Notes: generated from the letters alone by a model not told the origin. Shown: positions 1 to 40,514, counted from the first letter of the stretch. The stretch: DNA of 40,514 nucleotides from a virus (IMGVR_UViG_3300037634_005711:1-40514), one strand, 5' to 3'. Translations and numbers: made by a program.

Positions 1-1
1 A

Positions 2-115
2 CAAGGTAAGAAAACCGGTAATTGGATAACAGAATTTACCAAAACATTTGACCACCCTTACGAGTGTTATGATTGGGCCGACGAACGTGTACTAGAAATA
101 AGAGGAATGAGATGA
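2..115 (+). CDS. 3' end of hypothetical protein (partial, enters from upstream)
   Basis: Frame 2 is open from the window edge (QGKKTGNWITEF...IRGMR*). Its TGA at 113-115 overlaps the ATG at 112 (ATGA coupling). Confidence 0.6.
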   Translation, partial: QGKKTGNWITEFTKTFDHPYECYDWADERVLEIRGMR

Positions 116-453
116 AGCATATATTAACAGGGTTTGGATTATTCTTTATAGGTCAGCTACTAATATGGTTCCAAACTAACTCACAATTCCTTTCACAGTG
201 GTGTAAAGATCATCCATGGATATTAGCAATGACTGGGATGCCGATCTCATACATATTAATATGTGCTACTAGAGAAGTAGTGTTAGGCTTTGACGGTTCA
301 TTATGGCCAGGTAGGTTATTAGGATTCGGATCAGGTATGATAGTTATGGCAGTATGTACCTGGTGGTTTATGGGTGAAGGGATTTCAACTAAAACATTTA
401 TAAGCCTACTGCTAGCAACAGCATTAGTATTAATACAAATTTTCTGGAGATAG
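112..453 (+). CDS. Small 4-TM membrane protein, SMR/DMT-like
   Basis: About 113 aa with four hydrophobic segments and a 'FMGEGIS' loop before the last helix, as in DMT/SMR proteins. ATG112 has AGAGGA upstream and is preferred over TTG73. Confidence 0.6.
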   Translation: MKHILTGFGLFFIGQLLIWFQTNSQFLSQWCKDHPWILAMTGMPISYILICATREVVLGFDGSLWPGRLLGFGSGMIVMAVCTWWFMGEGISTKTFISLLLATALVLIQIFWR

Positions 454-454
454 A

Positions 455-486
455 GTTTTTTATACGAACTTTATTTCTTATATTTA
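455..486 (+). promoter_or_regulatory. Putative promoter (variant copy) GTTT-N20-TATATTTA
   Basis: TTCT-TATATTTA at 475-486. The upstream tetramer deviates from the KTTG of the other copies. Confidence 0.5.
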
Positions 487-527
487 CAACTGAAAGTTAG
501 TTGGCATATATTTATTACAGTAATGAA

Positions 528-569
528 TAACAATTAACAATTAATAATTAACAATTAAGGAGTAACAAA
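528..569 (+). repeat. 7-nt periodic leader (TAACAAT)n with the Shine-Dalgarno in register
   Basis: TAACAAT|TAACAAT|TAATAAT|TAACAAT|TAAGGAG|TAACAAA, ending on the A of the ssb ATG. Confidence 0.85.
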
Positions 570-1318
570 TGGCAATTGATTTAGATGCTATCCGCAAGAA
601 GCTTAACAACTTGCAAAATCAAACTGGTAAACAAAATAATTTATGGAAACCAGAACCTGGTAAACAAACGATACGAATCGTACCTTACCAATTCAATAAA
701 GATAACCCTTTTCAGGAGTTATATTTTCACTACAACTTAGGTAAAAAGACTTATTTGTCACCTGTAACTTTTGGTAAAGCAGACCCTGTAGTAGAGTTCT
801 GTGAGCAATTGAAAGCTACTGGTAATAAAGAAGACTGGCAGATGGCTCGTAAAATGGAGCCTAAAATGAGAACTTATGTTCCTGTGCTTGTTCGTGGTCA
901 AGAATCAGAAGGTGTTAAATTTTGGGGCTTCGGTAAAACAGTATACCAAGAACTATTAAGCATTATTTCAGATCCTGATTATGGTGATATTACTGATGTA
1001 ACTAATGGTAGAGATATCTCTGTAGAATTTACAGCAGCAGAAGGAGCTGGATCTTTTCCTAAAACAGCAATTCGTGTTAAACCGAATCAAACAGCTGCTA
1101 CTGGTGATAAGAATATCGCTGAGCGTATTATGAATGGGCAAAAAGATATTACAGATATCTTTAAAGAAGTATCTTATGATGACTTGAAGACTGCTCTAGG
1201 TGAGTGGTTAAATCCTGAAGAAGAAGCATCTACTGAGCAGGTAGCTACACAAACTACAGGTAATACAGCAAGAGTAGATGATGTAAATAAAGCGTTTGAC
1301 GACTTATTTAATAATTAA
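569..1318 (+). CDS. Single-stranded DNA-binding protein, T4 gp32-like
   Basis: WKP..G...IRIVP, VKFWGFGK.VY, DYGDITD...GRDI motifs and an acidic tail ending AFDDLF. Sits before recA. Confidence 0.85.
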   Translation: MAIDLDAIRKKLNNLQNQTGKQNNLWKPEPGKQTIRIVPYQFNKDNPFQELYFHYNLGKKTYLSPVTFGKADPVVEFCEQLKATGNKEDWQMARKMEPKMRTYVPVLVRGQESEGVKFWGFGKTVYQELLSIISDPDYGDITDVTNGRDISVEFTAAEGAGSFPKTAIRVKPNQTAATGDKNIAERIMNGQKDITDIFKEVSYDDLKTALGEWLNPEEEASTEQVATQTTGNTARVDDVNKAFDDLFNN

Positions 1319-1326
1319 GAGGTTAT

Positions 1327-2451
1327 ATGGCTAAAAGTAAAAGTAATAGAGATGAGTTAGCATCCGTGCTAGCTGATAGCTTAAACAAAAAGTTCAAGGA
1401 CTATAAGGTTGCTTATTTTCTTGATGGTTCTGAAGAAACCCCAACAGATCTTACTGAGTGGATATCTACTGGATCATCAATGCTAGATCTTGCTATTGCA
1501 AATAGACCTAATGGAGGAATACCAGTTGGTAGAATTACCGAAGTAACTGGTCTTGAGGGGAGTGGTAAATCACTTGTCGCAGCACATCTATTAGCAAATA
1601 CGCAAAAGCAAGGTGGATTAGCGGTGTTCATTGATACTGAGAATGCAATGAATGAAGAGTTTCTTCGTTGTATAGGTGTTAATGTGGAGAATATGGTGTA
1701 TATACAACTAGAAACTGTTGAAGATATTTTCGAGGTTATTGAAAGTATTATTACAAAGGTTAGAGAATCGAGTAAAGATAGATTAGTATCTATTGTAGTT
1801 GATTCTGTAGCTGGAGCAACAACAGCTGTTGAGAGTGAGTCAGATTACTCTAAAGATGGTTGGGCAACATCAAAAGCAATTATACTTTCCAAAGCAATGC
1901 GAAAAGTTACTCAAATGGTTGGAAGACAGAGAGTAGCTCTAGTATTTACAAATCAATTACGACAGAAACTAGGTGTAATGTTTGGAGATCCTTGGACAAC
2001 TTCTGGAGGTAAGGCAATTGCATTCCATTCAAGTTGTAGATTGAGATTAAAATCTATGGGTCAAATCAAAGCTAAAGTAAATGGTGTAGATGAAACTGTA
2101 GGTATTAAGACCCAAGCTCAAGTTGTAAAGAATAGAATGGGTCCACCTCTTCGAAAAGCTGAATTCGAGATATACTTCGATTCAGGTATAGATGACTATG
2201 GTGGATGGTTAAAGGTTATGAAAGCTCAAAAATTAGTATCTGCTGGTGGTGCATGGTATACATATGTAACAGAAGCTGGCTCTACTCACAAGTTTTTATC
2301 AAAAGATTGGCAAAAATTGTTAGATGAGAATCCTGATATTAAAGAAGAGGTATATCAAAAGATTTGTAATGCTCTTGTTATGGAGTATAAAACAGATACA
2401 ATTGGTATAGATGATATTGAGATAAGTGATGAACCAATTCCAGAAGGATAG
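1327..2451 (+). CDS. recA: RecA/UvsX recombinase
   Basis: ISTGS..LD, GGIPVGRITE, Walker A GLEGSGKS, FIDTENA, IVVDSVA, FTNQLR, TTSGG.A, VVKNR.GPP. Confidence 0.97.
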   Translation: MAKSKSNRDELASVLADSLNKKFKDYKVAYFLDGSEETPTDLTEWISTGSSMLDLAIANRPNGGIPVGRITEVTGLEGSGKSLVAAHLLANTQKQGGLAVFIDTENAMNEEFLRCIGVNVENMVYIQLETVEDIFEVIESIITKVRESSKDRLVSIVVDSVAGATTAVESESDYSKDGWATSKAIILSKAMRKVTQMVGRQRVALVFTNQLRQKLGVMFGDPWTTSGGKAIAFHSSCRLRLKSMGQIKAKVNGVDETVGIKTQAQVVKNRMGPPLRKAEFEIYFDSGIDDYGGWLKVMKAQKLVSAGGAWYTYVTEAGSTHKFLSKDWQKLLDENPDIKEEVYQKICNALVMEYKTDTIGIDDIEISDEPIPEG

Positions 2452-2596
2452 ATGAGTACATTGAAGTGTAATGGAGCCGCGTAGATATGTAAATATTAGT
2501 TAGAGTGTAATGCTCGTTGCTATGAAGCTGACACCAATGTGTACTCGAGAGCGCCTTAAAGTATACTAGAAAATGTAGCAAGCTAATAGCTCATTT
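2452..2596 (+). ncRNA. Candidate structured non-coding RNA, family not recognised
   Basis: Longest intergenic gap in the window. Pairings by eye: GAGTACA(2454-2460)/TGTACTC(2540-2546), TTG/CAA, GTGT(2466-2469)/ACAC(2531-2534), CGTAG(2480-2484)/CTATG(2520-2524), ATAT-GTAA-ATAT (GNRA loop), GAGTG-TAA-TGCTC. Confidence 0.5.
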
Positions 2597-2597
2597 G

Positions 2598-2625
2598 GTA
2601 GGGGCCCTCGGGCCCTTACTTTTTT
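2598..2625 (+). terminator. Rho-independent terminator
   Basis: GTAGGGGCC-CTCG-GGCCCTTAC 9-bp stem (one G-U pair) followed by T6. Confidence 0.9.
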
Positions 2626-2635
2626 AAAGGAAGTT

Positions 2636-3691
2636 ATGAAAAAAGATTATTTTAAAATATTTGATAATTTGGAAGAAGGTAATATTCAACCAAGTAAGCC
2701 CAATGATAAAGTTCTTATCATTGATGGGTTAAACACATTCATACGAAGTTTTGCAGTATCTCCTGTAACAAATGATAATGGTATTCATGTTGGTGGTATA
2801 TCCGGATTTCTGTTATCAATAGGATACGCAATAAAGATGTTGCAACCAACTCGTGTGATTATATGTTTTGATGGTAAAGGCGGTAGTCAACGGAGACGTA
2901 AACTATTCCCAGATTATAAAGCAAATAGAGTGGTTCGCACAAAGCTTAATAGAACCAATTCATTTGTGGATAAAGAATCAGAAGATCAAAACATGAAAAT
3001 GCAACTAGGTCGATTGATTCAATATCTAGAGATACTACCAGTTCAGTTAGTAGCACCGCAAAATATAGAAGCAGATGATGCAATCGCGTACCTATCTAAA
3101 CAAGTGTTAACTGATAGTAAAATATTTATAATGTCATCGGACAAAGATTTTATACAGTTAGTTGATGATAGAATTGCAGTATGGTCCCCTACAAAGAAAA
3201 AATTATACTTTAAAGGGGATGTAGCAGAAGACTATAAAATACCTGCGCATAATTATCTCTTATATAGAACACTTACAGGTGATAAATCTGATAATATACC
3301 AGGTATTAGAGGTACTGGAATTAAAACATTAGAAAAAAGATTGCCTATATTATTTAGTGATAAGCAAGTAACTATTGATGATATAATCAATGAATGTGTA
3401 GATTCTAAAATTAAAGTACTACAGACAATCCACAGTAGTCGAGATACACTCGAGTTAAACTACAAACTAATGCAGTTAAGTGAAGTGGATATTAGTGGTA
3501 GTAGTAAGCATAAGATTTTACATGTAGCAGACAATGAGATCCCTAGGTTAAACCCAATGCAATTTAAAGTAATGGTGTTAGAAGATAGTTTAGGTGGAGC
3601 TTTTCGTAATTTAGAATTTTGGTTACGTGAGAGATTTACATTATTAGACGCGCAAGCAGATTTATACAATAAAAGTTGTGATACTAAATAA
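2636..3691 (+). CDS. 5'-3' exonuclease/flap endonuclease (T4 RNase H / PolA N-terminal family)
   Basis: LIIDGLN, CFDG, R....PDYKANR, EADD, SSDKDF.Q, helix-hairpin GDKSDNIPGI.G.G.K. Confidence 0.93.
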   Translation: MKKDYFKIFDNLEEGNIQPSKPNDKVLIIDGLNTFIRSFAVSPVTNDNGIHVGGISGFLLSIGYAIKMLQPTRVIICFDGKGGSQRRRKLFPDYKANRVVRTKLNRTNSFVDKESEDQNMKMQLGRLIQYLEILPVQLVAPQNIEADDAIAYLSKQVLTDSKIFIMSSDKDFIQLVDDRIAVWSPTKKKLYFKGDVAEDYKIPAHNYLLYRTLTGDKSDNIPGIRGTGIKTLEKRLPILFSDKQVTIDDIINECVDSKIKVLQTIHSSRDTLELNYKLMQLSEVDISGSSKHKILHVADNEIPRLNPMQFKVMVLEDSLGGAFRNLEFWLRERFTLLDAQADLYNKSCDTK

Positions 3692-3706
3692 GTATTCATA
3701 TATTAT
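3675..3706 (+). promoter_or_regulatory. Putative promoter GTTG-N20-TATATTAT
   Basis: Recurrent motif; ends 5 nt before the helicase ATG. Confidence 0.75.
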
Positions 3707-3711
3707 AGCAT

Positions 3712-5094
3712 ATGAGTGATACATTTCAAATATACGGTTACAATTTTCAAGTAAAGCTACTATCCGCTTTATTTAAAGATAAACCATTCTTACAGCAGAT
3801 AACGGATATCTTAGATAGCAATTTCTTTGAATCCGAAGCAAACAAGTGGATAGTGAAAACCGTTGGAGAGTACTTTTCTGAGTATAAAACATCCCCAACT
3901 CTAGATGTGATGAAAGTTAAGGTTGATACAATAGATAATGATGTGTTAAAAGCATCTGTTGTAGATACATTAAAAGAGGTCGTTAGAAATTTAGATGCTG
4001 ATGATATAGATTTTGTAAAAGATGAATCTATAAAGTTTTGTAAAAATCAAAAATTAAAATCAGCTATTGTAGACTCTGTAGAGTTATTACAGCGTGGTGA
4101 TTACGATGAGATTAAATTTCGCGTTGATGAAGCTATGAAAGCAGGAACTGATAGAGATATTGGACATGAGTATAATATTCATATTGATGAGCGATTCTCT
4201 GAAACTACTAGACAGACAACATCTACAGGTTGGGATGCAATTGATCAATTGATGGATGGTGGATTAGGTCCTGGTGAGTTAGGAGTATTTGTAGCACCAG
4301 CTGGTATTGGTAAATCATGGGGATTAGTAAATGCAGCTGCAAATGCTGTTAAAGCAGGTAAGACAGTTATTCACTATACATTAGAGCTTAATGGTGCATA
4401 TGTAGGGTTAAGATTTGACTCTGTATTTACAGGTATAGCAGCGCAGAATTTAAAATTCTATCAAGATGATATTAAAGAGAAGGTTGGTGAATTAGAAGGT
4501 GAATTAGTTATTAAGTATTTTCCAACTAAAACTGCAACAGTAAATACATTAAAAGCTCACTTAGAACGATGTACTATGTTAAATAAAAAGCCTGATCTTA
4601 TAGTTGTAGATTACGCTGATTTATTAAGAGGTACAGGTAAAGAGATACGACATGAGTTAGGTAATATCTATGAAGATTTGAGAGGTATGGCAGGTGAGTA
4701 TGAAATTCCTATATGGACAGCATCTCAGGCAAATAGATCAGCTCTAGATGATGATGTTATTGGAGCAGAGAAAATAGCAGAATCATACTCAAAGATAATG
4801 ACAGCAGATTTTGTAATATCATTATCTAGAAAGATTGAAGATAAGATAGCAGGTACAGGTAGATTCCATGTTATTAAAAATAGATTCGGTCCAGATGGTA
4901 TAACATTCCCTAGTAAGATGAATATGTCAAATGGTCAGATAGACATATTTGAGCAGACCTCAGTGCAAGGTAAGAGTGCACAGGGGCAGATGGATCAAGG
5001 AACTGAAGCAATGAGAAAGAGGTTAGCAACAAAATATAATGAGGTGCAGCCAGTTTCAGAGAAATCAAAAGATCCATTTGAAAATTTACAATAA
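3712..5094 (+). CDS. Replicative helicase, DnaB/T4 gp41 family
   Basis: TGW..ID....GGL..GEL, Walker A APAGIGKS, YTLE, IVVDYADL, WTASQANR, KNRFG. Confidence 0.95.
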   Translation: MSDTFQIYGYNFQVKLLSALFKDKPFLQQITDILDSNFFESEANKWIVKTVGEYFSEYKTSPTLDVMKVKVDTIDNDVLKASVVDTLKEVVRNLDADDIDFVKDESIKFCKNQKLKSAIVDSVELLQRGDYDEIKFRVDEAMKAGTDRDIGHEYNIHIDERFSETTRQTTSTGWDAIDQLMDGGLGPGELGVFVAPAGIGKSWGLVNAAANAVKAGKTVIHYTLELNGAYVGLRFDSVFTGIAAQNLKFYQDDIKEKVGELEGELVIKYFPTKTATVNTLKAHLERCTMLNKKPDLIVVDYADLLRGTGKEIRHELGNIYEDLRGMAGEYEIPIWTASQANRSALDDDVIGAEKIAESYSKIMTADFVISLSRKIEDKIAGTGRFHVIKNRFGPDGITFPSKMNMSNGQIDIFEQTSVQGKSAQGQMDQGTEAMRKRLATKYNEVQPVSEKSKDPFENLQ

Positions 5095-5108
5095 TATACG
5101 TATATATT
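5077..5108 (+). promoter_or_regulatory. Putative promoter (variant) TTTG-N20-TATATATT
   Basis: Same 20-nt spacing as the other copies; upstream of nrdJ. Confidence 0.5.
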
Positions 5109-5158
5109 GATAATTATTATTACACCAAAAAGTAAAAACAGAATAAAGGAAGCAGGCA

Positions 5159-7018
5159 ATGGAGATATCCAATCAGATTTTGTCAGACATCACTGTCTAC
5201 ATGAAATATGCAAAGTACATTCCTGAGTTATCGAGACGAGAAACTTGGGAAGAGCTAGTAACACGTAATAAGTACATGCACGTAAAAAAGTATCCTGAGT
5301 TAAAGGATGAGATTTTAGAAGTATATAAGATGGTATATGATAAGAAGATATTACCATCTATGAGGTCAATGCAGTTTGGTGGTAAACCAATTGAAGTAGC
5401 CCCGAACAGAATATATAACTGCGCTTTTATGCCTGTGAGTCATATCGACTCATTCGCCGAATGTATGTTTTTACTGTTAGGAGGTACCGGAGTTGGATTC
5501 TCCGTACAACGCCATCACGTAGATGAACTACCTTCTATTCAACAACCCTACCCTAAAAGAGCTAGACGATTCTTAATTGGTGATTCAATTGAAGGTTGGG
5601 CTGATGCAGTTAAGGTTCTTATGAAGTCATATATGAACGGAGGTGGAAGTAGAGTTGAGTTTGATTATTCTGATATTAGACAAAAAGGTGCACAGCTAGT
5701 AACATCAGGTGGAAAAGCTCCAGGCCCTCAGCCGCTAAAAGAGTGTCTATTAAAGATTGAGGGATTACTGAGAGAGAAAGGTAATGGAGAGAAGCTCACA
5801 ACCTTAGAAGCGCATGATATTATTTGTTATATTGCAGATGCTGTACTTGCTGGTGGAATACGTAGAGCTGCACTTATTTCTTTATTTAGTGCAGATGATG
5901 ATGAGATGATTTCATGTAAAGCAGGAAACTGGTGGGAAACTAACCCACAGAGAGGTCGAGCTAACAACTCCGCCGTACTGATGCGTCATAAGATTACTAA
6001 AGAGTTCTTCATGGAAATATGGAAACGCGTTGAGCTATCTGGAGCAGGGGAGCCTGGTATTTATTTCAGTAATGATAAAGAGTGGGGTACTAATCCGTGC
6101 TGTGAGATTGCACTAAGACCATTCCAGTTCTGTAATTTATGTGAAGTAAATGTATCTAATATAGAATCTCAAGAGGATTTGAATGAGAGAGTAAAAGCTG
6201 CAGCATTTGTGGGAACCTTACAAGCTGGGTATACAAATTTCCACTACTTACGTCAAGTGTGGCAAGATACAACTGAGAAAGATGCATTAATCGGTATATC
6301 AATGACAGGAATTGGATCAGGAGCTGTACTAGGATATGACATGTCAGCAGCTGCTGACATTGTTAAGAAGGAAAATGCTAGAGTTGCAAAGAGTATAGGT
6401 ATAAATAAGTCTGCGAGATGTACTACAGTAAAACCAGCTGGTACTACGTCATTAACACTAGGAACATCATCTGGTATCCATGCATGGCATAATGATTATT
6501 ATATTAGACGGATACGCGTCGGTAAAAATGAATCGATGTACCCATACCTAAAAGAGAATCATAGTGATTTGGTTGCTGATGAGTATTTTAGACCACATGA
6601 CACAGCTGTTATTGAGATCCCGCAAAAAGCACCAGCTGGATCTATTTTGCGAACAGAATCACCATTCCAGCTTCTAGAGAGAGTTAAAAAAGTTGCAACT
6701 GAATGGGTAAAAGCTGGCCATAGATCAGGAAACAATACACATAATGTATCAGCAACAATCTCGCTAAAAGATGAAGATTGGGAGTTAGCAGGTGAATGGA
6801 TGTGGAAGAATCGGGCATCATATAATGGATTATCTGTACTACCGTATGATGGTGGAACATATACTCAAGCGCCTTTTGAAGATATTATCAAGGAGCAGTA
6901 TGATGAGATGATAGAATCGTTATCAGAGATTGATTTATCAAATATTGTAGAGTTACAAGATGACACTACATTAGCAGGAGAGCTTGCATGCGCAGGTGGT
7001 TCTTGTGAGATTACGTAA
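5159..7018 (+). CDS. nrdJ: Class II adenosylcobalamin-dependent ribonucleotide reductase (monomeric RTPR type)
   Basis: YNC, GTGVGFS, GGIRRAA, TNPCCEI (thiyl Cys), CNL, TVKPAGT, C-terminal CAGGSC. No nrdB or nrdG nearby. Confidence 0.93.
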   Translation: MEISNQILSDITVYMKYAKYIPELSRRETWEELVTRNKYMHVKKYPELKDEILEVYKMVYDKKILPSMRSMQFGGKPIEVAPNRIYNCAFMPVSHIDSFAECMFLLLGGTGVGFSVQRHHVDELPSIQQPYPKRARRFLIGDSIEGWADAVKVLMKSYMNGGGSRVEFDYSDIRQKGAQLVTSGGKAPGPQPLKECLLKIEGLLREKGNGEKLTTLEAHDIICYIADAVLAGGIRRAALISLFSADDDEMISCKAGNWWETNPQRGRANNSAVLMRHKITKEFFMEIWKRVELSGAGEPGIYFSNDKEWGTNPCCEIALRPFQFCNLCEVNVSNIESQEDLNERVKAAAFVGTLQAGYTNFHYLRQVWQDTTEKDALIGISMTGIGSGAVLGYDMSAAADIVKKENARVAKSIGINKSARCTTVKPAGTTSLTLGTSSGIHAWHNDYYIRRIRVGKNESMYPYLKENHSDLVADEYFRPHDTAVIEIPQKAPAGSILRTESPFQLLERVKKVATEWVKAGHRSGNNTHNVSATISLKDEDWELAGEWMWKNRASYNGLSVLPYDGGTYTQAPFEDIIKEQYDEMIESLSEIDLSNIVELQDDTTLAGELACAGGSCEIT

Positions 7019-7057
7019 TATGTGTTGGATTGAAAAGTTATATTATGGAATACCAAT

Positions 7058-7981
7058 ATGAGTAAGTTAGGTAGTTTCGTTGGCAATACGCCACTCATCC
7101 CTATACACTTAGGGGAGTTAACTGTATACGGCAAAGCAGAGTTTATGAATCCAGGAGGTAGTGTGAAAGACCGAATGGCAACTTATATTCTAGATGATGC
7201 AGAAGCTAGAGGATTGATTAAGAAGGGCGATGCTTTAATAGAGGCAACTTCAGGTAATACTGGTATAGCTTTTGCTATGTTAGCGGCAGAAAGAGGTTAT
7301 AAGATGCAAATTGTTATGCCTTCTAATATGTCTATAGAGCGAAAACAAATGTTAGAGTTTTATGGAGCTAAATTAATGCAAGTAGAAGCCGGAGATTTTG
7401 ATGGAGCAATCGAATTCAGAGATATGTTAGCTAAGAAATTAGGTTATTTTAATTGTAATCAATTTCATAATCCATTAAATATTGAAGCACATTATAAAAC
7501 AACTGGTCCTGAAATACTTGAGCAATTACCTAAACCCGTAAGATATTTAAGAGCAAATCAAGGTGTAAATCCTCCAGTAGTAGATGCGTTGGTGTGCGGT
7601 ACAGGTACAGGCGGCACAATCATGGGAACAAGCAAATACCTTAAAGAACACATACCAGATATAAAGGTAGTAGCAGTTGAACCAGCCGAATCCGCAGTAA
7701 TGAGTGGAGGTGAGCCGGGCTTACATGGCATACAAGGAATAGGCGACGGTAGTAAGTTCTTAGTAGATATGGAGCAGATAGATGATGTAGTAACAGTTCC
7801 AACAGATTGTGCAAAAAAGGTAGCAAAATACTTAGCTAAACGATATGGGTTATTTGTAGGTATAAGTGCAGGTGCTAATGTAATGGCATCATTCCAATGG
7901 TTAAGAGATAATAACAAGAAGTCAGCAGTCACCATATTATGTGACAGAGGTGAAAGGTATTTAAGTTGTTTAGGGGAATAA
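7058..7981 (+). CDS. cysK: PLP-dependent cysteine synthase (CysK/CysM family)
   Basis: VGNTPL, K.EF.NPGGSVKDR, EATSGNTG, GTGTGGT, HGIQGIG, GISAGAN, CDRGERYLS. Confidence 0.93.
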   Translation: MSKLGSFVGNTPLIPIHLGELTVYGKAEFMNPGGSVKDRMATYILDDAEARGLIKKGDALIEATSGNTGIAFAMLAAERGYKMQIVMPSNMSIERKQMLEFYGAKLMQVEAGDFDGAIEFRDMLAKKLGYFNCNQFHNPLNIEAHYKTTGPEILEQLPKPVRYLRANQGVNPPVVDALVCGTGTGGTIMGTSKYLKEHIPDIKVVAVEPAESAVMSGGEPGLHGIQGIGDGSKFLVDMEQIDDVVTVPTDCAKKVAKYLAKRYGLFVGISAGANVMASFQWLRDNNKKSAVTILCDRGERYLSCLGE

Positions 7982-7983
7982 GT

Positions 7984-8418
7984 ATGTATAATATAATGTC
8001 AGCAATGTTAGTAATAGTTACAATGGTAATAACGTGTTCGCCATTAAAGGGCCCTTATGTTTCTCCGGAATTAGAACCAGCATACGAAGAATGGATTGAA
8101 GGATGTAAGTCAAGAAAAATACCATGGAAAAGAGAAGTAGTACGTATAGATTCGATATTGTACAATCCACTTGAAGAAGGATATTGGGGAAAATGCTTTG
8201 GAGACAAGATTACAATCAGTTCGAATAGTATTAGTCCTACAGATACATTTCTATTAAAGTTAATAATGTATCATGAATTAGGTCATTGTGTATTTGGTTA
8301 TGGCCATGATGATGTTGGTATAGAGATAATGAATTCGGTCTTACAGGAAGATAGGATTATGATTTATGAATACTTTTGGGAAGTAATCGAAGAGAAATAC
8401 TTCAGTTTACTTTGGTAG
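7984..8418 (+). CDS. Metzincin-type zinc metallopeptidase, probable lipoprotein
   Basis: HELGHCVFGYGH (HExxH...GxxH) followed by Met-turn 'IM'. Hydrophobic N-terminus ends VITC. ATG7984 follows the cysK stop. Confidence 0.7.
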   Translation: MYNIMSAMLVIVTMVITCSPLKGPYVSPELEPAYEEWIEGCKSRKIPWKREVVRIDSILYNPLEEGYWGKCFGDKITISSNSISPTDTFLLKLIMYHELGHCVFGYGHDDVGIEIMNSVLQEDRIMIYEYFWEVIEEKYFSLLW

Positions 8419-8442
8419 TCTAAAGTAATTTTCATATATTAT
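8411..8442 (+). promoter_or_regulatory. Putative promoter TTTG-N20-TATATTAT
   Basis: Recurrent motif; heads the deazaguanine cluster. Confidence 0.75.
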
Positions 8443-8464
8443 ATAAAAACAAATAAAGGTTATT

Positions 8465-8953
8465 ATGGCAAAGTATCAATCAACAAAATTATTTGACAAC
8501 TACTCAGTAGCTATTAGACAGTGGAGAGCTCAACACTCTCACTGTCAGCTGTTACATGGATATGCTTTAAAATTTAAAGTATGGTTCGAAGCTCAAGATA
8601 AGTATGCATCTAATCCCCTCACCGGTGGATTAGATGAGATGAATTGGATCGTGGATTACGGTGGGTTTAAAGACGCGCCGATCGGAAATGGGCTAAAATC
8701 ATGGATGGATAGTATGTGGGATCACACTACCTTAATTGAGAAGGATGATCCGCAATTAGAGACATTTACATATCTAGAGGAGCTAGGGCTATGTAAGTTA
8801 GTTGTAATGGATAAAATGGGTGCAGAGAGTTGTGCTAAATTAGTATTCGACCACTTTAATAAGCGATTAGCATTAACTGATGGTGGTAGATGTAAAGTTG
8901 TTAAAGTAGAATGTTTTGAAAATGATAAGAACTCATCAATTTATAAGGAGTAG
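8465..8953 (+). CDS. queD: 6-carboxy-5,6,7,8-tetrahydropterin synthase (QueD/PTPS T-fold)
   Basis: RQW.A..SHCQLLHGY, WIVDYG, DH, AE, C-terminal V..FE...NS; cluster context. Confidence 0.88.
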   Translation: MAKYQSTKLFDNYSVAIRQWRAQHSHCQLLHGYALKFKVWFEAQDKYASNPLTGGLDEMNWIVDYGGFKDAPIGNGLKSWMDSMWDHTTLIEKDDPQLETFTYLEELGLCKLVVMDKMGAESCAKLVFDHFNKRLALTDGGRCKVVKVECFENDKNSSIYKE

Positions 8954-8955
8954 TT

Positions 8956-9747
8956 ATGAAGATTAGTCACGAAGTACCTAAGCAGTTATTCGAAGAAAGT
9001 TTAAAGTTTAATGATTATGATTATGCATTAGTTCACTTATTCGATAAAGATCCTGAATACTTACAGTTCTATAAGAATTGTGTAAATAATAATAGACATG
9101 TAATACTTGATAATAGTATTTTTGAGTTAGGTGAAGCATATGATAATGAATCTTTTGCAGAGTGGGTGAAAGAACTGCAACCTACAGAGTATATTATACC
9201 TGATGCTTTAGAGGATCTAGAAAAAACATGCTCACAAGCTCGAGATTGGTTCGATAACTATTCTGATTTACCGGGTAAGAAGATTGGTGTAGTGCAAGGT
9301 AAAAATTATTTTCAATTTGTAGACTGCTATCGATATTTAGATAGATTAGGTGTCGATAAGATTGCAATTTCATTTGATTATTCGTGGTATGAGGAGATAG
9401 CACCGCATCCAAATAAGTATATGTCATGGATGATAGGCCGCAGTACATTATTAACTAGATTAATGAAAGACGGTGTTATTAATATGAGTAAGCCACATCA
9501 TTTACTAGGATGTGGATTACCTCAAGAATTCAATCTATATAGTGGCCCTGAATTCAAATGGATTGAATCCCTTGATACTAGTAATCCAATTGTCCATGGA
9601 ATGTTACTTATTCCGTATAGCGACTCTGGACTTAAAGATAAGCTTAGTTTAAAATTAGCAGATAAGATTAATGTAGATATAAACTCTGCACAGCGAGAGG
9701 TCATTGATCATAATGTTAGAAAATTTAGAGGTTTTGTAAATGATTAG
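8956..9747 (+). CDS. dpdA: TGT-fold 7-deazaguanine transglycosylase, DpdA-like (probably the divergent DpdA3 type)
   Basis: VILDNS.FE (DSG equivalent), IPD, GVVQG, HHLLG, SLDTS. Only 263 aa with no tRNA-TGT zinc domain; embedded among que genes. Confidence 0.72.
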   Translation: MKISHEVPKQLFEESLKFNDYDYALVHLFDKDPEYLQFYKNCVNNNRHVILDNSIFELGEAYDNESFAEWVKELQPTEYIIPDALEDLEKTCSQARDWFDNYSDLPGKKIGVVQGKNYFQFVDCYRYLDRLGVDKIAISFDYSWYEEIAPHPNKYMSWMIGRSTLLTRLMKDGVINMSKPHHLLGCGLPQEFNLYSGPEFKWIESLDTSNPIVHGMLLIPYSDSGLKDKLSLKLADKINVDINSAQREVIDHNVRKFRGFVND

Positions 9748-10273
9748 ATTACCGTGGATTGCAATGTTCAGTCAAACAGGTTCTGAGATAGCTAATATTG
9801 CAGAAAAAATTAACCGATGGCCTGATTTAATTATCGTAAATGAGCGTAATATTGAGCGTATCATAGATAGTAGGTTGCAAGGTAGGAATGTTGTGTTTGT
9901 ATCTAATACACCCTCCGTATCTGAGTTAATAGATATATTTCAATGGTTTGAAAATCCACTAATAACATTACATGGTTGGTTGAGAATAATACCATCTAGT
10001 ATATGTGAGAGTTATAGTATATATAACGGTCACCCTGGTTTAATTACACGATATCCTGAATTAAAAGGTAAAGATCCGCAGATTAGAGCTATTGAAAATG
10101 GTTATCTATCAGCTGGGTGTGTAATACATAAAGTGACAGCTGGTGTAGATGAGGGAAAAGTATTATTAGAGCGAAGTTTTAGTATAGTTGGGTTGGATGA
10201 ACGAGAAATTTTTCGTATATTTAGTAAAACGAGCTTACAGCTCTGGTTAGATTTTTTAAAGACAGAATTATGA
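9740..10273 (+). CDS. PurN/GAR-transformylase-like formyltransferase (DpdN-like preQ1 formyltransferase)
   Basis: MFSQTGSE (SGxGS-like), LHGWLRII, YNGHPG, LKG, GCVIH.V..GVDEG; overlaps the dpdA-like gene. Confidence 0.8.
   Translation: MIRLPWIAMFSQTGSEIANIAEKINRWPDLIIVNERNIERIIDSRLQGRNVVFVSNTPSVSELIDIFQWFENPLITLHGWLRIIPSSICESYSIYNGHPGLITRYPELKGKDPQIRAIENGYLSAGCVIHKVTAGVDEGKVLLERSFSIVGLDEREIFRIFSKTSLQLWLDFLKTEL
10192..10223 (+). promoter_or_regulatory. Intragenic putative promoter GTTG-N20-TATATTTA
   Basis: Perfect copy (TTCG-TATATTTA) inside the formyltransferase gene, 46 nt before the kinase ATG. Confidence 0.7.
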
Positions 10274-10797
10274 AGATAGCATTTACAGGAGCACAGAGTA
10301 CAGGTAAAACTACTCTATTAAATAAATTAAGAGAAGATTCTAATTATTGGAAATATACGTTTATTGATGAAATAACTCGTAGTGTAGTAGATGCTGGAGT
10401 AGAAATCAATGAGGGTGGCACAGATAAAACGCAAATGCTGATAATGCAAGCTCATCTTGTAAATTCAATGGTACCTGATACAGTTATGGATAGATGCGCT
10501 TTAGATGGTGTCGTATATACTAGATATCTCTATAATAGGGGTCAGATATCAACTGACGTTATGGATGGTGCAGAGCAAGTATTTCAATCAGTAATCAATG
10601 AGTATGATTATATTTTCTATCTAATACCTGAATTTGATATCAAAGATGATGGTGTAAGATCTATAGACAATGATTTTAGAAATCAAATAGTAAAATTATT
10701 TGATCAATATATATTAGAATGTGAAGTGCCTGTTATTAGAATAACAGGTTCGCTAGAGGAGCGTATTAAACAAATAGAGGAAAAAATAAATGAGTAA
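10270..10797 (+). CDS. P-loop nucleoside/nucleotide monophosphate kinase-like protein (NadR-AAA/thymidylate-kinase-like)
   Basis: KIAFTGAQSTGKTT, DE.TR, VMDRCALD, DDGVR lid. Confidence 0.75.
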   Translation: MKIAFTGAQSTGKTTLLNKLREDSNYWKYTFIDEITRSVVDAGVEINEGGTDKTQMLIMQAHLVNSMVPDTVMDRCALDGVVYTRYLYNRGQISTDVMDGAEQVFQSVINEYDYIFYLIPEFDIKDDGVRSIDNDFRNQIVKLFDQYILECEVPVIRITGSLEERIKQIEEKINE

Positions 10798-11713
10798 TTC
10801 AGTTGTAGAGATAGCTAGTAAGCATTTAGGTCAAACAGTAAGTGCTTATTCCGACTTATATGATAAGTCATTATTAGTTAAAGTACCACGATACTTAAAT
10901 CGTGAAGCATATGGTATAGATGGTAAAAATTTACCATTTGTAGGGTATGATGTATGGAATTGCTACGAAGTATCAGCAATAACAGAGAAAGGTAGACCTG
11001 TTACAGGTGTGCTGAAAATCTCATGTCCATCAGATAGTGAATATCACGTAGAATCGAAAAGTATTAAACTATATCTCAATTCATTTAATATGAATCAGTT
11101 TGGTGAGCATAAAGATGAGTGTGCATCAATTATAGAAGAAGTTGTAGCGAAAGATTTATCTGAATTGCTTGAAACTAATGTTACATGTCAACTACACACA
11201 TATGAAACTATGAGTGCTGATGAATATGGAGAAGAGACATGGTTAGGATTTAACGGATTTGATAATATTGAAACATTAGTAGATTTTGATGAAGTAGAGT
11301 TTACCTCATTTAAGTCAGATGAATCACAATTAGAAGGTTATACAGAGTCCCCTGATATGAGCATTGCTACTCATTTACACACTGATATGCTTAGGTCGAA
11401 CTGTCGTGTAACTAATCAACCAGATTGGGGTGATGTATATGTTTATATGAAAGGTAAAGAAATAGTTACACCAGAATCATTCGGTAGATATATTGTATCT
11501 CATAGAAAAGTATCTCATTTCCATGAAGAAATTTGTGAAATGATTTATAAACATTTATTAGATAGGTTTAATCCTGAAGAATTAATGGTAGCATGTCTAT
11601 ATACACGCAGAGGTGGTTTAGATATTAATCCAATAAGAGCAAACAAAGTGGAGTTATTAGATCCACAATTTCATAATGTAGAATTCTTAAATGAAAAAAC
11701 TTTAAGACAATAA
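10790..11713 (+). CDS. queF: NADPH-dependent 7-cyano-7-deazaguanine reductase, bimodular (type II)
   Basis: DVWN.YE.S, ESKS.KLYLNSF, RSNC.VT.QPDWG, FHEE, YTRRGGLDINP.R. Confidence 0.95.
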   Translation: MSNSVVEIASKHLGQTVSAYSDLYDKSLLVKVPRYLNREAYGIDGKNLPFVGYDVWNCYEVSAITEKGRPVTGVLKISCPSDSEYHVESKSIKLYLNSFNMNQFGEHKDECASIIEEVVAKDLSELLETNVTCQLHTYETMSADEYGEETWLGFNGFDNIETLVDFDEVEFTSFKSDESQLEGYTESPDMSIATHLHTDMLRSNCRVTNQPDWGDVYVYMKGKEIVTPESFGRYIVSHRKVSHFHEEICEMIYKHLLDRFNPEELMVACLYTRRGGLDINPIRANKVELLDPQFHNVEFLNEKTLRQ

Positions 11714-11724
11714 GGAGAAAAAAA

Positions 11725-12561
11725 ATGGCAAAAAATAAACAAGCTGTACTTTCGTTAAGCGGTGGTATGGATTCATCTACAGTTCTGCTACACCTGTTAT
11801 CCGAAGGTTACGATGTTACAGCCGTAAGCTTTGATTACGGGCAAAAGCATCGAGTAGAGTTAGAGCGTGCTCAAGCATTAGTAGATTATTTAAATGCAAG
11901 TAAAGATGAAGTTGTAGCTGAAAATAAAATGGGTAGAACAATAGTTCATCACTTTGATAATAAAGTTAAATATCAAGTGATAAAATTAGACGGGCTAGTA
12001 GATCTATTAGATTCTGCTTTAGTAGATGGTGGCTCTGAGGTACCTGAAGGTCATTATGAAGAGGATAATATGAAAGATACTGTTGTACCTAATCGTAATA
12101 AAATGTTCTCATCAATTATTCAAGCAATTGCGTTATCTATTGCAAATAAAAATGACTGTGATGTAGATATTGCAATGGGTATTCACGCAGGTGATCATGC
12201 AATCTATCCAGATTGTAGACAAGAGTTTAGAGATGCAGATTATGATGCGTTTTTACAAGGCAATTGGGATGCTGCAAGAGTTAAATATTATACTCCATAT
12301 TTAACAGGTGACAAATTTGATATCTTAAAAGATGGTGAGGTATGTTGTAACGAGTTAGGATTGGATTTTGATGAAGTATATAAGCGTACTAATACATCTT
12401 ATAAACCTACAGCAGAAGGATTATCAGATTATAAATCAGCATCATCTGTTGAACGTATTGAAGCATTTATTAAATTGGGTAGAAAAGATCCTGTAGCATA
12501 TGTAGATGGATGGGATACTGCAAAGACTCACGTAGAAAAATTATTAGCCGAATATGAATAA
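11725..12561 (+). CDS. queC: 7-cyano-7-deazaguanine synthase
   Basis: SLSGGMDS, FDYGQKH..E, VVPNRN, GIHAGD...YPDCR, R.EAF...G..DP..Y. Confidence 0.95.
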   Translation: MAKNKQAVLSLSGGMDSSTVLLHLLSEGYDVTAVSFDYGQKHRVELERAQALVDYLNASKDEVVAENKMGRTIVHHFDNKVKYQVIKLDGLVDLLDSALVDGGSEVPEGHYEEDNMKDTVVPNRNKMFSSIIQAIALSIANKNDCDVDIAMGIHAGDHAIYPDCRQEFRDADYDAFLQGNWDAARVKYYTPYLTGDKFDILKDGEVCCNELGLDFDEVYKRTNTSYKPTAEGLSDYKSASSVERIEAFIKLGRKDPVAYVDGWDTAKTHVEKLLAEYE

Positions 12562-13327
12562 GAGAATTAAACACTATGATAAAGTACTCCCTGTACTTGA
12601 AGTATATAGATGTATACAGTCAGAGGGGAGTAGATTCGGAAGACCTACAATTGCTATAAGAACAACGGGGTGTACACATCGTTGCTACTTTGGTGAAGGT
12701 GGGTGGTGTGATTCCTGGTACACATCTATACATCCTGAGAAAGGTACTTTTACATTTAATGATATTATCAAAATATATGATGATAATCCTCATGTAAAAG
12801 AGATGATGTTAACAGGAGGTTCTCCAACAATGCACCCTGCATTAGTAAACGAATTGACACATTTTGCTCATGAAAGAAACATTATTATTACTATCGAAAC
12901 TGAAGGATCTCGTTTTGTTGAAACCGATTATCCTATTGATCTTATCTCTCTTAGCCCTAAATTCAGTAATTCAGTTCCTGTTATCGGAGCTGTTACTCCT
13001 GGTGGGAAAGTGGTTGACGAAAAAATGATAAGAATTCATAATATGAAGAGACAGAATACAGAGGAAATTAAAAAAACTCTAGCTTTTCATAAAGATTATC
13101 ACTATAAACCTGTATGGGATGGAACTGATGAAAATCTAGAAGAAATTGAATCTTATAGAATAGAGTTAGGAGTTCCTAAAGATAAAACATATATTATGCC
13201 CGCAGGTGATACGCGAGCTACATTAGTGGAAATGTATCCTAAAGTATTTGAAATGTGTGCAGAACGAGGATATAATATGACTGGTAGAGATCATATAATC
13301 GCATTTGATACAGAGAGAGGGGTATAA
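12554..13327 (+). CDS. queE: 7-carboxy-7-deazaguanine synthase (radical SAM)
   Basis: E.Y..IQSEG...G.P...IR..GC, Cx3Cx7C, LTGG.P, IETEG, SLSPK, R.H. Confidence 0.93.
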   Translation: MNKRIKHYDKVLPVLEVYRCIQSEGSRFGRPTIAIRTTGCTHRCYFGEGGWCDSWYTSIHPEKGTFTFNDIIKIYDDNPHVKEMMLTGGSPTMHPALVNELTHFAHERNIIITIETEGSRFVETDYPIDLISLSPKFSNSVPVIGAVTPGGKVVDEKMIRIHNMKRQNTEEIKKTLAFHKDYHYKPVWDGTDENLEEIESYRIELGVPKDKTYIMPAGDTRATLVEMYPKVFEMCAERGYNMTGRDHIIAFDTERGV

Positions 13328-13863
13328 TGAAGTTACTTATTCCAGAGTATAAAATAGAACGACGCGTAAGAGCGCTAGCTCACAGGATATCAGAAGAGCA
13401 TAAGACATCAGGTAATCCACATCCACCAGTAATGGTATGCGTATTGAATGGTGCATTTATGTTTTTTACAGATCTTATTAAAGATATGGGAATTGATGTA
13501 GAGATTGATTTTATTCGTGCAAAATCTTATAAGAGTAACGGATTAACTCATGCAGGTGGAGTTGAGATTACTAAAAATATAGAGATAGAATTAGAGGGTA
13601 AGCGAGTATATATTGTAGATGATATGATAGATACAGGAGCTACGATGCTTGAAGTTATATTTCATGTAGAAGAAAAAAAGCCTGCTGATATTCAGATTGT
13701 AACTCTAGTTGATAGGGCAGATTCACGGGATGACTTACCAAATAATCATACAGCATTCCCTAATATGGGTGATGATTGGTTTGTTGGTTATGGATTTGAT
13801 GATAATGGATTAAAGAGAAATTATAGAAACATTTATAGTGCAAGTGTTGATGATTCGAAATGA
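13327..13863 (+). CDS. hpt: Hypoxanthine/guanine phosphoribosyltransferase-like (type I PRTase)
   Basis: VLNGAFMF..DL, KSY loop, VYIVDDMIDTGAT PRPP motif, FVGYGFD...RN. Confidence 0.88.
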   Translation: MKLLIPEYKIERRVRALAHRISEEHKTSGNPHPPVMVCVLNGAFMFFTDLIKDMGIDVEIDFIRAKSYKSNGLTHAGGVEITKNIEIELEGKRVYIVDDMIDTGATMLEVIFHVEEKKPADIQIVTLVDRADSRDDLPNNHTAFPNMGDDWFVGYGFDDNGLKRNYRNIYSASVDDSK

Positions 13864-13877
13864 TTTTCTTATATTTA
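13846..13877 (+). promoter_or_regulatory. Putative promoter GTTG-N20-TATATTTA
   Basis: Recurrent motif upstream of folE-dut-pol. Confidence 0.75.
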
Positions 13878-13900
13878 GAGTATAAAATAAAGGTAAAACT

Positions 13901-14560
13901 ATGAGTAAAAATTTTGAAATAGCTAGACTAGGGTTTGCTAACGGAGCTGCAAGTAGTAGTCCGTTAACAGATAAAGAGAAGCAGATAATGATTATGGATG
14001 CAGCTGATGCATTTGGTAAGTTTTTAGACGCACTGTTAGTAGATTGGCGCAATGATCCGAATTCAGATAATACACCTACGAGAGTAGCTAAAGCGTATGT
14101 CAACGATCTATGGGCTGGTAGATATGAAGAGCCGCCATCGATTACTGGATTCCCGTCTGATGGATATGATGGAATTGTATTTGAAGGAGGTATACCTCTA
14201 ACATCTATGTGTTCACATCATCATCAAACTATTAATGGTAAGGTACATATTGGTTACATCGCATCAAAAACAGGTACAGTTGTCGGGTTAAGTAAGCTTA
14301 ATAGAATCGTAGAGCATTTCGGGAGAAGAGGTGCTATTCAAGAGCAATTAACTGTCGCTATACATAATGCTGTAGATCAGATATGTACAGGTAACTTAGG
14401 AGTCGCTGTTATGATTGAAGCTACTCACAATTGTGTATCGTGCAGAGGAGTCAATCATTCAGGTGCAAGTATGAAAACAAGTAAATTAACTGGCTCGTTC
14501 TTGAAGGAAGATTCTGCAAGAGCTGAGTTTTATGAATTTTGTAAAGGATATAAATGTTAA
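13901..14560 (+). CDS. folE: GTP cyclohydrolase I
   Basis: TP.RVAK, SMCSHH, VGLSKLNRIV, IQEQLT, HNCVSCRG. Confidence 0.96.
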   Translation: MSKNFEIARLGFANGAASSSPLTDKEKQIMIMDAADAFGKFLDALLVDWRNDPNSDNTPTRVAKAYVNDLWAGRYEEPPSITGFPSDGYDGIVFEGGIPLTSMCSHHHQTINGKVHIGYIASKTGTVVGLSKLNRIVEHFGRRGAIQEQLTVAIHNAVDQICTGNLGVAVMIEATHNCVSCRGVNHSGASMKTSKLTGSFLKEDSARAEFYEFCKGYKC

Positions 14561-15057
14561 ACGCGAAAGAAATTCTTGAAGAAAAGCTAATAGTATTAGA
14601 TAATGCTAAAGGTAAACCTGCTCAAGTTGGATATGACCTGAGTATTAAAAGTATTAAAAAGTTAACAGGTGATGGTCAAGTATTAAAAAATAAGACTATT
14701 GTAAATAAGTTAGATACTATATCTATGACTGAGGCAATGGATTTAGAAGGGGTTGAAGTAAATGGTTGGTGGTTAGAGCCTGGTACTTATGATGTTACAT
14801 GTAATGAGGGCTGTAACATACATGCTAATAGAACTGCCATGGTAAGGCAAAGATCTTCACTATTGCGTAATGGTGCTATTATAGCTAGCTCTATATTCGA
14901 TCCTGGATTCTATACAGATAATATCGGTACAGTAATGGTTGTAAACGAACGCATCTTTATTGAGAAGGATGCTAGAATAGCACAAATGTATTTTCATGAA
15001 AATAATGAAGGGGAGTTGTATGATGGACAATTCCAAAACGATAAGCAAAGAAAATAA
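14554..15057 (+). CDS. Trimeric dUTPase/dCTP-deaminase-fold protein (probably dUTPase-type)
   Basis: GYDL, RSSLLR, FDPGF, RIAQ, Y.GQFQ. No Dcd catalytic Glu after DPGF. Confidence 0.82.
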   Translation: MLNAKEILEEKLIVLDNAKGKPAQVGYDLSIKSIKKLTGDGQVLKNKTIVNKLDTISMTEAMDLEGVEVNGWWLEPGTYDVTCNEGCNIHANRTAMVRQRSSLLRNGAIIASSIFDPGFYTDNIGTVMVVNERIFIEKDARIAQMYFHENNEGELYDGQFQNDKQRK

Positions 15058-17589
15058 TTGTATCAAAGTATTTATATAGACAGGCATAAGCGTAAGGTTC
15101 ACTTATGGGATGATAAGGATGGATATACAATAGAATCCCTCCATCCTTATCTATATGGATATTTTAAAGATCCACGTGGTAAGAAAAAAGCTATCGATGG
15201 TAAAACTGTTCGTAGAATTAAAGTTACAGAAGAAGTAAAACATGCTGCGAGGAGTTCTGATAAGAAGCATTTATATTATGAAACAGATGTAGCATTAGAG
15301 ACCAGAGTACTTATCGATAAATATGGCGATTCAGATACCCCTAGTACTAATCTGCGTGAGTTCAATTTTGATATTGAGACAGAGATACTGCAAGGATTTC
15401 CAGATTGGAAAAATCCTATAAATCAAATAACTGCAATAGCTTGGCATGAGAAATCATTAGATGAATATTGTGTATTAGTTCTTGATGAAGATGGATTAGT
15501 TGAAGATTCTGTAAAGGGTAATGTAGAGATTATATCGTGTCGAGATGAGCAGCAACTATTAGAGATATTTCTAGATAAATATGCCCAGATAGCACCACAT
15601 GTATTAACGGGATGGAATGTTGAAGGATTTGATATCCCATATCTAATTAATAGGATTGGTCGCGTATTAGGAGATGATGCAGCTCGTAAGTTAAGCCCTG
15701 TTGGTAGGATTTCATATAGAGATGGTATTGATAAGTGGTTTATAGAAGGTGTATCTATATTAGATTATATGTTATTGTATAAGAAATTTACTATGGGTGA
15801 GAAGCCAACATATCGATTAGATGCAATTGGTAAAGATGAGGTAAATTTAGGTAAGATTGAATACGATGGTAATCTAGATGATTTATTTGCTAGTGATATC
15901 AATAAGTATATTGAATATAACTTAAATGATGTTGAAATTGTCAAGAGGTTAGATGATAAACTTAAATTTATAGATTTAGCTAGAGCAATATGTCATAAAG
16001 GTCATGTTCCATATCAACAAATACATATTACATCTGCATATCTTGAAGGAGCTATACTAACGCATACTCATAGATTAGGAGTAGTCACAAAGAATAAGCC
16101 GCAGGATGTTGTTAAAGAAAGTAAATTTTCTGGTGCATTCGTAAAAGTGCCAAATCCTGGTAGGTATGATTGGATATATGATTTAGATTTAACATCACTA
16201 TACCCATCTATTATTATGACGTTGAATATATCACCAGAAACAAAAATTGGAAAATTCGATGACTTTAATACAGATGATTTTAGAAGTAGAAAGTCTCGAG
16301 ATTGGAGATTAGATATTGATGGTAAGATGTCTGTAGATATGAAAGGTGATGAGATATTTGAATTTCTAAATACTGAGAAATGTTCAATTGGATCTAATGG
16401 AGCTATTTACAAGACGGAAAAAGCTGGCCTGATTCCTGCTATATTAGATAGATGGTTTAAAGAGAGAGTTGAGTATAAAAATTTACGTAAGAAGTTTGAG
16501 AAGGAAGGTAATGAAGCGCAAGCCGCTTACTTTGATCAAATGCAATATGTAACGAAAATCTTACTTAATTCTATGTACGGTGTATTAGGATTGAAATCAT
16601 TTAGATTCTTTGATATTGATAATGCTGAAGCTGTTACAGCTACAGGTCAACAATTAATTAAAGCAACTGGTGAGTTTGGCAGTAAGTTTTATAACGACGA
16701 GATAGGTACAAAAGATATCGATTATATTATATATACAGATACAGACTCAGTATTCTTAAGTGCACTACCACTAATTAATAAGCGATATCCGCATATTGAT
16801 ACTGAAGATAAAACTGCGATGACAAAAGCAATTTTACCTATTGCAGAAGAAGTTCAAGATTATATCAATAAGATGTATGATTTATATGCAAAGAGGATAC
16901 ATAATGTAGATATACATCGATTTGATATAAAGCAGGAGCTAATATCTAAATCAGGGATATGGATAGCAAAAAAGAGATATGCACAGTGGGTGATTAATCA
17001 AGAGGGACATCCTTGTGATAAGTTAGATGTAAAAGGTATTGATGTTGTAAGATCTAGCTTTCCAGCTGCTATGAGAAAATTTTTAGCTAATGTTTTGCAG
17101 AGTATATTAGAGAATAAAACTCAATTTACTATTGATGAAATGATAGTTGATTTTAGAGATAAGATGAAGGAGATGGATGTATCAGAGATCGCTAAATCAA
17201 CAGGTGTAAAAAATATTGAGAAGCATGTATTTAAAGATGATGGTATTATAGAGTTACAGAAAGGAGCTCCTGCACATGTTAAAGCTGCTGTAGCATATAA
17301 TAATATGTTACGTAGAATAGAATCAGGTGAGTTAGGTGAAATACGTAGTGGTGACAAAATCAAATGGGTATATTTAAAAACTAACCCACAGGGGTTAGAT
17401 GCTATGGCATTTAAAAATTATGATGATCCAGATCAAATTATAGAGTTTATATCTAAGTATGTTAATTATGATAAGATATTTGATAGAGAGTTACATAATA
17501 AACTGAGTTCGTTCTACGATGCACTCAAATGGGGTAAAGTACCTAATCATGATATGAAACAAATTAATAAATTTTTCGACTTCTCGTAG
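15058..17589 (+). CDS. Family B DNA polymerase with 3'-5' exonuclease
   Basis: FDIETE, GWN..GFD, YNLNDV, DLTSLYPS, K...NSMYG, YTDTDS, KKRY, KGID.VRS, C-terminal clamp-binding-like INKFF. TTG start abuts the previous stop. Confidence 0.97.
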   Translation: MYQSIYIDRHKRKVHLWDDKDGYTIESLHPYLYGYFKDPRGKKKAIDGKTVRRIKVTEEVKHAARSSDKKHLYYETDVALETRVLIDKYGDSDTPSTNLREFNFDIETEILQGFPDWKNPINQITAIAWHEKSLDEYCVLVLDEDGLVEDSVKGNVEIISCRDEQQLLEIFLDKYAQIAPHVLTGWNVEGFDIPYLINRIGRVLGDDAARKLSPVGRISYRDGIDKWFIEGVSILDYMLLYKKFTMGEKPTYRLDAIGKDEVNLGKIEYDGNLDDLFASDINKYIEYNLNDVEIVKRLDDKLKFIDLARAICHKGHVPYQQIHITSAYLEGAILTHTHRLGVVTKNKPQDVVKESKFSGAFVKVPNPGRYDWIYDLDLTSLYPSIIMTLNISPETKIGKFDDFNTDDFRSRKSRDWRLDIDGKMSVDMKGDEIFEFLNTEKCSIGSNGAIYKTEKAGLIPAILDRWFKERVEYKNLRKKFEKEGNEAQAAYFDQMQYVTKILLNSMYGVLGLKSFRFFDIDNAEAVTATGQQLIKATGEFGSKFYNDEIGTKDIDYIIYTDTDSVFLSALPLINKRYPHIDTEDKTAMTKAILPIAEEVQDYINKMYDLYAKRIHNVDIHRFDIKQELISKSGIWIAKKRYAQWVINQEGHPCDKLDVKGIDVVRSSFPAAMRKFLANVLQSILENKTQFTIDEMIVDFRDKMKEMDVSEIAKSTGVKNIEKHVFKDDGIIELQKGAPAHVKAAVAYNNMLRRIESGELGEIRSGDKIKWVYLKTNPQGLDAMAFKNYDDPDQIIEFISKYVNYDKIFDRELHNKLSSFYDALKWGKVPNHDMKQINKFFDFS

Positions 17590-17617
17590 GTGGTTTAATT
17601 TATTTTTCGTATATTTA
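17586..17617 (+). promoter_or_regulatory. Putative promoter GTAG-N20-TATATTTA
   Basis: Recurrent motif upstream of the clamp gene. Confidence 0.7.
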
Positions 17618-17636
17618 TTAGTATAAAAAGAAGGTT

Positions 17637-18350
17637 ATGAATAAGACACTAATTACAGGTTTTATAAGCAAATATGCACTAGGAAATAATGTTGAATCAG
17701 TAAAGTGGACTGTGAAAGATAATGTATTATCTACAGCGTTCAAGACACCTGATAAGACATGTAGAGGTACTGTATCTGCAAACAATGTTGATTTACTAGA
17801 TGGTGAAATAGGTATATTTAATACAGATCAATTGATGCGAATGCTATCAATACTAGATGATGATATTATTATTGATATACGCAAGCAGAAAGGAACACCT
17901 GTAGCGTTAGATATATCTGATAATAACACATCTGCTGGATATGTATTAGGTCAATTAGACATTATACCGAATCCTGGTAAATTGAAAATGATACCGACAT
18001 TTGTATGCAATATTACTGTAGATGATGAGTTTAGTAATAGATTCTTAAAAGCTACAGGAGCATTACCTGAATGTAATTATTTTACAGTTACTAGTGATGC
18101 AATGGGTACAGAGTTAATATTTGGATATTCAGATATAAATTCAAATACTATATCATATGGTGTAAAGAGTACTAACTCTCAGGATGTTGAGATTATACAT
18201 TTTTCATCTGATACGATGAGAGATATATTAGTAGCAAATAAAGGAATACCTGGTCAAATAGAAATTAGCCCGGTAGGTTTAATGCGCGTTTCATTTAATA
18301 CAAGTAATTATAACGCGGAATATTATTTAGTAAATAAACAAATAGATTAA
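17637..18350 (+). CDS. Sliding clamp, T4 gp45-like
   Basis: 237 aa, beta-rich, 'EIGIFN...L...LS' and C-terminal 'EIS..GLMRVSF.....YYLV'. Follows pol and precedes the clamp loader. Confidence 0.75.
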   Translation: MNKTLITGFISKYALGNNVESVKWTVKDNVLSTAFKTPDKTCRGTVSANNVDLLDGEIGIFNTDQLMRMLSILDDDIIIDIRKQKGTPVALDISDNNTSAGYVLGQLDIIPNPGKLKMIPTFVCNITVDDEFSNRFLKATGALPECNYFTVTSDAMGTELIFGYSDINSNTISYGVKSTNSQDVEIIHFSSDTMRDILVANKGIPGQIEISPVGLMRVSFNTSNYNAEYYLVNKQID

Positions 18351-18358
18351 GGAGAGTT

Positions 18359-18646
18359 ATGTTTATACCGATAAACGACAATGTGGTTATTAAACCTATT
18401 GATGCACAGGATGTAACACACGGTGGTGTTATTATACCTGATACATCACAAGAAGCAACTATGCAGGCAGAAGTTGTAGCACACGGACCTGGAGCTGTAT
18501 TAATGGACGGAAAACGTCATAATATGCAGGTAGAGATTGGTAGTAAAGTTGTGTATGCAAAATTTGGTGCAAAGAAGTTAGATTATCAAGGTGAAGAGTA
18601 TCTAATTTGTAAAGAAGCAGATTTATTAACAATTATAGAGGAATAA
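18359..18646 (+). CDS. groES: Co-chaperonin GroES
   Basis: PINDNVVI, T.GGVIIPD mobile loop, VVA.GPG, G.KV.Y.K, EYLI..E.DLL.II. Confidence 0.96.
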   Translation: MFIPINDNVVIKPIDAQDVTHGGVIIPDTSQEATMQAEVVAHGPGAVLMDGKRHNMQVEIGSKVVYAKFGAKKLDYQGEEYLICKEADLLTIIEE

Positions 18647-20295
<1,649 letters not shown>

Positions 20296-20298
20296 GGT

Positions 20299-21204
20299 AT
20301 GCAAGAACAACATACAATTTGGACAGAGAAGTATAGACCTGATACATTAGAGGGATATATAGGTAATATAGATATTACTAGTAAAGTTAAAGTATATTTG
20401 GAGAGTGGTGACATACCACATCTCCTTTTATACGGTAAAGCAGGTACAGGTAAAACAACATTAGCAAAGCTTATAATTAAAAATATAGATTGCGATTACA
20501 TCTACATTAATGCATCAGATGAGAATAATGTAGATACAGTACGTAATAAGATTAGAGACTTTGCTAGTAGTGTTGGGTTTGAACCATTAAAGGTTATTAT
20601 ATTAGATGAAGCTGATTATATGACGCCAAATGCGCAAGCTGCTTTAAGAAATCTTATGGAGACATTTTCTAAACATACTAGATTTATATTAACATGTAAC
20701 TATGTTGAAAAGATCATCGATCCTATTCAAAGTAGATGTCAAGTATTTGGAGTAACACCTCCGTCTAGAAAAGATGTCGCTGAGAGATTATTATCTATCA
20801 CTAAAAGTGAAGCAATAGCTGATGATAAAGAAGCTATAGTGACTATTGTTAACTCTACTTACCCTGATATTAGACGGAGTATTAATTCACTACAACGTCA
20901 AGTTGTTAACGGAAAAATTGTAGTAGATGAAGCATCTTTATTAGAAGCTGATTATATGACAAAGATATTAGATGAGTTACAAAATGGTAAGTCATTTACA
21001 AAGATAAGACAAATAGTAGCAGATAGTAAAGTAAAAACATTTGAAGATTTATTTAGATTTTTATTCGACAATGTAGATAATTATAGTACAGATGCTGCTG
21101 CAGTAATAACAATCATTGCACAGACACAGTATCAAGCTTCATTTGCAGTAGATAAAGAAATAAATGTTATGTCAATGTTTAATCAAATATTAGGAGTAAT
21201 ATAA
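20299..21204 (+). CDS. Clamp loader AAA+ subunit (RFC small / T4 gp44-like)
   Basis: WTEKYRP, PHLLLYG.AGTGKTT, NASDE, ILDEAD, AQAALR, SRC, PDIRR. Confidence 0.95.
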   Translation: MQEQHTIWTEKYRPDTLEGYIGNIDITSKVKVYLESGDIPHLLLYGKAGTGKTTLAKLIIKNIDCDYIYINASDENNVDTVRNKIRDFASSVGFEPLKVIILDEADYMTPNAQAALRNLMETFSKHTRFILTCNYVEKIIDPIQSRCQVFGVTPPSRKDVAERLLSITKSEAIADDKEAIVTIVNSTYPDIRRSINSLQRQVVNGKIVVDEASLLEADYMTKILDELQNGKSFTKIRQIVADSKVKTFEDLFRFLFDNVDNYSTDAAAVITIIAQTQYQASFAVDKEINVMSMFNQILGVI

Positions 21205-21437
21205 TGGGTAAAGAGATAAATATGAATCAGAATCCACAAGTGCAGATAAATCCACAAGATTTAGAAGATGTGTGCTGTGATGAGTGTGGCGGTCAAATGT
21301 TCGTACCAGTGATGCTATTTAAAAAAATATCAGCTGTGCTATCACCTAATGGTCAGAAAGCATTATTTCCATTAGAGGTGTATAAATGTGATGGATGTGG
21401 ACATATAAACGACGAGTTTCTACCACAGAATGTCTAA
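21204..21437 (+). CDS. Zinc-ribbon protein
   Basis: CDECG ... CDGCGH; TAATG coupling to the upstream gene. Confidence 0.7.
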   Translation: MGKEINMNQNPQVQINPQDLEDVCCDECGGQMFVPVMLFKKISAVLSPNGQKALFPLEVYKCDGCGHINDEFLPQNV

Positions 21438-21867
21438 ACCGATATTTGAACATATCGCAAATGTAACTTATAAAAAAGTAGATCCTAATTCATATACAGA
21501 ATCAGACTGGAAATCATATTCACCATATATGATGAACAAATGGCTATCTATGAATAAGGGATTTATTGATGTTATAGATTTAATACAGCCGTACTATGGA
21601 TTAGATAAAGAGATTCATTACAAGATGTTATCTAGTTTGTTACCTAAGAAAAAATCATTTACAAAATATATTAAAGGTAAGAAGAGTACTAAATATAATT
21701 CTGAGCTTATTGATGTATTATGTAAGTATTATGAAGTATCTAGAGATGAAATAAAAATGTATTTAGAGTTGTTTTTTCAAGATAAGGTTCGTATATTAGA
21801 CTTAATATCAATTTTGAAGAAGTATGGACGTACTGATAAAGAGATAAAGAAGCTAATAAAGGTATAG
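21430..21867 (+). CDS. Clamp loader A subunit, T4 gp62-like
   Basis: YSPYMMNKWLS, HY..L...LPK.K.F.KY.K, YYEVS..E...YL; next to the gp44-like gene. Confidence 0.72.
   Translation: MSKPIFEHIANVTYKKVDPNSYTESDWKSYSPYMMNKWLSMNKGFIDVIDLIQPYYGLDKEIHYKMLSSLLPKKKSFTKYIKGKKSTKYNSELIDVLCKYYEVSRDEIKMYLELFFQDKVRILDLISILKKYGRTDKEIKKLIKV
21768..21799 (+). promoter_or_regulatory. Intragenic putative promoter GTTG-N20-TATATTAG
   Basis: TTCG-TATATTAG with GTTG exactly 20 nt upstream, inside the gp62-like gene and ahead of the MazG-like ORF. Confidence 0.65.
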
Positions 21868-21868
21868 T

Positions 21869-22057
21869 ATGAGTAAGATAGAAGATGCAGTAGCAAAAAA
21901 GATTCAAGATAGAGCTGAAACAGGTAAGAATAAGTATGGTGTTACTATGGAGCGCACTGATCTTAATACTGTAGAGTGGTTAACACATGCTCAAGAAGAA
22001 GCAATGGATTTAGCTGTATATTTAGAAAAGATAATTAAGATAGTGAAGAATGGGTAG
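21869..22057 (+). CDS. Small MazG-like all-alpha NTP pyrophosphohydrolase-family protein
   Basis: R...G..KYG and HAQEEAMD..Y (EExxD metal motif), 62 aa. Confidence 0.55.
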   Translation: MSKIEDAVAKKIQDRAETGKNKYGVTMERTDLNTVEWLTHAQEEAMDLAVYLEKIIKIVKNG

Positions 22058-22940
22058 AATTTCATATAGTCAATATTCGCAATATGCTACATGTCCTAAG
22101 AGATGGAAGCTTAACTATATAGATAAGCTTGGTACATATTCTCAATCAATCCACACCCTGTTTGGTACTGCTATGCACGAAGTATTGCAATCATATCTTA
22201 CAATTATGTATGAAGATTCAGCAGCTGCAGCTGAGAAAGAAGATTGGGGAATGCATTTGCAAAACTTTATGGCTAAAGAGTATCGTAAAGCTATGGCTAT
22301 GGGTCAAGAGCCCACGTTTACAAGTGCTAAAGAGATGCAAGAATTTTACGATGATGGTATTGCTATTATTGATTTCTTTATTAAAAATCGAGGTAAGTAC
22401 TTTGCTAAACGTAACTTTGAATTAATTGGTGTTGAGATACCGATAAATCAAAAGATGGTCTGTAATGAAAATGTTAACTTTATTGGTTATATAGATTTAG
22501 TTATAAAGGATCTTAGAGATAATACATATGAGGTTATCGATATCAAAACTTCTACTATGGGGTGGAATAAATATCAGAAAGCAGATAAGATTAAGACATC
22601 TCAATTAGTATTATATAAGTCATATTATGCTAAACAATTTGATGTCCCTATTAAAAATATTAGAGTTAAGTATTTTATAGTTAAACGACGACTATACGAA
22701 GGTCTGGACTTCCCGCAGAAGCGTGTTCAATTATTTGAGCCTGCTGCAGGAGTACCGACAGTGAACCGTGTTGCTGAGTCTGTAGAAGCGTTTGTTAAGC
22801 ATGGCTTTAAAGCAGATGGATCACATAATACTGATGGAAGCTTTATAGCTTTCGCAGGTAAAAATAATAAACATTGTAAATACTGTGACTTTAAAGATCA
22901 AGTAGATCTTTGTCCTAAAAAAGAAAGATTAAAGGAGTAA
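22050..22940 (+). CDS. PD-(D/E)XK nuclease, Cas4/RecB-like with 4-Cys Fe-S staple
   Basis: ISYSQ.....CP, G..MH, E, GYIDL, IDIKT, QL.LY, C-terminal CKYC......CP. Confidence 0.88.
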   Translation: MGRISYSQYSQYATCPKRWKLNYIDKLGTYSQSIHTLFGTAMHEVLQSYLTIMYEDSAAAAEKEDWGMHLQNFMAKEYRKAMAMGQEPTFTSAKEMQEFYDDGIAIIDFFIKNRGKYFAKRNFELIGVEIPINQKMVCNENVNFIGYIDLVIKDLRDNTYEVIDIKTSTMGWNKYQKADKIKTSQLVLYKSYYAKQFDVPIKNIRVKYFIVKRRLYEGLDFPQKRVQLFEPAAGVPTVNRVAESVEAFVKHGFKADGSHNTDGSFIAFAGKNNKHCKYCDFKDQVDLCPKKERLKE

Positions 22941-22942
22941 TT

Positions 22943-23161
22943 ATGTCAAAATTAATAGTAGATGCATTAAAAGCAAAGTATGTAGCAGAACGATTAGAGA
23001 GTCTAGCTAATCTACAAACATATTTATCAACTGCTGTAGGTGTAGGTGATCATTCTAATATTGTAGCAGAGTGTGATAAATTGATAGATTGTATCAGTAA
23101 AGCAGAAGGTAAGCTTCAGACAGTTACAACTCTGCTTGATCAATCATCTCCTGAGGAGTAG
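22943..23161 (+). CDS. Hypothetical helical-hairpin protein
   Basis: AAGGAG RBS; two helices around a GVGDH turn. Confidence 0.65.
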   Translation: MSKLIVDALKAKYVAERLESLANLQTYLSTAVGVGDHSNIVAECDKLIDCISKAEGKLQTVTTLLDQSSPEE

Positions 23162-23163
23162 TA

Positions 23164-23565
23164 ATGAGAGTAGGTATAATAGGTTCGCGTCAGTATGAGA
23201 ATAAGCGTAAGATTAAAGAGATGATCTTTAAGCTAAAACGTAAATTCGGTAATGACTTAACTATTGTATCTGGAGGAGCTCAGAATGGAGCAGATAAATA
23301 TGCTAGAAAGTTTGCATTAGAGTTAGATTGTAGATATTTAGAATTTAATCCTGCCCACACACAGCGTAATTTATACTCTACCATGCGCGCTTCGTACTAT
23401 GATAAAGAATATCACCCAAAATACTTTTTTCAGAGGAATACTATGTTAGCAGGGTTTGTAGATTATCTAATTGCTTTCGTACCTTATAATATACCATCAC
23501 CTGGTTCAGAGCATACCCTTAGAGAAGCGAGAAAAAAAGGTAAAAAAGTTGTTATTATTTCATAA
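23164..23565 (+). CDS. SLOG family protein (YspA/DUF2493-like)
   Basis: VGIIGSR, IVSGGA.NGAD, RN..LA...D.LIAF, S.GS.HT...A.K.GK.V. Confidence 0.8.
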   Translation: MRVGIIGSRQYENKRKIKEMIFKLKRKFGNDLTIVSGGAQNGADKYARKFALELDCRYLEFNPAHTQRNLYSTMRASYYDKEYHPKYFFQRNTMLAGFVDYLIAFVPYNIPSPGSEHTLREARKKGKKVVIIS

Positions 23566-23571
23566 TATTTT

Positions 23572-23597
23572 TGTATATATGTATATTTATATATACA
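23572..23597. promoter_or_regulatory. Inverted repeat TGTATATAT-N8-ATATATACA, putative operator overlapping a TATATTTATA promoter-like box
   Basis: Perfect 9-bp arms at 23572-23580 and 23589-23597, ending 12 nt before the RHH ATG. Confidence 0.6.
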
Positions 23598-23609
23598 GGG
23601 AGTATAATT

Positions 23610-23780
23610 ATGGATAAAATGAAGACGAAGCTAACCTCCGTTAATGTCGATAAAGACAATCATAAAAAATTTAAAATGTTATGCATACGAGATAATATCA
23701 CATTTCAAAAACTAGTTAACATAGCAGTTGAGTTATATATTAATGATAATGAGTTTAGAGAGTTAATTACAAAAAGGTAA
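23610..23780 (+). CDS. Ribbon-helix-helix transcription regulator
   Basis: Alternating strand LTSVNV, then helix (HKKFKMLC), turn (NIT), helix (FQKLVNIAVELY). ATG23610 with GGGAG RBS preferred over TTG23571. Confidence 0.7.
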   Translation: MDKMKTKLTSVNVDKDNHKKFKMLCIRDNITFQKLVNIAVELYINDNEFRELITKR

Positions 23781-23783
23781 TAT

Positions 23784-25214
23784 ATGCAAGTACCAGAGTT
23801 ACAAACTACTAATAAGAAAAAAATATTATTACTATCAGATGATTTGAGATTGCATTCAGGTGTAGGTACTATGTCAAAAGAGTTCGTTATGGGAACTCTA
23901 CATAAATACGACTGGGTACAGATTGGTGGAGCAGTTAAGCATCCGGATGAGAATAAGGTAATAGATATGTGTAAAGCGGCTACAGATTATACAGGTGTAC
24001 AAGACGCATATTTGAAAGTATATGCAACATCAGGATACGGTAATCAACATATATTACGTCAAGTTATTCAAATAGAGAAACCTGATGCTATTATGCATTT
24101 TACAGATCCTAGATTCTGGGGTTGGTTGTATGATATGGAGCATGAGCTGCGTCAGACTATGCCATTATTATATTATAATATTTGGGATGATCTACCATTT
24201 CCACACTGGAATGAAGATTTCTATGAAACATGTGATTTATTAATGGCTATATCTAAACAGACATATAATATTAATAAGCATGTATGCCAGCGCAAGCCTA
24301 GAGTAGAAGGCGTAGATTTAGCATATGTACCGCATGGTATAAATACAGATATATTCTATCCAATAGATGTAAATAATGGTGAGTATATAGCTTTTAAGGA
24401 TAAATTACTTAATGGTAAGGAGTATGATTTTCTAGCGCTATTTAATAGTCGCAACATTCACCGTAAGCGTCCAAGTGATTTAATGTTAGCATTTAAAAAG
24501 TTCTGTGATACATTACCAAGTGATTCTGCTAAAAAGTGTGCACTAATAATGCATACTGATATATCTGATCAAGCTGGGACTGACCTTCTTGCAGTTAAAC
24601 ATGCGTTATGTCCAGATTATGATATTATCTTTAGTAACCGTAAGCTACCACCACTGCAATTAAATTATTTATATAATATAGCTGATATTACTTGCAATCC
24701 ATCATCTGCAGAAGGATTTGGGCTATCTCATATGGAATCATTAATGGCAGGTACCCCGACGATAGCAACAGTAGTTGGCGGGTTACAAGATCAAATGGGA
24801 TTCATATGTGAAGATGGTGAGCCATTCAATGTTAAGCATTTAACAAAAGACATCCCGAGTAATAGTACAGGTGAGATTTCTGAAGATTGGGGTAAGTGGG
24901 TTTACCCATTATGGCCGCAGATGAATCTACAAGGATCACCTATGACTCCATATATTTATGATTCAAGACCTAGTGTTAAGAGCATTGAAGATGGATTTGC
25001 GTGGTGGTATAATATGTCTAAGGAACAGAGAGTAGTATGCGGTGAAGCAGGTCGCAAATGGGCTATTGATAATGGATTCACATCTGAAGGTATGTGTGAT
25101 GCTATGATTACATCGATTGAAGGGTGCTTTGATACGTGGAAGCCTAGAGCAAAATTCACCTTAATTAATACAAATGTAGAAAAAATAACCTATCCACATG
25201 GAGCTTTAATATAA
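23784..25214 (+). CDS. GT-B (GT4-like) glycosyltransferase
   Basis: SGVG, VPHGIN, RNI.RKR, YN.AD...PS..EGFGLS.MES..AGTP. Confidence 0.9.
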   Translation: MQVPELQTTNKKKILLLSDDLRLHSGVGTMSKEFVMGTLHKYDWVQIGGAVKHPDENKVIDMCKAATDYTGVQDAYLKVYATSGYGNQHILRQVIQIEKPDAIMHFTDPRFWGWLYDMEHELRQTMPLLYYNIWDDLPFPHWNEDFYETCDLLMAISKQTYNINKHVCQRKPRVEGVDLAYVPHGINTDIFYPIDVNNGEYIAFKDKLLNGKEYDFLALFNSRNIHRKRPSDLMLAFKKFCDTLPSDSAKKCALIMHTDISDQAGTDLLAVKHALCPDYDIIFSNRKLPPLQLNYLYNIADITCNPSSAEGFGLSHMESLMAGTPTIATVVGGLQDQMGFICEDGEPFNVKHLTKDIPSNSTGEISEDWGKWVYPLWPQMNLQGSPMTPYIYDSRPSVKSIEDGFAWWYNMSKEQRVVCGEAGRKWAIDNGFTSEGMCDAMITSIEGCFDTWKPRAKFTLINTNVEKITYPHGALI

Positions 25215-26533
25215 TGAAACCAGTTTTAGCAATTAGTTGCCCTGCATCAAGTAGAAGCGGGTATGGAGATCACTCAAGAGATTTAATTAGAAGTCTAATA
25301 TCTATGGATAAATTTGATATTAAGATTCTCGATCAAGTATGGGGAGGGTGTCCACGGAATGCGCTGAATCCTGATACTGATCAAGATATCATAACTAGAT
25401 GTATTGGTGGTTTAGAAGCACAACCAGATGTATGGATACAAGTTACAGTACCAAATGAATTTCAACCTGTAGGTAAGTATAATATAGGTATTACAGCAGG
25501 AATGGAAACTGATTTGATATCAGCTCCATGGGTTCAAGGATGTAATAGAATGAATCTTATTATTGTACCATCAAAACACTCAAAAGAGGTTTTTGAAAAG
25601 ACAACATATGATCAGCAAGATAAAAATACAGGTCAGAAGACTGGAGAGTTGAGAGTTACTACTCCTATTGAAGTGCTATTTGAAGGATTAGATTTAAACA
25701 CTTATAATAAGATTACAGATAAGAGTAAGCTACCAGCTACGATCGTAAGCTCGATTGATGAAATACCAGAAGATTTTTGCTTCTTATTTGTCGGACATTG
25801 GTTGAGTGGACAACTGCACCATGATAGGAAAGATGTAGGTGGAATGTTACAAACATTCTTACACACATTTAAAGATCAAGCTCCAAGGAACCAACCAGCT
25901 TTGATAATAAAGACATCATCAGCTACATTTAGTGTTATAGATAGAGAAGATATGATACGCCGTATCAACGGAATTAAAGCAATGATGGGTAGTAACAAAC
26001 TACCTAATATATATTTACTCCACGGAGACTTAACACCGAGTGAGATGAATGGATTGTATAATCACCCTAAAGTTAAATCTATGGTTAGCTTTACTCACGG
26101 AGAGGGATTTGGAAGACCTTTACTAGAATTCAGCGTAACAGGTAAGCCAGTAGTAGCTACTAATTGGTCAGGTCACATTGATTTCTTAGATAAGTACGGA
26201 TTTGGATTACCTGGTGAGTTAAAGCCTGTGCACGATAGTGCTACATGGAAAGATGTAATAATACCTGAATCAAAGTGGTTCTATGTTAATCATGGATATG
26301 CGTCAGGGGTGTTAAAGGATGTAGTTAAGAATTATAAAGTATATTTAGAGACATCCCGGAAGCAAACACAGTATGTGAAGTCTAACTTCACTTTAGAGAA
26401 GATGGATGAGGTATTTAAAGATATGGTAAATAGAAACGTACCTGAATTTCCTAAACAGCAGGAATTAGTACTACCAAAATTACCAAAACTAAATCCAGTT
26501 AAACTACCAAAACTGGAGAAACAAGATGTCTAA
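25214..26533 (+). CDS. GT-B (GT4-like) glycosyltransferase
   Basis: SGYG, IVPS, FLFVG...RKD, GEGFGRPLLE...GKPVVATNWSG. Confidence 0.9.
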   Translation: MKPVLAISCPASSRSGYGDHSRDLIRSLISMDKFDIKILDQVWGGCPRNALNPDTDQDIITRCIGGLEAQPDVWIQVTVPNEFQPVGKYNIGITAGMETDLISAPWVQGCNRMNLIIVPSKHSKEVFEKTTYDQQDKNTGQKTGELRVTTPIEVLFEGLDLNTYNKITDKSKLPATIVSSIDEIPEDFCFLFVGHWLSGQLHHDRKDVGGMLQTFLHTFKDQAPRNQPALIIKTSSATFSVIDREDMIRRINGIKAMMGSNKLPNIYLLHGDLTPSEMNGLYNHPKVKSMVSFTHGEGFGRPLLEFSVTGKPVVATNWSGHIDFLDKYGFGLPGELKPVHDSATWKDVIIPESKWFYVNHGYASGVLKDVVKNYKVYLETSRKQTQYVKSNFTLEKMDEVFKDMVNRNVPEFPKQQELVLPKLPKLNPVKLPKLEKQDV

Positions 26534-26903
26534 TATAATTGCAGATGGTGACGATAAACTTAATATTCAAACAGGATACTTTACACGTAAATCATTTACT
26601 AAAGATGATACATCAGTTGCTAAATATGAAGCAACAATTACAGCTTTAATACGATCGACTCGGAAACTTGAAGATGGTAGGTATTGGTATCTAACAACTA
26701 TGGCACTACCAGCCGGAATATTATTCCCAGCTGGTAGTCCTAATGACTACGAATGGCTAGTTGCACCTGTAGTAGCTATGGAGGTGGAGCAGAAGGATGC
26801 ATATAAAGACTCAGGAGACGCAGGAGAGACTAGAGTTGCTATAGAGGATGCAAAGAAATTTCAAAAGTTTCAAGAAGCGTTAGTTTACTTAGGAATGTTG
26901 TAG
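26526..26903 (+). CDS. Hypothetical protein
   Basis: GGAG RBS; overlaps both neighbours. Confidence 0.65.
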   Translation: MSNIIADGDDKLNIQTGYFTRKSFTKDDTSVAKYEATITALIRSTRKLEDGRYWYLTTMALPAGILFPAGSPNDYEWLVAPVVAMEVEQKDAYKDSGDAGETRVAIEDAKKFQKFQEALVYLGML

Positions 26904-27340
26904 TGAAGCACCTTAACGAGCATCTACGTAGAGCTAATCAAAAGTTAGCAATTGCAAAAGCACAGTTAGAGAAAGGTATGGTTGTTGAGATGATGTATAA
27001 GCCTGAAAAAGGTAATCTCAAACGATATGTCTTAACAGTATTGAATGCAAATTTTCAAGGTAAGATGCACGCTATATCAATGGAAAATGTATCACATAGA
27101 GCTTACACTGATTTCGTTGACGATATAGGTATTAGATACATTCCTAGATTTCAAAAATATAGAGGTGTTAATGTATCGAAAGTTGTAATGGATGTATCAT
27201 CTAGAAGGTTCTATGCTGGTAAATTGAGAGATAATTTACAAGACTGTTATCGAACATTCAATGTAAGAAAGATAAATTCAGTGCGATTAATTGATTATGA
27301 ATTCGATGAGACTCTTATTAACAAATATTTGATAGATTAA
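26903..27340 (+). CDS. Hypothetical protein, possibly WYL-like fold
   Basis: GTG start coupled to the upstream TAG; VVEMMY...G..K and YRTFNVRKI.SV segments. Confidence 0.55.
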   Translation: MKHLNEHLRRANQKLAIAKAQLEKGMVVEMMYKPEKGNLKRYVLTVLNANFQGKMHAISMENVSHRAYTDFVDDIGIRYIPRFQKYRGVNVSKVVMDVSSRRFYAGKLRDNLQDCYRTFNVRKINSVRLIDYEFDETLINKYLID

Positions 27341-27359
27341 AATAAAATTCGTATATTAA
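27328..27359 (+). promoter_or_regulatory. Putative promoter TTTG-N20-TATATTAA
   Basis: Recurrent motif ending 7 nt before the GT2 ATG. Confidence 0.75.
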
Positions 27360-27366
27360 GGTTATT

Positions 27367-27999
27367 ATGAAAATAAGTTATGCAATTACTGCTTGGAATG
27401 AGCACAGAGAGTTAGATAAATTATTACAATTTCTGATAGAACATAAACGAGATCAGGATGAAATTGTAGTACAGACAGATAGTGGTAAAACTACAGAAGA
27501 AGTTTATGATGTATTAGAAAGTTATGAAAGCAAGGCTCAGTATGATGATTATCATCACTACTCCTTTCCATTAAATAATAACTTTGCTCAATATAAAAAT
27601 AAATTAAATTCATCTTGTAGTGGAGATTGGATATTTCAAATTGATGCAGATGAATTGCCAAATGAATATCTCATTCAAGCACTACCATTTATATTAGAAG
27701 CTAATCCAGGTACAGAAGCATACTGGGTACCAAGAGTAAATACAGTTGCAGGTATTACAGATGCTCATATTCAGAAATGGGGTTGGCGTGTTGATGATCG
27801 AGGTTGGGTAAACTTCCCTGATTGGCAAATGAGAATATATAGAAACAAACCTGAAATCTATTGGATGAAGCCGGTACACGAGCAACTTAAAGGATATACT
27901 AAATTTGTAAATTTACCACCAGAAGAGAAGTTTACGTTGTACCATCCAAAGAATATTGGTAGACAGGAAGCTCAGAATAAATTTTACGAGAGCTTATAA
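27367..27999 (+). CDS. GT-A (GT2) glycosyltransferase
   Basis: ISYAI...NE, EIVV, KN......GDWIFQIDADE, PD.Q.R, VHE. Confidence 0.9.
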   Translation: MKISYAITAWNEHRELDKLLQFLIEHKRDQDEIVVQTDSGKTTEEVYDVLESYESKAQYDDYHHYSFPLNNNFAQYKNKLNSSCSGDWIFQIDADELPNEYLIQALPFILEANPGTEAYWVPRVNTVAGITDAHIQKWGWRVDDRGWVNFPDWQMRIYRNKPEIYWMKPVHEQLKGYTKFVNLPPEEKFTLYHPKNIGRQEAQNKFYESL

Positions 28000-28874
28000 T
28001 GAGAGAGGTTAAGTTAATAACGAATTGTGAAAGACCACCCAATTGGTTAATGGATATTGCAGTAAAGCATTGGTTAGATAGTGGATTTAAACCTGAAAAT
28101 TTAATATTTTTAGTGAATAATTTATCTAATTTTGATATGGTTGCTGAATTAAAAAAACGATATAATATAGATGCTACTCGAGTGCAGTCTGCAAATGACA
28201 TTTATAGAAAAGATAAATGTGTTGTATGGGATGATCTTCAAGAATTTGATTATGGTAGATATCATGATGTCGAAGCTCCTATTATAAATAATGTTCAACA
28301 TATATTATTGAATAAGGGAGTTGATGTTGTTATATTCTTAGATAGAGATGAATTACTATGGCATGAGAGCGGTGATTTAATAAACGTATTAAATACATTT
28401 GAAGAGCCTATAATAAGACCTCGTGGTATAGAAGTGATTCAAACAGGTGATGAACTACCATTAGATTTATCTAAACCTATTTCAGAGCAAAGGAAGTGGT
28501 GTCGATGGTTTCCATCAAAAAGTAAAGCGTGTATAACTAGAGTACCTGTTGATTGGATGATTGGGAGACATGGTACAACTTGTGGTCGTTGGCCTCATGC
28601 TGATGCTCACTACCATCCTGAATTACAAACTCACCCACAAGCTGATATATCTGAACATTCTAGGTTATACTTAGTGCATTTTGATAAAGTTGATATGAAT
28701 TTATTATATAAACTAAGGATGGAAAGTCAAGAATTATTTAAGACAAACGACAGACATACAGGAGTCGTTGATGAGCAATCATTTACAGAATGGTTCACTG
28801 AAGCGCATAAAGAAACTATATCAGATAGGATAATGTATGATTGCGGTGACTTCTTAAAGAGAGTAGGAGTATAA
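27999..28874 (+). CDS. GT-A glycosyltransferase-like protein (divergent GT2)
   Basis: VIFLDRDELL DxD motif, SK...IT, GRH, LVH; cluster context. Confidence 0.65.
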   Translation: MREVKLITNCERPPNWLMDIAVKHWLDSGFKPENLIFLVNNLSNFDMVAELKKRYNIDATRVQSANDIYRKDKCVVWDDLQEFDYGRYHDVEAPIINNVQHILLNKGVDVVIFLDRDELLWHESGDLINVLNTFEEPIIRPRGIEVIQTGDELPLDLSKPISEQRKWCRWFPSKSKACITRVPVDWMIGRHGTTCGRWPHADAHYHPELQTHPQADISEHSRLYLVHFDKVDMNLLYKLRMESQELFKTNDRHTGVVDEQSFTEWFTEAHKETISDRIMYDCGDFLKRVGV

Positions 28875-29425
28875 TGGAAGTATTACAATCAACGGTATTT
28901 AGAGATGTAAAAGTATTTACACCTACTGTGTATACAGATACTAGAGGATTCTTTATGGAATCTTATAATCAGCAAATTCAGAATATACTAGGTGTAGAGT
29001 TCCTGCAAGATAATCACTCTAAATCAAAGCGAGGCGTTATACGAGGCCTCCATTATCAATGGGATGCGCCGATGGGTAAGCTAGTACGAGTACCAGTAGG
29101 CTCAGGTATTGACGTTATTGTTGATATTAGAAAGAATTCACCTACATTTGGTATGTCAGAGCAATTTGAATTATCTGATGTAACTAATAGGATTGTATGG
29201 GTACCGCCAGGGTTTGCTCATGGATTTATATCACTACAAGATAATACTCATTTAATGTACAAAAATACTGCATTGCATAATAGTGCTACAGAAGGAGCAA
29301 TACATCCGTTTGATGTAAGATTGAACATTGATTGGGGAATGCATAAGTCACAAATAATATTATCTGAGAAGGATAACTTAGCACAATCATTCTCAGATTA
29401 CAAAAAGGATCCAAAATTTATATGA
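28874..29425 (+). CDS. rmlC: dTDP-4-dehydrorhamnose 3,5-epimerase
   Basis: D.RGFFMESY, QDNHS.S..GVIRGLHYQ, KLVR, VDIR..SPTFG, VPPGFAHGF, LSEKD. Confidence 0.95.
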   Translation: MEVLQSTVFRDVKVFTPTVYTDTRGFFMESYNQQIQNILGVEFLQDNHSKSKRGVIRGLHYQWDAPMGKLVRVPVGSGIDVIVDIRKNSPTFGMSEQFELSDVTNRIVWVPPGFAHGFISLQDNTHLMYKNTALHNSATEGAIHPFDVRLNIDWGMHKSQIILSEKDNLAQSFSDYKKDPKFI

Positions 29426-30375
29426 AAAATATTTTTATAGCTGGAGGAGCAGGTTATATTGGTACACGATTCTGTAATGAATTAGCAAAAGATTATAATA
29501 TTACAGTATATGATCATTTTTGGTTTGGTGATAATATTACTGCTGATGTTAGAAAGATACGTGGTGATATTCGTAATATCACTACTGATGATTTAGTAGG
29601 TTTTGATGCTGTATTATTTTTAGGTGGCTTATCAAATGACCCTATGGCTATGTATAGACCAGATCTAAACTTTATTGAGAATAGTGCCATACCTACTTAC
29701 TTAGCTTTTATAGCAAAAGAAGCGGGTGTTAAGAGATTTATATGTGCTAGTTCCTGTAGTGTATATGGCCATACAAAAAATCGAACTCTAACAGAGAGTA
29801 GTAAAGTAAAACCATCATACGCTTACGGTATATCGAAGTTACAATGTGAGCGAGGTATTAGTATATTAGAAGATGATAACTTTAAACCTATATTGTTCAG
29901 AAAAGGTACAGTAGGAGGGTGGTCACAGCGTATGCGATACGATTTAGTAATTAATACTATGCTTATGACTGCTTTTACAAAAGGAGAGATTAATGTTAAT
30001 AGTCCAAATTTATGGAGACCACTCATTGATATCAGAGACGTAATTGAAGGTTATAGATTAGCCATTGAAAGTGATGATAATGTATCTGGTGTATATAATC
30101 TATCAGGTGGTAATTATACTATAGGAGAGTTGGGTAAAATCATTCATACTGCATTAATATCTAAAGGATATGAAACGAAATTAAATTATCTAGATATTAA
30201 AGATGTGCGAAATTATAAAGTAAGTACATCGAGTATTGAGGATGTTTTAGGATTCAAAGCAAAATACTCTCCTAAAGATTCTGTTGCAGAAATATTATCT
30301 AATATAGATTTAGATAAATATGATTTTTCAAATAACAAATACTACAACATAAATACTTTTAAAGAGGTTATATGA
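29422..30375 (+). CDS. NAD-dependent nucleotide-sugar epimerase/dehydratase (extended SDR)
   Basis: GGAGYIG, LSNDP, ASSCSVYG, YGISK, RMRYDL..N, WRP. Confidence 0.9.
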   Translation: MKNIFIAGGAGYIGTRFCNELAKDYNITVYDHFWFGDNITADVRKIRGDIRNITTDDLVGFDAVLFLGGLSNDPMAMYRPDLNFIENSAIPTYLAFIAKEAGVKRFICASSCSVYGHTKNRTLTESSKVKPSYAYGISKLQCERGISILEDDNFKPILFRKGTVGGWSQRMRYDLVINTMLMTAFTKGEINVNSPNLWRPLIDIRDVIEGYRLAIESDDNVSGVYNLSGGNYTIGELGKIIHTALISKGYETKLNYLDIKDVRNYKVSTSSIEDVLGFKAKYSPKDSVAEILSNIDLDKYDFSNNKYYNINTFKEVI

Positions 30376-31073
30376 AGATATTAATTACAGGCGGTTCAGG
30401 ACTTCTTGGGACCCATTTACAACATGAACTTATTAATCGTAGAGATATTAAATTAGATATACCATCCCATAGTTTATTCGACGTTACAGACCTACAAGCT
30501 GTGAGAGAATATTTAGATTATTCTAAACCTGATACTCTAATTCACTGTGCAGCTGTTGCTAAATTTAAAATTGTTGATAAAATTCCTGCAAAAGCTATTG
30601 AAACAAATATAGTGGGAACTAGTAATATTACTATCGCATGTATGGAGCGTAATATTAGATTAATATATATTTCAACAGATCACGTCTTTGATGGTAAGAA
30701 AGGAAATTATCATATCAATGATAAGATTAATCCGATATCTAAGTATGCAAAAACAAAAGCAGCAGGTGAATTGGCTGTGCGTATCTATGATAACTCATTA
30801 AGTATTAGAACATCTTTTTGCGATGTTAAATTCCCCTTTGATACAGGGTATATTGATAAATGGACGTCGCAAGATTATGTAGATAATATAGCACCTAAAA
30901 TTATAGAAAAAGCGTTGAGTGATGAAATCGGTATATGTAATGTAGGACATACTCGGCGTTCATTCTATCACCTAGCGAAAGATCGACATGGTGATACTAT
31001 TAAAATTGGATCAATTGAAGATTTTAAATCAAATATACACCCAATTTTAGTAGATACTAGTTTGAAAGTATAA
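30372..31073 (+). CDS. rmlD: RmlD-like NDP-4-keto-6-deoxyhexose reductase
   Basis: ILITGGSGLLG, IHCAA, YISTDHVFDG, P...YAKTK..GE, IRTS; shortened C-terminus. Confidence 0.8.
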   Translation: MKILITGGSGLLGTHLQHELINRRDIKLDIPSHSLFDVTDLQAVREYLDYSKPDTLIHCAAVAKFKIVDKIPAKAIETNIVGTSNITIACMERNIRLIYISTDHVFDGKKGNYHINDKINPISKYAKTKAAGELAVRIYDNSLSIRTSFCDVKFPFDTGYIDKWTSQDYVDNIAPKIIEKALSDEIGICNVGHTRRSFYHLAKDRHGDTIKIGSIEDFKSNIHPILVDTSLKV

Positions 31074-31091
31074 TTATTTTTCTTATATTAT
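31061..31091 (+). promoter_or_regulatory. Putative promoter TTTG-N19-TATATTAT
   Basis: Recurrent motif with a 19-nt spacer, heading the DJ-1...GT block. Confidence 0.7.
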
Positions 31092-31118
31092 AGTAAATAA
31101 AAAAAGGTAAGTTATATT

Positions 31119-31652
31119 ATGAAAAATGCAGCTGTAATAATAGTTGGTCAAGGATTTGAAGATAGTGAATTTACATATCCATATTACAGGCTTCAAGAAG
31201 AGAACATTAAAGTAGATGTAGTTACTTCTAATAATAATACAGTAACTGGGAAACTAGGACAACCTGTGACACCGACACTACTTTTGAGCGAATTACAGGA
31301 GTCTGATTTTGATATGGTAATACTTCCAGGTGGACATGAAGGACCTGATCGAGTTAGACAAGTTACATCTATATTAAAATTTATCAAAGAAATGGATAAC
31401 AATGAAAAAATTATAGCTACAACTTGTCATGGAGCTTGGACTACAATTTCAGCACAAATAATGAAAGGTAAGCGTGTAACATGTTATAAAGGTATGAAAG
31501 ATGATGTTATTAATTCTGGAGCAATTTATTTAGAGGAGGATGTTGTTGTTGATAATCACTTTATTTCAGCACCACACTTTAGAAATAATCATCAATGGTT
31601 AAGATCTATAATAAGTACATATAATAGCAGGAGAGTAGCTAATGAGTTATGA
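31119..31652 (+). CDS. DJ-1/PfpI family protein (glyoxalase/deglycase-like)
   Basis: GFEDSE..YP, FD.VILPGG, nucleophile CHG, G.RVT, VVVD. Confidence 0.9.
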   Translation: MKNAAVIIVGQGFEDSEFTYPYYRLQEENIKVDVVTSNNNTVTGKLGQPVTPTLLLSELQESDFDMVILPGGHEGPDRVRQVTSILKFIKEMDNNEKIIATTCHGAWTTISAQIMKGKRVTCYKGMKDDVINSGAIYLEEDVVVDNHFISAPHFRNNHQWLRSIISTYNSRRVANEL

Positions 31653-32331
31653 TAATAGTATAGTAAAAAAACCATGGGGTTATGAATACTTAGTTTATGA
31701 GAATGATGAAATTGGAATTTGGTTTCTTAATATCAGTAAAGATCAAAGTACATCACTTCATTGTCATCCGAAAAAAAATACTGGTTTAATTATATTAGAT
31801 GGTATCGGAGAGATTACATGCCTACCATCTATAATACCTGATGGTAAAAAAATTATAAAAGGTCTAGGTAAAACTACTTTACGTAGAGGATTATTTCACT
31901 CTACAAAGGCATTATCAGACTCATTATTATTATTAGAAGTAGAAACCCCTAAAGATAAGCATGATTTAGTAAGATTATCAGATAATTACGGTAGAGAGTT
32001 TAAATCATATGAAGATTCTAGTTTCGAAATACCTAAAAAATCAGACTGTCTTTGGATAGAAGAACCAGTTGTAAATAAATTTAATACGTATGAATTCGGT
32101 AATTGTATATTAACAGTAGAGAATATATCAGATATTGACATTATTAATAATAAATTAGATGCTGATCTTTTGATATTTCTCAAAGGTGGATTAGTTCGTA
32201 CGATTGAAGGAGAAGATTATTTAGTTACAGTACCTGGTGAAGTAGGACTTGCATATCATATTAAGCAAATAAGTACAAAATTAGATGGTGTAGTTGATAA
32301 TACTATAATATTAACAATTAGAAAAGATTAA
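31642..32331 (+). CDS. Cupin-domain protein (mannose-6-phosphate isomerase-type N-terminus)
   Basis: VKKPWG.E, TSLHCH.KK, FH, LLEVETP...DLVRL.D.YGR. Confidence 0.75.
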   Translation: MSYDNSIVKKPWGYEYLVYENDEIGIWFLNISKDQSTSLHCHPKKNTGLIILDGIGEITCLPSIIPDGKKIIKGLGKTTLRRGLFHSTKALSDSLLLLEVETPKDKHDLVRLSDNYGREFKSYEDSSFEIPKKSDCLWIEEPVVNKFNTYEFGNCILTVENISDIDIINNKLDADLLIFLKGGLVRTIEGEDYLVTVPGEVGLAYHIKQISTKLDGVVDNTIILTIRKD

Positions 32332-32334
32332 ATA

Positions 32335-32727
32335 ATGGACATGAAAATATTTCCTCCTGGGTTTGAAGATGATCAAAATAATATAGCTATTGATTTTGAT
32401 GGCGTTATTCATAATTTTAATAAAGGGTATCATGATGGTACATGTTATGGAGATCCATTACCACATTCTATAGAAGCAATTAAAGAACTATCTAAAACAT
32501 ATAAGATTATTATTTTTACAGCAAAAGCTAAATCATCTAGGCCATTAGTAAATGGTAAAACTGGTACTGAATTAGTGGAAGCTTGGCTTAAAAAGCATAA
32601 TATTTTAAAATATGTATCTGAAATTACAGCAGAAAAGCCGAGAGCTATATTGTATGTAGATGATAATGCTTATAGGCACACAGATTGGACGAAAACATTA
32701 AATTGGATTAAGAATGAAATTAGTTAA
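32335..32727 (+). CDS. Capless HAD-superfamily phosphatase
   Basis: IAIDFDGVI, IIFTA, WL.KH, KP.A..YVDD. Confidence 0.85.
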   Translation: MDMKIFPPGFEDDQNNIAIDFDGVIHNFNKGYHDGTCYGDPLPHSIEAIKELSKTYKIIIFTAKAKSSRPLVNGKTGTELVEAWLKKHNILKYVSEITAEKPRAILYVDDNAYRHTDWTKTLNWIKNEIS

Positions 32728-33745
32728 TTATAATAAGTTTAATAATGTAATGTATAATGTTCTAATAAAAAAGAATGTTCCTACAACCATTGCTAATACT
32801 CTTACAACTTCATTAATTAATACATCTTTAAGAGGAGTAGATTCACATGGTATACATTTATTTCCTCACTATTTTAAAGAAATAGAGCTAAATAGACTCA
32901 ATATTAATCCAGTATTGAGTTTTAAGCATACAAGTAATTCTACAGCTATATTAGACGCTAAAAATACATTAGGACATCATGCAGGTTATAAATCGATGAA
33001 TGAAGCAATATATTTAGCTAAAAAAACTGGAATAGGTATTGTAAGTGTTAAAAATTCTAATCATTTTGGAGCTGCTTGGTTTTTTACTGATATAGCTGCA
33101 AAGAGTGGAATGATTGGAATTGCTCTAACAAATACAGAAGCATTAGTTAATGCACATAACAGTAAAGAATCATTCTTTGGAACAAATCCATTTTGTTTTT
33201 CGGCACCTATGAATAATGAAGATCCGTTTTGTTTAGATATGGCTACATCTACTGTACCGTGGAATAAGATAAAAAATTATAAACAACAAAACATAGAATT
33301 AGAATATAATTGGGCATATGATGTAAATGGAAATATTACAACTGATCCACATACTGCAAATACTTTAAGTAGTATCGCAACATATAAAGGATTTGGATTA
33401 GGTATGGTTATTGAAATACTGTGCTCTGGACTTACTAATGGTCCTATGAGTAAACATATTGCCCCGTTATACGATTTAACAAATAATCAAGAAAGAAAAA
33501 TTAGTCATTTTTTTCTAGCGTTGGATATATCTAAGTTTACATCAACCAGCCAATTTGAATTATATCTGTCAACTATGGCAAATGAAATTAGAAAACTACC
33601 AAAATCTTCTGCAGAAGATGTTATGATAGCTGGTGATAAAGAAAAGCGATGTATGAAAATACGAAAAAAACGTGGAATACCTTTAACTGAAGATAAGTTT
33701 GAAGAATTTTTAATGATATCGAAAGATTTTGAAACAACAATTTAA
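32714..33745 (+). CDS. Ldh_2-family (type 2 malate/L-lactate dehydrogenase-like) 2-hydroxyacid oxidoreductase
   Basis: LRGVDSHG, NSNHFGA, FFGTNP, LDMATS, YKGFGL...E.L, HFFLALD. Confidence 0.9.
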   Translation: MKLVNYNKFNNVMYNVLIKKNVPTTIANTLTTSLINTSLRGVDSHGIHLFPHYFKEIELNRLNINPVLSFKHTSNSTAILDAKNTLGHHAGYKSMNEAIYLAKKTGIGIVSVKNSNHFGAAWFFTDIAAKSGMIGIALTNTEALVNAHNSKESFFGTNPFCFSAPMNNEDPFCLDMATSTVPWNKIKNYKQQNIELEYNWAYDVNGNITTDPHTANTLSSIATYKGFGLGMVIEILCSGLTNGPMSKHIAPLYDLTNNQERKISHFFLALDISKFTSTSQFELYLSTMANEIRKLPKSSAEDVMIAGDKEKRCMKIRKKRGIPLTEDKFEEFLMISKDFETTI

Positions 33746-33746
33746 T

Positions 33747-34403
33747 ATGAGAAAAAAGATCACTGCAATAGTACCTGTTAGAAAAGGGTCTGAACGGGTA
33801 AAAAATAAAAATTTTAAAGATTTTGCTGGTACAAATTTGTTAAGCATTAAACTTAATACTTTATTACAAATTAATACAATAGATAAAATAATAGTCAGTA
33901 CAGATTCAGATGAAGCTATAGAAACTGCAGAGTTGCTTGGTGTAGATGTTCACAATAGAGATCCATATTATGCTAGTTCAGCAGTAAATAATTCTGAATA
34001 TTTTCAAAACTTAGCTGAAAATATAAAAAGTGAATATTTAATGTACAGTCCAGTTACATGTCCACTAATATCAAAAGAAACGTATGTTGACTCTATTAAC
34101 ACATTTCAGTCTGCAAGTGTAACAAACTTAGTAACAGTAGCACCAGTTAAACATCATATGTGGTTAGATGGTAAGCCACTAAATTATGATATCAAAAATT
34201 CACCAAACAGTCAAGATTTACCAGATATTTATTCAATAACATATGGTATATGTATTTTATCTCGTAATGATATGATTACATATAGAAATATAATAACAAA
34301 TACACCTACCTTTAAAGTATTAAATGAAGTTGAATCAATCGATATAGATACACCGTTAGATTTTGAATTTGCAGAATTTATGTATAAAAAGTTAAAACTA
34401 TGA
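33747..34403 (+). CDS. Acylneuraminate cytidylyltransferase family (CMP-ulosonate synthetase)
   Basis: AIVPVR.GS.RV.NKN, VSTDS, TCP, SQDLP, SIDIDT..DF. ATG33747 preferred over TTG33729. Confidence 0.9.
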   Translation: MRKKITAIVPVRKGSERVKNKNFKDFAGTNLLSIKLNTLLQINTIDKIIVSTDSDEAIETAELLGVDVHNRDPYYASSAVNNSEYFQNLAENIKSEYLMYSPVTCPLISKETYVDSINTFQSASVTNLVTVAPVKHHMWLDGKPLNYDIKNSPNSQDLPDIYSITYGICILSRNDMITYRNIITNTPTFKVLNEVESIDIDTPLDFEFAEFMYKKLKL

Positions 34404-35092
34404 AACCAATAATTATTCTAGGAAAAGGCCCCAGTGCATTTTCAATAAAAAAATCAGATAAATATGATGTAGCAGCATGTAATAATGCAATAATACTATG
34501 TGAAGATCCTACATATGCTTTTTATAATGATATTGAAACAGTTGAAATTACAGATAAAGAAGATTTTAGTAAAATTTCAACTCTTATTATTCCTACATAT
34601 TTACATTCAATGAATAATCCTAGATTTAACGGAGTGCATCAAGAAGTACATTATACAAAACTATTAGAGCTTTTTAATGACGGTCGATTTGATGATCTTG
34701 ATATTCTCCTATATGAGTTACATAAAAATGCTTCACTAAGACCTGAAGAAGTAGAGCAGATTAATAATGGTAGAGAAATTGCCCCTCCACTAGACGAGTG
34801 GCCTGGGAGTTGTGGCGTTGCAGCTGCTAATTTCTTAGCAAAATTTATAGGATATAGAACATTTATATTTGCAGGTATAGATCCAGCTGGAGGATATCAT
34901 CCTATATTTAACAATGTAAAAGTAGATGGAGCAGGTAACCCTGCTTTCGGTGGTATGGGGACAGCAGCGCAACCATCTGGGTATGATGCAGATTATAATC
35001 AAATGATTCGATTAATTGAATCTTATGGCGGTACAGCTGTACACATCGATACCATGAGTGATGAACAGAAAAGAGAGTTAGATATATCATGA
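34400..35092 (+). CDS. Sialyltransferase/Maf-like CMP-sugar transferase (GT29/GT42-like fold)
   Basis: IILGKGPS, ACNNA, S.GV.A..F....GYR.F..AGID pattern as in Cst/Maf proteins; overlaps the cytidylyltransferase gene. Confidence 0.6.
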   Translation: MKPIIILGKGPSAFSIKKSDKYDVAACNNAIILCEDPTYAFYNDIETVEITDKEDFSKISTLIIPTYLHSMNNPRFNGVHQEVHYTKLLELFNDGRFDDLDILLYELHKNASLRPEEVEQINNGREIAPPLDEWPGSCGVAAANFLAKFIGYRTFIFAGIDPAGGYHPIFNNVKVDGAGNPAFGGMGTAAQPSGYDADYNQMIRLIESYGGTAVHIDTMSDEQKRELDIS

Positions 35093-35649
35093 TAGTTACA
35101 ATACATCAACCTAATTTTGTACCATGGTATCCGTTCTTTGAGAAGATGAGACAAGCAGATATTTTTATTCTACTAGGAAATTGTCAATATGAAAAAAGTG
35201 GTTATCAAAATAGATTTAATATAGATGGTAATTGGAATACTATGAGTGTTAAGAAAGGTGTTGATAATATTATTAATAAAAAATATAGCAATCATTCTTT
35301 TGATTGGAAGAAAATAAAGAAAAGGTTATGGAAGTATAATGACATCATAACTGAACTTGATGATTATATATCAGATAACTTATATGAAACTAATAAAAAT
35401 ATTATTACTCATTTACGAGATATCTTAAATATAAAAACACCTATAGTAGAAGATACACCAAAAGAGTTGCTATCCTCAGAAAGATTGCTTATATTATGTA
35501 AAGAATATAATGCAACTCATTATCTTGCTGGGCAGGGTGGTAAAGCGTATTTAAATGAAGAGTTATTTAAAAAAGAAGGTATAGAAGTAATATATCAAGA
35601 CAATATTACTCCTATCCATACATTGGAATATTTATATGAAACTACTTAA
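35089..35649 (+). CDS. WbqC family protein
   Basis: IHQPNF.PW..FF.K...D.F..L...QY....QNR, ERL...C....A..YL.G.GG..YL. Confidence 0.9.
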   Translation: MIVTIHQPNFVPWYPFFEKMRQADIFILLGNCQYEKSGYQNRFNIDGNWNTMSVKKGVDNIINKKYSNHSFDWKKIKKRLWKYNDIITELDDYISDNLYETNKNIITHLRDILNIKTPIVEDTPKELLSSERLLILCKEYNATHYLAGQGGKAYLNEELFKKEGIEVIYQDNITPIHTLEYLYETT

Positions 35650-36262
35650 TTTTGATAAAGTATTATGTTTATCACCTCACCCTGACGATGTAGAATATAG
35701 TATGTTAGGTACTATTCTTAAACATCAAGATACTCATTTCACCTTATGTCAAATTGCTCAAGGTGGTGACTGTGATGAAACTACAGGTGAACATAGACTT
35801 GAAGAAGTGAGAAATGTTTGGGCAAAATCTGGGTGTGATAATATTGATATTATATTCTCTGGTCATAAATACTTAAAAGAGTTATCAGAAGAACAGTGGA
35901 TTCATAATATAGAACAATTACTAGATAATAACTATGATGCAATATTTCTACCTAATAATACTGATTCACATTTCGAACATAGATTTATTTCAGGTTTTGG
36001 TAGAGCATTAGTACGTAATAAAAATATATCACTTATTCATTATTATACACCTAGTACTCAAGATGAGTGGTGCCCTAATATGTATATTGATATTAGTTCT
36101 GAGTATGATAAGAAAACAGAAGCATTGAAAGAGTTCGTAAGTCAGCAACATAGATATTACTTTAGATCAGATGTTCTGAAAGCGTTCCATAGTGATTTTC
36201 AATGTGCAAAAAAAGGTGTTCATACCATAGAGAAATATGAAATAGCGGGGTTAATTATATAG
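35636..36262 (+). CDS. PIG-L/LmbE family N-deacetylase
   Basis: LSPHPDDVE, R..E, D.H.EH, PN.YIDIS...K..AL..F.SQ. Confidence 0.9.
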   Translation: MKLLNFDKVLCLSPHPDDVEYSMLGTILKHQDTHFTLCQIAQGGDCDETTGEHRLEEVRNVWAKSGCDNIDIIFSGHKYLKELSEEQWIHNIEQLLDNNYDAIFLPNNTDSHFEHRFISGFGRALVRNKNISLIHYYTPSTQDEWCPNMYIDISSEYDKKTEALKEFVSQQHRYYFRSDVLKAFHSDFQCAKKGVHTIEKYEIAGLII

Positions 36263-37068
36263 TGGAGAAGATAGTATTATTAATAAAATCATACAGAAAT
36301 CATTATGACTGGACTGTTCAATTAATTGAATCAATAGATAGACATAATAAGGATAATATAAAAGTATATATCGCTGCTCCAGCTGGAGACTATGAAATAT
36401 TTTCTAATTTAGGGCATACTGTGATTACTGATGAAGAGATTATTGGAAGTGAAATTGATAAGAGTTGGAATACTTGGCCTGGTCACACTAAACAGCAGCT
36501 AGTAAAATTAATGTTTGGTGAAACTGAATTATGTGAAAATTATTTCTGGATAGATGCAGACTCTTACTTCATACGTGATTTCTATATCAATGATTTTATG
36601 TATACAGATGATATACCTTATACAACTATTCATGAGAATAAAGATTTGTTTTCATGGGTAGCTGAAACTGATATTAATATGTTAAAAAATATACGAAATG
36701 GGTATGAGAGTGATAGACGGAGAGTGATGAGTGTATTTGATAGAAAAGGTAAGATATATGATTGGACATGTCCTAATCTATGGTCTACTAAAGTATTAAA
36801 TCATATGAAAGATTATTACATGAAGCCAAACAACCTAACATATACAGATTTACTAAATTATGTTCCAGGGGAATTAGTTTGGTATGGTGAATATCAACTT
36901 AAAACGCAAGTTATACCAACAATCCCAGCTGAGTCTTGGTTTAAGCCATTCCACTATAAAGCGCAGATGGATACTTGTAAACAGCGAGGTAATACAGAAG
37001 AAACATTAGCAATGAATTATTTAGGAATAGTAATGCCAAGTAAAGAAATGTCTGTAGGGAGATTTTAA
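36262..37068 (+). CDS. GT-A glycosyltransferase-like protein
   Basis: QQLVKL, YFWIDADSYFIR DxD motif; GTG start coupled to the upstream stop. Confidence 0.7.
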   Translation: MEKIVLLIKSYRNHYDWTVQLIESIDRHNKDNIKVYIAAPAGDYEIFSNLGHTVITDEEIIGSEIDKSWNTWPGHTKQQLVKLMFGETELCENYFWIDADSYFIRDFYINDFMYTDDIPYTTIHENKDLFSWVAETDINMLKNIRNGYESDRRRVMSVFDRKGKIYDWTCPNLWSTKVLNHMKDYYMKPNNLTYTDLLNYVPGELVWYGEYQLKTQVIPTIPAESWFKPFHYKAQMDTCKQRGNTEETLAMNYLGIVMPSKEMSVGRF

Positions 37069-37796
37069 TGTTAATATCAACACTAAACTATAATCAACCA
37101 GAGTTAACTGATAATCTTATTAAGCAGTTAACACATGATAAGTCATTTAATAGTCATGAATTAATGGTTGTGGATAATGGATCAAGTAAACAACCTGCTA
37201 ATTCTACAACACATAAGTTGGAAGAAAATCTATATTTTGGTGGTGGGTTAAATATAGTATTAGAATATTTTCTACAGAGTAGACATGAGTACTTTGTATT
37301 ATTTAATAATGATTTAATCTTCCATGGTCCTAGACTATTAACTAACATGGTTCAAGAGATGAGAGATAATGATTTATCACTCTATTCACCAGCAATAACT
37401 AATACAGGAGCAGATCAATGTTTCTGGAAGCAAATGTGGAACTGGGGAACAGGAACGGTACGTGAAGTACAATTTATAGATTTTATGTGTCCTGTTATGA
37501 GAAGAGATCTAGCTGAAGCTATTGTAAAGTTTCCTGATGAATTATTTTTAGGATGGGGAGCTGATTTCTATTCAGGTATGATAGCTGAGCAGAATGGAAT
37601 GAAAGTAGGTGTAAGTGATAATATAACGTTATCACATTTAGTGAGTCAAACATTTAAGACAGGAGCTATCGAAGTTAAAGAGAGTGATTTTTGTAGACAA
37701 GCAGATGGTAATATGCATAACTACTTTTTAAATAATGCTGAATTAAATCAAACGTTTGTTGAATTTAGAACGAATGGAGCAAATTACCATGCTTAG
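37068..37796 (+). CDS. GT2 glycosyltransferase
   Basis: LNYN, VVDNGS, N..FGGG.N, FNND, GWG.D. Confidence 0.88.
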   Translation: MLISTLNYNQPELTDNLIKQLTHDKSFNSHELMVVDNGSSKQPANSTTHKLEENLYFGGGLNIVLEYFLQSRHEYFVLFNNDLIFHGPRLLTNMVQEMRDNDLSLYSPAITNTGADQCFWKQMWNWGTGTVREVQFIDFMCPVMRRDLAEAIVKFPDELFLGWGADFYSGMIAEQNGMKVGVSDNITLSHLVSQTFKTGAIEVKESDFCRQADGNMHNYFLNNAELNQTFVEFRTNGANYHA

Positions 37797-39324
37797 TTTT
37801 TGTATAAGTACACATAATAATTTAGAATATTTAAAAATAGCTATCGACTCTGTCCGTAAAAATAGCTATTATAAAGATGCACCATTTATTATACATGCAG
37901 AGAATTGTACTGATGGTACAGATGACTGGTTAGAGAGTGTTAAAGAGCAATATAATCTAGATGTCTATATAGATAAGAATGACTCACCTAAAGGAATAGG
38001 TGGTGGTATGAATTACTGTGCTGATAAAGTTGATACAGAATACATTATGTTTTTACATTCTGATTTCTATGTTACTGAAAATTGGGATAAATCATTAATG
38101 GATTTATTTGATAAGTATCCTGATGAGCGATTATGGGTGAATTCATTTAGAGTAGAGCCACAAATGTTCCCATCTTCAAGAACCACACCAGGTAATATAG
38201 TTGTACCACAAGATGCATTTGGAGCTTACTATGATACATTTGATACTGGTATGTTTGAAGAATGGTCAAAAGAGTTCAAAGAGGAAAATGATATAGAGTA
38301 TACAAGGGGACTTGGAGTGAGTGCTTTAATTAAAAAGCGTGATTGGGATTTCATCGGAGGTAATGATCCACAATTTGCTCCTACGAGTTGGGATGATCAT
38401 GACTTGTTTTGGAGAATGGTTCGTGAAGGATTTAAGTTTGTAACGACATCAACAAGCTTAATATATCACTTTGGTGCTAGAGGTAGTCATAGATTAGAAG
38501 AGAATAATAATATGAGTTCTGAACGACAGTCAAAAGCTGAAGTAGTTAATGCTAAAAAGTTTGTTACTAAGTGGGGAGGTATGCCTGAATTTGATAATGT
38601 TCATCAAATATGTGGCATTAAGGGTGTAGTTGATAAAGTATCTCTTATTGTACCTACACTATCATCTAACCGAGAATATACAAATAATATTCGTAAAAAT
38701 ATACTAGAATTATACAATAATGATAATTCAGTAGAACTTATTGAAGAGTGTAATGATGATGTAACTCTAGGTGTAAATTATAATAATGCAGTTGCGAGAG
38801 CTACCGGTGATATTATAGTGTTACTGCATAATGATATGGTGTTACAAAAAGGGTTTGTTGAAAAGATCCGTAGAGATATAACACCAGGTACTGTATTATC
38901 ATATACTAGAATAGAGCCACCCATATTTCCTGAGACATTTCCAGGTAAGGTAGTTATTGATTGTGGTTGTGGATTAGATGATTTTGATAAGGAAAAGTTT
39001 GACAATATTAGATTAAACGATATTGTTATAGATGGTGGTACTCAATTATTCTTCGCTGTATATAAGAGAGATTATATTGGTATAGATGGTAAAACATTTC
39101 CTAAATTTAGAGAAGATGATGATATTCATTTACGTTATGAACTAGGTGGATATAAGCATAAAGTAAGCTCTGCATGTGTATATCATTTTGGTAGTAAGAG
39201 TTCAAGAGTTGGTCATTATCAAGCTGTAGAGAATTATTCTCACAATCAATTTATAGAGAAATGGGGAGTACTTGAAAGTGGTCAAATTACAAAAAGGAAT
39301 CCAATACGATGCAATATTTCTTAA
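37789..39324 (+). CDS. Tandem two-domain GT2 glycosyltransferase
   Basis: Domain 1: FLHSD...DD.D...YHFG. Domain 2: SLIVP...YNNAV..ATGD...LHND...EDDD...YHFG. ATG37789 with GGAG RBS. Confidence 0.88.
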   Translation: MLSFCISTHNNLEYLKIAIDSVRKNSYYKDAPFIIHAENCTDGTDDWLESVKEQYNLDVYIDKNDSPKGIGGGMNYCADKVDTEYIMFLHSDFYVTENWDKSLMDLFDKYPDERLWVNSFRVEPQMFPSSRTTPGNIVVPQDAFGAYYDTFDTGMFEEWSKEFKEENDIEYTRGLGVSALIKKRDWDFIGGNDPQFAPTSWDDHDLFWRMVREGFKFVTTSTSLIYHFGARGSHRLEENNNMSSERQSKAEVVNAKKFVTKWGGMPEFDNVHQICGIKGVVDKVSLIVPTLSSNREYTNNIRKNILELYNNDNSVELIEECNDDVTLGVNYNNAVARATGDIIVLLHNDMVLQKGFVEKIRRDITPGTVLSYTRIEPPIFPETFPGKVVIDCGCGLDDFDKEKFDNIRLNDIVIDGGTQLFFAVYKRDYIGIDGKTFPKFREDDDIHLRYELGGYKHKVSSACVYHFGSKSSRVGHYQAVENYSHNQFIEKWGVLESGQITKRNPIRCNIS

Positions 39325-39551
39325 TGATGCCAGGTGATACAGAGGAGACTGCTACATATGATAGTAATCTACTAGGTGAGAGTAGTTTCCATGTGTTCTG
39401 GGCTGGTCAAGGCTTAAAGATATTAATGAAGATGGTAGAAGAAGATCCTGAATCATTAGAGCATGTGAAGATAATTACAGATCGACGTGAAACAATATCA
39501 ATAACAGAGTTTTTAGATACAATAAAATTAATGCAAGTGAGAGTAAACTAA
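39309..39551 (+). CDS. Hypothetical protein
   Basis: AAGGA RBS; overlaps the GT2 end. Confidence 0.65.
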   Translation: MQYFLMMPGDTEETATYDSNLLGESSFHVFWAGQGLKILMKMVEEDPESLEHVKIITDRRETISITEFLDTIKLMQVRVN

Positions 39552-39673
39552 TGGTAGAGATGGTAAAGATTAATATTAATAAAATCGATTATGATGATGA
39601 TAGTCGACAACGGAGTTCTAAATCACGTTCAAAGAAGAAAATACGTAAGATGAGACCTAGGGAAGATAAATAA
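39551..39673 (+). CDS. Small charged hypothetical protein (40 aa), absent from the ORF track
   Basis: TAATG coupling; MVEMVKININKIDYDDDSRQRSSKSRSKKKIRKMRPREDK*. Confidence 0.55.
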   Translation: MVEMVKININKIDYDDDSRQRSSKSRSKKKIRKMRPREDK

Positions 39674-39676
39674 GTA

Positions 39677-39686
39677 TATATTTATA
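39677..39686 (+). promoter_or_regulatory. TATATTTATA box (second promoter class, possibly late)
   Basis: Same box at 23582-23591 and 40128-40136, and near-identical at 507-516. All are intergenic with no KTTG element. Confidence 0.45.
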
Positions 39687-39719
39687 TAGAGATAGTAACA
39701 AGTGATAAGGAGCATAAAT

Positions 39720-39956
39720 TTGAAGAGCAGTAAACGGACAAGATTAGGGTCATATTTACTTAAAGTAGGGTACTTTGATATACGACAGCGCATAATATAT
39801 CCTAGTAAGAAGATAGCTAAGGGATCTATAGAAGTATTTGTATGTCAGGGTAAGCATAAGATTGCAGGTCCGTTTAAATCACATCATGCAGCTAAATTAC
39901 ATGCTGAAGAATTAATGAGTGAGGGATTTCGATATGTCAAACATAAAAAGAGGTAG
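39720..39956 (+). CDS. Basic hypothetical protein
   Basis: AAGGAG upstream of TTG39720; track start is GTG39702. Confidence 0.6.
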   Translation: MKSSKRTRLGSYLLKVGYFDIRQRIIYPSKKIAKGSIEVFVCQGKHKIAGPFKSHHAAKLHAEELMSEGFRYVKHKKR

Positions 39957-40116
39957 CAAATATATTATATCTAATAATACTCAGACACCTAATGGAATGG
40001 TTTATAAAGGAACTAAAGTCAAAGTTGAGGAGTTTATTTCTAAGGATAAGATTAGAGTTCATGATGAAGTCGGTAGAGTTTTATGGGTTAAATCGTCTGA
40101 TATTTTAGTGTATTAA
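39934..40116 (+). CDS. Small SH3-like beta-barrel hypothetical protein
   Basis: KGTKVKV...IRV.D..GR..WV...DI pattern; GAGGG upstream of ATG39934. Confidence 0.55.
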   Translation: MSNIKRGSKYIISNNTQTPNGMVYKGTKVKVEEFISKDKIRVHDEVGRVLWVKSSDILVY

Positions 40117-40127
40117 TATAGTTTACG

Positions 40128-40136
40128 ATATTTATA
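40128..40136 (+). promoter_or_regulatory. ATATTTATA box (second promoter class, possibly late)
   Basis: Intergenic, 33 nt before ATG40170. Confidence 0.45.
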
Positions 40137-40169
40137 AGAGACAAATTATTTAGACTGGAGAATTCTTAT

Positions 40170-40514
40170 ATGAATGCAAAAGAATTAAATGCTTTATTAG
40201 AATCTGAATTAAAACAGTACCTTACTGAAAACATCAGTAAAGGTTATACAGTTGTATATCGTGATAAAGCATTCGATAAAACATACACAGCTCAAATACC
40301 GCCAGGTATTAGTAAGGCTGAAATCGTTAAGATGTTAAAGAAAACCATTAGAGTTGGATTAGAGATCGTTGGTATTACGCCTTTGAAAGAATCAGTTAAT
40401 GAAGGAGCTATCCAAGATATTGAAGCACGATTAGCGTCTGCAAAGAAAGGAGCAAAAGCTTCTGGTGGTGGTTACTCTGGATGGGTTAAGACAGGCAGAA
40501 ATTCTTGGAAGAAT
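40170..40514 (+). CDS. Hypothetical protein, possibly internal head protein (partial, runs off the window)
   Basis: GGAG RBS; open for 115 codons, MNAKELNALLESELKQYLTENIS...LKESVNEGAI. Confidence 0.7.
   Translation, partial: MNAKELNALLESELKQYLTENISKGYTVVYRDKAFDKTYTAQIPPGISKAEIVKMLKKTIRVGLEIVGITPLKESVNEGAIQDIEARLASAKKGAKASGGGYSGWVKTGRNSWKN

What the first reader, a model, noticed from the sequence alone, without database searches (positions are those of the whole stretch)
8465..17589. Complete formyl-preQ1 DNA-modification cluster with nucleotide-level enzymes coupled to the polymerase: candidate pre-replicative G-substitution system
Seen: queD, dpdA-like, formyltransferase, kinase, queF, queC, queE, hpt, folE, dut-like and polB are contiguous, with several overlapping stop/start codons; no queA, queG or tRNA-type tgt in the window. 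Known: FolE/QueD/QueE/QueC make preQ0 and QueF makes preQ1. From recall, a Flavobacterium phage with DpdA3 and a PurN-like DpdN replaces essentially all dG with formyl-dPreQ1, with the insertion route unresolved. Inference: the kinase, PRTase and dNTPase embedded here are what a dNTP-level route needs, by analogy with Z-genomes: base exchange on a dG nucleotide, formylation (PurN naturally acts on a small amino-ribonucleotide), phosphorylation, incorporation by the adjacent PolB, and removal or recycling of dGTP/guanine.
Basis: partly seen in the sequence, partly recalled or inferred. Interest (0 to 1): 0.88.

Follow-up and report, generated by a model that had tools for sequence, protein, structure and literature searches.

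The report
Phage likely pre-builds modified guanine nucleotides
This phage fragment carries the known gene set for replacing DNA guanine with formyl-preQ1, plus a small kinase and a dUTPase-fold enzyme that accompany the base-swapping gene in most related phages checked, which suggests the modified base is likely built as a free nucleotide before DNA copying rather than swapped into finished DNA as published.

Summary
Observation confirmed: eleven contiguous genes, queD to polB, on a 17%-complete phage contig. The 263-aa ORF is a DpdA3 (58% to Flavobacterium phage immuto_2-6A; TGT fold), followed by DpdN, so this is a new member of the published fdPreQ1 system. Cui 2023 proposes post-replicative insertion, but their DpdA3 tests in E. 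coli failed. A nucleoside/nucleotide kinase lies within three genes of dpdA3 in 10 of 12 cultured phages and within 2 kb in 40 of 43 dereplicated viral loci. Three unrelated kinase families fill that place, and some are fused to DpdL or FolE. None of 7 DpdA1/2-type clusters showed one. The dUTPase-fold gene and MazG-type hydrolases exclude each other beside dpdA3 (19/24/0 both, of 49). Best reading (about 0.6): dGTP to dGMP, base exchange and formylation on the nucleotide, phosphorylation, then incorporation. No substrate is shown. The PRTase is optional (3 of 12). Polymerase adjacency and gene overlaps do not discriminate. Against: all tested DpdA act on DNA, the hydrolase may be a plain dUTPase, and I recall no dADG phosphate being found in CP220-infected cells. 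This scan reached the same idea earlier on other genomes.

The parts
8465..8953 (+). queD, CPH4 synthase
   Evidence: PF01242 E 8.7e-12; 1e-37 to immuto_2-6A QueD
8956..9747 (+). dpdA3, TGT-fold guanine transglycosylase; invariant D52, D83, H182-L-G and D207; no CxCxxC zinc motif
   Evidence: 58% to immuto gp65, 45% to CP220 CPT_0056; AF2 pLDDT 94.8; ArcTGT 1iq8 Z 18.4 rmsd 2.9 over 233 aa, bDpdA 7ui4 Z 16.9; alignment
9740..10273 (+). dpdN, PurN-like formyltransferase
   Evidence: PF00551 E 3.6e-12; 1e-63 to immuto gp67; fused to DpdA3 in P0289 and P0292
10270..10797 (+). small P-loop kinase of the NadR-kinase/dNK/TMK fold; predicted kinase for the modified nucleoside or dNMP
   Evidence: PF13521 E 7e-20; AF2 pLDDT 91; NadR 8x7f Z 18.4, dNK 1ot3 15.6, dGK 2ocp 15.4, TMK 2v54 15.3; synteny
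10790..11713 (+). bimodular queF, preQ0 reductase
   Evidence: PF14819 and PF14489; TIGR03138 E 1e-71
11725..12561 (+). queC, preQ0 synthase
   Evidence: PF06508 E 8.8e-38
12554..13327 (+). queE, radical SAM CDG synthase
   Evidence: TIGR03365 E 6.9e-16; 2e-119 to immuto QueE
13327..13863 (+). Hpt-like phosphoribosyltransferase; optional, likely guanine salvage
   Evidence: TIGR01203 E 1.9e-37, below cut-off; present in 3 of 12 cultured DpdA3 phages
13901..14560 (+). folE, GTP cyclohydrolase I
   Evidence: PF01227 E 6.7e-42; 71% to immuto FolE
14554..15057 (+). trimeric dUTPase/DCD-fold protein of the archaeal-type subfamily; candidate dGTP pyrophosphatase, or a plain dUTPase
   Evidence: NF002598 E 3e-26, below cut-off; nearest solved structure 9w59 E 7.6e-24; best cultured hit is DpdA3 phage MA9V-3 at 44%
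15058..17589 (+). family B DNA polymerase with proofreading domain; motifs A, B and C look ordinary
   Evidence: PF00136 and PF03104

Best explanation
The window encodes a DpdA3/DpdN 7-deazaguanine gene cluster that is predicted to replace essentially all genomic G with formyl-preQ1, and likely does so before replication, on free nucleotides. Shown: gene content, folds and co-occurrence. [quoted passage not shown] Inferred steps: (1) the dUTPase-fold enzyme, or MazG in relatives, converts dGTP to dGMP, removing the competitor and supplying substrate, as MazZ does in Z-genome phages; (2) DpdA3 exchanges guanine for preQ1 on dGMP or deoxyguanosine; (3) DpdN formylates the amine, as PurN does on a small amino-nucleotide; (4) the phage kinase phosphorylates the product, and host kinases finish the triphosphate; (5) an unspecialised PolB incorporates it because dGTP is depleted; (6) the PRTase, where present, returns released guanine to GMP and GTP. 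Step 4 has the best support. Step 1 is about even odds.
For: Kinase within three genes of dpdA3 in 10 of 12 cultured phages: immuto, CP220, CC_R7 (AAA_28); phiST, MA9V-3 (AAA_18); BSTP12, Youna2 (P-loop, weak profile hits); D479, Ahp1, Bakedbeans (T4 gp1-type dNMP kinase PF21448, Bakedbeans below cut-off). Kinase type follows the deep DpdA3 branches, so the pairing was made or replaced several times. dpdA3-anchored loci: 38 of 43 clusters (90% identity, at least 2 kb each side) have the AAA_28 kinase within 2 kb. Two of the 5 misses carry a DpdL-kinase fusion instead. For the lineage of the other 3, 10 of 10 near-complete related genomes hold DpdA3, lack bimodular QueF and keep the same kinase family elsewhere. 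A kinase-FolE fusion occurs in L259. Kinase-anchored scan: 65 of 68 new loci show dpdA3 and the other 3 end just upstream. The kinase stays beside dpdA3 without queF or dpdN in CP220, CC_R7, L014 and L024. Controls: 0 of 7 DpdA1/2-type clusters with kinase, PRTase or this dUTPase subfamily (genome-wide). dUTPase-fold versus MazG beside dpdA3: 19 only, 24 only, 0 both, 6 neither of 49, with several swaps on the tree. D479 and G001 also hold a separate canonical dUTPase. The three DpdA3 phages measured are fully substituted, and DpdA3 gave no result in E. coli (PMC10516641). ADG nucleoside was seen in infected cytoplasm. A modified-dGTP route was proposed for Campylobacter phages before DpdA3 was recognised (PMC6884629).
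Against: No enzyme was assayed. Cui 2023 concludes that insertion is post-replicative, and every DpdA tested inserts base into DNA. Recalled, paper not held: Crippen 2019 found dITP but no dADG phosphate in infected Campylobacter. Two cultured misses: RHph_I1_18 has no adjacent kinase, and the 540-aa TGT-like protein of phage 30-3 has neither kinase nor this dUTPase subfamily. Bacteroides phage DAC16 has both the kinase and the dUTPase-fold gene without folE or dpdA3. In most genomes the cluster gene is the only trimeric dUTPase-fold gene, and DR2231-type MazG proteins can be dUTPases (recalled), so the exclusion may be two kinds of dUTPase. Controls pf16 and Mendera also have a pyrophosphohydrolase or dUTPase and a polymerase near the cluster. 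No dGTP hydrolase candidate was identified for CP220, BSTP12 or Youna2. Charge and zinc motif do not separate DpdA3 from DpdA1/2. The kinase's best fold match is NadR, not a dNMP kinase. The viral loci are the top 80 by similarity of 592, 344 and 298 and are related, so the counts are not independent. No DpdA3-kinase fusion was found among the best 150 of 5627 representatives.
Confidence: 0.6

Rival explanations
1. Published model: DpdA3 swaps preQ1 into newly made DNA and DpdN formylates it there. The kinase and dUTPase-fold genes are ordinary dNTP-supply genes (thymidylate or dNMP kinase, dUTPase) that sit in the same replication operon.
For: [quoted passage not shown] TGT/DpdA fold. Distant kinase homologues in 71 Streptomyces phage records, mostly annotated thymidylate kinase in the rows shown. 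DAC16 has both genes without the pathway. The nearest structure of the hydrolase is a probable dUTPase. DpdA3-DpdN fusions fit either substrate.
Against: It does not explain three unrelated kinase families placed next to dpdA3, kinase fusions to DpdL and FolE, or their absence from 7 of 7 DpdA1/2-type clusters. DpdA1, 2 and 4 reach at most about 30% of G, against 100% for DpdA3, and DpdA3 failed in the E. coli system where others work.
Confidence: 0.24
2. Hybrid: DpdA3 acts on DNA, and the kinase salvages modified nucleosides or dNMPs released by proofreading and turnover, so part of the modified base re-enters DNA through the polymerase and pushes substitution to completion.
For: Accounts for both the kinase linkage and the TGT precedent; ADG nucleoside in infected cytoplasm; the kinase fold is shared with nucleoside kinases.
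Against: A salvage role would be expected in DpdA1 phages with about 30% modification, which lack the kinase. It gives no reason for the dUTPase/MazG partner.
Confidence: 0.09
3. Ribonucleotide route: the PRTase joins preQ1 to PRPP, DpdN formylates the ribonucleotide, the kinase phosphorylates it and the nearby class II ribonucleotide reductase makes the deoxy form.
For: PRTase in the cluster and class II RNR 1.4 kb upstream; two PRTase types sit beside folE in many loci; the toyocamycin PRTase acting on preQ0 is a recalled precedent.
Against: No PRTase in 9 of 12 cultured DpdA3 phages, including fully substituted CP220. It leaves the invariant DpdA3 without a job.
Confidence: 0.04
4. The kinase is a NadR-type ribosylnicotinamide kinase that feeds NAD(P)H to QueF and says nothing about the insertion route.
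For: Best fold match is NadR; queF follows the kinase in 65 of 68 kinase-anchored loci; database labels read nicotinamide riboside kinase.
Against: The kinase stays beside dpdA3 without queF (CP220, CC_R7, L014, L024), is kept in 10 of 10 genomes lacking bimodular QueF and is replaced by dNMP kinases in D479 and Ahp1. It has no NMN adenylyltransferase domain.
Confidence: 0.03

Closest known systems
[quoted passage not shown] 2023, PMC10516641)
   Same: All seven orthologues, and the order dpdA3-dpdN-kinase-queF; PRTase beside folE.
   Different: The window has one compact cluster, PolB rather than PolA, a trimeric dUTPase-fold gene rather than a PRA-PH/MazG gene, and an Hpt-length rather than a short PRTase. 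The paper's main text has no occurrence of 'kinase' or 'phosphoribosyl'. It dismissed the phiST neighbour CGPG_00066, which is an AAA_18 kinase, as not shared.
Z-genome cluster purZ-mazZ-datZ (S-2L; PMC8342488)
   Same: Works-like analogy: modify a dGMP-level substrate, supply it with a dGTP pyrophosphohydrolase, remove the canonical dNTP; interchangeable hydrolase variants.
   Different: No PurZ or DatZ family hit in the window. The chemistry would be transglycosylation, and it needs a phage kinase. Not a member.
DpdA1, DpdA2 and bDpdA post-replicative transglycosylase systems (9g, VH7D; PDB 7UI4)
   Same: TGT barrel, HLLG...D motif and shared preQ0/preQ1 genes.
   Different: Separate sequence family (DpdA3 profiles hit 0 of 7 controls), partial modification, and no kinase in the cluster.
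T4-type pre-replicative base substitution with a phage dNMP kinase and dNTP pyrophosphatase (hmC pathway; recalled)
   Same: Same logic. A PF21448 dNMP kinase directly follows dpdA3 in D479, Ahp1 and Bakedbeans.
   Different: A purine rather than a pyrimidine; the window's own kinase is of another family.

Membership tests
DpdA3/DpdN fdPreQ1 system | DpdA3 orthologue with TGT fold and conserved acidic catalytic positions | tested here: met
   58% over 262 aa to immuto gp65; Z 18.4, rmsd 2.9, 233 aligned to ArcTGT; D52, D83 and D207 invariant in 20 of 20. Matching them to TGT catalytic aspartates rests on motif likeness and recall, except the D207 region aligned to 7ui4.
DpdA3/DpdN fdPreQ1 system | [quoted passage not shown] | tested here: met
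DpdA3/DpdN fdPreQ1 system | DpdN-type short formyltransferase beside dpdA3 | tested here: met
   PF00551; E 1e-63 to immuto gp67
DpdA3/DpdN fdPreQ1 system | dG fully replaced by fdPreQ1 in virion DNA | not testable with these tools
   needs LC-MS of DNA; uncultured 17%-complete contig
Pre-replicative base substitution (Z-genome or hmC type) | enzyme that builds the modified base on a free nucleotide | not testable with these tools
   DpdA3 substrate unknown; charge and zinc motif do not separate it from DpdA1/2
Pre-replicative base substitution (Z-genome or hmC type) | kinase able to phosphorylate the modified nucleotide | tested here: inconclusive
   nucleoside/NMP kinase fold and tight linkage; substrate not shown
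Pre-replicative base substitution (Z-genome or hmC type) | hydrolase that removes the canonical dNTP | tested here: inconclusive
   dUTPase-fold or MazG partner; motif III differs from canonical dUTPases but specificity cannot be read from it
Pre-replicative base substitution (Z-genome or hmC type) | polymerase accepts or prefers the modified dNTP | not testable with these tools
   PolB motifs look ordinary; polymerase family varies among DpdA3 phages
Z-cluster proper | purZ and datZ genes | tested here: not met
   no adenylosuccinate synthetase or HD family among 53 window ORFs; window only
DpdA1/DpdA2 families | sequence membership | tested here: not met
   DpdA3 profiles match none of 9g, phi3:1, Hedgerow, Knedl or VH7D, pf16, Mendera
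tRNA queuosine pathway | Tgt with CxCxxC zinc site, QueA and QueG/QueH | tested here: not met
   none in the window; no tRNA genes
NadR | ribosylnicotinamide kinase fold | tested here: met
   8x7f Z 18.4, rmsd 2.2, 163 aligned
NadR | fused NMN adenylyltransferase domain | tested here: not met
   single 175-aa domain

The most novel reading that the evidence does not exclude
DpdA3 is not a DNA-modifying enzyme but a TGT-fold transglycosylase for a free nucleotide. With its kinase and a dUTPase-fold enzyme retargeted to dGTP, it forms a third natural route to a non-canonical genetic alphabet (a 'G-cluster' parallel to the Z-cluster), spread over thousands of phage protein clusters. The same kinase and hydrolase would serve a GMP-reductase-based G-to-inosine genome in DAC-like Bacteroides phages.
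Probability: 0.4. Interest if true: 0.9.

Novelty: new variant of a known kind. Interest (0 to 1): 0.7.

Why it matters
How phages replace every guanine is unexplained: the published post-replicative model rests on DpdA3 being a TGT homologue, and the enzyme gave no result when tested in E. coli. The conserved kinase and hydrolase name the likely missing parts and turn the question into a few in-vitro assays. If right, it overturns the statement that all 7-deazaguanine DNA modification is post-replicative and gives the first TGT-family enzyme acting on a free nucleotide. It would also offer an enzymatic route to 7-deaza-dGTP analogues and fully substituted DNA. The family is large: 3990 clusters at 90% and 935 representatives at 50% with E below 1e-30.

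Tried and rejected
Overlapping stop/start codons as a sign of special coupling: 6 of 10 against 19 of 35 elsewhere. Polymerase adjacency: also seen in 4 of 7 controls. Acidic pI or missing zinc motif as a sign that DpdA3 does not bind DNA: DpdA1/2 controls are also acidic or neutral and lack the motif. PRTase as a core part: absent from 9 of 12 cultured DpdA3 phages. Reading dUTPase-fold specificity from motif III: inconclusive. DpdA3-kinase fusions reported in earlier scan notes: not found among the best 150 representatives, whose 10 long proteins gave 2 DpdN fusions, 2 homing-endonuclease-type fusions and 6 with no or weak family hits; the search for longer proteins covered only 591-2000 aa and gave one intein-bearing hit. 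Fletchervirus NCTC12673 (inosine genome) has no credible match to the dUTPase subfamily, the kinase or GMP reductase, so it gives the DAC16 idea no support. No viral relatives were found for the Bacillus DpdA3 or the DAC16 GMP reductase. The scan of cellular genomes could not run on the diverse alignment, so prophage and bacterial copies were not surveyed. The Atlas search gave no answer. No paper was found for PDB 9W59/9W5A. Crippen 2019 is not held. No complex was predicted, since no binding is claimed.


Full report
Observation. Pfam and NCBIfam name queD, a formyltransferase, an AAA_28 P-loop protein, bimodular queF, queC, queE, an Hpt-like PRTase, folE, a dUTPase/DCD-fold protein and PolB. 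Among 53 ORFs there is no QueA, QueG or TGT hit. The window is the whole of a linear virus record, 17% complete, with a T4-like replication module around the cluster. Six of 10 cluster junctions overlap, against 19 of 35 elsewhere, so the overlaps are ordinary.

DpdA3 and DpdN. The 263-aa ORF is 58% identical to gp65 of Flavobacterium phage immuto_2-6A and 45% to CP220 CPT_0056, both listed as DpdA3 phages in the supplement of Cui et al.. Its model (pLDDT 94.8) matches tRNA-guanine transglycosylases and bDpdA best. D52, D83, the H182-L-G motif and D207 are invariant in 20 of 20 aligned members. The next gene matches immuto gp67, the published DpdN, at E 1e-63, and two of the best 150 DpdA3 representatives are DpdA3-DpdN fusions. 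The cluster is therefore a new member of the fdPreQ1 system. Full replacement of dG is predicted by orthology, not shown.

What is in print. [quoted passage not shown] It reports complete substitution in CP220, phiST and immuto, and states that tests of DpdA3 in E. coli were unsuccessful. It notes ADG nucleoside in CP220-infected cytoplasm. Its main text never uses 'kinase' or 'phosphoribosyl' and sets aside the phiST gene beside dpdA3 as unshared. PMC6884629 (passages) mentions an earlier modified-dGTP proposal for Campylobacter phages. Crippen 2019 is not held; from recall it found dITP but no dADG phosphate, which counts against my reading for CP220. Searches (listings only) showed no paper that ties a kinase to DpdA3. 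Subscription journals, including any later review, and the unread supplement parts could bear on this.

The kinase. Its model (pLDDT 91) is of the NadR-kinase/deoxynucleoside-kinase/thymidylate-kinase fold (Z 18.4, 15.6 and 15.3), which does not fix the substrate. Its closest cultured homologues (36-39%) are in the DpdA3 phages, while Streptomyces phage homologues are about 24%. In cultured phages a kinase lies within three genes of dpdA3 in 10 of 12. It is AAA_28 in immuto, CP220 and CC_R7, and AAA_18 in phiST and MA9V-3. It is a weakly scoring P-loop protein in BSTP12 and Youna2, and a T4 gp1-type dNMP kinase directly behind dpdA3 in D479, Ahp1 and Bakedbeans. The misses are RHph_I1_18, with an AAA_28 gene elsewhere, and Wroclawvirus 30-3, whose 540-aa TGT-like protein is a weak match and may be of another type. 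On a tree of 36 chosen DpdA3 proteins the kinase type follows the deep branches.

Viral contigs. Of 103 dpdA3-anchored loci (best 80 of 592, plus and the window), clustering at 90% gave 59 clusters. Sixteen were dropped for having under 2 kb of flank, and 38 of the remaining 43 have the AAA_28 kinase within 2 kb; at 60% clustering it is 5 of 8. Two misses carry a DpdL-kinase fusion instead, giving 40 of 43 and 7 of 8. The other three belong to a sister lineage without queF or dpdN in the cluster. Ten of 10 near-complete genomes of that kind hold DpdA3, lack bimodular QueF and keep one kinase of the same family elsewhere. L259 has a kinase-FolE fusion. In the reverse scan 65 of 68 new kinase loci show dpdA3 and three end upstream. 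These sets are ranked by likeness to the window and are not independent.

Controls. Seven DpdA1/2-type phages were checked: 9g, phi3:1, Hedgerow, Knedl, VH7D, pf16 and Mendera (9g and VH7D typed, the others by annotation or my inference). None shows a kinase, PRTase or this dUTPase subfamily within about 6 kb of folE. Genome-wide, only VH7D matches the kinase profile, weakly and far from its cluster, the best hit being a 327-aa NadR-sized frame; the dUTPase-subfamily profile gave only one marginal hit in 9g. AAA_18 and DNMK families were not searched genome-wide in the controls, and only 8 control ORFs were Pfam-scanned. Four controls have a polymerase beside the cluster, and pf16 and Mendera also a pyrophosphohydrolase or dUTPase, so those two adjacencies do not discriminate.

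The dUTPase-fold gene. It belongs to the archaeal-type subfamily. Of 9 cultured records it matches, MA9V-3, RHph_I1_18 and D479 are DpdA3 phages and six are DAC-like Bacteroides phages. All 80 loci of its reverse scan contain deazaguanine genes, and 60 show dpdA3 in the flank. Among 49 distinct DpdA3 loci with at least 7 kb each side, 19 have it, 24 have an immuto-type MazG, none has both and 6 neither. Of those six, two have other MazG/PRA-PH genes and one a canonical dUTPase. D479, G001 and DAC16 hold a second, canonical dUTPase, but most genomes do not. This fits a swappable dGTP pyrophosphatase like MazZ (PMC8342488, passages), and it fits two kinds of dUTPase about as well. DAC16 has the gene and the kinase without folE or dpdA3, and its next gene is of the IMPDH/GMP-reductase family. 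That is either a counter-example or a hint of another G-substituting route; Fletchervirus, whose genome holds inosine (PMC13091555, passages), lacks all three genes.

PRTase and polymerase. A PRTase is present in 3 of 12 cultured DpdA3 phages and in many contigs beside folE, in two types. It is optional, and guanine salvage fits either route. The polymerase family varies (PolB, PolA, Pol III alpha) and the window's PolB motifs look ordinary, so any selectivity more likely comes from the nucleotide pool than from the polymerase (inference).

Mechanism and verdict. I favour, at about 0.6, a nucleotide-level route: dGTP to dGMP, DpdA3 base exchange, DpdN formylation, phage kinase, host kinases, PolB. 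The published DNA-level model keeps about 0.24, a hybrid with salvage 0.09, a PRTase/RNR route 0.04 and NAD supply 0.03. Gene content, folds and linkage are shown; every enzymatic step after preQ1 is inferred. Eight earlier notes of this scan reached the kinase idea on other genomes. They are not independent evidence, and my reading was stated before I saw them. Class: new variant of a known kind; interest 0.7, because it makes the route to complete G replacement directly testable.

Noticed in passing
L113:7944-9426 and L274 (Bacteroides phage DAC16): The same dUTPase-fold subfamily is followed directly by an IMPDH/GMP-reductase gene; a canonical dUTPase lies 5 kb away and the same kinase family elsewhere; no folE or dpdA3. 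Possible dGTP to dGMP to dIMP route to an inosine genome.
   Followed up: partly
L114:6411-8300 (Vibrio phage D479); L292:9489-10987 (Vibrio phage Bakedbeans): Unannotated DpdA3 genes in cultured phages that I did not see in the published DS1 table, each followed by a dNMP kinase; MA9V-3, Youna2 and CC_R7 likewise carry DpdA3. Ready subjects for LC-MS.
   Followed up: partly
L029:9082-9996; L030:7189-8157; L259:5553-6665: DpdL-kinase and kinase-FolE fusion proteins.
   Followed up: yes
L277:2046-3049; L278:1908-2911 (CC_R7, CP220): Firehammerviruses hold a second kinase of the same family beside a canonical-looking dUTPase, far from dpdA3.
   Followed up: partly
L298:4167-5789 (Pseudomonas phage 30-3): 540-aa TGT-like protein with a DSGG motif beside polB, clamp-like gene, glycosyltransferase, dpdL and PRTase, with no kinase; may be misfiled if counted as DpdA3.
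   Followed up: partly
L120:9980-11341: The cluster kinase carries an unexplained C-terminal extension of about 280 aa with no Pfam hit.
   Followed up: no
L016:10783-11265: Pyrimidine-dimer glycosylase-family gene directly behind dpdA3 in the lineage that lacks the adjacent kinase.
   Followed up: no
window 23784-39324: Long block of glycosyltransferases, RmlC/RmlD-like and epimerase genes, cytidylyltransferase, WbqC, PIG-L and a malate/lactate dehydrogenase-family gene; likely virion or host-surface glycosylation.
   Followed up: no
window 7058-8418: PLP-dependent cysteine-synthase-like gene (PF00291) and a 150-aa ORF with an HExxH motif between RNR and queD; present in L006 but absent from other close relatives.
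   Followed up: no
window 18359-20278: Phage-encoded GroES and GroEL inside the replication module, as in immuto_2-6A.
   Followed up: no
fold search of DpdA3 model, row 6 (9ntn_B): Cap10-CdnD complex with an NDG modification, Z 14.1: a TGT-fold relative in a protein complex, a possible precedent for use away from polynucleotides (its biology is recalled).
   Followed up: no
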